A stretch of DNA of 64,000 bases from Macrostomum lignano (taxonomy: Eukaryota). Location: the NCBI GenBank assembly GCA_002269645.1, contig NIVC01000672.1, positions 124,001 to 188,000 on the forward strand, given 5' to 3'. Positions 1 to 64,000 of this stretch are shown here, piece after piece. The first letter of the stretch is position 1. Each line of letters starts with the position of its first letter. The notes under the pieces were generated by a model, which saw only the letters and a program-made list of their open reading frames with translations, was not told the origin of the DNA and did no database searches. Position numbers and translations under genes: made by a program.

Positions 1-140
1 GTACACTTGTATAAAATGAATTCGGAACAGCATCAAACAGGAATTCAAACATAAACTGACAAATTTTGTTCAAAAATCCGGCAGTATCATTGCAACAGCT
101 TATTTATTTTATCAGAAACATTAAACCCTCTCTGTGAGAC

Positions 141-1022
141 ATGTCCCAGTTGGAACTTCCCCAAAGAGTGTCGGTCGCCAGGCCAGTCTCCAATCTGCCG
201 GCTCACCTGCAGTGCAGCAGCTGCTCCAAGCCGCTCTTCAACGCCCGACAGACTCCGCACGGGTGCCGCCTGTGCCAGGCCTGCGTCACCGGCCTGCTGC
301 ACGAGGTGGAGAAGCGGCCCTGTCCCGGACACACCGAGGCCTGCACACTCAGAGACCACCACTCGGAGGAGGACGTTGGCGGCGGCGAGGTCGAGATCGA
401 GGTGAGCCAGGCTACCTGCTTTCCCGACATGGCGACGAGACGCGAGGTCGCCAAGCTGCGAGTCCGCTGTCCGAACTGCGACGCCGGCTGCTCTGTCCAA
501 CTCGAATGGGCTCGCATGGACCAGCATGTGCAACATAGCTGCGACTGGCACTCACTCCGCTGTGAGCAGTGCAAAGAGCTCATTCTGAAGAAGGACATGC
601 AGCGACACACCAGCAGCGAGTGTCGCCACAGGAAGGAGACCTGCGACCTGTGCTCTCAGCTGGTCACACACAGCGAGATGGAGACCAGTCACAGGAATCT
701 GCAGTCCGATGTGTGCTGTCCGAGATTCTCAGCTCGCTGTCCTCACTGCTCGGAGCGGAGCACACCGATGGACAGGCGGGGATATGTTGCTCACCTGTCG
801 GAGTGCCCCGAGAGACCGGTAGAGTGCAAGTACTCTCACCTGGGCTGCAGGGCGATGGTGCGCAGGTCCGATCTGGAGAGGCACTGCAAGGACAGCGTGG
901 ACTCTCACCTTGAGCTCATGGACTCGTTTATGCAGTTCATTGTCTTTCGTATCTTCATACTTCGGTCTCATGGTGAGTTTTCTGTTGGGAGTAATAAAGT
1001 GTCTGCTTTAGGAATTTATTAG
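141..1022 (+). CDS. TRAF: Truncated TRAF-like protein (variant RING + TRAF zinc fingers; no coiled coil or MATH domain)
   Basis: Near-identical to the N-terminal ~260 aa of the 2738-4426 ORF. Homology is lost after ...RSDLERHCK (~890). A possible donor (CATG|GTGAGT at 972) leads to no MATH-coding exon that I can find. Confidence 0.75.
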   Translation: MSQLELPQRVSVARPVSNLPAHLQCSSCSKPLFNARQTPHGCRLCQACVTGLLHEVEKRPCPGHTEACTLRDHHSEEDVGGGEVEIEVSQATCFPDMATRREVAKLRVRCPNCDAGCSVQLEWARMDQHVQHSCDWHSLRCEQCKELILKKDMQRHTSSECRHRKETCDLCSQLVTHSEMETSHRNLQSDVCCPRFSARCPHCSERSTPMDRRGYVAHLSECPERPVECKYSHLGCRAMVRRSDLERHCKDSVDSHLELMDSFMQFIVFRIFILRSHGEFSVGSNKVSALGIY

Positions 1023-2737
1023 TCTATTTCGACTCTTCATAGTACTACAGTGTGTACCCAATCGCTGCGCTGCTACATTGATTCTAGAACCATCAGCTGA
1101 TGAGAGTCCGCAGCGGTCCCATCGCTATTTAGTCACATCGGCTCAGGATTCCATCACCAGTGCCGCAGTGTCTGTTGATCAGCTGCTTTATTCGGTGGGT
1201 TGCAGTTTTGCATGCAGTTTTTATGTTGAATATCCTATATACTAAAAATGGTCTGTCTTTGATTTCTAAAAAACGGCCCACGCTGTCTTTTCAGCTGTCC
1301 GAGCTGCAAACAGCCGACTCTCCTGTGCGACTCTACTCCACACCGGTGCTACCCATGTGCGAGCTCCAGCTTCATCCTTTGCAGTTTTCTTAGATTGAGA
1401 GCATGTAAGAAAGTCAATGTATAGGTAGAATATTCAAAAACTGGTCGCATCATGACAACGGAGGGATAGCCATGGCCTTTTTCTATATTGCCTCAGAATC
1501 TCTGTACTATTCATGATTTGTACTTTAAAGCTGGCTGTTGGAATGCCTATTGGGCAAAGCGCAAAAATACAAACACATGTGCAGTTCACCTACCGAGAGC
1601 TGTTTGGTGATGCTAAAAATAGATCACACGCCGTGATAAAAATAGTACACGGCACGTAACCACCAGGCATACATGTAGTAGGTACAAGCAGAATGAATCT
1701 TAGCTTGAATCTGACGTGCTCCTAAATATATTTAGTGAGTTACAACAATGGCAACTGAGCTCTTTAGCTTCACGGATACTATAAGACTGGGCATGAGGTG
1801 AAGAATTATTATTCTATAGTAGCGACTGGCTAACAAAAGAAACGCTTTAGAAAGGCAGGATGCTATAGTTTTTAGGTAACGAGGTACAGCCTGCTGAAAA
1901 TATAGCTGGTAATTTGAAGGAAAAATTCGAGGCGATTGCTATTATAAAAACTAAATAGAAAACTTGGTGTTTAATTTTGTCTTTCTTGTCAAGTTAAGAC
2001 CGTGAAGTGTTGCTTTACACTGAGCTGGCATAAAAAATTTCCCAGCTATATTTAAGTGCAATATCGGCAACACTTTGTTTCCGAAGGTTGTGTCATGTAG
2101 CCCCTGCTCTCCTAACAACAGGGAACGCGTCAATTTTAAAATTTTATTACTAAAACAACTCTGAAGTTTGTTGAGTACGACAAATACGAAACTTATGAAA
2201 AATTAATCAGCGCCATTAGACCTAAAACACGTACGCTGCACGAGACGCTTAAGAGCGCTACAGGTTTAAAATAATGCACACACGAAGAGAGAATAAGTCA
2301 CTACGCACAATGGTCAATAAATCAATAAAAATACGAGCTAAATAGCCTCGGAGAGGAAAACAAGTACGCCATTGCTGGCTAGTCTCCTGAAGACATCCCA
2401 GCTGAGTAGTACCGTCTTGGTCGGCGCAATGCGAAAAATTACCTCAGCCATGAGGTAGTATATTTTGTCGCTGTTCGTGTCCCACCAATGACCCACCAAT
2501 AGCATTTACCCTCGAGGAAGATTCTACTTGGCTGCCTGCATCGAAAATTGTACTACCCCAAACTTAACGTATTATATTAAATGACTCAACACTTTTTTCA
2601 GCACAAGGAAAATTTATAAGTACGTTTAGAACTACATCAAATGACATTTTAAGCGTTAAAACTTAAAAGAAATCTAACAATATCATCAAAGTTTATATAA
2701 ATTTTATCATAAACACTGAGCCCACTCTCTGTAAGCC

Positions 2738-4426
2738 ATGTCCCAGCTGGAACTTCCACAAAGAGTGTCGGCAGCGAGGCCGGTCTCCAATCTGCCGGCT
2801 CACCTGCAGTGCAGCAGCTGCTACAAGCCGCTCTTCAACGCCCGACAGACTCCGCACGGGTGCCGCCTGTGCCACGCCTGCGTCACCGGCCTGCTGCACG
2901 AGGTGGAGAAGCGGCCCTGTCCCGGACACACCGAGGCCTGCACACTCAGAGACCACCACTCGGAGGAGGACGCTGGCGGCGGCGAGGTCGAGACCGAGGT
3001 GAGCCAGGCTACCTGCTTTCCCGACATGGCGACGAGACGCGAGGTCGCCAAGCTGCGAGTCCGCTGTCCGAACTGCGACGCCGGCTGCTCTGTCCAACTC
3101 GAATGGGCTCGCATGGACCAGCATGTGCAACAGAGCTGCGACTGGCACTCACTCCGCTGTGAGCAGTGCAAAGAGCTCATCCTGAAGAAGGACATGCAGC
3201 GACACACCAGCAGCGAGTGTCGCCACAGGAAGGAGACCTGCGACCTGTGCTCTCAGCTGGTCACACACAGCGAGATGGAGACCAGTCACAGGAATCTGCA
3301 GTCCGATGTGTGCTGTCCGAGATTCTCAGCTCGCTGTCCTCACTGCAACAGTAGAAAGAAGCTGGATAGACGTGCCTACGTTTCTCACCTGTCGGAGTGT
3401 CCCGAGAGACCGGTAGAGTGCAAGTACTCTCACCTGGGCTGCAGGGCGATGGTGCGCAGGTCCGATCTGGAGAGGCACTGCAAGGAGGATTCGGACGCGC
3501 ACATCACTCTCTTAGATGAGAAGCTTCGGCAACTTGGATCTGCCACTGCGATTCCTGGGCCACCGATGCCACCGATGCGTACTACTCGTAGCGGCTTAGA
3601 GGAACTGCCTCATTCAGCTCAGGAAGTCTCTGAGCTGAAACGGAAAACGGAGTGCATACAAGAAGCATTCAAGAAGATGCAGATAAGCGTTGCTAACTGG
3701 GCCCACACAATGCTTGAGTTCGAGCAGGTGGCTGACAGGTTCGGAGGTATATCCCAGATGCGCCAGTCGCTGCAGAATTTTGGCGACAGAGCTCGCCAGC
3801 TTGAAAATCGGAGGGCGGGTCGGGAAAACGACGCATCACCGACGTCAAGCTCGGTGCTGCCGAATCGGGATGCACTTCAGCAGCCGCTGCTGCAGCAATT
3901 GGCGAAACTGGAAACCCGACTGCTGGACCTGGAATCCACTAGCTATGACGGCAGTCTGACCTGGAGGCTGAAGGACCTGACGGCAAAGCAGCGCGAGTCT
4001 CTGACTCCCGAATGCTCGGTGCCTTTCTTTCTCCGCCGGTTCGGTCCAGCTTTCCGAATCCAGCTGTACTTGAACGGCTGGGAGGCTGGCTTCAACAGCC
4101 ATCTGTCGGTGTACATTGTGCACATCGCCAGCCAGGTGGACGACCCCCGCGACTGGCCGATCGTCGCTGAAGTCATGATCAGACTGGTCAACCTGAAAGA
4201 CCGCCGGCACGACTTTGTGAAGACTTTGCCGATTGACACGACAAGCAAGCAGCGGCCTACGGCTGCAGAGGGCGACTTCCTGGTTTGCTGCGGGGAGCCG
4301 AAGCTGGCTACGCTGGACGAATTCAGGGAAAGGTGCGTCAAGGAGAACAGCTGCTTCCTGCAGGTGGAAATCAAGGAGCGCAGGACGGGCAGCACTCGGG
4401 AGCGCCGGTCGGAGCGAAAATTCTGA
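2738..4426 (+). CDS. TRAF: Intronless TRAF-family adaptor/E3 ligase (RING, TRAF zinc fingers, coiled coil, MATH/TRAF-C)
   Basis: 562-aa ORF. RING-like CxxC...QTPHGCRLCHAC...CP; TRAF linker FPDMATRREVAKLRVRCPN; repeated CxxC...H...C fingers (CPERPVECKYSHLGC); LLDLESTSYDGSLTWRL...FRIQLYLNG...HLSVYIVHI...DWP typical of TRAF MATH domains. Confidence 0.92.
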   Translation: MSQLELPQRVSAARPVSNLPAHLQCSSCYKPLFNARQTPHGCRLCHACVTGLLHEVEKRPCPGHTEACTLRDHHSEEDAGGGEVETEVSQATCFPDMATRREVAKLRVRCPNCDAGCSVQLEWARMDQHVQQSCDWHSLRCEQCKELILKKDMQRHTSSECRHRKETCDLCSQLVTHSEMETSHRNLQSDVCCPRFSARCPHCNSRKKLDRRAYVSHLSECPERPVECKYSHLGCRAMVRRSDLERHCKEDSDAHITLLDEKLRQLGSATAIPGPPMPPMRTTRSGLEELPHSAQEVSELKRKTECIQEAFKKMQISVANWAHTMLEFEQVADRFGGISQMRQSLQNFGDRARQLENRRAGRENDASPTSSSVLPNRDALQQPLLQQLAKLETRLLDLESTSYDGSLTWRLKDLTAKQRESLTPECSVPFFLRRFGPAFRIQLYLNGWEAGFNSHLSVYIVHIASQVDDPRDWPIVAEVMIRLVNLKDRRHDFVKTLPIDTTSKQRPTAAEGDFLVCCGEPKLATLDEFRERCVKENSCFLQVEIKERRTGSTRERRSERKF

Positions 4427-5589
4427 GTAATTTCACATTGGAGTTAAGCAACTGCTTCAACTGAGCAGTGTCTGGCAGCACTCTGCTGAATATTCTGCTT
4501 TGAATTGACCAAAGAAGTCAAAGTGCCTTGCCATCAAGCAGAAAGCAACAGGCACCCAGATGCAACTTCTTTTCTTTGAAGCCAACCAGATCATCAGTAG
4601 GAGTTCGCGATTTCGCACAGGAAGTTGCCGTTCACGGGAAAGTCTTGTTATCGATTTTATTATTGATGGCGCTACACAGAAGCTGCTGAAGCTAAAGAAA
4701 CTGGCAACGGAGGGCCAAGACAAAACGACTAACAATGTTTGAAATACATGAAAGAAATCCTCTAGACTTGTCTTTCGTTTCTTTACTTTGTCTTTCTTTC
4801 TTGTAAATAATTCATACCGTACTAATGTAAAAATCGATTCTGTAATTATGAGTATTATAGCATACAAATGTAGGTACATTGTTGTGTAACCATTTTGAAC
4901 ATGTGTGAGCGTATATTGGCGTTTTCTGTTGATGCTTTCAAAAATATTCATCACGATCGTTGACCGTTGCGACTTTGCGACTTTCTGTGTGTGCATATTT
5001 ACTCGTCTTTGTGAATATTTTCATTTGAATGGATAGTTAACTGTAAAATATTTTAAATAAAGAAAAATAGAATTTATTATACGGCTTTGGCGAGTGCGGC
5101 TTCTCGGGTCACAGTCTGCGTAGAGGCGGGGCCAGCGCTGCCTTTCAGTCAGGCCTCTCAATCGCCGACATCCGTTGCATAGGCGACTGGCGTTCAGACT
5201 GCGTTTTTCGGTATTTCTCTGATGAGGCGTCATTTGCCCGCCTGCCTGGCCTCTTGACTGCTTACTCGCTCGTTGTATTGGCCCTTTGGCTTTTTACCTT
5301 GGCGTTCGTGGCCTGGCTTTGCAACCTTGACTGCCTCCTTGCTTATATCCCCCTGTTCTCTCCTTTCTCTTCCTTTTTCGGGCTTGGGGTCGCTTTTCCC
5401 ACCTCTCGCGCTGCTTCGGCCATAGACGTTTGCTTGCCTGCTGTTCGTTTCTTTTGCTGTTGGGATGTGATTGATTAATATTGCTTTGCGTCGTTGAAAT
5501 TGCGTGTTAATGAGCAGAATATAATGATCTGTCGCGACCGCCGCCGCCACCCCCGCTGCCAGACAATTAGACGCTGCCGCCGGAGATGT

Positions 5590-6310
5590 CGTTGCCGGCA
5601 GAGGAGATACGGAAGCTGATGTTTCAACATTGGACGGCCTATCGGACTTCTTTGAGACATCATCCGGGGTGCTTCAGGGAGATACGCTTGCGCCGTTCCT
5701 GTTTGTTCTGGTGCTTGACTGGGCGCTGCGGACCGCTCTTCCTACCAACGGCGACGGCTCTCTGTTTCGGCGACGCGTGTGTCGACGTCCACCGGAGAGA
5801 CGGCTCAGCGTGCTTGGCTACGCCGACGATCTCGCCCTGCTGTCCTTAACTGTCGAGGGCGCCTAGCGACAACTGCAGGATAAGCTGGTAGCTGTTGCGG
5901 CGAGCGTCGGCCTGGTGGTCAACGCTCAGAAAACCGTTGTGCTCTGCGATTTTGTGTGCCGAGGCGCTGATGGACAGGCGACGGAGCTATCGAGTTGTCA
6001 GCAGTTTCTTTTTGTTGACGCGGCTCACACTGGCCTGCGCTTTCAAGATCGGTTACGAGCGAGTAGACCGACGCGGCATTGCCTGGTCCGTCCAAGAGAC
6101 CTGCTGCGCCGTCGGCGACTTCAGCTGGCAAGTCACATCATCCACACTGAGACCAACTGCCCACAACTGATGCAGTAGGTGCTGCTGCAAACGCTGCCGG
6201 CACCCTACCGGGGGCGGCAGGCCCGCACTCGGCGTTTCATCGACTGCCTGCTGGCTGACGCCGGCGCCCCGGATTCGGTCGGCGGCGTGGCGTTCTTTTA
6301 CGATCTGGCC
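5590..6310 (+). pseudogene. Decayed non-LTR retrotransposon (RTE/LINE-like) reverse transcriptase fragment
   Basis: GVLQGDTLAPFLFVLVLD, LGYADDLALLS and VGLVVNAQKT RT motifs are in one frame, interrupted by an in-frame TAG at 5864-5866. The downstream part is degraded (RGRQARTRRFIDCLLAD resembles the C-terminus of such elements). Confidence 0.85.
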
Positions 6311-6577
6311 ATGTGGCACCCCTGTGATGCAGACCGCGAATTTTGTTGCTGTTGTTCTGATGTGTTTAATTAAAATTTGTTTACTACGGAGCGAGCTTCG
6401 AGAATGGTCAGTTTAAAGTCAAAGTTGCTACGATCAATAATGTTAAATAATTAAATAAATTGGCTCACACTAACAACTCATCACATCAAGCAGGTGCTTA
6501 TGAATGGCTGAGTTTTTTTAAGACAATGATTTCTGGCCCTGGTGTGCAAGTGTCTTATTTTTTGCACACTAGCTTAA

Positions 6578-6649
6578 ACCAAGGACCACTGTATATAACT
6601 ATATATAGCCATATAGCCATAGCCATATAGCTATATAGTGGTCCTTGGC
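6578..6649. mobile_element. Short palindromic element flanked by TTAA on both sides
   Basis: CCAAGGACCACT (6579-6590) and its reverse complement AGTGGTCCTTGG (6637-6648) enclose an ATATAGCC-repeat core. TTAA at 6574-6577 and 6650-6653. Confidence 0.55.
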
Positions 6650-6951
6650 TTAAACCCTTGAAATTGTGTTTTGTGTATATGAAATTCATATGCTTTTAAT
6701 AACTTAGTAATGTGCATCGGTTCAAGATTTTCTGGATCCGCGCCTGCCAGGAACCACTCTGTAATTGGATTGTCAAGCGAATCCGGCAAAAATTCAATTA
6801 CACACAAGTTTTAGAAGCGAAGAACTACAAAAAGGTTATAAAAATATTTAAAACACACTTTCCTAAACATGATAAACACAAAATATGGCATAGAAGTGAA
6901 TAATCACATATTTATTTTAATGATCGCGCAATTAACTATACCATGAAATTC

Positions 6952-7329
6952 GGGTCTCCCTAAAACACGCACCGCCCCGCCCCACAGCGCTACACGTTAA
7001 AACAAATTGGACTATAACTGAAGACATTTCAAAATGCGTTTTATGTTAAGCTTCAAGCTTTTATTTAACTTAGTTTTTTTACTTTAAAATATTAAATTCC
7101 GTGTATAATAAGTGATATTAATAATAATATTAATGAAATAATAATAATTTAATTTAATAATGCAAACGAGAATATGAAAAATAATAATAATATTTAAGGT
7201 AATAATTAAAGTTAATTATTATGTTACTCTTACAACCAATAGTTTTCTTTGCAATCGAAATACTGCATTGACAAAAATGTTATAATGTGTAGCGGTCGGG
7301 GCGGTGCGGTGCGTGTTTTAGGGAGACCC
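6952..7329. mobile_element. MITE (non-autonomous TIR DNA transposon) with 8-bp TSD
   Basis: 24-bp perfect TIR GGGTCTCCCTAAAACACGCACCGC, extending imperfectly to ~55 bp. Identical TGAAATTC at 6944-6951 and 7330-7337. AT-rich non-coding interior. Confidence 0.9.
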
Positions 7330-8485
7330 TGAAATTCAACTATAAAGACGAGTCGGAATTTTAAATATTAAGCTTTAGTTTTCGTGATTCACTTTCCTCA
7401 TGGCATTGGCAACTGGCAAGTGGCAAATGGCGTATGATGATTAATTATAACTCCAGCGTCAAGCTGCTACTGGTTTTAATGCCAAATTGTTTATTTGCAT
7501 GCACAAATGTACGTTGAGTGTACGCCAATTTGTAGTTCGGCGTACAGGCCACCTGATCTGAGTATTAGAGTTAGAGTATCAGTCTATTCATTGTCTAGAT
7601 CATGCTAGATTAATCTAGATTCATAGTAAACTAGATCAACCTTGTATAAAATGCGTTTTGAAACTATTTGCTTGAATAGAGCTCTTATTCAAATGAATTG
7701 ATTCTACATAGGTGCAAAGGTATAGAAGATTTGGATAATTTAATTTTGGTATCATTATGTAATTTTTTTGCAGAACCATTTTATTAAAATAAAAATCTAG
7801 TTTAGTTTTTTGTTTTTTGTGTTTTTTAATAATATTGCTATATATTTCCTTTGATATTTTTTTAGATCAATGCTTTTTAATATATTAGATAGACTCTTCT
7901 AAAAATCATGGCTATGTTGCTACCTATCTAATAAGAATTCTTCTTCATGAGGAAGGGCCTTTTAAAATACAGTATGAATGCTTTAAAACTTACTCGTGTT
8001 ACATTATTTCTTAGAAAGACCATTATTTGAATTCCCGCAAAATGCTAATATTTTTGTTTTAATGTTGTGAATGCAGTTAATATTGTACGAAACCAATTTT
8101 GTTTTAAATACATAAGCCAGACTGTATAAATAGGAGCTCGGAATGGGCCAAGAGGATAACTTCTTCCTGCATGCTCAGGCAAGACAGTGACAATCAGTTC
8201 ACTCGATAAAAAATTCATTCTTGTTCGACTTATTCATTGTGACAGTATAAAGCCCCAAATTGGGAGTATTACTAAAGGACGGCTACAAGCGAGAAACCGC
8301 CTCAGGGCAGTTATAGTAAATTCACCTCAGGGCAGGAGAATCGCCTCATAACGAGAGAAGATTGCCTCAGGGCAGGGAAAACGCATAGAGCTGTGACCCT
8401 CTGATCCAGGGAACGCCCAGGACTGAGAGAATAATATTTTTAGGGAATAGAATAGACAGTGCTATTAGACCGCTCAGGCCAGAAA

Positions 8486-8600
8486 GTACAATAGAAGTAC
8501 ATACGCTACCAATAGAAGTACATACGCTACCAATAGAAGTACATACGCTACCAATAGAAGTACATATGCTACCAATAGATGTACATGCGCTACCAATAGA
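8486..8600. repeat. 21-bp minisatellite (CAATAGAAGTACATACGCTAC), ~5 copies
   Basis: Direct reading. Confidence 0.85.
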
Positions 8601-10614
8601 AAGACAATTAATAACCAGTAGAATTGTTAAGGAGAAATAGCTTTATTACAACTTTGGTGGCAGCTAGTAAGGCTAGCAAAAGGATAATTAAGAGCCCTGG
8701 GACAGCTTTTGGTGGGATTCTCAGTGTACGGGAAGCACCCCTGCTACAGCTTTTGGTAACAGCAGTGGGATATTATTAAGAAGGAAGAGAACCCCCTGTT
8801 ACAGCTTTTGGTGGCATTGTGAGATTATTAATAGAGGCAGAAGTAACCCCTAGGACAGCTTTTGGTGGCAGCGGTGGGATTCTGTATTGTACAAGAACAC
8901 CCCCAGCACATTCATTGGGCCAATAGGCACTCCAATTGAATAAGCCATCAATAAAATGTTAATACTGAAATAAAATAAATAGTATAGACATAGGCAATCT
9001 ATTATATAAATAAAATTCTACTTTTAAAAAATATATATATCACTATCAAGTATCAGGCAAAATATACAATAAGAATATATATTTCTTTGTTCTCAATAAC
9101 ATTCATGCAATATATTAGCAAAATGATTGTTAGCTTTTTGACATTTTTTAATTAATGCATTCCAAAAAACCAAGAACCAAGTCTCATTTATAGCAAATTC
9201 ACAGTATAATAGGCCATGCCATTCTTGTTATGCATAGGTATAAATTATGAAGACAAAACTCTAAGAGGTAGGTTTTTCTTGATTATATGAATATATCTCT
9301 AAACTTTTAGTTTCCTATTTAAGAACAAAGTACAGTTTTATTTCTTGCCTTTTCTCAGTCCTCACTGAACATAGTAGGTTCCAACTGTACATTGATAAAG
9401 AAATAAGGAAATATAGATGTGACTGATAAAGAAGATTGCTTCACTTGGCAAACACACTTTATGCTTTATGCTAAATAATGCATATTATATTATATTGTGT
9501 AGTCTAGTCATGCATATATACTCTAGGTTGTCTATGTGAAGGTACAGAGCATACTATACCTAAAAACATTTGTTTATAATATTTAAATTTTTAACAATCT
9601 GCCTCTGATCTACCCTTAGGAGTTTTGGACTATATAGAATTTTTTATGCAAATTGGTAAATGTGTATAATATATAATTGACTTTAAGTATAGTACTATAG
9701 ACCTAGCCCTTGATAGATCAACCAATATAAAGTAACATTGTAACAATTTAAATAACCTCTATTTTTATTATATTTCTTAAGCCTAAATTAATTACAAATA
9801 ACTTTATTATATATAGGTTAAATGCATATCAGGGTGGTCAAAAGTCACTTTTTGGAAGAAAAATGGCTGTCCTTTACCCTTGCCCCTGTTCTTTTAGCTA
9901 TTTCCATTGCCTCTATAAAAATCTATGAATTTTAAAATTTAGTGGTATTGCAATAAATAAACATTTTAAAGAAAAATAATGCAAAAGCTAAGTTATACTA
10001 CTTAATTCATGACACCTCTAAATATATTTCAATCACACTATTGTTTGGTATATGAACTACTACAATAAAGGGAATATAAATAAAGGTAGAGTGCAGTATT
10101 TTTCACTCATTGAGCTATGGGCCACCTTAATAGATAGGCTATATTATTATTAAAAAATAAGATTTATTGCTAGCATTTAATTATACCTTATGATGCATAA
10201 TTATGCATATTGTGCATTCATTATTTGTATATAATCTCACTAATTTTTTTAAATAATTAAATTTTTGAGACAATAAAAACTTGATTGGATATTAATTAGT
10301 AGTTGGCTTTTGATTCTCTATTATTCACAAATAAATAAACAAAAGATTGTCTCTGATTAGATCAGGTAATTGACTTTTTAAAGTATTCAAGATAAAAACT
10401 GCTTTCCACAATCATACTCTGCTATGGTTTACATTAAATTGAGATTTAATGCAAGTCTAATAATTCTAATATAATATTTTTCTAAGCCTTCAGGTAGTCT
10501 GTAATGACCTCCAATTGTTCCAAATGACCGCATCTGCCAGCGACGCCTTTCAGCAGACTTGGCAGCAGTGCAGCGCACTCTGACTCCCCGTGTGCCGATG
10601 CTGGAGCACCGTTG

Positions 10615-13600
10615 ATGGAGCACCGCCTGCAGGCGCACCGCCGGCCGTGTGGGGACGGCGATCCGTTCGCTGCGCTGCGCTCCGACGATGCCTACTGCGA
10701 ACCCGCTGCCACCGCTGCTGCTGACGGCCCCGACGAACAAATGGCCGCGCTCGACGCCCTCATCGAAGCCCAGCGGCTGGCGAGACGGAAAATGCAGGAC
10801 CAGATTGACAACCTGCAGGATCAGTATTTGAAGGTTCGAGTCCCAGCTGTGTTCCTGCACCCCAGCTTAACCCCCTGCACCCCAGCTTAACCCCCTGCAC
10901 ACCAGCTTAACCTCTGCACCCCAGCTTAACCCCTGTACCCCAGCTTAACCCCTGCACCCCAGCTTAACCCCATGCACCCCAGCTTAACATCTGCACCCCA
11001 GCTTAACCCCTGCACCCCATCTTAACCCCATGCATCCCAGCTTAACCCCTGTACCCCAGCTTAACCCCTGTACCCCAGCTTAACCCCTGCACCCCAGCTT
11101 AACCCCTGTACCCCAGCTTAACCCCTGCATCCCAGCTTAACCCCATGCACCCCAGCTTAACCCCTGCACCCCAGCTTAACCCCTGTACCCCAGCTTAACC
11201 CCTGTACCCCAGCTTAACCCCATGCACCCCAGCTTAACCCCTGTACCCCAGCTTAACCCCTGTACCCCAGCTTAACCCCTGTACCCCAGCTTAACCCCTG
11301 TACCCCAGCTTAACCCCTGCACCCCAGCTGTGTCCCTGCACCCTGGCTTAACCCCTGCAAGCCTGCACCCCAGCTTAACCCCTGTACCCCAGCTTAACCC
11401 CTGCACCCCAGCTGTGTCCCTGCACCCTGGCTTAACCCCTGCAAGCCTGCACCCCAGCTTAACCCCTGCAAGCCTGCAGTCTCGCTCAAACCTGCCCTGC
11501 CGTCTGCCCGCAGGTCTCCTCAGAGCTGCAGTCGGAACGTCAGAGGCGAACCGCAGCAGCCTTGGATGCCGGCAAACCACAGGAGTTTGAGGCCTTGCGG
11601 GATGAGGTAAGGCAAAATAAAGTCAGATTTAGCCTACTAATAGTAGCATTGTTAAGTTTTCACTCCTTTCAACCAAGAATTCTCATTTTATCATTCTGTC
11701 TTCCTCCTTCCCTCGATCCCAGCTCAGTCGCGAGCGCCACCACAGCCGCTGCCTGACGCAGGAGGCGGCAGCTGCCGCGGTCGCCTTGGCGGAGGCCCGC
11801 GCCGACGCCCAGCAGCAGCGGGTGCTGACCGACTGCACCCTCCGCAGGCTGGAGGCTCTGCGCACCCGCTGCGCTCAGCTGGAGGAGCGGCGCCTGCCAG
11901 CCGGAGAGGAGCCGGAGAGGCTCAAGCGGATCATCGTGAAGATGCTGCAGGAGATCAGGCGGCTGCGGGCAGCCAGCGGTGGAGCTGCTGTGAGTGAACT
12001 GTGAACTGCTCCATTGTCTGGTGTTGCTATGGCGATCCTGTGGTTGCTATGGCGATCCTACGGTTGCTATGGTAATCCTACGGTTGTTATGGTGATCCTA
12101 CAGTTGCTATAGTGATCCTACAGTTGCTATGATGATCCTGCGGTTGCTATGGCGATCATATGGTTGCTGTTATGGTCCTACGGTTGCTATGGTGATCTTT
12201 AGGTTGTTATGGTGTTCCAATGTTTGCTCTGGTGATCATACGGTTGCTATGTCAATCTTGTGGTTGCGATGGTGATCCTACAGTTGCTATGGTGATCCTG
12301 CGGTTGCTATGGTGATCCAACAGTTGCTATGGTGATCCTGCGGTTGCTATGTCAATCTTGTGGTTGCGATGGTGATCCTACAGTTGCTATGGTGATCCTG
12401 CGGTTGCTATGGTGATCCAACATTTGCTATGGTGATCCTGCGGTTGCTATGGTGATCCTACAGTTGCTATGGTGATCCTACAGTTGCTGTGGTGATCCTG
12501 CGGTTGCTATGGTGATCCTACAGTTGCTATGGTGATCATATGGTTGCTATGGTGATCCTATGGTTGCTCTGGTGATCCTACGGTTGCTATGGCGATCATA
12601 TGGTTGCTATGACGATCCCACGGATGCTGTGGTGATCCTACAGTTGCTATCGATTTTCCCAGATTTAATATGGATGGAGATCCTAGAGTTGCTACGAAGT
12701 TCATATGATTGATATGGAGATTCTATAGATACTTTTTGCTATAGAGACTGGTTGCTAGGGTAGATCCGCACTGGTTCCCACTGCAGACGCCGGGCAGCTG
12801 CAAGTCGGCGGAATGCGCCGCCACCCTTCGTTTGGAGCGGCGCAACGCGGAGCGGCTCGCGCAGAAGGTCAAGCGGCTGCAGCTGCTGCTGGCCGCCAAC
12901 GACGCCGCTGCTGAGCCCGCCGCCCCGGCAGCCGCTGCAGCTCCGTCCGCCTCAACCGCTGCCGAGCCGGCGGCAGCTGTGACTGCGTCTTCGGCTTCAG
13001 CCGCGGCTGCGCCAGCGGGGTCGAAGCGGACCGACCGGCGGCCTTTGAGCTCCTCACCGGCGTCTGCCGCCGCTCGGCCGGCGAACCGCGGACCGCCGGC
13101 TCAGCAGCAGCTTCAGAAGGCTCAGCAGGTGAGATGTTAGCAGTGAAGTGGTGAGTGAGTGAAGCTGGGCATTTCTGCTGCTTAATCGCTTGCACCCCCC
13201 GATCTCTTTCTAACTGCGAATAGAAGCCCTCCGCTGCCAGCAAAAATGGCGCTGCGGCAACGGCAAAACGAAGCGCTCGGGGTGCGAGCGCGGCTTCGGG
13301 TGAGTTTTATGGAGGTCAGGGAGGGACAGGTGGGGAGGTAAGGGAGGGGAAGGTGGGGAGGTCAGGGAGGGGAAAGTGGGGAGGTCAGGGAGGGGAAAGT
13401 GGGGAGGTCAGAGAGGGGAAGGTAAGCAGGTCAGGGAGGGGAAGGTAAGCAGGTCAGGGAGGGGAAGGTAAGCAGGTCAGGGAGGGGAAGGTAAGCAGGG
13501 CAGGGAGGGGAAGGTAAGCAGGTCAGGGAGGGGAAGGTAAGCAGGTCAGAGAGGGGAAGGTGGGCAGGTCAGAGAGGGGGAGGTCAGAGATCAGGAGAGG

Positions 13601-14627
13601 GTGTGGGACAGAAGGGAGGCAGACCATACTGTGAAAGGGGGCAGAAGGGAGGCAGATCTTACTGTAAAAGGGTTTCACGTGCTGATCTGGGGAATCAAGC
13701 ACCAGACAGTAAAAAGCCCCCTTCCTGCCCCCCCCTGCTGTCGCCAGCCTCCCCCGGTCGCGGTGCGGCAGCAGCAGCAGCGGCTGGCAGCTCGGAGTCG
13801 CAGCCGGCGCCCAGCGCGCAGGACCTGCTGGACTGGCTGTCCGGCCTGCCCGACCGCTTCAACAAGCAGCTGCAGGCGCTGGTCAGTCCGGAGTCGCCCA
13901 CGGAGCAGGTCGGCCCGGCGCTCCTGGTCGACTGCCCGACGCCGCCGCCTGACGCCGATCTGGAGACCGCCAGCCGCCAGGTGGTGGACTGGCTGGTGCG
14001 CGTCTGGAACGACCGCCTGCAGCGCATCGTGGTGGCCAGCCTCACCCGCAGGCTGCCGCACAGCGCCGGCGGCACCGTGCTGTACTATTTTGTGCAGCAG
14101 CTGCTGGACACCGGCTGCCCCCTGCCGGCCAAGCTCAGGACCGACTTCCTGCGGCGGCTGGACGGCTTTCCGGGAAATGGCCGGCTGAGACAGGACGTGC
14201 ACCAGGTGAGCTGTTGGTTGGGGAGTTCACTCTGTGGATTGGGGAGTTCACTCTGTAGATTGAGGAGTTCACTCTGTAGATTGGGGAGTTCACTCTGTGG
14301 ATTGGGGAGTTCACTCTGTAGATTAGGGAGTTCACTCCGACTCCCTCACAGTCACTAGTTCACTGTTGACTCCATCACGCCCACCCAATCAAACCCTGTC
14401 AGGTGAAGATGCGAGTCCGTCCCATTGCGGTCACCCGGGCTCTGGGCGCCGCCGCTGCCCCCGCCGCCTCCTCGCCAGCCGCCGCAGCCGCTAAGCGGGC
14501 CCAGGGCGGCTCCGCCAGCTCCCGTCGGCCAGCCACGGCGGCGGCCTCGGCGACGCCTCGGACACCGCGGACTGCCGCCGTGGACCCTCAGCTGAAGGCT
14601 CGCCAGGCCAAACAGCAGCCTGGCTGA
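10615..14627 (+). CDS. Multi-exon coiled-coil protein with CTTNBP2/Neuron-navigator-like C-terminal segment
   Basis: Phase-consistent GT-AG exons: 10615-10833, 11514-11606, 11723-11989, 12787-13128, 13224-13299, 13748-14205, 14403-14627. The N-half is heptad-rich. GPALLVDCP...VVDWLVRVWN...VQQLLDTGCPLP resembles the CTTNBP2/NAV C-terminal region as I recall it. The start codon is uncertain. Confidence 0.7.
10855..11480. repeat. Intronic 19-20-bp minisatellite (CCCAGCTTAACCCCTGCAC)
   Basis: Fills intron 1 of the 10615-14627 gene. Confidence 0.95.
12022..12650. repeat. Intronic 21-bp minisatellite (GGTTGCTATGGTGATCCTACA)
   Basis: Fills intron 3. Confidence 0.95.
13312..13600. repeat. Intronic G-rich minisatellite (GCAGGTCAGGGAGGGGAAGGTAA-like)
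   Basis: Starts just after the donor at 13300. Confidence 0.9.
14213..14338. repeat. Intronic 21-bp minisatellite (TTGGGGAGTTCACTCTGTAGA)
   Basis: Six copies after the donor at 14206. Confidence 0.9.
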
Positions 14628-15394
14628 CTGCAGGCTGTCCTCCTTGCCTTCATTTTGCTTGTCCGCCAGTCCGCAGCGCTCCCTGCCTGCTGGCGTTGTC
14701 TGTTTATTTGTTTCCAAGAACTGCCATTCCAGTATAGACAAGATTTCCATTACATTCCGTAAAGATGTTGCAAACCTGCTCAGTCTCCGAGGCCTCATCG
14801 ATCCGTATGCTTTCTTTAATTAATTATTCACAGAACTGAGTCGGGCTATTTTTGTTTTTATTTTATTTTTGTTCGCTATCTCGAGACATTGTGCCACTGT
14901 GCCGTATTTAGTCCGACAGCTCAACTTTTATTATCTGATATTTTCTGCTCATCGGCCAACACTTTGCCAGGTGTGAATGATGGAGTTCATAATCAAATAT
15001 ATGCACCATGTAGGAGACACTTCAGAGCTAAGCTAATCCTTGACATTTTATTGTAATAAAATTTCTCATTTTTTCCTGTTGAAGCGCTTTCGGATACAAG
15101 TCTGCTGCTTTCAGCGTCTTCAGCAGCTTTGCTACTTGCCTGGTTAGTGTTGATGATGCTGCGAGCGAACTGAATTCACTGGCTCGAGGGGGGGGGGGGT
15201 AGCGTGATGCAGAACTTTTTGCCTGTTAGCTGGCTGAACAGTTAAGTTTGGTGATGAAGGCTTGGCTTGGCCAGGGACATCGGAATCCAAGATCTGGACT
15301 GGCAGTAAAAGCCTGATTTTGTTACACAAGGTGTGGCTCGAGTCCAGGACCTGGCAGTTCATCGATGCATTCATTCGTAGCCAGAGTAGCCAGA

Positions 15395-16210
15395 GCGGGG
15401 TCATGGGAGGCAGCCAGAGGGGGTCATGGGAGGCAGCCAGAGGGGGGTCATGGGAGGCAGCCAGAGGGGGTCATGGGAGGCAGCCAGAGGGGGCTCATGG
15501 GAGGCAGCCAGAGGGGGGTCATGGGAGGTAGCCAGAGGGGGGTCATGGGAGGTAGCCAGAGGGGGTCATGGAAGGCAGCCAGAGAGGGTAGGTCATCGAG
15601 GCGTAGTCAGGTGTCATGGGGGGCAGCCAGAAGGGGTCATGGGGGTTATGGAGGCGAGCCAGAGGAAGTCATGAGGGCATAGCCAGAGGGGGTCATGGGG
15701 GGCGAGCCTGGAGTCATGAGGGCATAGCCAGAAGGGGTCATAGGGGGGCGAGCCAGAAGGGGTCATGGGACATGGGGGCGTAGTCAGAGGGAGTCGTGAG
15801 GGAGTAGCCAGAGGAGGTCATGGGGGGCGAGCCTGGAGTCATGAGGGCAAAGCCAGAAGGGGTCATGGGGGGCGAGCCTGGAGTCATGAGGGCAAAGCCA
15901 GAAGGGGTCATGGGGGGCGAGCCTGGAGTCATGAGGGCAAAGCCAGAAGGGGTCATGGGGGGCGAGCCTGGAGTCATGAGGGCATAGCCAGAAGGGGTCA
16001 TGGGGGGCGAGCCTGGAGTCATGAGGGCAAAGCCAGAGGGGGTCATGGGACATGGGGGCGTAGTCAGAGGGAGTCGTGAGGGCATAGCCAGAGGGGTCAT
16101 GCGGGGCGAGCCAGAAGGGGTCAGAGGGGTCATGGGGGCGTAGTCAGAGGGGGTCATGGGAGCGTAGTTAGAGGGAGTCATGGGGGACATAAACCAGGGT
16201 GGTCATGGGG
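15395..16210. repeat. Compound G-rich minisatellite (GGGGTCATGGGAGGCAGCCAGAG and derivatives)
   Basis: Direct reading. It accounts for the repetitive ORFs in the track. Confidence 0.9.
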
Positions 16211-17373
16211 GCGCCCCAATCGGCTGTAAAACCGATGGGGCCCCTTTGCCAACAGTTTTGACGCCCTGATCCCAATTTCAGCAGTTCCCCAGCAACTATT
16301 GTACTTGGCACCCCAATGAAAAATCCAGACTCATGAGTTACTTGACGGCTGGCAAATTTTCTACACTAACAATGTCAGATGACAGTTTTTTATTTAGACG
16401 GTAAAACCCAGACCCAGAGGGCACATAAAATCGAATATTTCGAATTTGATGCGAACTGCATTCGGCCACTTCCTGTAATACATAATAAACACTCGTGAAG
16501 ACCTGCTGCTCCAACACTCTGTGCCCAGCTGTCCCTGCCCGTCAGCACAGCACCGCCGCTATCTCAGGCCTGCATCGATCTGGGCTGGGGTGGCGGGGGC
16601 TGCACCGGCTCTGTGACTCCGCCCTTCCGGAGCCACCGCCAGGGCGTTTGGAATCTCTCAGCACTGGCGCTGCCGGTTGTTAGAAGTAATAACTGGGGGG
16701 TTGTCAGGCTGACGCATCCGCTGCATTGGTGCTGCTTATCGGAGAGCTGCATCTGGGCCGCTGCCCCGCCACCCCCCTCCCCTGTCTAAACAGTCGCAGT
16801 TGCGAATACTCGGATTTATGCGCTGGAAGTCATCTCTCTCTCTCTCTCTCTGCGTGCTGCTCCACTCTGCGGCTCTCCCAGCTGAATTCGCACGCAACCG
16901 AAGGCGGCGCCGATCCTGTTGGAAACTTCGGGGCAAACCAAAGCCAGCCACGGTAAGCTCGGGGCCGCGCAAACTCTGCCTGATTTTTATTCCAATTCCG
17001 CGCCTCAGTTAGAAGAAGTTTCGAATAAAAGAGAAGTTTTCGAACTCGGCTGGAGCTGTGCGCAGTGAGCGAGATCTGCCGCATGCTGGGGTGTCCTCTG
17101 GCTGCCTCCGTTCCCACACAGCCACTGTAGCAGCCCGCGACTGAACAATAATAATATTTTCGCGCTCCAACTGTCTCCTTTAACCCCTCCAACCCGGCTC
17201 GAACTGATATCGAATAGCGCGCCACTGCTGTCTCCCCCCCCCCGACCCGCCAGCCTGGCTGTATCTCCACTCTGACTGGGGTGGCGGCCGAGCTTGAATA
17301 GAACTGAACCTGCAGCCGGCCCTCCATCCTCTCCTGTCGCAGACTTCACCAGCACCAGCCAGCAGCACCAGCG

Positions 17374-20300
17374 ATGAACTGCCACCATCCGGCCATTCAG
17401 CACTCCGCGTCGCCGCTCTGCCATCACGAGGCCTCCGCCGAGGCGGCCGTGGCGGCGGCTGCGGCTGCGGCGGCGGCAGCGGCCAGCAGCCTCTGGGAGC
17501 CGCAGCTGCCAGCGCCGGTCATCTCGGCTGCCACCGGGGCCGGCGGAGGCGGAGCCGGTGGGACTGGCGGCAGCGGCGGTGGCGGTGGCGGCAGCGGTGG
17601 AGGCGCGGCGCACTGCCTGTACCCGGGCGGGCCGCTGCTGGGCCCGGGGCCGCTGGCCATGGCGCCGGGGCTGCTGGCGCAGACCTACCCGCTGCATCTC
17701 CTGCAGCCGCAGCAGGCGCAACTGCAGGCGGCGGCGGCCGCCCACTGGCAGCACCTGCCGCTGGGCGCCGCCGGTGGTGGCGGAGCGGCCGCCGCTGCAG
17801 CCGCCGCCGCCTCCGGCCTGTTCGGCGACGTGCTCGGCGAGCAGCAGGCGGCGGCGGCGGCGGCGGCTGCGGCGGCATCGTGCCAGCAGCTCTGCCTGAT
17901 GCCCGGCTTCGACGTGAGTGACGCTGCAATTAACTGAATTCATTTAGACTACTTATGGAATCGGCAGTAGTATCGGTAGAGTATGGATGCTGAGCTGGAA
18001 GGTCCCGCCCTGCCCGCTCTCCCCGCAGCTGGTGAAGTGGTACAGCGAGAAGCCGCCCTTCGTGCTGGACGGGCGGGTGGCCTGCCTGTACAAGATGCGG
18101 GAGATCGACCGCCGCCTGCACAGCATGGTGCTGTCCGCCGATGCCGAGTTCAACACCATCCTGGCGGAGTACTTGGTGCTCAGGCAGGTGTTCGGTCCCG
18201 ACTACCCGGTGCACGAGAATGTCTTCATCAAGCTGAACAGGAGCAAGGAGGGCGAGCTGGCCAGTGAGCAGCCTGCGGGATCTGGGACTGCGGGATCTGG
18301 GACTGCGGGATCTGGGACTGCGGGATCTGGGACTGCGGGATCTGGGACTGCGGGATCTGGGACTGCGGGATCTGGGACTGCGGGATCTGGGACTGCGGGA
18401 TCTGGGACTGCGGGATCTGGGACTGCGGGATCTGGGACTGCGGGATCTGGGACTGCGGGATCTGGGACTGCGGGATCTGGGACTGCGGGATCTGGGACTG
18501 CGGGATCTGGGACTGCGGGATCTGGGACTGCGGGATCTGGGACTGCGGGATCTGGGACTGCGGGATCTGGGACTGCGGGATCTGGGACTGCGGGATCTGG
18601 GACTGCGGGATCTGGGACTGCGGGATCTGGGACTGCGGGATCTGGGACTGCGGGATCTGGGACTGCGGGATCTGGGACTGCGGGATCTGGGACTGCGGGA
18701 TCTGGGACTGCGGGATCTGGGACTGCGGGATCTGGGACTGCGGGATCTGGGACTGCGGGATCTGGGACTGCGGGATCTGGGACTGCGGGATCTGGGACTG
18801 CGGGATCTGGGACTGCGGGATCTGGGACTGCGGGATCTGGGACTGCGGGATCTGGGACTGCGGGATCTGGGACTGCGGGATCTGGGACTGCGGGATCTGG
18901 GACTGCGGGATCTGGGACTGCGGGATCTGGGACTGCGGGATCTGGGACTGCGGGATCTGGGACTGCGGGATCTGGGACTGCGGGATCTGGGACTGCGGGA
19001 TCTGGGACTGCGGGATCTGGGACTGCGGGATCTGGGACTGCGGGATCTGGGACTGCGGGATCTGGGACTGCGGGATCTGGGACTGCGGGATCTGGGACTG
19101 CGGGATCTGGGACTGCGGGATCTGGGACTGCGGGATCTGGGACTGCGGGATCTGGGACTGCGGGATCTGGGACTGCGGGATCTGGGACTGCGGGATCTGG
19201 GACTGCGGGATCTGGGACTGCGGGATCTGGGACTGCGGGATCTGGGACTGCGGGATCTGGGACTGCGGGATCTGGGACTGCGGGATCTGGGACTGCGGGA
19301 TCTGGGACTGCGGGATCTGGGACTGCGGGATCTGGGACTGCGGGATCTGGGACTGCGGGATCTGGGACTGCGGGATCTGGGACTGCGGGATCTGGGACTG
19401 CGGGATCTTTCGACATAGTTTCTTTAATATACGCGTACTCTCGTTTCAAACCCTCACCCTGAGACCATCTAGTCTCATCCCGAGTCCATCTAGTCTCATC
19501 CCGAGTCCATCTAGTCTCATCCCGAGTCCATCTAGTCTTATCCCGAGTCCATCTAGTCTCACCCCTCACACCACGCCCCTCAGAGTTCATCCACATCTAC
19601 TTCCGAGACCGCAGCGACGCCCAGCTGTACCTGGACAGCGCGCAGCGGGTTGGCGCCCTGGCTCCGTGCTGGTGCAACCCGAAGACCTACTCAAAGCACA
19701 ACGTGTACATCACCTCGCTGCCGTACTTCCTGCTGGCCAAGGACGCGCTGTGCCAGTACATCCGCACCTTCGTTCTGCCCGGCTGCGGCGCCAGGGACCC
19801 CATCAGGCGGGCTCGCGTGGACCCCGACAAGCGCTCCGCCCAGGTGGAGTTCCACCGCAGCGAGGACGCTGAGAGCCTCATCGAGCACTTCCACCGGCAC
19901 ATGGACGCCAACGCCAGGCCCGCCTTCGAGAGCAAGGAGCAGAGGTGAGCGCCTGATGGCTTTTCAGGGATGTATTCAGAATGTATTTATGATGTTTTCA
20001 GGATGCATTTAGGATGTCTTCAGGATGCATTTAGTATGTCTTCAGATGTCTTCAGAATGTATTTATGATGTCTTCAGGATGTCTTCAGGATGCATTTAGG
20101 ATGTCTTCAGGGATGTCTTCGGGATGTCTTCAATATGTCTTCAGGGTGTCTTTAGTCTTCAGGATACCTTCAGGGTGTCTTCAGGGTGTCTTCAGGATGA
20201 CTTCAGGATGCATTTAGGATGTCTTCAGGGATGTCTTCAGGATGCATTTATGACGTCTTCAGGATGTCTTCAGGATGCATTTAGGATGTCTTTAGGATGT

Positions 20301-23300
20301 CTTCAGGGTGCATTTAGGATGTCCTCAGGGATTTCTTCAGGATATGTTTAGAATATCTTCAGGTTGATTTAGGATGTCTTCAGGATGTCTCTCGAATGTC
20401 TTCAGGTTTGGATATGCACATGTTTGAATAGGTTTGAACATGGATATGCATCTTCCAACGCCGGGAAGGCATTGCTTTCAGCAAGGCTTCAGTAATCTTT
20501 CCCTGATCCGCATGATTTCTCAGCAGCTGCTGTCAAAATTTTCCAGAAGCGAGGACTGCCGGAAGCAGGACTGAGGCCTCGGTCGCCCCAGCTTCATCTC
20601 AACTTCATCTCTAAGCCGAACTCTGCAGTGAAATATTGAACAATTTTGTCTAAAATGAAACTACGATGTCTTTAATCTGTTTATTTACGCAAAGACCGCC
20701 CGCCAACGAACCTGGCTGCCTTGTCATCGCCTGATTTGCTATTTAACCTGCTCACTCGGCAGAATGCCCATCAGTGATTGGATTGATTAACTGTACATGC
20801 CAGCCAGCACTTGATCTGCCCCAACCCGCCCCAGCCAATTTGCTTGCTGCTTCGGCGGCCACAGAAACAGAAATTTGTTCTGACGTTCTCTGCCTGCTAA
20901 TCTGTGTCTCTGATGCCCCAGCACCGCCATCATCTCAGCCACTTTCTGAGCCAGCTTCCGACGTGAAATGGCTCGCTCGCCTCGCTTCGCAGTCAATCAC
21001 GATTGATTTGCTAAAAATATGAGAATTTTGCTGAGCCTTGCAACGATTTCTAAGCTGAGTTCTTTGACTTGCGCCCCGTCCAGTTGTTTGTTATTTTCTG
21101 AACCATCTGCACTTGAAATATGATGCGAATGCGTCCGTTCACAAGCCAACCCGCTCCAGTCCCTCTCCATCCTGTTCCGCTCCCTCTCCACCCTGTTCCG
21201 CTCCCTCTCTGCCCTGTTCCGCTCCCTCTCCACCCTGCTCCGCTCCTCTCCGTCTCCAGAGTGTGAACGCTGTAAGTTTTTCCATAAACTACAGATTGAA
21301 AGTGCCGATTTGAATGAGACATATGCTGACACCTAGATACCTAGACACACATACACCTAGATACCTAGGCACACAGACACCTAGATACCTAGGCACACAG
21401 AGACCTAGATACCTAGGCACACAGACACCTACATACCTAGGCACACATACACCTACATACCTAGGCACACAGAGACCTAGATACCTAGGCACACAGACAC
21501 CTACATACCTAGGCACACATACACCTACATACCTAGGCACACAGACACCTAGATACCTAGGCACACATACACCTAGATACCTAGACACACAGACACCTAG
21601 ATACCTAGGCACACAGACACCTAGATACCTAGGCACACAGACACCTAGACACACAGACACCTAGGCACACAGACACCTAGATACCTAGGCACACATACAC
21701 CTAGATACCTAGGCACACATACACCTACATACCTAGGCACACAGACACCTAGATACCTAGGCACACATACACCTAGATACCTAGACACACAGACACCTAG
21801 ATACCTAGGCACACAGACACCTAGATACCTAGACACACAGACACCTAGATACCTAGGCACACAGACACCTAGATACCTAGGCACACATACACCTAGATAC
21901 CTAGACACACAGACACCTAGATACCCAGGCACACATACACCTAGATACCTAGGCACACGTACACCTAGATACCTAGGCACACATACACCTAGATACCTAG
22001 ACACACAGACACCTAGATACCTAGGCACACATACACCTAGATACCTAGACACACAGACACCTAGCTACCTAGACACACAGACACCTAGATACCTAGGCAC
22101 ACAGACACCTAGATATCTAGGCACACATACACCTAGATACCTAGACACACATACACCTAGATACCTAGGCACACATACACCTAGATACCTAGACACACAG
22201 ACACCTAGATACCTAGACACACAGACACCTAGATACCTAGGCACACAGACACCTAGATACCTAGGCACACATACACCTAGATACCTAGACACACATACAC
22301 CTAGATTCTTAGGCACACATACACCTAGATACTTAGGCACACATACACTTAGATACCTAGACACACAGACACCTAGATACCTAGACGCACAGACACCTAG
22401 ATACCTAGGCACACATACACCTAGATACCTAGACACACATACACCTAGATACCTAGGCACACAGACACCTAGATACCTAGGCACACAGACACCTAGATAC
22501 CTAGGCACACATACACCTAGATACCTAGACACACATACACCTAGATACCTAGGCACACAGACACCTAGATACCTAGGCACACAGACACCTAGATACCTAG
22601 GCACACATACACCTAGATACCTAGGCACACAGACACCTAGATACCTAGACACACAGACACCTAGATACCTAGGCACACAGACACCTAGATACCTAGACAC
22701 ACAGACACCTAGATACCTAGGCACACAGACACCTAGATACCTAGGCACACAGACACCTAGATACCTAGACACCAGTACATGTATATATAGGTTATCAACA
22801 TACCAAGACCCAGGCAAACTGATACAAACTTCTATTGAAATATCCCGTACAACACCCATGGCTGCAGTGCTCATTGAAAATACTATTATTAGCCGGCAGA
22901 GTGGCAAGGCAGGCTGGCAGCTACACGTAGAGAGTCTGGGGCAAGAGATGCGGATCTGAGAGCCCAATCAATGAGAAAGAACTTCATCCTGAGTTGAGCA
23001 CTGCTCATTGTTGCCTCATTGCTCCGGCGGCTGCCTCCCGCTGCGTGAAGCTTTCCGCAGTCAGCTGGATTCGCGGGGAGAGGCAGTTGGGAGCTCAGCT
23101 GAGCTCTCTGGGATTAACTTCCTCATCTGAGTTGAACACGACTTCATGAAGCAATTTCTCCTCTCTCTTCTGCCTGAACTGAAGGCCTCTCCCGCCTCCC
23201 ACATCCCCTAATATTTTTGCCAGACGGAGGGGGGCTTGTCAGGCCCTTCCTCCGACTCCGGTTTTAAGCGCAGAAAACTTTTTATTCAGAAGAGCAAGTC

Positions 23301-26300
23301 AAGACATTGTGTGGAAGAATTTTGCGCGCGGCTCTGGAGGACCAGCTTGGCAACTCTCTCCTACTTCTCCGATTGAATTTGTAACTCCCTGACTGCCCGG
23401 CCGTCTGTCCCATTCTTGACTGATTTGCAACGGGCTGGTGAGTGCGGGACCTTCTTTGCAGCTGCCTGTCATTGTTTGTGCGCATCTCAACTGTGTGCTC
23501 ACTTCACCATTGTTCTGACTTAGCTGGGGAAATATAGAATGAGTCTGTCAAACTCATTCTATGACATGACCTGGTTTGACAGACTCATTCTATATTTCCC
23601 CAGCTGAGTCAGTAGATCCAGGTCATAGAATGATTTCATAGAATGAGTCAGTAGCTCCGGGTCACACAGTCACAGAATGAGTCAGTAGATCTAGGTCTTG
23701 AAGTCATAGAATAAGTCATGTGGTCATATAATCTGAGTCATAGAAAGTTATAGAATCTGGGTCATGTGGTCATACAATGAATTAGAGGATCCGGGTCATG
23801 TGGTCATAGAATGAGTCAGTAGATCCAGGTCATGTGGTCATAGAATGAGTCAATGGGTCCAGGTCATGTGGTCATAGAATGAGTCAGTAGATCCAGGTCA
23901 TGTGGTCATAGAATGAGTCAGCGGATCATGCCAGGTGTTCAGTCAGCAGCGAGCTCATCGAGTCTCATCCCTGGCTATCCAACAAGACCCTCTTGTTGCA
24001 TTCTCCTCTTGTCCCCAGCTGCATCTCAAGTTGAGATCCTCCAATGCTGGCTAAAGTGGGGACCTCACAGCAGCAGCAGCGGTTTCGCTCCGCCGCCACC
24101 TGCCGCGCCGTCGACCTGGACTGCCTGTGGCCCTCAGCCCTGGTGCACACCTGCCATCAGCAGGGGAAACAGCAGCAGCAGCAGCAGCAGCCGAGCAAGC
24201 ACTCTGGGGTTTCATCCGCTCCCCAGGTCAGGATCCTGACGAGTCGGCCTCTGGGCCACCTGCCCGGAGTTCAAAAAGTCACCGCTGCAGATCCCGAGCT
24301 GTGCATGTGAGCCGGGAGTGACCCCAATGTGTGTGCATGTGAGTGAGCCGGGAGTGACCCCAATGTGTGTGCATGTGAGTGAGCCGGGAGTGACCCCAAT
24401 GTGTGTGCATGTGAGTGAGCTAGGAGTGACCACAGTGTGTGTGCATGTGAGTGAGCCGGGAGTGACTCCAGTGTGTGTGCATGTGAGTGAGCCGGGAGTG
24501 ACTCCAGTGCGTGTGCATGTGAGTGAGCCGGGAGTGACCACAGTGTGTGTGCATGTGAGTGAGCCGGGAGTGACTCCAGTGTGTGTGCATGTGAGTGAGC
24601 CGGGAGTGACTCCAGTGCGTGTGCATGTGAGTGAGCCGGGAGTGACCCCAATGTGTGTGCATGTGAGTGAGCCGGGAGTGACCCCAATGTGTGTGCATGT
24701 GAGTGAGCCGGGAGTGACTCCAGTGTGTGTGCATGTGTGAGCCGGGAGTGACCCCAATGGGTACAGAGAACCTGTGCCAGCTCCTGTGATATCAGCTACC
24801 CCAGGTACAGAGCACCTGTGCCAGCTCCCTGTGATATCAGCTACCCCAGGTACAGAGCACCTGTGCCAGCTCCCTGTGATATCAGCTACCCCAGGTACAG
24901 AGCACCTCTGCCAGCTCCTGTGATATCAGTTACTCCAGGTACAGAGCACCTGTGCCAGCTCCTGTGATATCAGCTACACCAGGTACAGAGCACCTGTGCC
25001 AGCTCCTGTGATATCAGCTACCCCAGGTACAGAGCACCTGTGCCAGCTCCTGTGATATCAGCTACCCCAGGTACAGAGCACCTGTGCCAGCTCCTGTGAT
25101 ATCAGCTACACCAGGTACAGAGCACCTGTGCCAGCTCCTGTGATATCAGCTACCCCAGGTACAGAGCACCTGTGCCAGCTCCTGTGATATCAGCTACCCC
25201 AGGTACAGAGCACCTGTGCCAGCTCCTGTGATATCAGCTACCCCCAGAGCACCTGTGCCAGCTCCTGTGATATCAGCTACCCCAGGTACAGAGCACCTGT
25301 GCCAGCTCCTGTGATATCAGCTACACCAGGTACAGAGCACCTGTGCCAGCTCCTGTGATATCAGCTACCCCAGGTACAGAGCACCTGTGCCAGCTCCTGT
25401 GATATCAGCTACCCCAGGTACAGAGCACCTGTGCCAGCTCCTGTGATATCAGTTACCCCAGGTACAGAGCACCTGTGCCAGCTCCTGTGATATCAGCTAC
25501 CCCAGGTACAGAGCACCTGTGCCAGCTCCTGTGATATCAGTTACCCCAGGTACAGAGCACCTGTGCCAGCTCCTGTGATATCAGCTACCCCAGGTACAGA
25601 GCACCTGTGCCAGCTCCCTGTGATATCAGCTACCCCAGGTACAGAGCACCTGTGCCAGCTCCCTGTGATATCAGCTACCCCAGGTACAGAGCACCTGTGC
25701 CAGCTCCTGTGATATCAGTTACTCCAGGTACAGAGCACCTGTGCCAGCTCCTGTGATATCAGCTACCCCAGGTACAGAGCACCTGTGCCAGCTCCTGTGA
25801 TATCAGCTACCCCAGGTACAGAGCACCTGTGCCAGCTCCTGTGATATCAGCTACCCCAGGTACAGAGCACCTGTGCCATCTCCTGTGATATCAGCTACCC
25901 CAGGTACAGAGTACCTGTGCCAGCTCCTGTGATATCAGCTACCCCAGGTACAGAGCACCTGTGCCAGCTCCTGTGATATCAGTTACCCCAGGTACAGAGC
26001 ACCTGTGCCAGCTCCTGTGATATCAGCTACCCCAGGTACAGAGCACCTGTGCCAGCTCCCTGTGATATCAGCTACCCCAGGTACAGAGCACCTGTGCCAG
26101 CTCCCTGTGATATCAGCTACCCCAGGTACAGAGCACCTGTGCCAGCTCCTGTGATATCAGTTACTCCAGGTACAGAGCACCTGTGCCAGCTCCTGTGATA
26201 TCAGCTACCCCAGGTACAGAGCACCTGTGCCAGCTCCTGTGATATCAGCTACCCCAGGTACAGAGCACCTGTGCCAGCTCCTGTGATATCAGCTACCCCA

Positions 26301-29300
26301 GGTACAGAGCACCTGTGCCATCTCCTGTGATATCAGCTACCCCAGGTACAGAGTACCTGTGCCAGCTCCTGTGATATCAGCTACCCCAGGTACAGAGCAC
26401 CTGTGCCAGCTCCTGTGATATCAGTTACCCCAGGTACAGAGCACCTGTGCCAGCTCCTGTGATATCAGCTACCCCAGGTACAGAGCACCTGTGCCATCTC
26501 CTGTGATATCAGCTACCCCAGGTACAGAGCACCTGTGCCAGCTCCCACAGAGATTTCCCAAGCAGCTGTGTCCGTGAAGAGCGGCACCTCTTTCCCGGCC
26601 AACTTTCCATTTCCTGCTGCCCGTACCCTGGGGGAGCTCAGAATTTCAGTTTTTCTATTTCCCCGGCTGGTCTTCCCGCTCCGCTGAGGCCGCATCGCCG
26701 CCCCCGCCACCGCCTGTTGCCATGGGCTCAGGCGCCTCCCGGTCGCACCCCCGCCCGATCCCAGCCTCTCCCCCTTCATCGCCTCTCCCTCTCCCGTCTC
26801 CTGGAGGCTCCTCACGTCGCAAAACCCTTAGCTGACATTGTTTTAGCAGCCTCCCAGTGGGATAAAATCCCAACTCCCAGCCCACAGAAATTTCCCAGCA
26901 GCTGTCTCTCCCCATTTCCCCCCGGCGGGAAAATAACAAAATTCAGGCCCTCCAAAGTCCCGCTGCTTCAGCAGCTCATGAGCAGCTCTGATCCGCACTG
27001 AGCTGACCGCCCGGATGCAGTCCGGAGTCTGGCAGCCGCGAAGGCGGTTTCCGAGAAAGCTGCCCGCCCTGCTGGGCCAGCAGCAGCGGGAGGCCTGGCT
27101 GGCCGGCTGGGTGAACCTGCCGTATGACAGCGCCAGGCTGGACTTCAGGCAGACACCGACGCCTGGGGAGCAGGCATTCAGCTACCGGCTGTCCCTGTGC
27201 CAGTGAGTGACTCTCTCTGGTGTGTCTCACTGTGGTGTGACTCTCTCTGGTGTGTCTCACTGTGCTGTGACTCTCTCTGGGGTGACTCTCTCTGGTGTGT
27301 CTCACTGTGGTGTGACTCTCTCTGGTGTGATTCTCTCTGGTGTGACTCTCTCTGGTGTGTCTCACTGTGGTGTGACTCTCTCTGGTGTGTCTCACTGTGG
27401 TGTGATTCTCTCTGGTGTGACTCTCTCTGGTGTGTCTCACTGTGGTGTGATTCTCTCTGGTGTGACTCTCTCTGGTGTGTCTCACTGTGGTGTGACTCTC
27501 TCTGGTGTGTCTCACTGTGGTGTGACTCTCTCTGGTGTGTCTCACTGTGGTGTGACTCTCTCTGGTGTGTCTCACTGTGGTGTGACTCTCTGGTGTGTCT
27601 CACTGTGGTGTGACTCTCTCTGGTGTGTCTCACTGTGGTGTGACTCTCTCTGGTGTGTCTCACTGTGGTGTGACTCTCTCTGGTGTGTCTCACTGTGGTG
27701 TGACTCTCTCTGGGGTGACTCTCTCTGGCGTGATTCTCTCTGGTGTGACTCTCTCTCGTGTGACTCTCTCTGGTGTGACTCCCTTTGGTGTGACTCTCTC
27801 TCGTGTGACTCTCTCTGGTGTGACTCTCTCTGGTGTGACTCTCTCTGGTGTGACTCTCTCTGGCGTGATTCTCTCTGGCGTGATTCTCTCTGGTGTGACT
27901 CTTTCTGATGTGACTCTCTGTGGTGTGACTCTCAATGATGTGACTCTGTCGTGCGAAGCTTTCTAGTGGCTCACTCTGGCGTGAATGACACCGGGTGTGA
28001 CTCTGTGGTGTGACAGTTAGTGGGACAGAGCGGCTCAGTGAAAAACGCGCCTGACTCTCGCCCGCGACCCCTGGCTCGGTTCCATGCGCGGCCAAACTCA
28101 TTTGGGGCTGTGCGCGAAAACTGATTGTGGGGTTGTCGTGAGATTCTCTGTTACGAATCACCTTTTTACAAACCTATAAAGTGCTGCCTGCTAATAATGT
28201 AAAGTAGGCAAAACTCTGGTGACTACCATTCATGGCGCGCTGGGATGCCAGCCACCTACTATGAGTAGCCATGCGAGCCTGTCGCGTCCTATTTTAACAA
28301 TTGATTGACTTTGCAATCACAGCCCCACCTCGGAGAGTTAATTCGATGCCGTGATTTACAACCTGCTATTATGTGCCACTCAGCCCGCCACTACCAACTG
28401 TTCATCAGCAGAAACCAATTATTTATAATTACCAATCGCAGCTAATAATTAAACTTGTCATAAAAATTACTGTGTCGCCGCTAGCATGCACGCTACGCCA
28501 CATTGAGCGAGTGAATTAATTGCAGCAATTGGCTCTCGAAGTTTTGCTTGACAGCTTAATGACCGGGAGAGGTGAGAGAGAGGTGAGAGACAGTCCCGCA
28601 CCTCCAGCTGGGTTTTCCTGTACCCTGCCTGCCCCCTGGACAGTGAGAGTCTCCTGCGCATTGGGCGCAGGCTGGAAGCAAGTGGGCTGGCAGAGCGGCG
28701 AAAGTGACTGACTGGGTCGGCTGGTTCTGAACTTGAGGAGACGCCACTGCACTTAAACCACCGGCCGCTCCACCTCAGAGACTTCTTCTTTCGTGGCTTT
28801 GTTTGCTGCAGTCTCGCTTCTCAAACACAGTCTCTGCAGCCTACCAGCAACGATTTGGCTTCTGCAATTTCTGCTTTAAAGAAAAGAAAGCTGCCAAAGT
28901 CTGCTGAGCTTAGCGCAACAGCCTGAACCCTGCACAGGCCTGAACCCTGAAAAAGACTGAACCCTGCACAAGCCTGAACCCTGCACAAATCTGAACCCTG
29001 CACAAGCCTCAACCCTGCACAAGCCTGAACCCTGCACAAATCTGAACCCTGCACAAGCCTGAACCCTGCACAAGCCTGAACCCTGCACAAGCCTGAACCC
29101 TGCACAAGACTGAACCCTGCACAAGCCTGAACCCTGCACAAGCCTGAACCCTGCACAAGCCTGAACCCTGCACAAGCCTGAACCCTGCACAAGCCTGAAC
29201 CCTGCACAAGACTGAACCCTACGCAAACCCGAGTCGCCATGTCAGACCGGCTGGCACCAAGCGAGTCAGCAGCCGCCCTGCCCTACCTGCCGCCCGCCAG

Positions 29301-31555
29301 CCTGTGGTCCAACCGGGTGCAGAGCAATGTGTACTTTTACCGGTTCTGGAACTCCAGCTTAGCGCCGCCGATCCCCGACGCCGCCAACCTGCCGGAGATC
29401 TGCGGCTTCAGGGGAGGGTGAGGCGGGTAAAGCGGGGCCGGCCCCCTGAGTTACTCATTGTTAGACACGCGTACCCTCTGTGTCTCATGGACAGCAGCAC
29501 TGTATCACTGTGTCCACAGTGATGCGCTGACGTCTTTGGCGATCGATTTCTGCGGGCCCGATTCCGAGACAATGTTGTCCGGCCTGATGAGGCAGCTCAG
29601 CTTCTCAGGCCCGGCCGCGTCTAAGCTAATTAATAATTAATTAACTCCGCAGTTGCCCCGGGTAAAGCAAAGGGAGAACAGGTAGGGATGCGCAGGTAAG
29701 GCCAGTGTGACAGGAGCTTTGCCGCTCATTGAGCGGGCGGTCATTGGCCCCACCGTGAAACAGCTGAAGGTAAAGGGCTGAGCTCCCAGGCTCAGTCTCG
29801 GATCCCGCAGCTGTTTCACTCCTCATCCAAAGCGATTCCCATGGCGAGCCTGGCACTGAGGATGCAGGAGCGGCCCAGGTGAGTGCGGGGGCCGATCAGG
29901 CAGAAGCAGCAGCAGGAGCACCAGAAGCAGAAGAGGGGACAAAGTAACAGACTGTCGGGTAACTAAAGGGAGAGGCTAGGTGATCTTTAAGTTTCTCTCA
30001 ACACCAAGCAGCCTCCGCGTTATCTGGGGATTCTTCCATGGACTGCTACATACGTAGCAAGGACATGGACCGCTAAACTGGACGGTTTTACGGCTCTCTC
30101 TCTCTTATGCACAATCAGGCACTGGATCCCTAAGTGTCTATGGCTCTACCCATAAGAAATGAGCTCTAATAAAGCTAATTTGTACTTTTGCACTACTGAC
30201 AGTGGTATCTAGTCAGTAGACTGTTTGGACATGACTGGAGTAATTAACAATTGATTTCAATTTACACACAGAAGCGGCATCACTCAGCCGGCCGCCTCCC
30301 GGCCGTCCTTTGGTGGCGTCAGCGGCGGCGACATTCCAGACGATGTCGGCGGCGCCCGCCCGACCTCCAGGGAGCGGCGCAGGGAGCGGCGGCTGCTGGC
30401 GGCCAGTCAGCTGGGCGACACCCCCGACTGGAGCGGCGGCAGGCAGCAGCGCCAGCTTCGCCGGCTTCAGCAGCTCAAGCAGCAGGAGATGCCGGTCGCC
30501 CAGCAGCTGCAAGCGGCCGCCGAGCTGGAGATCCGCACCACCCAGTCGCTGATTTTGCCGAGGGGCCGCGGAGCCGAGCTGGAGGCCTCGGGACAGGCGG
30601 GAAAATCTGGCCTGGCGCCCTGCATCTCCACTGTGGGCAGGAATTGTGAGTGACCCACCCGCCTGTGACCCACCCACCTGTGACCCACCTGCACCTCTGT
30701 GACCCACCTGCACCTCTGTGACCCACCTGCACCTCTGTGACCCACCTGCACGGCTGCACCTCTGTGACCCACCTGCACCTCTGTGACCCACCTGCACCTC
30801 TGTGACCCACCTGCACCTCTGTGACCCACCTGCACCTCTGTGACCCACCTGCACCTCTGTGACCCACCTGCACCTCTGTGACCCACCTGCACCTCTGTGA
30901 CCCACCTGCACCTCTGTGACCCACCTGCACCTCTGTGACCCACCTGCACCTCTGTGACCCACCTGCAGCTGTGTAACTCAATAACCAGACAGCCCTGTGC
31001 TCCAATAGCCCATGTCCGAACTGCAAAAGTACAATTTGTACTTTTCCAGCCTCAGTGGCTGACAGCGGCCCAGCATTCTCCATTGCCGGCCTGCTGCCGC
31101 CAGCGGCGCCACCGGCCACGCAGCAGCAGCAGCAGCAGCAGCAGGCGGTAGAATCATTAGCAGCGACTTCCCAGCCGCAGCCGCAGGCGGAGCGGCAGTC
31201 CAGGCGCAGGCGGAGTCCCGGAGCAGCGGCGCCTGCAGCGCTACCGCAGCATCAGCGCCGAAACCCGCCAGCACCTGCAGCCGCAGCCGTCGCCGGCCCC
31301 AGCCGCTGCTCGGCCGCTTCGGTGCCGGAGTCCCCGCCGGGCCTTCTGGCGGCCTCGGCGTCCCCTCCGGACTTCCTGTACCCGGACCCCGGCGCCGTCT
31401 CTGCCTCATCCGGCGCGGTGTCCGCCCCGGTGCCCGTGTTCTTCGCCCAGCGCCTGGCCGAGATGGCCCTCCTGGTGGCCGAGACTGTCCGCTTCGAGCG
31501 GCTCCGACCGCCACCGCGGATGGGCCGCCGGCCACCGGCGCCTCAGCTGAAGTGA
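17374..31555 (+). CDS. Multi-exon protein with poly-Ala/Gly N-terminus, RRM-like domains and C-terminal eh1-like motif (model partly unresolved)
   Basis: Phase-consistent exons 17374-17913, 18029-18263, 19584-19944 (NVYITSLPY and SAQVEFHRSEDAESLI resemble RNP2/RNP1). A second phase-consistent run is ~29256-29417, 30272-30645, 31050-31555 (FSIAGLL). Probable exons at ~24050-24300 and ~26990-27202 could not be joined unambiguously, so this could be two genes. Confidence 0.6.
18274..19408. repeat. Homogeneous 15-bp minisatellite (TGCGGGATCTGGGAC), ~75 copies, intronic
   Basis: Sequence lines are identical across the array. It begins ~10 nt after the donor at 18264. Confidence 0.97.
19960..20405. 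repeat. Degenerate ~11-bp minisatellite (TCTTCAGGATG)
   Basis: Starts just after the donor at 19945. Confidence 0.9.
21328..22770. repeat. 24-bp minisatellite (ACACCTAGATACCTAGGCACACAG), ~60 copies
   Basis: The 8-aa YLGVCVPR periodicity in the ORF track confirms a 24-bp unit. Confidence 0.97.
23515..23612. repeat. Near-perfect inverted repeat (39-bp stem, 20-nt loop) followed by a ~34-bp tandem repeat to ~23930
   Basis: 23522-23553 is the exact reverse complement of 23574-23605. It extends 7 bp further with one mismatch. Confidence 0.9.
24302..24760. repeat. 36-bp minisatellite (GTGAGTGAGCCGGGAGTGACCCCAATGTGTGTGCAT), ~12 copies
   Basis: 12-aa periodicity in the ORF track. Confidence 0.95.
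24760..26545. repeat. 44-bp minisatellite (GGTACAGAGCACCTGTGCCAGCTCCTGTGATATCAGCTACCCCA), ~40 copies
   Basis: Period measured at 25114 to 25158. Confidence 0.97.
27205..28010. repeat. Compound 15/30-bp minisatellite (GTGACTCTCTCTGGT / GTGTCTCACTGTGGT)
   Basis: Begins directly after the donor at 27203. Confidence 0.95.
28920..29222. repeat. 17-bp minisatellite (GCCTGAACCCTGCACAA)
   Basis: Direct reading. Confidence 0.95.
30650..30966. repeat. 19-bp minisatellite (GTGACCCACCTGCACCTCT)
   Basis: Fills the intron 30646-31049. Confidence 0.95.
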
Positions 31556-32361
31556 CGCCCTGCACTTTCCAGAGCCCCCCTTGAGCTCCTCCTTGAACGC
31601 AATCTTGAGCTGTCAACAATACCAAATTAAAAGCAATTAATAAATTCACTAAAAGCAAACACATTTTGCAGTTTTGCAGTTAAAACAGTTTTGCGTAACA
31701 TGCTACTTGTTTTTCTCGGCAAGTCAGTAGTGCAAAGCTCCAATGGAATCCTATCGTTGCCGCACTCTCGTCTCCTCGTGAACACAGAGATGGAGAGAGT
31801 TGCTCAGTGTTTGAGTGGCAGCCTGTCCTGCAGCCCCCTGGCCCCGCATCGATTGAGACAAAGCGCCAGATTGTAAAAGTACACTGCGGGCTGAGGCCTC
31901 AGTCTGTGCGGCGGGCGAGACCAGCCAGACAGACTGGTAAACAAGTCCTAAGCAGCTGGGCCTTGGCGCTTCCCCTCAGCCGGCAGCTCTTTGTCCTTGG
32001 CCCATCCTGCCCCACTTAGTGACACGAGTCCATCCCAGTCCCAGCACTGGAGCTGTCTGCAGCGCGTCCGCCACTCCCGACAAATCTTTGAGGGCTCCGC
32101 ACTCTTAATCCGATATGAGCTCGGCTGCAGTTGCTGAGAGCCTCCACGCCTCCTCCCAAACCCCCTCCGCCGTTCGATAAGGCGGGGGGCGCCGGCTAGT
32201 GAGCGGTCCTCTCTCTGCAGCCAGCTGACACTCGGCCTCTGCGCAGCGATCGCTTGCTGGCTTTAGTGCAGGGGACAGAGACAGAGTGCAGCAGGCAGAC
32301 AGACAGACACTACTATTGACTGCTACTTCAGTATTTGAGTCAAGTGATGATGTGACATTTG

Positions 32362-32784
<423 letters not shown>

Positions 32785-32792
32785 CTCTTACG

Positions 32793-35700
32793 ACTGTCTG
32801 TGTGTTTAGCGGGACCTGAGTTATGTTAATGCGTTACGTGGACCACGCAATTCCGGTTAAAAAATAGAGTCTGTTTTGACAACGCGAAAGGCTAGCTAGG
32901 GTTATCTTTTTGTTAACTTGACGGAATAGCCAGTTCGGGGAAACTGTGGTGGTTCACTAACTACGTTTTGGGGACCGGGTTAGGTGGACCGCAAAAAAAC
33001 AGTTGGTTTAGTTAGACCTCTTTCGTTGTAGAAAATTTATTGCTTTAAACTGTTCTTTTGAACTAATTAAAACAGAAATTCTCAAAAAGAACAGATAAAA
33101 GGGTTACGACGTCATTTAATGAAAATATCCCAAGTTCAAACCAATTTATTTAGCATTACTAATCGGGTTAATCGGGTTAAACAAATGTACGATCGCATTA
33201 GTTAGTTGCGTCGCGTGAATACAAGAAGGTGAATGAAAATAAAGCATTTTGAAAATAAATACCGAATCATATCAAATACTAACTGTAAACTCATTAAAAC
33301 TAATTTAGGTCAAAATGTATGCTTCAAATACATGTTAACAAACGTAAGATTCCATTAGTTAAAAAAGGTCATCCGAGTACGAGCCTACAAGAAGTTGAAG
33401 GGCATTTTTAATAACGACAAAAGTTACTAAAACTGAAATTAAATTGATTTGACTACATCAGTCCTATTATACTGAATGAGTTGGTGAGCAATCATATGAT
33501 AAGCCAATCATTTTACCGACTTTCATCTTTTCGTTCACGCAGATGATGGCTTAATCTTCTTATTTTTTCTACGAAATATTCTCCTGGACCTTCCCTGCCT
33601 CCGTGGTCAGGGACCGCTTCTGTTATTGATCTGTCATTGCCTCTCTCACGAATTTCAGCTTACTCAGCCATCGAATCCGCTTTCGTCAGCTCAGCTCTAT
33701 GATGAACCTTTCTATATTTCTCGTCAATTAGTGGTTTGAATCTTCTTTTACAGTTCGTTTTAACCTTCATCTCGGTGAAACGCAGTCAGTCTCGTCGAGC
33801 TCAGGCGAACAAAATCAACCACAGGCTCCTACAAAGGTAGAAAATAAAATTAACTGACAATCAAACAGACACAGAAATCTGTTCCAGTTGTGTCTGTAGG
33901 TTATGTGGACCACCTGAGAGCCAGAGCCTCAAACAAACAGAGAAATCTGTTCGAGTTGTGTCTGTGAGTGAGGTGAACCACCTTCTGAGAGCCAAAGCCT
34001 CAAACAGATTGAGAGAGCTGCTTCAGTTGTGTCTATAGGTTATGTGGACCACCTAAGAGCCAGAGCCTCAAACAGACAGAGAAATCTGTTCGAGTTGTGT
34101 CTGTAGGTTAGGTGGACCAGCTATTCTACAGCACTTCTAGGCGATAATCTGAGCCAGGAATCTCCGAGAGCCTCTCGTTACACATCCAGATGTTCTGCCT
34201 TGATGCTGGACTAGCTCACTTTCTAGGAATCTGTTCTGATTGCATACTAACAAACTGAAGCATTCTCGGCACTAAACTTTCTCGGCGGCTCTGAGAGCCA
34301 GAGCCTCAAACAGACAGAGAAATCTGTTCGAGTTGTGTCTGTAGGTTAGGTGGACCAGCTACTGAGAGCCAAAGCCTCAAACAGACTGAGAGAGCTGCTT
34401 CAGTTGTGTCTGTAGGTTATGTGGACCACCTAAGAGCCAGAGCCTCAAACAGACAGAGAAATCTGTTCGAGTTGTGTCTGTAGGTTAGGTGGACCAGCTA
34501 TTCTACAGCACTTCTAGGCGATAATCTGAGCCAGGAATCCCCGAGAGCCTCTCGTTACACATCCAGATGTTCTGCCTTGATGCTGGACTAGCTCACTTTC
34601 TAGGAATCTGTTCTGATTGCATTCTAACAAAATGAAGCATTCTTGGCACTAAACTTTCTCGGCGGCTCTGAGAGCCAGAGCCTCAAACAGACAGAGAAAT
34701 CTGTTCGAGTTGTGTCTGTAGTTTAGGTGGACCAGCTATTCTACAGCACTTCTAGGCGATAATCTGAGCCAGGAATCTCCGAGAGCCTCTCGTTACACAT
34801 CCAGATGTTCTGCCTTGATGCTGGACTAGCTCACTTTCTAGGAATCTGTTCTGATTGCATTCTAACAAACTGAAGCATTCTCGGCACTAAACTTTCTCGG
34901 CGGCTCTGAGAGCCAGAGCCTCAAACAGACAGAGAAATCTGTTCGAGTTGTGTCTGTAGGTTAGGTGGACCAGCTATTCTACAGCACTTCTAGGCGATAA
35001 TCTGAGCCAGGAATCTCCGAGAGCCTCTCGTTACACATCCAGATGTTCTGCCTTGATGCTGGACTAGCTCACTTTCTAGGAATCTGTTCTGATTGCATTC
35101 TAACAAACTGAAGCATTCTCGGCACTAAACTTTCTCGGCGGCTCTGAGAGCCAGAGCCTCAAACAGACAGAGAAATCTGTTCGAGTTGTGTCTGTAGGTT
35201 AGGTGGACCAGCTACTCCACAGCACTTCTAGGCGATAATCTGAGCCAGGAATCTCCGAGAGCCTCTCGTTACACATCCAGATGTTCTGCCTTGATGCTGG
35301 ACTAGCTCACTTTCTAGGAATCTGTTCTGATTGCATTCTAACAAAATGAAGCATTCTTGGCACTAAACTTTCTCGGCGGCTCTGAGAGCCAGAGCCTCAA
35401 ACAGACAGAGAAATCTGTTCGAGTTGTGTCTGTAGGTTAGGTGGACCAGCTATTCTACAGCACTTCTAGGCGATAATCTGAGCCAGGAATCTCCGAGAGC
35501 CTCTCGTTACACATCCAGATGTTCTGCCTTGATGCTGGACTAGCTCACTTTCTAGGAATCTGTTCTGATTGCATTCTAACAAACTGAAGCATTCTCGGCA
35601 CTAAACTTTCTCGGCGGCTCTGAGAGCCAGAGCCTCAAACAGACAGAGAAATCTGTTCGAGTTGTGTCTGTAGGTTAGGTGGACCAGCTACTGAGAGCCA

Positions 35701-38700
35701 AAGCCTCAAACAGACTGAGAGAGCTGCTTCAGTTGTGTCTGTAGGTTATGTGGACCACCTAAGAGCCAGAGCCTCAAACAGACAGAGAAATCTGTTCGAG
35801 TTGTGTCTGTAGTTTAGGTGGACCAGCTATTCTACAGCACTTCTAGGCGATAATCTGAGCCAGGAATCTCCGAGAGCCTCTCGTTACACATCCAGATGTT
35901 CTGCCTTGATGCTGGACTAGCTCACTTTCTAGGAATCTGTTCTGATTGCATTCTAACAAACTGAAGCATTCTCGGCACTAAACTTTCTCGGCGGCTCTGA
36001 GAGCCAGAGCCTCAAACAGACAGAGAAATCTGTTCGAGTTGTGTCTGTAGGTTAGGTGGACCAGCTATTCTACAGCACTTCTAGGCGATAATCTGAGCCA
36101 GGAATCTCCGAGAGCCTCTCGTTACACATCCAGATGTTCTGCCTTGATGCTGGACTAGCTCACTTTCTAGGAATCTGTTCTGATTGCATTCTAACAAAAT
36201 GAAGCATTCTTGGCACTAAACTTTCTCGGCGGCTCTGAGAGCCAGAGCCTCAAACAGACAGAGAAATCTGTTCGAGTTGTGTCTGTAGGTTAGGTGGACC
36301 AGCTATTCTACAGCACTTCTAGGCGATAATCTGAGCCAGGAATCTCCGAGAGCCTCTCGTTACACATCCAGATGTTCTGCCTTGATGCTGGACTAGCTCA
36401 CTTTCTAGGAATCTGTTCTGATTGCATTCTAACAAACTGAAGCATTCTCGGCACTAAACTTTCTCGGCGGCTCTGAGAGCCAGAGCCTCAAACAGACAGA
36501 GAAATCTGTTCGAGTTGTGTCTGTAGGTTAGGTGGACCAGCTACTGAGAGCCAAAGCCTCAAACAGACTGAGAGAGCTGCTTCAGTTGTGTCTGTAGGTT
36601 ATGTGGACCACCTAAGAGCCAGAGCCTCAAACAGACAGAGAAATCTGTTCGAGTTGTGTCTGTAGGTTAGGTGGACCAGCTATTCTACAGCACTTCTAGG
36701 CGATAATCTGAGCCAGGAATCTCCGAGAGCCTCTCGTTACACATCCAGATGTTCTGCCTTGATGCTGGACTAGCTCACTTTCTAGGAATCTGTTCTGATT
36801 GCATTCTAACAAAATGAAGCATTCTTGGCACTAAACTTTCTCGGCGGTTCTGAGAGCCAGAGCCTCAAACAGACAGAGAAATCTGTTCGAGTTGTGTCTG
36901 TAGGTTAGGTGAACCAGCTACTCCACAGCACTTCTAGGCGATAATCTGAGCCAGGAATCTCCGAGAGCCTCTCGTTACACATCCAGATGTTCTGCCTTGA
37001 TGCTGGACTAGCTCACTTTCTAGGAATCTGTTCTGATTGCATACTAACAAACTGAAGCATTCTCGGCACTAAACTTTCTCGGCGGCTCTGAGAGCCAGAG
37101 CCTCAAACAGACAGAGAAATCTGTTCGAGTTGTGTCTGTAGGTTAGGTGGACCAGCTACTGAGAGCCAAAGCCTCAAACAGACTGAGAGAGCTGCTTCAG
37201 TTGTGTCTGTAGGTTATGTGGACCACCTAAGAGCCAGAGCCTCAAACAGACAGAGAAATCTGTTCGAGTTGTGTCTGTAGGTTAGGTGGACCAGCTATTC
37301 TACAGCACTTCTAGGCGATAATCTGAGCCAGGAATCTCCGAGAGCCTCTCGTTACACATCCAGATGTTCTGCCTTGATGCTGGACTAGCTCACTTTCTAG
37401 GAATCTGTTCTGATTGCATTCTAACAAACTGAAGCATTCTCGGCACTAAACTTTCTCGGCGGCTCTGAGAGCCAGAGCCTCAAACAGACAGAGAAATCTG
37501 TTCGAGTTGTGTCTGTAGGTTAGGTGGACCAGCTATTCTACAGCACTTCTAGGCGATAATCTGAGCCAGGAATCTCCGAGAGCCTCTCGTTACACATCCA
37601 GATGTTCTGCCTTGATGCTGGACTAGCTCACTTTCTAGGAATCTGTTCTGATTGCATTCTAACAAACTGAAGCATTCTCGGCACTAAACTTTCTCGGCGG
37701 CTCTGAGAGCCAGAGCCTTAAACAGACAGAGAAATCTGTTCGAGTTGTGTCTGTAGGTTAGGTGGACCAGCTACTGAGAGCCAAAGCCTCAAACAGACTG
37801 AGAGAGCTGCTTCAGTTGTGTCTGTAGGTTATGTGGACCACCTAAGAGCCAGAGCCTCAAACAGACAGAGAAATCTGTTCGAGTTGTGTCTGTAGGTTAG
37901 GTGGACCAGCTACTCCACAGCACTTCTAGGCGATAATCTGAGCCAGGAGTCTCCGAGAGACTTTCGTTACACATCCAGATGTTCTGCCTTGATGCTGGAC
38001 TAGCTCACTTTCTAGGAATCTGTTCTGATTGCATTCTAACAAACTGAAGCATTCTCGGCACTAAACTTTCTCGGCGGCTCTGAGAGCCAGAGCCTCAAAC
38101 AGACAGAGAAATCTGTTCGAGTTGTGTCTGTAGGTTAGGTGGACCAGCTATTCTACAGCACTTCTAGGCGATAATCTGAGCCAGGAATCTCCGAGAGCCT
38201 CTCGTTACACATCCAGATGTTCTGCCTTGATGCTGGACTAGCTCACTTTCTAGGAATCTGTTCTGATTGCATTCTAACAAACTGAAGCATTCTCGGCACT
38301 AAACTTTCTCGGCGGCTCTGAGAGCCAGAGCCTCAAACAGACAGAGAAATCTGTTCGAGTTGTGTCTGTAGGTTAGGTGGACCAGCTATTCTACAGCACT
38401 TCTAGGCGATAATCTGAGCCAGGAATCTCCGAGAGCCTCTCGTTACACATCCAGATGTTCTGCCTTGATGCTGGACTAGCTCACTTTCTAGGAATCTGTT
38501 CTGATTGCATTCTAACAAACTAAAGCATTCTCGGCACTAAACTTTCTCGGCGGCTCTGAGAGCCAGAGCCTCAAACAGACAGAGAAATCTGTTCGAGTTG
38601 TGTCTGTAGGTTAGGTGGACCAGCTACTGAGAGCCAAAGCCTCAAACAGACTGAGAGAGCTGCTTCAGTTGTGTCTGTAGGTTATGTGGACCACCTAAGA

Positions 38701-40973
38701 GCCAGAGCCTCAAACAGACAGAGAAATCTGTTCGAGTTGTGTCTGTAGGTTAGGTGGACCAGCTATTCTACAGCACTTCTAGGCGATAATCTGAGCCAGG
38801 AATCTCCGAGAGCCTCTCGTTACACATCCAGATGTTCTGCCTTGATGCTGGACTAGCTCACTTTCTAGGAATCTGTTCTGATTACATTCTAACAAACTGA
38901 AGCATTCTCGGCACTAAACTTTCTCGGCGGCTCTGAGAGCCAGAGCCTTAAACAGACAGAGAAATCTGTTCGAGTTGTGTCTGTAGGTTAGGTGGACCAG
39001 CTACTGAGAGCCAAAGCCTCAAACAGACTGAGAGAGCTGCTTCAGTTGTGTCTGTAGGTTATGTGGACCACCTAAGAGCCAGAGCCTCAAACAGACAGAG
39101 AAATCTGTTCGAGTTGTGTCTGTAGGTTAGGTGGACCACCTTCTGAGAGCCAAAGCCTCAAACAGACTGAGAGAGCTGATTCAGTTGTGTCTGTAGGTTA
39201 GGTGGACCAGCTTCTCTACAGCAATTGAGTTGCAGGCCTTGCAGCTAGCTACTTTGAGATCATCAAACGAAACTCACTTTTCTGGACTCGGTGTCGACGG
39301 ATCTGCGAGCAGACTGATGATTTTCACCAGGCGATGCGGCTTCTTCGATTTCGCAGTGGCTTTTTGCGACGGTGTTTTTTAGTTTTTATTTTAGGCTTGG
39401 CGTCCTTTTTTGCGGGTCATCATATCTTGGTTGTAGATTACAGTTTTTGGCACAATAAATTTATATATGGATGAAACTTGGAGTAAGGATTAACATTAGA
39501 CCTATTAAGTATAAAAAAACGTTCTAATCTATACAATTGCAATCCTTTAGAGTTGTATAGTGTGGATTATAAGTACTTTCTTTTAAACTGTCGGTGTCTG
39601 GTCTCACTACGCCATGGTTTACGTGGACCACCCGCTTAGACATTATATATCCCTCTCTCCACTGTCTTACCTTCAGAACGCTTGCGGGTTTCCTATTGGC
39701 TGCGGTCGGTCCCATTGTTGGGGTGGATCTATCCTCCTAAGTGTTAACCAGCCAATTATAGAAAGGGAGGTCTGTCTGTCTGTCTGTTCCAACCCTATAC
39801 TCCTGCACATGTGTTTACGTGGACCAAACAGACAGTGAGTGTTAGGCTGACTGTTAATGCGTTCTTAGTTTTACTGGGACCGCAATCAAGTCGACCTTTT
39901 GCTAGAGAGTCAGAGACCCGATCGCTAGCTAAAAGGCCCTTCTTAATTGCGTCCTCTTGATCAAATCTTTTGCATGTACATGTATGAATTGTCCTTTTCA
40001 ATTAGGTAAATTGCATCTTCAACTTTGCACTTGAAAGGCTGCAGCTTAGGATCTTCTTCTTCCAACATTGGAGGAGGATAGAACAGGATATCCCATAGTG
40101 TTAGGATAGAATTGGCAAGCACTTAATTCATGAAGTTGCTATTTTCTTCTTGTGTAATGGTAGAGCCTCAGAAATTCGCATTTACACAGTGTGGCTATCA
40201 AGGACCACTGGGAGTTCTTGAGAAGTCATTGAAGAATACTATTTAGGCTTCACTTAAATATCTTTCTTGTCTCGGAGTCTTTATCGTTTGATCTGGTTAG
40301 CGAATTGGATTTCTTTACGTTGGTGTCTTACTCTGTGAGTCTGTGCTCAGAGTACGATACCGGAATTGCTGGAACTGAGCTAATTAAATGGAGTTTAAAG
40401 TTTACTGTATCAAATTCATTTCGCATACGAGGTTTCAGAATTTTTAATTAACCTGCGCACCTACTTGAATGTCAAAGAACTGAACGCATATTGTTTTAAA
40501 GCCAGTAGCGGTCATAATATGATGCCAACATACCCCTTTGTTCGTAAGGTAATGATCTGTAAAAAATTCAGTTTTGCATTGAATCTATGCTTAATAACTG
40601 CTATACACAAACAGACACAAACAGACACAAACAGACACAAACAGACACAAACAGACACAAACAGACGATTTTCGAAAAATTTTCTAAAATTTTTCGGTTT
40701 ACGTGGACCAGACTCGCTCGGTTTAGGTAGACCAGGCTGGAGGTCCAGCTAAACTGAAATGCAAATAACTTTGGAAAAAACCATGCTAGACATCCCAAAA
40801 TTGCTTAAGCCTTTCTTGACCCGCCTGACATTAATGTGAGATTCTCATCAACGTCTTAACCCCACCAGAGACAAAATTATTTGGTGGTCCACCTAAGTGG
40901 TCTACCTACACCGGGTGGTCCAGCTAACGAGGCTACTGAACTTCCAAAAAGTCCACGTAAACACACAGACAGT
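32793..40973. mobile_element. Candidate non-autonomous TIR DNA transposon inserted in a (GACA)n tract and carrying an internal satellite
   Basis: 16-bp perfect inverted termini ACTGTCTGTGTGTTTA (32793-32808) / TAAACACACAGACAGT (40958-40973), extending imperfectly to GGAC. Motif TTA(C/G)GTGGACCA is forward near the left end and throughout the interior, and inverted three times at 40884-40927. No TSD or transposase recognised. Confidence 0.6.
33862..39215. repeat. Satellite array of 238-bp monomers interspersed with 139-bp units (both built on a ~70-bp GTGGACCA-containing subunit)
   Basis: CTGAGAGCCAGAGCC recurs at 34668, 34906, 35144, 35382 (period 238). 34291 to 34668 = 238+139. About 17 long monomers. 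Confidence 0.95.
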
Positions 40974-40977
40974 AGAA

Positions 40978-43456
<2,479 letters not shown>

Positions 43457-43717
43457 GAAATTTCCAATCCGGACAGTGTTGAGAGATTAGTAATAATTAG
43501 TAATAATGAGTAATAACTAGGCAGCATAAGCATTTCTAATTGATTAAAAATTGGAATTTAGATCTCTTTGCGAAGCTTGGCTACGAGCTACAAATGCAAA
43601 ATAACTTTACAAATTACACGAGTGCACTGCATGATTTTTACACATCGTAGTGAGGTTTGAGTCACCACGAGCTTGTTGCACGTGTCATCAGATAGAAAAC
43701 GCTATAGGCAGGATCAG

Positions 43718-44643
43718 ATAGAGAGGAGAGGAGAGAGAGGAGAGAGAGGAGAGGAGAGGAGAGGACAGAGAGGAGAGGAGAGAGAGGAGAGGAGAGGAGA
43801 GGAGAGGAGAGGAGAGAGAGGAGAGGAGAGGAGAGGAGAGAGAGGAGAGGAGAGAGAGGAGAGGAGAGAGAGGAGAGGAGAGGAGAGAGAGGAGAGGAGA
43901 GAGAGGAGAGGAGAGAGAGGAGAGAGAGGAGAGGAGAGGAGAGGAGAGGAGAGGAGAGGAGAGGAGAGAGAGGAGAGAGAGGAGAGAGAGGAGAGAGAGG
44001 AGAGGAGAGGAGAGGAGAGGAGAGAGAGGAGAGAGAGGAGAGAGAGGAGAGGAGAGGAGAGGAGAGGAGAGAGGAGAGGAGAGGAGAGGAGAGGAGAGAG
44101 AGGAGAGAGAGGAGAGGAGAGGAGAGGAGAGGAGAGGAGAGAGAGGAGAGAGAGGAGAGGAGAGAGAGGAGAGGAGAGAGAGGAGAGAGAGGAGAGAGAG
44201 AGGAGAGAGAGGAGAGGAGAGGAGAGGAGAGGAGAGGAGAGAGAGAGAGGAGAGAGAGGAGAGGAGAGGAGAGGAGAGAGAGGAGAGGAGAGGAGAGAGA
44301 GGAGAGAGGAGAGGAGAGGAGAGGAGAGAGAGAGGAGAGAGAGGAGAGAGAGGAGAGAGAGAGGAGAGGAGAGGAGGGAGGAGAGGAGAGAGAGAGAGGA
44401 GAGGAGAGGAGGGAGGAGAGGAGAGAGAGGAGAGGAGAGGAGAGAGAGGAGAGGAGAGGAGAGAGAGAGGAGAGGAGAGGAGAGAGAGGAGAGGAGAGGA
44501 GAGGAGAGGAGAGGAGAGGAGAGAGAGAGGAGAGGAGAGGAGAGAGAGGAGAGGAGAGGAGAGGAGAGGAGAGGAGAGGAGAGGAGAGGAGAGGAGAGGA
44601 GAGGAGAGGAGAGGAGAGGAGAGGAGAGGAGAGGAGAGAGGAG
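43718..44643. repeat. Polypurine (AGAGG/AG)n tract, ~0.9 kb
   Basis: Direct reading. Confidence 0.97.
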
Positions 44644-44654
44644 CTTAAATAAGC

Positions 44655-45486
44655 TGTGATGATGGGGCCCAAGGGCTCGGTCCTTTCGTGCCCCTTTCCC
44701 AGACCCGGGTTCGTGTACTGACCCTGGCTGCGGTCCTCCACTGACACGCGTACGACGCGGTGTCCGTCGGGACTAGGCTGCTCGAGCGTACGACGCACGA
44801 CAGCCTACAGACTCGCGTACGACGCAGAGCTGCTTGGGGTGGGACCGGCGTACGACGCACTTAATCCCTCTAAGGTGCCTAGTACAGATGCAGACCCAAA
44901 TGACGTACAAATTGGAAGGCTTACCAGCCGCGATTTCAGTCGTACAAGAAACAGCGCCGTCAGAGCAGTGGTGATCTCGATATTCTTTACTTATATATTT
45001 GTCTAGCAATTCTGCGAGGAATAGCAATTCAGCAACCAACGCTGGCACAATCGCCGAGGAGCCACGAAGACGACGAGAATGGGGTCTCAAGGGGGCCGAA
45101 TAAATAGGCAGCAAACTGGGGGTCGAGGGCGCGGGATAAAGGCAGAAAAGGGGGCTTAGACATCAGCCAAGGCAACGCATGAGCTGTACCAGCCAATCGC
45201 CGGGCGCAGCACGGCAGACTGGGACTGGCAGCCAATCACAAACAGGGGCGGGGCAGCAAAGCTAACAAAATAATGGGGCGGGGTCGCACAGGGGGGGGGG
45301 TCGCACGCAGAGCATGGGGGGTTTGACTCAACAGAAAAGGTCTAGGCAGGGAGGGGAGGGGTACGCACGCGCAGAAGTGCAGGTGGGTGAGTCAGAAAAT
45401 ATCTAAGGAGGGGGGAGAGGACGGCCGACTGGCCCGGCGTAGCAAAGTAGCAAAGTACACACAGTCATAATAACACATTCATGACA
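44655..45486 (-). repeat. 3' LTR (832 bp)
   Basis: Matches 52494-53328 except for two G-run length differences. Confidence 0.97.
44991..45285 (-). promoter_or_regulatory. LTR U3 promoter elements (also present in the 5' LTR): GC boxes, CCAAT boxes, TATA box
   Basis: Two GGGGCGGGG (~45245, ~45275), two AGCCAATC (~45191, ~45230) and TATATAA on the minus strand at 44991-44997, in promoter-like order. Confidence 0.55.
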
Positions 45487-45498
45487 CTCCCGTCCCCT
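45487..45498 (-). promoter_or_regulatory. Polypurine tract (AGGGGACGGGAG)
   Basis: Directly abuts the TGT start of the 3' LTR. Confidence 0.85.
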
Positions 45499-46058
45499 AG
45501 ACAAAAGTTCGAGTTCGAAAAGTCGAATATTGAAATGATGCTACTATAACAAAAAAATTGAACAGAGGAACAAACCGCATTTGAAAAATATTTTGGACTC
45601 GCATGGCAACTAGTTCGAACAAAAAACAAAACCGCAGTGATTATACCGTTTAAAAATGACGAAGAAACCTTCAAACATAGGATAGTGAGTACGCATCATT
45701 GGGAAGCAAAACGCAAATTTTGGGAAAAACTCACTTTAACAAAAACGCTGAAGTTCGAAAAAAACGCTAAATGTTCACAAAAAACAAAAAAATGAAACCG
45801 TCAAACATTTACCCTCACAAGTAATACTAGCACTGCTTCCCTGCATCCCGCCGAGTACGGCCGTCGCTCTGGTGCCTCGTCTCCCTGTCGCTACTGTCGC
45901 CGGTTGCTCTGGTCGCTCTGCGCTGGTCGTCGAGTCCTGCGGTTGCTGCACAGCCGTCGCTCCGTCAGCACCCGTTAAGGCCGGTCCACCTCCGCTCCGC
46001 TGTCCCTGGGTCTGCACTGCAAAGTCCCTAGCCCCAAAGTCCCTAGGAAGACATAGCC

Positions 46059-47045
46059 TCAGTCAGAGCACGAATCCCACAGCCTACGGAGGGCACCCAG
46101 GACCAAACCCTGGCGTCGCAGGTCGAACAGTGGGAACACCACCATCACCGACATGTAGACAGCTTGACACGCTTGGCGACTCCACCGACGAACTCCGTGC
46201 CCCGGATACTTGCGACCGTCTCGCTCCAAGTAGCCCAGGATTTGCAGCATCAACTCCGGACCGAATTCCTTGAAATCCACCAAGGCAGTGGCGCACTTCC
46301 CCTTCAGGGCTAGCAGCACCTCAAAGATGCCCCACGGGTCGCCCTTCCGCATTGCCTGGTGCAGTTTCTTCCGACTGGGTCCTACGTTCTCCAGTTCCGC
46401 GACGGTCACTGGTCGGCACGGTCTTGTCTGAAGCCGGTACGCTCTCTGCAGATATTCTTCAATCAGGTTTCTACATCCGGCACAATCTTCCTCCGCTTCC
46501 CATGACGTCTCAAGCTCCTCTACACCGGCCCACTGCAGCAGATACTCCGCTCCTCGCTCCGTGACTCGTACTCCTAAGACCTTCTCGACCTCGTACTCCT
46601 CCGGCAGTGTCTCACTCGCCTCGTTCATCTCTTCGTCCTGCTCATCGTCTGAGGCCTCCTCACTTGCCTCCATCTTGACGTGCTCCTCATCCCTCCTCGC
46701 CTGTTCTCTCTCGTACGCCTCCTCAGCTAATCGGTCGCTCTCTTGTAGTCTTTCTATCTCTTCTCGGAGATCGTCGGGCATGTCTTCATCCTCTAACATC
46801 CCTTCTGCGAGCCGAAGCATCTCATCCCGGTCACGAACAGCATTTCCAAAGATATCGTACAGCTTTCTAAGGAACGGACACGACAGTATTCGGTACGCCT
46901 CTTCGCACTCCTGGAATCTCTTCCGCGTCTCCTCTGTTGCGCTCTTGTCAGGGTGCAGTTCGCGTGCTCGACCGTAGAACGCTTTCCGAATCTGTGCCGC
47001 AGACGCCCACAGCTGCACTCCAAGACACTCGTAGAGGTCCGCCAT
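46059..47045 (-). CDS. Accessory ORF3: DnaJ (J) domain + acidic linker + chromodomain + helical C-terminal domain (328 aa)
   Basis: aa 2-67 DLYECLGV..ASAAQIRKAF..RELHPDK..RFQECEEAYRILSCPFLRKLYD is a canonical J-domain. aa 151-200 YEVEKVLGVR..AEYLLQWAG..TSWEAEED..NLIEEY is a chromodomain. Intact ORF between pol and the PPT, on the same strand as gag-pol. Confidence 0.92.
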   Translation of the reverse strand: MADLYECLGVQLWASAAQIRKAFYGRARELHPDKSATEETRKRFQECEEAYRILSCPFLRKLYDIFGNAVRDRDEMLRLAEGMLEDEDMPDDLREEIERLQESDRLAEEAYEREQARRDEEHVKMEASEEASDDEQDEEMNEASETLPEEYEVEKVLGVRVTERGAEYLLQWAGVEELETSWEAEEDCAGCRNLIEEYLQRAYRLQTRPCRPVTVAELENVGPSRKKLHQAMRKGDPWGIFEVLLALKGKCATALVDFKEFGPELMLQILGYLERDGRKYPGHGVRRWSRQACQAVYMSVMVVFPLFDLRRQGLVLGALRRLWDSCSD

Positions 47046-47227
47046 CTGTAACAGTCCGGCCTAACTCCGATGAGCAATGAGACACGCACGACATGTACCT
47101 CCCTTCCCCCTTGGCTATCCCAGCGCCGTACACCGGACCCTTCTTCAGTAGTGGTACACCGGGACCCCAAACCGATCTGGCGGTCGCCGCAGACGTTTTG
47201 GTCGCCCTGCTTCCTCCTGTGCCGTCC

Positions 47228-50200
47228 TCACTTCCTGCTCGGGTACGTTGGCGTCGTTCGGCTCTGCCTCATCCTCTTCGTCCTGCTCCTCGTCGTACCG
47301 CGACTCATCGTCGTGCTCTTCTTCGTCATCGTCTGCTTCTCGACGCTCAGGTCCGGGCTCACAGTCTTCGGCCAGATTTCGGGTGTCCGGTGGAGCGTGA
47401 TCTCTTGGATCTTGAAACCGCAGCTGAAGATCTTCAAACTCTTCATCTTCCTGCTCGGATTCCTGGTCCTGCGGCCCTCGCGCTGCGGTCCACCTCTGGG
47501 TCTCGCCCCGTTGCACTCTCTGCCTTCGGCTTCGTCCAGCAGCGGAATTATCACGTCGCGGCCTGGTTTTTCCCGAACTGGCCCTCCCAATTTCCTCTCT
47601 GTCTCTTGACCGTCTGCCGCCTCCGTCTGAACCTGAACCGGCCGGAGATTGTTGAAGTGCACCACCTTGGTCTTCTGCGGCTGTGTCGGATCCTGCACTC
47701 GGTACAACGCATCTGACAGCTTCTCCAGGACCTTCACTGGGCCGCGCCAGTTGATATGGAACTTGCTTTTCTCTCCCATCTCCAAGCACGGATAGTACAG
47801 CAAGACAGAGTCGCCCTTCTGAATCGCTTTGCCCTTCACTTTCCGATCGTAATTCATTTTCTGCCGTCGCTGAACCGTCTCGCGTCCTTCTCGAATGCGT
47901 TCATGGGCATGAAGCAGGTTCTGCTTGATCTCTTGCACAAACAAGGGACAGCTGTCCGTCTTTCGCCTAAGGTCCTCTGGTTCGAATCCCAGTGGCATCT
48001 CCTGACCATGCAGCATGTAGTAGGGCGTGTAACCGGTGGACGCCTGGACCGTCGATCGATAAGCCATCAATGCACTTGGCAGGTACTCCTCCCAGGCGTT
48101 CTGACCCTTCTGTACCAGATACGTGCGCAAACTGTTCTTCAGGAACCCATTAAATCGTTCCACCTGTCCGTTGCCACTCGGGTGGTAGGCGCTCGTCCTG
48201 GTCTTCTTCACACCCAACAGCTCGCACAGCTTCCTGACGATCCCCGACTCAAAGTTCCTTCCTTGGTCTGAGTGAAGTACCCGGGGGCACCCGTGATTGG
48301 CAATCCAGCGTTCGAATAGCACCCTTGCGATCGTTGCCGCCTTCTGGTTCCGGATGGCATAAGCGTCAGGCCACTTTGAGAACGCATCTTGCACCGTGAG
48401 GATGTAGAAGTTTCCTTTCTTGCTCCGTGGCAGCGGCCCGATGACGTCCGTCATCACGATATCGAATGGGCTTGAACTCGGAATCGGCTCCATCGGTGCA
48501 ATTGGTTTCTTGCCAGCTTTGGCCTTGGTGCAGTCCAAACAGGCTTTTACGTGCTCTTCGACCTCGCGGCCAAGTCCCGGCCTCCAAAACGATTGCCGCA
48601 CCTTCTCCTTGGTCTTGAAAATCCCAACGTGCCCTCCACTCCGTCCACCATGAGCTTCTTCCAGCACCGCTCTCAGCATATTCCGTGGCAACACCACTTG
48701 CGGCTGACGTCTACTGGCCGTATGACACAGCAACACCTCACTGTCCGACACCTCAAGGTCACGACGTCTTTCGACAATCCTCCTTGCCGTCGGTGATATG
48801 CGCCGCAAATGCTCTTCGGTTATCTCTCCGTCGCTGTGAGCCAGCAGCTCCATCGCCTGACGAATGTCGCTGTCCATCTTCTGGCTCTCTCTGATCTCCT
48901 CCGAGGTCCACTTCTGCAATCCCAACGCGTTCACGCCGATCTGCTCTTGTGCACATCCAGGACAACTCTCGCTTCCTTGATGGCGCCGACGTGGCTTCCT
49001 GGAGAGAGCGTCCGCGTGTTGATGTTTCACTCCCGGACGATGTTCGATGCGATACCTGTACGGAGCCAAGAGTTCCAGCCATCTGGCCAGTTGTCCTTCT
49101 ACGTCCCGCAGCGAATGCAGCCACTTCAAGCTGCTGTGATCGGTGCGCACTAGAAACTCTCGCCCCATCAGGTAATAACGAAACTTCTGTACGAAAAACA
49201 CCACGGCCAGCAACTCGACTCGTGTCGTGCAGTAATTCCGTTCTTCTCGCGACAACGTCCTGCTTCCGTAAGCTATTACCTTCTCACTCCCATCTTTCTG
49301 CACCTGCGAAAGCACAGCGCCAATTCCTTCTTTTGTGCTACCGTCTGTGTCTAAAACGAATTCTCCAGCGTCCTCCGCAAAGTTTGGAAACGCCATGACC
49401 TCAGATCCCTGCAACCTTTCCTTCAGGGCCTCGAATGCGGCTTGACACTCCTCATCCCAGCTCCACGGGCAATCATGTCGGGTCCGTCGCAGCATCGGCT
49501 CAGCAATGCGGGAAAAATCTGCGATGAATTGCCGGTAATACCCGCACAGTCCCAGGAATGACCTTACTTCCTTCACATTCCTCGGAGTTGGCCAGTCACG
49601 AATTTCGGCAATCTTTTCTGGACTCGTGGCGATCCCATCAGCTGACACTACGTGTCCCAGGAAGGTCACTGACTTCAGCAGGAATGCGCACTTCTTCGGC
49701 TTCAGTTTGATGTTCGCTGCTCGCAACCGTCGAAAAACCGTTTGCAACCGTTCCAGGTGCTCTTCTACCGTTCGTGACCACACTAGCAGGTCGTCCAGAT
49801 ACACCAAACACGTCTTCCAGCACAACTTCCCCAACACCACATTCATTAGCCGGCTGAATGAAGCCGGTGCATTTGTCAATCCAAATGGCATAACGTTCCA
49901 GGCGTACTGCTGTACCCGGTGTGAAACGCCAAAGGCCGTCTTCAGTCTGTCGCTGGGTTCCACCGCCATCTGCCAGTATCCCGACTGCATGTCCATGGTC
50001 GAAAAAATCTTGGCACCGCCTAGGCTCTCCAACAGGTCATCTGTCCTGGGCAACGGCACTGCATCCTTCTTGGTCACTTCATTCAGTTTCCGGTAGTCAC
50101 AACAGAACCTCAGGGAACCGTCCTTCTTTTTCACGCACACCACCGGAGAGCACCATGGGGACTGAACCTCGCTGATTCTCCCAGCTTCCAGCAAGTCATC

Positions 50201-50299
50201 CAACTCCTTGTCCACTTCCTGCCGCAGGTAAGGGGGAATCCGCCTCGCCGCCTCTTTCACAGGCCTGGCATCTCCAGTGTCGATCTCGTGCTTCATCAC
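47228..50299 (-). CDS. pol: Pol: reverse transcriptase, RNase H, integrase
   Basis: SLRFCCDYRKLN, DMQSGYWQ, MPFGLTNAPASF, YLDD (RT); LDTDG, ELLAV (RNase H); H..H..CxxC, DVIGP, HSDQGRNFES, GQVER (integrase); RGPVKV..VHFNNL (GPY/F-like). The true C-terminus is probably in the 47145 frame. Confidence 0.97.
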   Translation of the reverse strand: MMKHEIDTGDARPVKEAARRIPPYLRQEVDKELDDLLEAGRISEVQSPWCSPVVCVKKKDGSLRFCCDYRKLNEVTKKDAVPLPRTDDLLESLGGAKIFSTMDMQSGYWQMAVEPSDRLKTAFGVSHRVQQYAWNVMPFGLTNAPASFSRLMNVVLGKLCWKTCLVYLDDLLVWSRTVEEHLERLQTVFRRLRAANIKLKPKKCAFLLKSVTFLGHVVSADGIATSPEKIAEIRDWPTPRNVKEVRSFLGLCGYYRQFIADFSRIAEPMLRRTRHDCPWSWDEECQAAFEALKERLQGSEVMAFPNFAEDAGEFVLDTDGSTKEGIGAVLSQVQKDGSEKVIAYGSRTLSREERNYCTTRVELLAVVFFVQKFRYYLMGREFLVRTDHSSLKWLHSLRDVEGQLARWLELLAPYRYRIEHRPGVKHQHADALSRKPRRRHQGSESCPGCAQEQIGVNALGLQKWTSEEIRESQKMDSDIRQAMELLAHSDGEITEEHLRRISPTARRIVERRRDLEVSDSEVLLCHTASRRQPQVVLPRNMLRAVLEEAHGGRSGGHVGIFKTKEKVRQSFWRPGLGREVEEHVKACLDCTKAKAGKKPIAPMEPIPSSSPFDIVMTDVIGPLPRSKKGNFYILTVQDAFSKWPDAYAIRNQKAATIARVLFERWIANHGCPRVLHSDQGRNFESGIVRKLCELLGVKKTRTSAYHPSGNGQVERFNGFLKNSLRTYLVQKGQNAWEEYLPSALMAYRSTVQASTGYTPYYMLHGQEMPLGFEPEDLRRKTDSCPLFVQEIKQNLLHAHERIREGRETVQRRQKMNYDRKVKGKAIQKGDSVLLYYPCLEMGEKSKFHINWRGPVKVLEKLSDALYRVQDPTQPQKTKVVHFNNLRPVQVQTEAADGQETERKLGGPVREKPGRDVIIPLLDEAEGRECNGARPRGGPQREGRRTRNPSRKMKSLKIFSCGFKIQEITLHRTPEIWPKTVSPDLSVEKQTMTKKSTTMSRGTTRSRTKRMRQSRTTPTYPSRK

Positions 50300-51351
50300 C
50301 GTCGTACGCCGAGATCCTTGGAGTCCTTAGCAAAGACAGCCCGATGTTGGGAAATCAGCTCCCTGAAGTCGGCTTCCTCCTCCTCCGACAGGCCACACGA
50401 ACCCCACTCGCGGAATTCTTCGATCGGGTCCCATGCCTCCGCTTCATTCTTGGCCTCTACGTCGTCGTCCAAGCGCACCACGTTGATACCTCCGTTCGGT
50501 TCCAAAGGAATAAACCAGCCAATCGTCTCTCCTTTCTTGACCCTCTTCCTACAACTGGACGTATTCAGCAATCTCATCGGCAGCCGTCCATCCACGCCGG
50601 GCGCTACCAGAGCTCGAGCCAGCGCCAAATCCTTCTCAGCGGCCTTCACCGGCTTTTCTTCCGTTATGCCGACCGATCCGCAGTTTCTTGCGCCCTTTTT
50701 CTCTACCCTGGCTGGCATGATCACTTCTTGCGCCGGTTCCAGAAATACCGTTGTCTCGGCTTTGATTCGACACACCACGGGCAGCTCGCCTTTCTGCCGT
50801 ATCGGAACTCTAACATCGCCCACTCGAAAGACAAACTCTGAATAGTTGATGACGCAACGATGCTGTTTGAAAAATTCGGACCCGAGAATGACATCATAAC
50901 GTAATCCGTCCACTACGAAGAAATTCGCTGACCACCGCTCGCCGCCAATCTCCACGTCCAGCACAATGCAGCCTCTCATCCTCATCGCACCTCCATTGGC
51001 CGTTGAAAGGGAACCGTCCATTGCAGTCAGTCTCTCCCTCACCTCTTGCGGCAGCCTCAGGAAAACATCACAGCTCAGCACTGACACACTCGCACCACTG
51101 TCTAACAGCAGAGCCACTGGCTTGCCGGAAACCGCACCGGAAATAAAAACTGTCAGAGGCTCCGTTGATACCGACGAACACGCCTCATGAACCAGGTTGC
51201 TCTTTGAATTCCCATCACCAGAGACGCACTTGGATTTATTTACAGAGTTAGTGAGCAACCCCGGTTCCTCGCTCCTGGGAGACTTCACTTCCTGGCAGGG
51301 TCCCGACTCTCCCCGGTCGGTCCCCTCGGCCCGTTTCCCGACTTCGGACAC
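50296..51351 (-). CDS. pol: Pol, N-terminal part: aspartic protease (in the -1 frame relative to gag)
   Basis: LLLDSGASVSVL active-site motif; YDVILGSEFF; ends FAKDSKDLG, which normally runs straight into RT. Confidence 0.92.
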   Translation of the reverse strand: MSEVGKRAEGTDRGESGPCQEVKSPRSEEPGLLTNSVNKSKCVSGDGNSKSNLVHEACSSVSTEPLTVFISGAVSGKPVALLLDSGASVSVLSCDVFLRLPQEVRERLTAMDGSLSTANGGAMRMRGCIVLDVEIGGERWSANFFVVDGLRYDVILGSEFFKQHRCVINYSEFVFRVGDVRVPIRQKGELPVVCRIKAETTVFLEPAQEVIMPARVEKKGARNCGSVGITEEKPVKAAEKDLALARALVAPGVDGRLPMRLLNTSSCRKRVKKGETIGWFIPLEPNGGINVVRLDDDVEAKNEAEAWDPIEEFREWGSCGLSEEEEADFRELISQHRAVFAKDSKDLGVRR

Positions 51352-52385
51352 TTGAAGGATAGGTGGCCTTCACCGTTGCACTTGTGACATCGTACTGGCG
51401 ATTTCCCGTTTTCACTCTTCTGACTGGTCTTCTTCGGACACTTTGATGAGATATGGCCCCACTCTCGACACGAAAAACACTGCACAGCCTTCCGACTCGC
51501 CGGGGTCGGCTCTGCCGCTTCTTCAGACCTCCGCTCCTCCATCTCTTTCATTCGCATCTCCATGGCCGCCAGCTGTTTTCGAAGCATCTCGACCTCACTG
51601 CTTTCGGAAGCCTCCTTTCTGGTCTCGGTCGTAACAGCACAAACGGTTCTTTTCGATACCTGACCTGGTGGACCATGACTTGCCCTAACCGCCGCTTCCA
51701 GCTGATGCACCAGACGCATTGCGTCCGCTAACGTCTCCGGCTGGCTCATGTACAGTCGCTCCCGCACAGCCACCCCCGCACGGACGCCTCGCATAAATCG
51801 CTCTTTCGCAAGATCATCGCGCACATCGGCAGGCGCATCAGGAAAGGCGTTTGCGACCAACTCAATCACAGCTTCAGAGAAATCTTCTACCGACTCCTTC
51901 TCACTCTGCTCTCTATTGCTCAGTTCTGTGCGGTAGTCGACGACGGTACGGTGCATAGTGAACCTATCCCTCAAGGCCTGGGTAAATTCTTCGAACTGCA
52001 AGTCGTCCCCAAGGTTCATGTTGTCAACAACTTGGAAGGTGCTGAAGTCTAGGTTGCTGAGCAACTGAGCGCGCCGATTCTGCATCGGAATCTGCATGGC
52101 ATCGCAATAAGCTACGAAGAGCCTCAACCACTTCACGAAATTCATTCCTGGAGCATACTTCACCGGCCTCTGAATCCTGAGGGCACCCGCTTGCTGCATG
52201 TTCTGCTGAATCTGGGCAGTCAAGGCGGCGACCAGATCATTAACACCAAAGGCTCCAGCAGCACCTCCAGCAGCACCTCCAGCCGCACCTCCAGCCGCAC
52301 CTCCAGCCGCACCTCCAGCCGCACCTCCAGCCGCACCTCCAGCCGCACCTCCAGCAGCACCTCCAGCAGCACCTCCAGCATCCAT
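51285..52385 (-). CDS. gag: Gag with N-terminal (GGAA)10 repeat and two CCHC zinc knuckles
   Basis: CFSCREWGHISSKC and CHKCNGEGHLSFKC; QSEKESVEDFS capsid-like motif; ATG ~90 nt after the PBS. Confidence 0.93.
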   Translation of the reverse strand: MDAGGAAGGAAGGAAGGAAGGAAGGAAGGAAGGAAGGAAGGAAGAFGVNDLVAALTAQIQQNMQQAGALRIQRPVKYAPGMNFVKWLRLFVAYCDAMQIPMQNRRAQLLSNLDFSTFQVVDNMNLGDDLQFEEFTQALRDRFTMHRTVVDYRTELSNREQSEKESVEDFSEAVIELVANAFPDAPADVRDDLAKERFMRGVRAGVAVRERLYMSQPETLADAMRLVHQLEAAVRASHGPPGQVSKRTVCAVTTETRKEASESSEVEMLRKQLAAMEMRMKEMEERRSEEAAEPTPASRKAVQCFSCREWGHISSKCPKKTSQKSENGKSPVRCHKCNGEGHLSFKCPKSGNGPRGPTGESRDPARK

Positions 52386-52472
52386 ACCACGGCGTCACAG
52401 TTTCTAACCTTAATTTCTCACAATATTCCGCGCCTCGAGCTTTCTTCCTTGCTTAGTCTTCCACAGCGCAGG

Positions 52473-52490
52473 GTCCCACCAAGGATGCCA
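52473..52490 (-). promoter_or_regulatory. Primer binding site (TGGCATCCTTGGTGGGAC), possibly tRNA-Arg
   Basis: Starts with TGG 3 nt inside the 5' LTR. Its complement GTCCCACCAAGGATG-CCA resembles a tRNA 3' end; the Arg assignment is inference. Confidence 0.85.
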
Positions 52491-52493
52491 ATT

Positions 52494-53328
52494 TGTGATG
52501 ATGGGGCCCAAGGGCTCGGTCCTTTCGTGCCCCTTTCCCAGACCCGGGTTCGTGTACTGACCCTGGCTGCGGTCCTCCACTGACACGCGTACGACGCGGT
52601 GTCCGTCGGGACTAGGCTGCTCGAGCGTACGACGCACGACAGCCTACAGACTCGCGTACGACGCAGAGCTGCTTGGGGTGGGACCGGCGTACGACGCACT
52701 TAATCCCTCTAAGGTGCCTAGTACAGATGCAGACCCAAATGACGTACAAATTGGAAGGCTTACCAGCCGCGATTTCAGTCGTACAAGAAACAGCGCCGTC
52801 AGAGCAGTGGTGATCTCGATATTCTTTACTTATATATTTGTCTAGCAATTCTGCGAGGAATAGCAATTCAGCAACCAACGCTGGCACAATCGCCGAGGAG
52901 CCACGAAGACGACGAGAATGGGGTCTCAAGGGGGCCGAATAAATAGGCAGCAAACTGGGGGTCGAGGGCGCGGGATAAAGGCAGAAAAGGGGGCTTAGAC
53001 ATCAGCCAAGGCAACGCATGAGCTGTACCAGCCAATCGCCGGGGCGCAGCACGGCAGACTGGGACTGGCAGCCAATCACAAACAGGGGCGGGGCAGCAAA
53101 GCTAACAAAATAATGGGGCGGGGTCGCACAGGGGGGGGGGTCGCACGCAGAGCATGGGGGGGGTTTGACTCAACAGAAAAGGTCTAGGCAGGGAGGGGAG
53201 GGGTACGCACGCGCAGAAGTGCAGGTGGGTGAGTCAGAAAATATCTAAGGAGGGGGGAGAGGACGGCCGACTGGCCCGGCGTAGCAAAGTAGCAAAGTAC
53301 ACACAGTCATAATAACACATTCATGACA
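52494..53328 (-). repeat. 5' LTR (835 bp)
   Basis: Followed on the minus strand by the PBS and gag. Confidence 0.97.
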
Positions 53329-53664
53329 AAGCAGACAGCAAGATGGGTCGATAAGCGAGGCTGAGACACGCGAATCTGAATGGCAAACCGCAGAGCAGGG
53401 CTGGATTCAGATGAAATTAGCTGGACCGATAAATGAGTCATTGTGTTGTCTCGCTCCGCCCGACTTCCCCTATCCTGTTGTCTGCCGCGGCATCAAAGCA
53501 CAGAGCGTACTTTCTAATTCTCACTCTTTTAACAGCCGGTGCCTGGGTGCTTGAACTGGGGCTCAGCAGTCGCAAAAACCGGCTGCCAAACAAAAGGCTT
53601 TAAAGGGCGTTTCCTGCCTCAGCCTGTCGTGTCTGGCTTGTCAGCTGCTTTCTGGCGGCAGGTG

Positions 53665-54242
53665 CCAGTGAACAGCGGGGGGCTGGCACAGAAATCAGCG
53701 GACACTGAGGCGGCAGCGTGCCAGTGAACAGCGGGGGGCTGGCACAGAAATCAGCGGACACTGAGGCGGCAGTGAACAGCGGGGGGCTGGCACAGAAATC
53801 AGCGGACACTGAGGCGGCAGGTGCCAGTGAACAGCGGGGGGCTGGCACAGAAATCAGCGGACACTGAGGCGGCAGTGAATAGCGGGGGGCTGGCACAGAA
53901 ATCAGCGGACACTGAGGCGGCAGGTGCCAGTGAACAGCGGGGGGCTGGCACAGAAATCAGCGGACACTGAGGCGGCAGTGAATAGCGGGGGGCTGGCACA
54001 GAAATCAGCGGACACTGAGGCGGCATGTGCCAGTGAACAGCGGGGGGCTGGCACAGAAATCAGCGGACACTGAGGCGGCATGTGCCAGTGAACAGCGGGG
54101 GGCTGGCACAGAAATCAGCGGACACTGAGGCGGCAGGTGCCAGTGAACAGCGGGGGGCTGGCACAGAAATCAGCGGACACTGAGGCGGCAGTGAATAGCG
54201 GGGGGCTGGCACAGAAATCAGCGGACACTGAGGCGCCAGTGA
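53665..54242. repeat. 48/55-bp minisatellite (GTGAACAGCGGGGGGCTGGCACAGAAATCAGCGGACACTGAGGCGGCA)
   Basis: Direct reading, ~11 copies. Confidence 0.95.
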
Positions 54243-54879
54243 AGTGTTTAATCTCTATTGCTTTGTAACGTAGCTGCTGTGCAGCGAAAACGTCTGATTT
54301 GCAAGTTTATTTAAATAATAAATCGGTCGGGAATTTGAACGATAAGCAAAAATGAACTTGCAAGAGCAGCGCTGTGCTCAAGAAAATGAAAGCTAAAAAC
54401 TGGGCCGCATGAGTAGCCTCATGTGAAATGAAATGCCTGGGGCGAACTTGCAGTAATGCGGGGTGCGCGTCAGTACCTGTGAGTTGCTCTGCCGGGGGCC
54501 GCTGAAGGATAGATAGAATTGCTGGACTCAAAAAAAGCATTGCTCACGAAGGAAGGCTTGCATAAACCAGTAGTGAGCCCGGAGGCTCAAGTTAAAAGTG
54601 TCATTGGCCATGGACATACTGGTACTGAAACGAGTCAAGATTCAGTGCTATGCATAATCAACAAAGGAGCGCATCAGATGAGGCTCCGAGAAGCTGCTGG
54701 AATCCTGCGGAGGGTCAGGAAATATCGCGTCAAGACTGAATGGCTAAGGATCAAGTCCAACAGGCTCATTGAATGGCCTAAACTCACTAATTAGCGAAGC
54801 CTTCACCTGTGCAACAGCAGCGCCGGCTCACATTTTTTTAACACTTGTGGTTTTGGTTATCTTTTAGAATTGCGTCTTT

Positions 54880-55215
54880 TGTGGTTTTAGTTGTGTCCTT
54901 TGGGGTTGCAGCTGTGTCTATTGTGGTTTGTGGTTGTGTCTTGTGGTTACAGTTGTGTCCTTTGTGGTTTGTGGTCTGTGTCTATTGTGGTTGTGGTTGT
55001 GTCTTTGTGGTTGCAGCTGTGTCTATTGTGGTTGCAGCTGTGTCTATTGTGGTTGCGGTTGTGTCTTGTGGTTACAGTTGTGTCCTTTGTGGTTTGTGGT
55101 CTGTGTCTATTGTGGTTGTGGTTGTGTCTTTGTGGTTGCAGCTGTGTCTATTGTGGTTGCGGTTGTGTCTTGTGGTTACAGTTGTGTCCTTTGTGGTTTG
55201 TGGTCTGTGTCTTTT
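54880..55215. repeat. GT-rich compound minisatellite (TTGTGGTTGCAGCTGTGTCTA-like)
   Basis: Direct reading. Confidence 0.85.
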
Positions 55216-55550
55216 GTTACAATGCTACAGACAAAGCGCTTCAAACCGACTAATAAATCTCCTCATTGGGCAGCCTCATAAACCGCTGTGAGACTCAGCA
55301 CGGGTCAGAGTCGCCAGTGCGCTGCTGCGCTGCACAGGTGCGACAGAAAGACAGATTAAAAATATCTCAGGCATGGGAAACGACAGACTGAGAGACAGTG
55401 TGGAAACTAATGGAGAGGAGTTAATCTAATGGCGCTGCTCAAGCCGCAGCTACAGTTGAGTCCGCCTTGCGGTAAGAATATCATAAATAAAAATATGAGT
55501 TGGGGCTGGCCGGCTGCTCAGCCGCGCATTGGGAGGCAGTTGTTGCTCAC

Positions 55551-58314
55551 TGGCGCGTCTCGGTTGGGGATTCGCGGCACGCAGGTGGAGAACCCGGTGC
55601 CGTAGAGGCCGGACATCGGCGGCCGGGCCAGCGGCAGCGGTGGCTCCGGTTGCCGGGTGCTGCTGCCAGCGCCTGAGCTCATGCTGAAGTTGCCCGAGTC
55701 CTCCGGGCAGCTGACGGCTGCCGGGCGGGCGCCATCAGCAGCTCTTCGGGACTGAAATTTCGAGTTGAGAAGTTTCTAATTAGCTGACGAGACATTAAGG
55801 GCATAGTGAAGACTGGAAGGGGTAGGTCCACCCCAGCTCACTGACCAAGGACCCCAGCGAAGGGAGCAAAGCTACCAGTCAGTCAGTCAGTCAGTCAGTC
55901 AGTCAGTCAGTCAGTCAGTCAGTCAGTCAGTCAGTCAGTCAGCCACTCACTCACTCAAGTCAGTCAGTCAGTCAGCCACTCACTCACTCAAGTCAGTCAG
56001 TCAGTCAGCCACTCACTCACTCAAGTCAGTCAGTCAGTCAGCCACTCACTCACTCAAGTCAGTCAGTCAGTCAGCCACTCACTCACTCAAGTCAGTCAGT
56101 CAGTCAGCCACTCACTCAAGTCAGTCAGTCAGTCAGCCACTCACTCACTCAAGTCAGTCAGTCAGTCAGCCACTCACTCAAGTCAGTCAGTCAGTCAGCC
56201 ACTCACTCACTCAAGTCAGTCAGTCAGCCACTCACTCACTCAAGTCACTCAAGTCAGTCAGTCAGTCAGTCAGTCAGTCAGTCAGTCAGTCAGTCAGTCA
56301 GCCACTCACTCACTCAAGTCAGTCAGTCAGCCACTCACTCACTCAAGTCACTCAAGTCAGTCAGTCAGTCAGTCAGTCAGTCAGTCAGTCAGTCAGCCAC
56401 TCACTCACTCAAGTCAGTCAGTCAGCCACTCACTCACTCAAGTCACTCAAGTCAGTCAGTCAGTCAGTCAGTCAGTCAGTCAGTCAGTCAGTCAGTCAGT
56501 CAGTCAGTCAGTCAGTCAGTCAGTCAGTCAGTCAGTCAGTCAGTCAGTCAGTCAGTCAGTCAGTCAGTCAGTCAGTCAGTCAGTCAGTCAGTCAGTCAGT
56601 CAGTCAGTCAGTCAGTCAGTCAGTCAGTCAGTCAGTCAGCCACTCACTCACTCAAGTCACTCAAGTCAGTCAGTCAGTCAGTCAGTCAGTCAGTCAGTCA
56701 GTCAGTCAGTCAGTCAGTCAGTCAGTCAGTCAGTCAGTCAGTCAGTCAGTCAGTCAGTCAGTTAGTCAGTCAGTCAGTCAGTCAGTCAGTCAGTCAGTCA
56801 GTCAGTCAGTCAGTCAGTCAGTCAGTCAGTCAGCCACTCACTCACTCAAGTCACTCAAGTCAGTCAGTCAGTCAGTCAGTCAGTCAGTCAGTCAGTCAGT
56901 CAGTCAGTCAGTCAGTCAGTCAGTCAGTCAGTCAGTCAGTCAGTCAGTCAGTCAGTCAGTCAGTCAGTCAGTCAGTCAGTCAGTCAGTCAGTCAGTCAGT
57001 CAGTCAGTCAGTCAGTCAGTCAGTCAGTCAGTCAGTCAGTCAGTCAGTCAGTCAGTCAGTCAGTCAGTCAGTCAGTCAGTCAGTCAGTCAGTCAGTCAGT
57101 CAGTCAGTCAGTCAGTCAGTCAGTCAGTCAGTCAGTCAGTCAGTCAGTCAGTCAGTCAGTCAGTCAGTCAGTCAGTCAGTCAGTCAGTCAGTCAGTCAGT
57201 CAGTCAGTCAGTCAGTCAGTCAGTCAGTCAGTCAGTCAGTCAGTCAGTCAGTCAGTCAGTCAGTCAGTCAGTCAGTCAGTCAGTCAGTCAGTCAGTCAGT
57301 CAGTCAGTCAGTCAGTCAGTCAGTCAGTCAGTCAGTCAGTCAGTCAGTCAGTCAGTCAGTCAGTCAGTCAGTCAGTCAGTCAGTCAGTCAGTCAGTCAGT
57401 CAGTCAGTCAGTCAGTCAGTCAGTCAGTCAGTCAGTCAGTCAGTCAGTCAGTCAGTCAGTCAGTCAGTCAGTCAGTCAGTCAGTCAGTCAGTCAGTCAGT
57501 CAGTCAGTCAGTCAGTCAGTCAGTCAGTCAGTCAGTCAGTCAGTCAGTCAGTCAGTCAGTCAGTCAGTCAGTCAGTCAGTCAGTCAGTCAGTCAGTCAGT
57601 CAGTCAGTCAGTCAGTCAGTCAGTCAGTCAGTCAGTCAGTCAGTCAGTCAGTCAGTCAGTCAGTCAGTCAGTCAGTCAGTCAGTCAGTCAGTCAGTCAGT
57701 CAGTCAGTCAGTCAGTCAGTCAGTCAGTCAGTCAGTCAGTCAGTCAGTCAGTCAGTCAGTCAGTCAGTCAGTCAGTCAGTCAGTCAGTCAGTCAGTCAGT
57801 CAGTCAGTCAGTCAGTCAGTCAGTCAGTCAGTCAGTCAGTCAGTCAGTCAGTCAGTCAGTCAGTCAGTCAGTCAGTCAGTTCACCAGCTCACCTCGACCG
57901 CAATGATACATCCGGAATCCTCCTTGATCTCGTGGCGCCGCCTGGCCTGCCCAGGCCGCACCAGCACGGGCTCCAGATCCGGGGTCTTCAGCGGCAGCAC
58001 GCCGTGGCACTTGGGGCAGCGCTCCCGCTTCAGCTTCATCCGAGAGTGCGGCGGCTTGCCGGATCCCGCTGAGTGGTGCCGTCGGCGTCGCTCTGAGCCG
58101 CCAGCTGCCGCGGCTGCCGAGGCTGCGGTCGTCCCTGTCGCCGCCGCCGTCGCCGAGTCCTTCGTGTCCGCGGCCGGCGAGTCGGACGACTCGGAGCGGA
58201 AAAGCGACAACAACACGGACACTACAGACCTGGAGCGGCGCTGCTGTGGCCGGCGGCGGGCCGGCCGTCGGCTGCCTGGGCCGCGTCGCCCTCCTCCTTG
58301 GCGGGTGAAAGACA
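55551..58314 (-). CDS. Two internal exons of an unidentified minus-strand gene
   Basis: Exon ~58314-57893 (…RERCPKCHGVLPLKTPDLEPVLVRPGQARRRHEIKEDSGCIIAVE|GTGAG) joins in phase 0 to exon 55751-55551 (TTTCAG|…|GTGAGC, 201 nt, open). Remaining exons not identified. Confidence 0.6.
55876..57880. repeat. ~2-kb (AGTC)n microsatellite with GCCACTCACTCACTCAA inserts
   Basis: Fills the intron between the two exons above. Confidence 0.97.
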
Positions 58315-59869
58315 CTGGAACAGCCCGTGACTCATCCTGACTGCTCGCCTGCCTCAGCAGCCTGCCTGCAGTTCCGCTTTAGAGTGGCAGAGCGGCAAAG
58401 TTTAACCTGGGAGGCGGTGGGTTGGGGAGCTTCAGGGAATCTCGGGATCTCTGGCTGGGACTGGCAATGGGCGGCAGCGGACTGCTTGTTGTTGCTGGAT
58501 TTATAGCCGCGGTTTAGCCGGGGCTGAGAGGGAAGGCTGGAGAGTCCGCAGACGCGGGCCAGCCCGGGCAAGGCGGCAGGGTTTCGCGGCGGCGGGGGGG
58601 AGGGGTCGTCTGGAGGCCGCTGGGGTGGGCGCGCAAGCCGCCCTGCAGCTGGGGGGAGAGAGTGGCAGAGGCAGAGAGTGGAGAGGAGAGAGATTTGGTT
58701 GCTCGGGGAGGGAGACAGAGGGCAGCACAGGGGTTGGGGTGGGAGCTCGGCAGTCTGCAGACAGCTACGAGGCTTGTAATGTAGAAAGTACTTCAAAGCA
58801 AAAATACAAAATTGCAGGGGAGGGGGGGTTGAGGGGCCAGCCAAGGCGCAGCGGGGGACTGGCTGACTGTCCTAGCGGCCAGAATTTTGGTCACGGCCGC
58901 ACCGCAACACAGCCCTGCAACTCCGGCCTCACGCTAGGAGGGGGGAGGGGGAGGGTAGAGAATGAAGAGGACGGACTTAAGGAAGACTTGGAGATGATAG
59001 AGAGACTCGCCAATCCAAAGTGCACAGGGCCGCCGCCTCGGGTCGTTCCGTCTGGCCCGGGTGAGAGACGAGGACAGACTGGAGGGAGGGGCGCGGAAGC
59101 GACTGGCAAAGCCTGAAAGTTCTGAATTCGCCAGCCAGGGAGTCTCAATATACTCTCCCTGCGCCCGCCTCCCAATCCCTGCGGGAGAATGATCCCCCCC
59201 CACCACAGACTTCCCACCGAGCCGCCAGCCCACTTTATCCCTCAGCATCCGTAGTCACTGTAGTCAGCGTCATCATTATGATCTCTTTCTGCATCTCTCT
59301 GTCTGCTTCAATAATCCGTCTGTCTGGGCGCGCATTTCCTCCTTTCGCTTCTTAATCTCCCCTCCCTCCTGGGCAGTCGGACAGGCAGGAGCGGCAGCCT
59401 CCCCTCTCGGCCTCATCATTCTGCCGCCTGACGAGTGACGAGTGGGCGGAACGCGTCTGAGGGAGGTGGCGGCGGGCCTGTCCGAGTGCTGCAGTTGCAA
59501 GGACAAGCAGGCAGTTTTCCTCACAACTTATCCACTCAGGGGGGCCGTCCTGGCTGTCCTTAGGAGACCAGACAGACAGGCCCAGTTCCACCCGATCCGC
59601 TCACCCACCCGCCCACCTACCTGCCCCCCCCCCCCTAGCAGCTGTTTATCCAGCGGCAAGCCGGGACCGGCCACTTCAGACTGGTCGGGGATCGCTGGGG
59701 TGGGCAGTTGGGTCTCGCCAGTCAGCCTTGGGGAGCGGAGGCTGTGCGCTTATTGGCCGTAGTTGTCTGGCATCCCCTGCACTCAGCCTCAGCCCCCACC
59801 CACTCAGCCTGCAAGCCCGGGGCCGTAAATGCGAACTGGACTGGAACTGCGGATTAAATGGGGAGAGGG

Positions 59870-60459
59870 GACTGACTGACTGACTGACTGCCTGACTGAC
59901 TGACTAACTGACTGACTTGAGTGAGTGAGTGGCTGACTGACTGACTGACTGACTGACTGACTGACTGACTTGAGTGAGTGAGTGGCTGACTGACTGACTG
60001 ACTGACTGACTGACTGACTGACTGACTGACTTGAGTGAGTGAGTGGCTGACTGACTGACTCACTCACTGACTCACTGACTGACTTGAGTGAGTGAGTGGC
60101 TGACTGACTGACTCACTCACTGACTGACTCACTGACTCACTGACTGACTTGAGTGAGTGAGTGGCTGACTGACTGACTGACTGACTGACTGACTGACTGA
60201 CTGACTGACTGACTGACTGACTGACTGACTGACTGACTGACTGACTGACTGACTGACTGACTGACTGACTGACTGACTGACTGACTGACTGACTGACTGA
60301 CTGACTGACTGACTGACTGACTGACTGACTGACTGACTGACTGACTGACTGACTGACTGACTGACTGACTGACTGACTGACTGACTGACTGACTGACTGA
60401 CTGACTGACTGACTGACTGACTGACTGACTGACTGACTGACTGGCTGACTGGCTGACTG
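59870..60459. repeat. (GACT)n microsatellite with TTGAGTGAGTGAGTGGC inserts (inverted copy of 55876-57880)
   Basis: Both the core unit and the variant unit are reverse complements of the upstream array. Confidence 0.97.
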
Positions 60460-61217
60460 GCATGGCTAACCAACCGTAACTGTTTATCTGCCAGTCTGAG
60501 CTGTAGCCCGCAGGCACTCGGCAGCAACAGTTCTAGCCGGTCTGCCACAGCTGGACCGGAGCCGCTTGTTTATCCCGAAATAAAATCGCATTTCAGAGCG
60601 GCGGCAGCAGTGAATAAACAAAAATTCATTTGCCAACGATTTTGCTTTTTTATTGTTTAGCAAGCCTATTGCCAGCCGGCCCCAAACCCACTGCGGCAGG
60701 CATTCCTGCTACTCCGCTCACCCTTGCCGCAGCCACCTTCTGCGCCAAATGCTGCATTGGCAGTCCGCTTGCTTTGCTCACAGGCCCAGACCTGGGGCTG
60801 AGGGTGGGGTGGCCCTGTCTGGGCTGTCTGTCTCGCCCTCTTGTGTTGGTGTCCATTACCTCTGCCTGCGCGATTATTGCAGTGGGTGGCCTGGCGGCTC
60901 CGCAGCCCTTGAGGCGCGGGCACAGCGCGACTTCCCGCCTTCCCTGCCGCCTGCCACCCGCCCCCGCGCTGTGCCCGCCAGCCAGCCCGACCGCACGGTC
61001 GCCGGCTGCAAATGAAGCAAAATTAAGATGGACAGCCAACGAGTGCGGCCTCCACTGCGAGGCTAATAGTGCAGGTTAAAAGCAATTAGCAGCGCTGCGA
61101 ACCTGTCACCGCCTGTCTGTCTGTCTGTCCGTCAATGCTGCGTTTAAACAACAACTTCTTAATTAATAAGATATTTTACCAGGAAATTTATGCACCGTGC
61201 GCTTCGGGTGCTGAGAA

Positions 61218-61478
<261 letters not shown>

Positions 61479-62131
61479 CGGACATGCAGAGAAAACAAGC
61501 AGGCAAGGAGAAGCCGCACTCCGGCAGGGTTATTTCTGAGCCGCTCCGCTCTCAAAGCAACGGTCTAATTGGCATCTCTTCCCGCCCGCTCCGCCCCTTC
61601 CTCTGATGAAGTGCCGGCTGGGCCACTCAGCCTCTCCGGCCCTCCCCCAGACGGAGATCGAATTGCACGGAGCGAACCCGAGCGCCCCTTTTGCAAGCAG
61701 CGGCTCAGCTCTCGTCGCCTTTGTCTGGCTGATGACGGCTTTGCATAAACCGGCGTTTAACAGACGGAACTCGGCTGCTTTTGTCCCGGCCGGCTCTCCG
61801 CTGGCCGATCGCCTTGGAACTTGTCAACAAAGGAGGATCTGCCGGGCGCTTCTAATTTTAGACCCTCTCTGCCAGACTGGGACAGCGAGTGCCGGGGGTT
61901 GCTGAGCCCCCCCGGCCAGACACTCCGCTCTGTACTTCATCAAAATTGACTCACTTGCGGCTTGAGCAGAGCCTGGGTAGACAGTTTTTACGAGTGCTCA
62001 CGTGTTCCGGAGCTGATAGAGGATGATTGGGAGTCAAAAATATGTTGTCAAGGTAAAAATTGACAATTTTGCTTTGTCGAGAGCTGCAGACAAATTTTGT
62101 TGTGATAATTAAAACTGAAACCTTCGTCTGG

Positions 62132-62216
62132 CACTAAGACAGACACTAAGACAGACACTAAGACAGACACTAAGACAGACACTAAGACAGACAGACAGAC
62201 AGACAGACAGACACTA

Positions 62217-62249
<33 letters not shown>

Positions 62250-62468
62250 CTAAGACAGACACTAAGACAGACACTAAGACAGACACACAGAGAGACAGAC
62301 AGACAGACACTAAGACAGACAGACACAAACACACAGACAGATAGACAGACAGACAGACAGACAGACACACAAACACACAGACAGACAGACAGACAGACAG
62401 ACACTAAGACAGACACTAAGACAGACACACAGACAGACACACAGACAGACAGACAGACAGACACGCAC

Positions 62469-62511
<43 letters not shown>

Positions 62512-62512
62512 C

Positions 62513-62599
<87 letters not shown>

Positions 62600-62600
62600 C

Positions 62601-62681
<81 letters not shown>
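62132..62681. repeat. (GACA)n compound microsatellite with CACTAA variants
   Basis: Direct reading. Confidence 0.95.
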
Positions 62682-63037
62682 AGCAAAGTGAAATAACAGC
62701 AGGAACATCCTGTTTTGAGATGCCGGGTCCTTTCGGACCAATTAACCAAGCGCTTATAACTTTGCTTTATTTATTTTGCAGCTCAGGGATGCGAGTTAGC
62801 AAAAATTGACTTAGAAAAAATTCCTCTCTGAGTTGGTGTTCGCCCGTCGCGCCGGCCAGCCCACTGGAGCGCAGGTTTCAAACGGTGTTTAAGGTACCAA
62901 CATTCTGCGAGCTTGGCGTTTATCCATCGAGTTGGACTTTGCGGTTTCGCATTGTGCAGCAACAACAGATAAACAATGGTTGGGGGGCGGTAAATTTGTT
63001 CTTCAGCTGCTTGCTGATTAATATTCCTGATTTTCAG

Positions 63038-63291
63038 CTTGAAGAAATTCCCCCAGATGACTGGGCCGAGTTGGACAAGACGACAAAGCTTTGCAACCGG
63101 GACTTGGTGACCAAAGAGGGGGGCAGAGACAAGTTGGAGAAGCAAAATCCAGAGAGTAATTTTGTAACAAATTATGACGGAAACTGCTAGTGAAAAAAGA
63201 CTGCTTTTTTAGACAATGAGGATAAACAGTGAGGATGGAATCCTGGGGCTCACAGCGACAAAGTCAAGGTACCAGAGGTCCTTGAAGCATG
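63038..63291 (+). CDS. Possible two small exons of an unidentified gene (63038-63163, 63213-63291)
   Basis: TTTTCAG| and TTTTTTAG| acceptors, strong donor CATG|GTAAGA at 63292, protein-like translation (LEEIPPDDWAELDK…; TMRINSEDGILGL…). The first donor is weak. Confidence 0.35.
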
Positions 63292-63885
63292 GTAAGATGC
63301 AGGGAGAGTCAGATGGGAGAGAGACATATCACACAGTGAGATGCAGGGAGAGTCAGATGGGAGAGAGACATATCACACAGTGAGATGCAGGGAGAGGCAG
63401 ATGAGAGGGAGACATACCACATTGAGATGCAGGGAGAGGCAGATGAGAGGGAGACATATCACACAGTGAGATGCAGGGAGAGTCAGATGGGAGAGAGACA
63501 TATCACACAGTGAGATGCAGGGAGAGTCAGATGGGAGAGAGTCATATCACACAGTGAGATGCAGGGAGAGGCAGATGGGAGAGAGACATATCACACAGTG
63601 AGATTCAGGGAGAGTCAGATGGGAGAGAGACATATCACACAGTGAGATGCAGGGAGAGTCAGATGGGAGAGAGTCATATCACACAGTGAGATGCAGGGAG
63701 AGTCAGATGGGAGAGAGACATATCACACAGTGAGATGCAGGGAGAGTCAGATGGGAGAGAGTCATATCACACAGTGAGATGCAGGGAGAGGCAGATGGGA
63801 GAGAGACATATCACACAGTGAGATGCAGGGAGAGGCAGATGAGAGGGAGACATATCACACAGTGAGATGCAGGGAGAGGCAGATG
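63292..63885. repeat. 44-bp minisatellite (GTGAGATGCAGGGAGAGTCAGATGGGAGAGAGACATATCACACA), ~13 copies
   Basis: Period 44 measured at 63481 to 63525. The first unit begins at the donor GTAAGA. Confidence 0.95.
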
Positions 63886-64000
63886 TGCAGATAGGAAACA
63901 GCGAGAAACCAGTGAGTAGAGGTAGTGAGGCGGTCAAATTGACTCAAAGATGTCGCAGAGCTCAAATTGTTCAGACTGGGATGCTGAGAAGTAGGAGAGC

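What the first reader, a model, noticed from the sequence alone, without database searches (positions are those of the whole stretch)
46059..47045. Gypsy retrotransposon encoding a J-domain–chromodomain fusion protein in the env position
Seen: an intact 328-aa ORF inside the LTRs, after pol and before the PPT. It has a textbook J-domain with the HPD motif (aa 31-33), a very acidic ~80-aa linker, a chromodomain (aa 151-200) and an unassigned helical C-terminus. Established: J-domains stimulate Hsp70 through HPD; polyomavirus T antigen uses one to dismantle Rb-E2F; host DNAJC9 couples a J-domain to histone H3-H4 handling; chromoviruses carry a chromodomain fused to integrase, not as a separate ORF. 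I know of no LTR retrotransposon with a stand-alone J+chromo protein. Inference: an element-encoded factor that binds methylated chromatin and recruits Hsp70, either to disassemble silencing complexes (anti-silencing), to open heterochromatin for integration, or to chaperone particle assembly/uncoating.
Basis: partly seen in the sequence, partly recalled or inferred. Interest (0 to 1): 0.95.

Follow-up and report, generated by a model that had tools for sequence, protein, structure and literature searches.

The report
Flatworm retrotransposon carrying J-domain–chromodomain gene
A young Ty3/Gypsy retrotransposon of the flatworm Macrostomum lignano carries, where retroviruses carry env, a conserved extra gene for a protein with an Hsp70-recruiting J-domain, an HP1-like chromodomain and a helical domain with no detectable relatives; I found no earlier description of this combination in a mobile element.

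Summary
Window 47045..46059 (minus strand) is an intact 328-aa ORF. It has a full-length J-domain with HPD, a 42% acidic linker, an HP1/Swi6-type chromodomain, and a C-terminal helical bundle with no sequence or fold relatives.

The ORF lies between pol and the polypurine tract of an 8,674-bp Ty3/Gypsy element (44655-53328). The LTRs are 99.6% identical and the target-site duplication is 4 bp. The host is Macrostomum lignano.

The ORF is part of the element. At least four separate insertions carry it. A 76%-identical homologue in another sample gives dN/dS 0.18 (dS 0.82), and every domain is constrained. A second, diverged M. lignano family also has a J-domain ORF after integrase. No host J+chromo gene close to it was found.

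Two caveats:
- The chromodomain has two of the three usual cage aromatics; the third is Val or Leu.
- The window copy's pol needs two more reading frames than its sibling copies.

A perfect M. lignano trans-splice acceptor motif ends one base before the ATG. This suggests the ORF has its own spliced mRNA.

The function is inferred: a chromatin-directed class-C J-protein that serves the element. It is a new variant of a known kind (captured ORF3). Papers were searched and nothing matched; Repbase and Dfam could not be checked.

The parts
44655..53328 (-). Whole Ty3/Gypsy LTR retrotransposon (8,674 bp)
   Evidence: Direct repeats and blastn of the two ends. TG..CA termini were read. The pol best matches Ty3 Gag-Pol, PDB 7q5b, E 4e-121.
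52494..53328 (-). 5' LTR (835 bp)
   Evidence: 99.64% identical to the 3' LTR: 0 mismatches and 2 gaps. No canonical heat-shock element.
44655..45486 (-). 3' LTR (832 bp)
53329..53332 (-). Target-site duplication GCTT, upstream copy
   Evidence: Read.
44651..44654 (-). Target-site duplication GCTT, downstream copy. It borders a (GAGAG)n microsatellite.
   Evidence: Read. Microsatellite.
52473..52490 (-). Putative primer-binding site. It starts with TGG three bases after the 5' LTR.
   Evidence: Read. No tRNA gene in the window to match it against, so it stays putative.
51285..52385 (-). gag ORF (366 aa) with two CCHC zinc knuckles. The N-terminus carries a 12-nt tandem repeat.
47145..51351 (-). 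pol: protease, RT, RNase H, integrase (zinc-binding, core and p58-C domains) and a charged tail. No chromodomain. In this copy it is spread over more reading frames than in sibling copies (two frame changes).
   Evidence: Pfam, PDB, comparison with L002 and L003.
47046..47051 (-). TTACAG. It matches the M. lignano trans-splice acceptor motif [T/C]TNCAG and ends one base before the ORF3 ATG.
   Evidence: Motif taken from PMC8629364. Position and counts: 15 motifs in the element's sense strand, and this is the only one followed by ATG.
46059..47045 (-). ORF3, 328 aa plus stop: the J-domain-chromodomain protein
46854..47039 (-). J-domain (aa 3-64). HPD is at aa 31-33, window 46947-46955.
   Evidence: Pfam 59.1 bits. 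Ydj1 J-domain: E 1.2e-10 by sequence; rmsd 1.4 A over 66 columns by fold.
46602..46838 (-). Acidic linker (aa 70-148), partly predicted as a long helix
   Evidence: 42% Asp+Glu. Model.
46443..46595 (-). HP1/Swi6-type chromodomain (aa 151-201). Cage positions are Y151, W172 and V175.
   Evidence: Pfam 47.7 bits. Swi6, CBX5, CBX1, HP1 and Rhino hits. Column counts.
46062..46436 (-). C-terminal helical domain (aa 204-328) with no known relatives
45499..46058 (-). 560-bp T-rich non-coding spacer between ORF3 and the polypurine tract. No AATAAA or ATTAAA.
45487..45498 (-). Polypurine tract (12 nt, 11 purines) abutting the 3' LTR
   Evidence: Read.

Best explanation
ORF3 is a true accessory gene of a recently active Ty3/Gypsy family of Macrostomum lignano.

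What the protein is. By architecture it is a class-C (type III) J-protein:
- an N-terminal J-domain with HPD, able to switch on the ATPase of host Hsp70/Hsc70;
- an acidic linker;
- an HP1-like chromodomain;
- a private helical bundle.

How it is probably made. It probably comes from its own processed mRNA. A trans-splice (or cis-splice) acceptor sits exactly at its ATG, so the long element transcript would be cut there, much as retroviral env mRNA is made.

What it most likely does. As in other class-C J-proteins, the non-J parts choose the place or client and the J-domain brings Hsp70 to it. Here the place is chromatin (a histone tail or a chromatin-bound complex), and the helical bundle is the likeliest handle for the element's own proteins. 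My preferred concrete role is at the integration step. The protein would be a tether supplied in trans, doing what the integrase-fused chromodomain does in chromoviruses. Hsp70 would then remodel or dismantle the incoming particle or integration complex on chromatin.

Shown:
- the anatomy;
- that the ORF belongs to the element;
- independent insertions;
- purifying selection;
- the intact HPD;
- the incomplete aromatic cage;
- the acceptor motif.

Inferred:
- splicing;
- Hsp70 recruitment;
- chromatin binding;
- the integration role.

My probabilities:
- functional accessory gene, about 0.85;
- chromatin-directed Hsp70 recruiter, about 0.5;
- integration-step role, about 0.3.
For: - Domains and their order.
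- No G/F, zinc-finger or DnaJ C-terminal domain, hence class C.
- The element's integrase has no chromodomain of its own.
- Same ORF in the same position in L002 (full copy, own TSD CTTA, unrelated flanks), in L003 (unrelated flanks), and in the locus behind the chimeric model P0005.
- ORF3 is intact in L002 although gag, protease and pol there are split over several frames.
- dN/dS against the 76%-identical homologue is 0.18 at dS 0.82: J 0.13, linker 0.31, chromo 0.13, C-terminal 0.16.
- A second M. lignano family (P0009) has integrase only 40-43% identical and is also followed by a J-domain ORF. Among 160 compared J segments, the Phe-Leu pair at positions 58-59 occurs in no other protein than P0002 and P0009.
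- The acceptor motif ends one base before the ATG. Its per-position frequency in the element is 0.0017, and it is identical in three copies.
- GenBank gene models for this ORF come from a transcriptome-based annotation that cuts units at trans-splice and poly(A) signals.
- ORF3s of LTR elements are typically expressed from spliced messages (PMC5408684).
Against: - The third aromatic-cage position is Val (Leu in the homologue). It is aromatic in 247 of 286 compared chromodomain segments, so methyl-lysine reading may be weak or changed.
- The chromodomain was poorly modelled.
- Nothing links the helical bundle to integrase or Gag.
- The four known insertion sites show no common chromatin type: a microsatellite edge, an intron of a MutS-family gene, and others.
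- The J-domain is the part seen in both families, and it is unknown whether the second family has a chromodomain. The core function may therefore need no chromatin.
- No expression data were read here.
- The homologue in L001 has TTTTAG rather than the exact acceptor motif.
Confidence: 0.5

Rival explanations
1. Counter-silencing factor. The chromodomain takes the protein to H3K9-methylated chromatin laid down on element copies. There it competes with HP1, and Hsp70 dismantles the silencing complexes through the J-domain. This would resemble the way polyomavirus T antigen uses its J-domain on Rb-E2F complexes.
For: - The chromodomain's nearest solved relatives are HP1-class readers (Swi6, CBX5, CBX1, HP1, Rhino), and the preceding acidic patch aligns as well.
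- No chromoshadow domain, so it could occupy sites without building heterochromatin.
- HPD is intact.
- The logic of 'J-domain plus target-binding module' is established for class-C J-proteins and T antigen (my own knowledge).
Against: - The aromatic cage is incomplete in both homologues, which weakens the case for competing with HP1.
- No sequence specificity for its own family is visible.
- I know of no precedent in animal elements.
- No chromatin or expression data.
Confidence: 0.2
2. Private co-chaperone for the element's own proteins. The J-domain recruits Hsp70 to fold reverse transcriptase or to assemble or uncoat Gag particles. The chromodomain and helical bundle serve as protein- or RNA-binding modules rather than histone readers.
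For: - The J-domain is the part shared with the second, diverged family.
- The chromodomain cage is incomplete.
- Many viruses depend on Hsp70/Hsp40 for polymerase activation and capsid handling (my own knowledge).
Against: - The chromodomain is as constrained as the J-domain (dN/dS 0.13 each) and keeps the HP1-like signature apart from one cage position.
- A plain co-chaperone would not need it.
Confidence: 0.15
3. Passenger gene. A host J+chromo gene, or two host fragments, was recently picked up and is carried without use to the element.
For: - Capture of host ORFs by LTR elements is common (PMC5408684).
- A J+chromo protein with no RT/pol match on its contig and ordinary cellular genes beside it exists elsewhere (P0103).
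Against: - dN/dS is 0.18 over dS 0.82, and all parts are constrained.
- ORF3 is intact in L002 while gag and pol have decayed.
- A related J ORF occurs in a family whose integrase is only 40-43% identical.
- No close host gene among 1.84 billion representative proteins. Only two hits fall below 1e-30: the homologue, and a protein made of six J-domains.
Confidence: 0.05

Closest known systems
Chromoviruses (Ty3/Gypsy elements with a chromodomain fused to the integrase C-terminus)
   Same: A Ty3/Gypsy element that carries a chromodomain. In chromoviruses this domain steers integration towards marked chromatin (established knowledge). Some chromoviral chromodomains also lack cage aromatics (my own knowledge).
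   Different: Here the integrase has no chromodomain. The chromodomain sits in a separate downstream ORF, is HP1-like with an acidic patch, and is joined to a J-domain and a novel helical domain.
Non-env ORF3s captured by LTR retrotransposons (GDSL esterase and DEDDy exonuclease in bdelloid rotifers, PMC5408684; an RNA demethylase domain in orchid elements, PMC9289625)
   Same: An extra ORF of host-like origin in or near the env position, family-specific, usually expressed from a spliced message.
   Different: None of those is a J-domain or chromodomain protein. I found no paper describing this pair in a retroelement.
J-domain of polyomavirus T antigens
   Same: A J-domain with HPD, encoded by a mobile or viral genome and joined to a target-binding part. 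It directs host Hsc70 at a chosen complex (my own knowledge; no such sequence was fetched or compared).
   Different: A DNA virus, with no chromodomain. No named hit of that kind came back from my searches; the nearest J-domains are cellular type A/B ones (Ydj1, DNAJA2, DNAJB).
Chromatin-directed cellular J-proteins (DNAJC2/ZRF1, DNAJC9; Arabidopsis J-proteins working with the remodeller PICKLE, bioRxiv 10.64898/2026.09.14.751395)
   Same: Class-C logic: a J-domain plus a module that recognises chromatin or histones (my own knowledge for DNAJC2 and DNAJC9; the abstract for the plant proteins).
   Different: Different chromatin-binding modules (SANT, histone-binding helices). These are host genes, not element-borne. 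No sequence relation beyond the J-domain.
HP1 / Swi6 / CBX chromodomain proteins
   Same: Best solved matches for residues 127-204, including the acidic stretch before the domain. Two of the three cage aromatics are present.
   Different: No chromoshadow domain. The third cage residue is Val or Leu. The N-terminus is a J-domain.
P0103, an unnamed 263-aa J-domain + chromodomain protein from an environmental eukaryote contig (ENA ERZ25067524)
   Same: Same domain order, with a charged linker.
   Different: Only 27% identical. It has the usual Tyr at the third cage position and no C-terminal helical domain. Its neighbours are ordinary cellular genes, and no reverse transcriptase lies nearby.

Membership tests
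Ty3/Gypsy (Metaviridae) LTR retrotransposon | Two LTRs in direct orientation with TG..CA ends and a short target-site duplication | tested here: met
   LTRs of 835 and 832 bp, 99.6% identical. TSD is GCTT.
Ty3/Gypsy (Metaviridae) LTR retrotransposon | pol domain order protease - RT - RNase H - integrase, and similarity to Ty3 pol | tested here: met
   Pfam order. Ty3 Gag-Pol 7q5b, E 4e-121 over residues 15-887.
Ty3/Gypsy (Metaviridae) LTR retrotransposon | gag with a nucleocapsid zinc knuckle; PBS after the 5' LTR; polypurine tract before the 3' LTR | tested here: met
   CCHC knuckles. Purine tract. The PBS is only putative: it starts with TGG but no tRNA was matched.
Named animal clade of Ty3/Gypsy (Mag, CsRN1, Gmr1/Osvaldo, Mdg3) | Position in an RT phylogeny with reference elements | not testable with these tools
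   No reference set of named elements was at hand. PMC12801592 places M. lignano families in these clades, but its tables were not available.
Chromovirus | Chromodomain at the C-terminus of integrase | tested here: not met
   No Chromo hit in the 1,023-aa pol ORF. The chromodomain is in ORF3.
J-domain protein (Hsp40 family) | J-domain above Pfam's threshold with the His-Pro-Asp loop | tested here: met
   59.1 bits against a cut-off of 27.8. HPD at 31-33; these columns are H in 153, P in 156 and D in 151 of 160 compared segments.
J-domain protein (Hsp40 family) | Four-helix J fold | tested here: met
   The model matches the Ydj1 J-domain: rmsd 1.4 A, target TM-score 0.79. Model pLDDT for this part is about 70-79.
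J-domain protein (Hsp40 family) | Stimulates Hsp70 ATPase | not testable with these tools
   Needs biochemistry.
Class A/B DnaJ | Gly/Phe-rich region, zinc-finger domain, DnaJ C-terminal domain | tested here: not met
   No such Pfam hits. By architecture the protein is class C.
HP1 family | Chromodomain with a three-residue aromatic cage | tested here: not met
   The chromodomain is present. Cage positions are Y151, W172 and V175; the third is aromatic in 247 of 286 compared segments. Which columns form the cage is my own knowledge.
HP1 family | C-terminal chromoshadow domain | tested here: not met
   No Chromo_shadow hit. The C-terminus is a helical bundle.
Retroviral / errantiviral env | Envelope glycoprotein families or a membrane-protein make-up | tested here: not met
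   Pfam gives only DnaJ, Chromo and one sub-threshold hit (Fer2_BFD, 18.8 bits against a cut-off of 26). The protein is acidic and soluble-looking, pI 4.8. No transmembrane predictor was run.
F-box protein | F-box motif or fold in the C-terminal domain | tested here: not met
   By eye, part of the C-terminus recalled an F-box. There was no Pfam hit even at E<=10 and no F-box among PDB fold matches. BFVD gave only non-significant Pandoravirus F-box rows, E about 2.

The most novel reading that the evidence does not exclude
The element encodes its own anti-silencing machine. An HP1-like reader finds repressive chromatin on element copies, and through its J-domain it uses the host's Hsp70 as the motor to strip silencing complexes. 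It would be made from a trans-spliced mRNA cut out of the element's own transcript. This would be the first retroelement-encoded J-protein and the first animal transposon-encoded chromatin counter-defence.
Probability: 0.15. Interest if true: 0.92.

Novelty: new variant of a known kind. Interest (0 to 1): 0.7.

Why it matters
Known precedents: LTR retrotransposons capture extra genes, chromodomains steer some of them, and some DNA viruses carry J-domains. Here one conserved element gene joins a chaperone-recruiting domain to a chromatin-reader domain.

If the protein does bring Hsp70 to chromatin, it would show a new way for a mobile element to deal with host chromatin, either for choosing insertion sites or for resisting silencing. 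It would also give a compact natural example of 'targeted Hsp70'.

The host is a laboratory model with a genome, transcriptomes, trans-splicing maps and a catalogue of 137 LTR families. Expression and distribution can therefore be checked with existing data. The same worm has LTR families that respond to heat shock (PMC12801592). This makes an element-borne Hsp70 partner worth a look, although this family's LTR has no canonical heat-shock element.

Tried and rejected
- F-box in the C-terminal domain: rejected. No Pfam hit at E<=10, and no significant fold match in PDB or BFVD.
- Sequence relatives of the C-terminal domain: only the protein itself and the 76% homologue.
- More members of the second J-ORF family: a search with the J part of P0009 gave only ordinary DnaJ proteins in the allowed length range. 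P0009 has no recorded contig.
- Heat-shock elements in the LTR: none in the whole window.
- Read-through fusion of pol and ORF3: unlikely. In L002 the pol tail and ORF3 share a frame, but in-frame stops lie in the short spacer (read).
- P0006 and P0039 (45% identical J-domains): proteins of several tandem J-domains on an 809-kb contig with no reverse transcriptase nearby. Not the same architecture.
- Identity of sample SRR24204725 (source of the homologue): not found in papers.
- Exact look-up of the window's gag, protease and pol proteins, for copy number: not in the collection.
- Full-length structure model: only the J-domain and the C-terminal bundle were usable. The chromodomain came out below pLDDT 50 because the alignment had four rows.
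- Left out on purpose: a scan of the viral contig collection with this J-domain protein. It could have fetched J-domain-bearing viruses of animals.
- Not available: Repbase, Dfam and GyDB. 'Not described before' therefore rests on the paper searches alone.

Full report
**What is there.** The stated interval holds an ATG-initiated ORF of 328 codons on the minus strand, 47045..46059. It lies inside a complete LTR retrotransposon, 44655-53328, also on the minus strand.
- The LTRs are 835 and 832 bp. They differ by two gaps and no mismatches, and they begin TG and end CA.
- A 4-bp duplication, GCTT, flanks the element.
- In sense order the element has gag with two CCHC knuckles, then protease, RT, RNase H and integrase, then a charged tail.
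- ORF3 follows 100-180 nt later. After it come a 560-bp T-rich spacer and a 12-nt purine tract that touches the 3' LTR.
- The pol best matches yeast Ty3 Gag-Pol (7q5b, E 4e-121), so the element is Ty3/Gypsy.
- Cluster members name the host as Macrostomum lignano, assembly GCA_002269645.1.

**The protein.**
- Pfam finds a full-length J-domain (residues 3-64, 59.1 bits) and a chromodomain (151-201, 47.7 bits). Nothing else passes threshold.
- The J-domain carries HPD at 31-33. It aligns end to end with Ydj1 and DnaJ J-domains, and the model superposes on Ydj1 at 1.4 A.
- There is no G/F region, zinc finger or DnaJ C-terminal domain. By architecture the protein is a class-C J-protein.
- Residues 70-148 are 42% Asp+Glu.
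- The chromodomain's nearest solved relatives are Swi6, CBX5, CBX1, HP1, Rhino and Chp1, and the match extends into the acidic stretch before the domain.
- I compared 286 chromodomain segments from 82 proteins returned by the representative search. The column of W172 is Trp in all of them. The column of Y151 is aromatic in 253. The column of V175 is aromatic in 247 and never Val. The homologue has Leu at that position. To my knowledge these three columns form the methyl-lysine cage, so the cage is two-thirds complete.
- Residues 204-328 have no Pfam hit even at E<=10 and no sequence relatives beyond the homologue.
- They fold in prediction as a six-helix bundle (pLDDT 74, pTM 0.68). That bundle matches nothing significant in PDB or BFVD.

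**It belongs to the element and is kept by selection.**
- L002 (NIVC01000412) holds a full copy, 98.5% identical. It has its own LTR pair (99.9% identical), its own TSD (CTTA) and unrelated flanks.
- L003 (NIVC01001165) holds a third copy with another flank and a nested foreign insertion.
- The chimeric gene model P0005 shows a fourth copy inside a MutS-family gene. That gene's exons are not in the window.
- ORF3 is intact in the window, in L002 (one residue different) and, as far as the model reads, in P0005. In L003 it is broken by one premature stop and at least one internal deletion.
- In L002 gag falls into 2 frames, protease into 2, and pol into 3 frames in 5 pieces, yet ORF3 is whole.
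- The only other close relative among 5.8 billion clustered and 1.84 billion representative proteins is P0002. It is 76% identical and comes from sequencing run SRR24204725.
- Against it, dN/dS is 0.18 at dS 0.82. By part: J-domain 0.13, linker 0.31, chromodomain 0.13, C-terminal part 0.16.
- That contig ends in another element's zinc-knuckle ORF on the opposite strand. The shorter C-terminus of P0002 is therefore probably a truncation.
- The sample's species could not be identified. At 80% nucleotide identity a congener is likely, which is an inference.

**A second family.** P0009 is an M. lignano gene model from an older assembly. It strings together a J-domain, integrase pieces and a second J-domain preceded by the integrase C-terminus.
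- Its integrase parts are 40-43% identical to the window's, and its J-domains 40-51%.
- Among 160 J-domain segments, the Phe-Leu pair at positions 58-59 occurs in no other protein than P0002 and P0009.
- So a J-domain ORF after integrase is older than this family. Whether the second family has a chromodomain is unknown.

**How it may be expressed.** PMC8629364 reports that M. lignano trans-splice acceptors carry [T/C]TNCAG right at the junction, and that the 35-nt leader ends in ATG.
- On the element's sense strand this motif occurs 15 times in 8,674 nt. One occurrence ends exactly one base before the ORF3 ATG, and it is the only one followed by ATG.
- The same twelve bases stand there in L002 and L003. 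The homologue has a pyrimidine-rich TTTTAG|ATG.
- The GenBank models for this ORF come from an annotation built on transcripts and cut at trans-splice and poly(A) signals.
- I read no RNA data, so splicing is inferred.

**What it is not.**
- Not env: no envelope family, and an acidic soluble make-up.
- Not a chromovirus in the defining sense: the integrase has no chromodomain.
- Not an F-box protein.
- Not a recent copy of a host J+chromo gene. The only other J+chromo protein seen, P0103, is 27% identical, has the usual Tyr at the third cage position, and sits among ordinary genes on a small environmental eukaryote contig with no pol match.

**Mechanism.**
- The best-supported reading is a chromatin-directed class-C J-protein working for the element. 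The J-domain brings Hsp70. The chromodomain, and perhaps the helical bundle, choose where.
- I prefer a role at integration, because steering integration is the only role chromodomains are known to have in Ty3/Gypsy elements.
- Counter-silencing and private chaperoning of the element's proteins are live rivals. A useless passenger is largely excluded by the selection data.
- The incomplete cage is the main caveat for any methyl-lysine model.

**Novelty.** Extra ORF3s of host-like origin are known (PMC5408684, PMC9289625), as are integrase-fused chromodomains and viral J-domains.
- I found no paper describing a J-domain, or a J-domain plus chromodomain, in a retroelement.
- The M. lignano LTR surveys do not mention it.
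- Repbase, Dfam and GyDB could not be consulted.
- I class it as a new variant of a known kind.

**State of the window copy.** Its LTRs are nearly identical, and gag, the pol domains and ORF3 are all open. Sibling copies, however, read protease with RT in one frame, and L002 reads integrase with its tail in one frame. The window needs two more frames: two frame changes in pol, and none in gag or ORF3. The assembly is PacBio-based, and the only LTR differences are two one-run gaps. These frame changes may therefore be assembly errors, and I cannot tell.

- In working out the frame changes I reasoned about roughly where they lie, and the output brackets one of them. I do not repeat those places here.
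- I did not scan the viral contig collection with this protein, because its J-domain could have fetched viruses of animals.

Noticed in passing
window 141-1022 and 2738-4426 (+): Two neighbouring ORFs with TRAF-type zinc fingers. The second also has a MATH domain. This looks like a tandem pair of TRAF-like host genes.
   Followed up: partly
window 40961-41790, 42393-42854, 43716-44643, 55876-57880: Very long microsatellites: (ACAGACAG)n, (ACAG)n, (GAGAG)n and about 2 kb of (CAGT)n. The element's 3' LTR ends 11 bp from the (GAGAG)n array.
   Followed up: partly
window 53654-54239 and 38000-39215: Tandem arrays of 55/103-nt units just upstream of the element, and of 71/238/377-nt units further away. 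Nature unknown.
   Followed up: no
window 52253-52379 (-): A 12-nt tandem repeat (10.6 copies) forms the N-terminus of gag as a run of Gly-Gly-Ala-Ala. A length difference in this repeat might account for the window gag being only 82% covered in L002; this was not checked.
   Followed up: no
window 17005-19596, both strands: Several long overlapping ORFs (312-491 aa) on both strands in a 62-64% GC stretch, with no Pfam hit. Probably compositional rather than coding.
   Followed up: partly
L003:4460-8320 (-): A 1,286-aa ORF on the opposite strand interrupts that copy of the element: a nested insertion of another, unidentified element.
   Followed up: no
L001:794-1042 (-): The contig with the 76% homologue ends in a reverse-strand ORF with two zinc-knuckle motifs. 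This is probably the gag of another element that cuts off the homologue's C-terminus.
   Followed up: partly
L004:794-1585: P0103, a 263-aa J-domain + chromodomain protein with the usual Tyr at the third cage position. It lies on a 38% GC environmental eukaryote contig beside NUP50-like, complex I 49-kDa and another DnaJ gene. This looks like an independent cellular version of the same domain pair.
   Followed up: partly
L005:10001-12040 and 16473-17966: Two proteins made of several tandem J-domains (six in P0006, two in P0039) a few kb apart on an 809-kb contig of unknown origin. No reverse transcriptase nearby.
   Followed up: no
window 47046-47144 (-): In L002 the integrase tail and ORF3 share a reading frame, and the window's alternative tail frame does too. 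The 99-nt spacer between them contains in-frame stops, so a read-through fusion of integrase to the chromodomain protein looks unlikely.
   Followed up: partly
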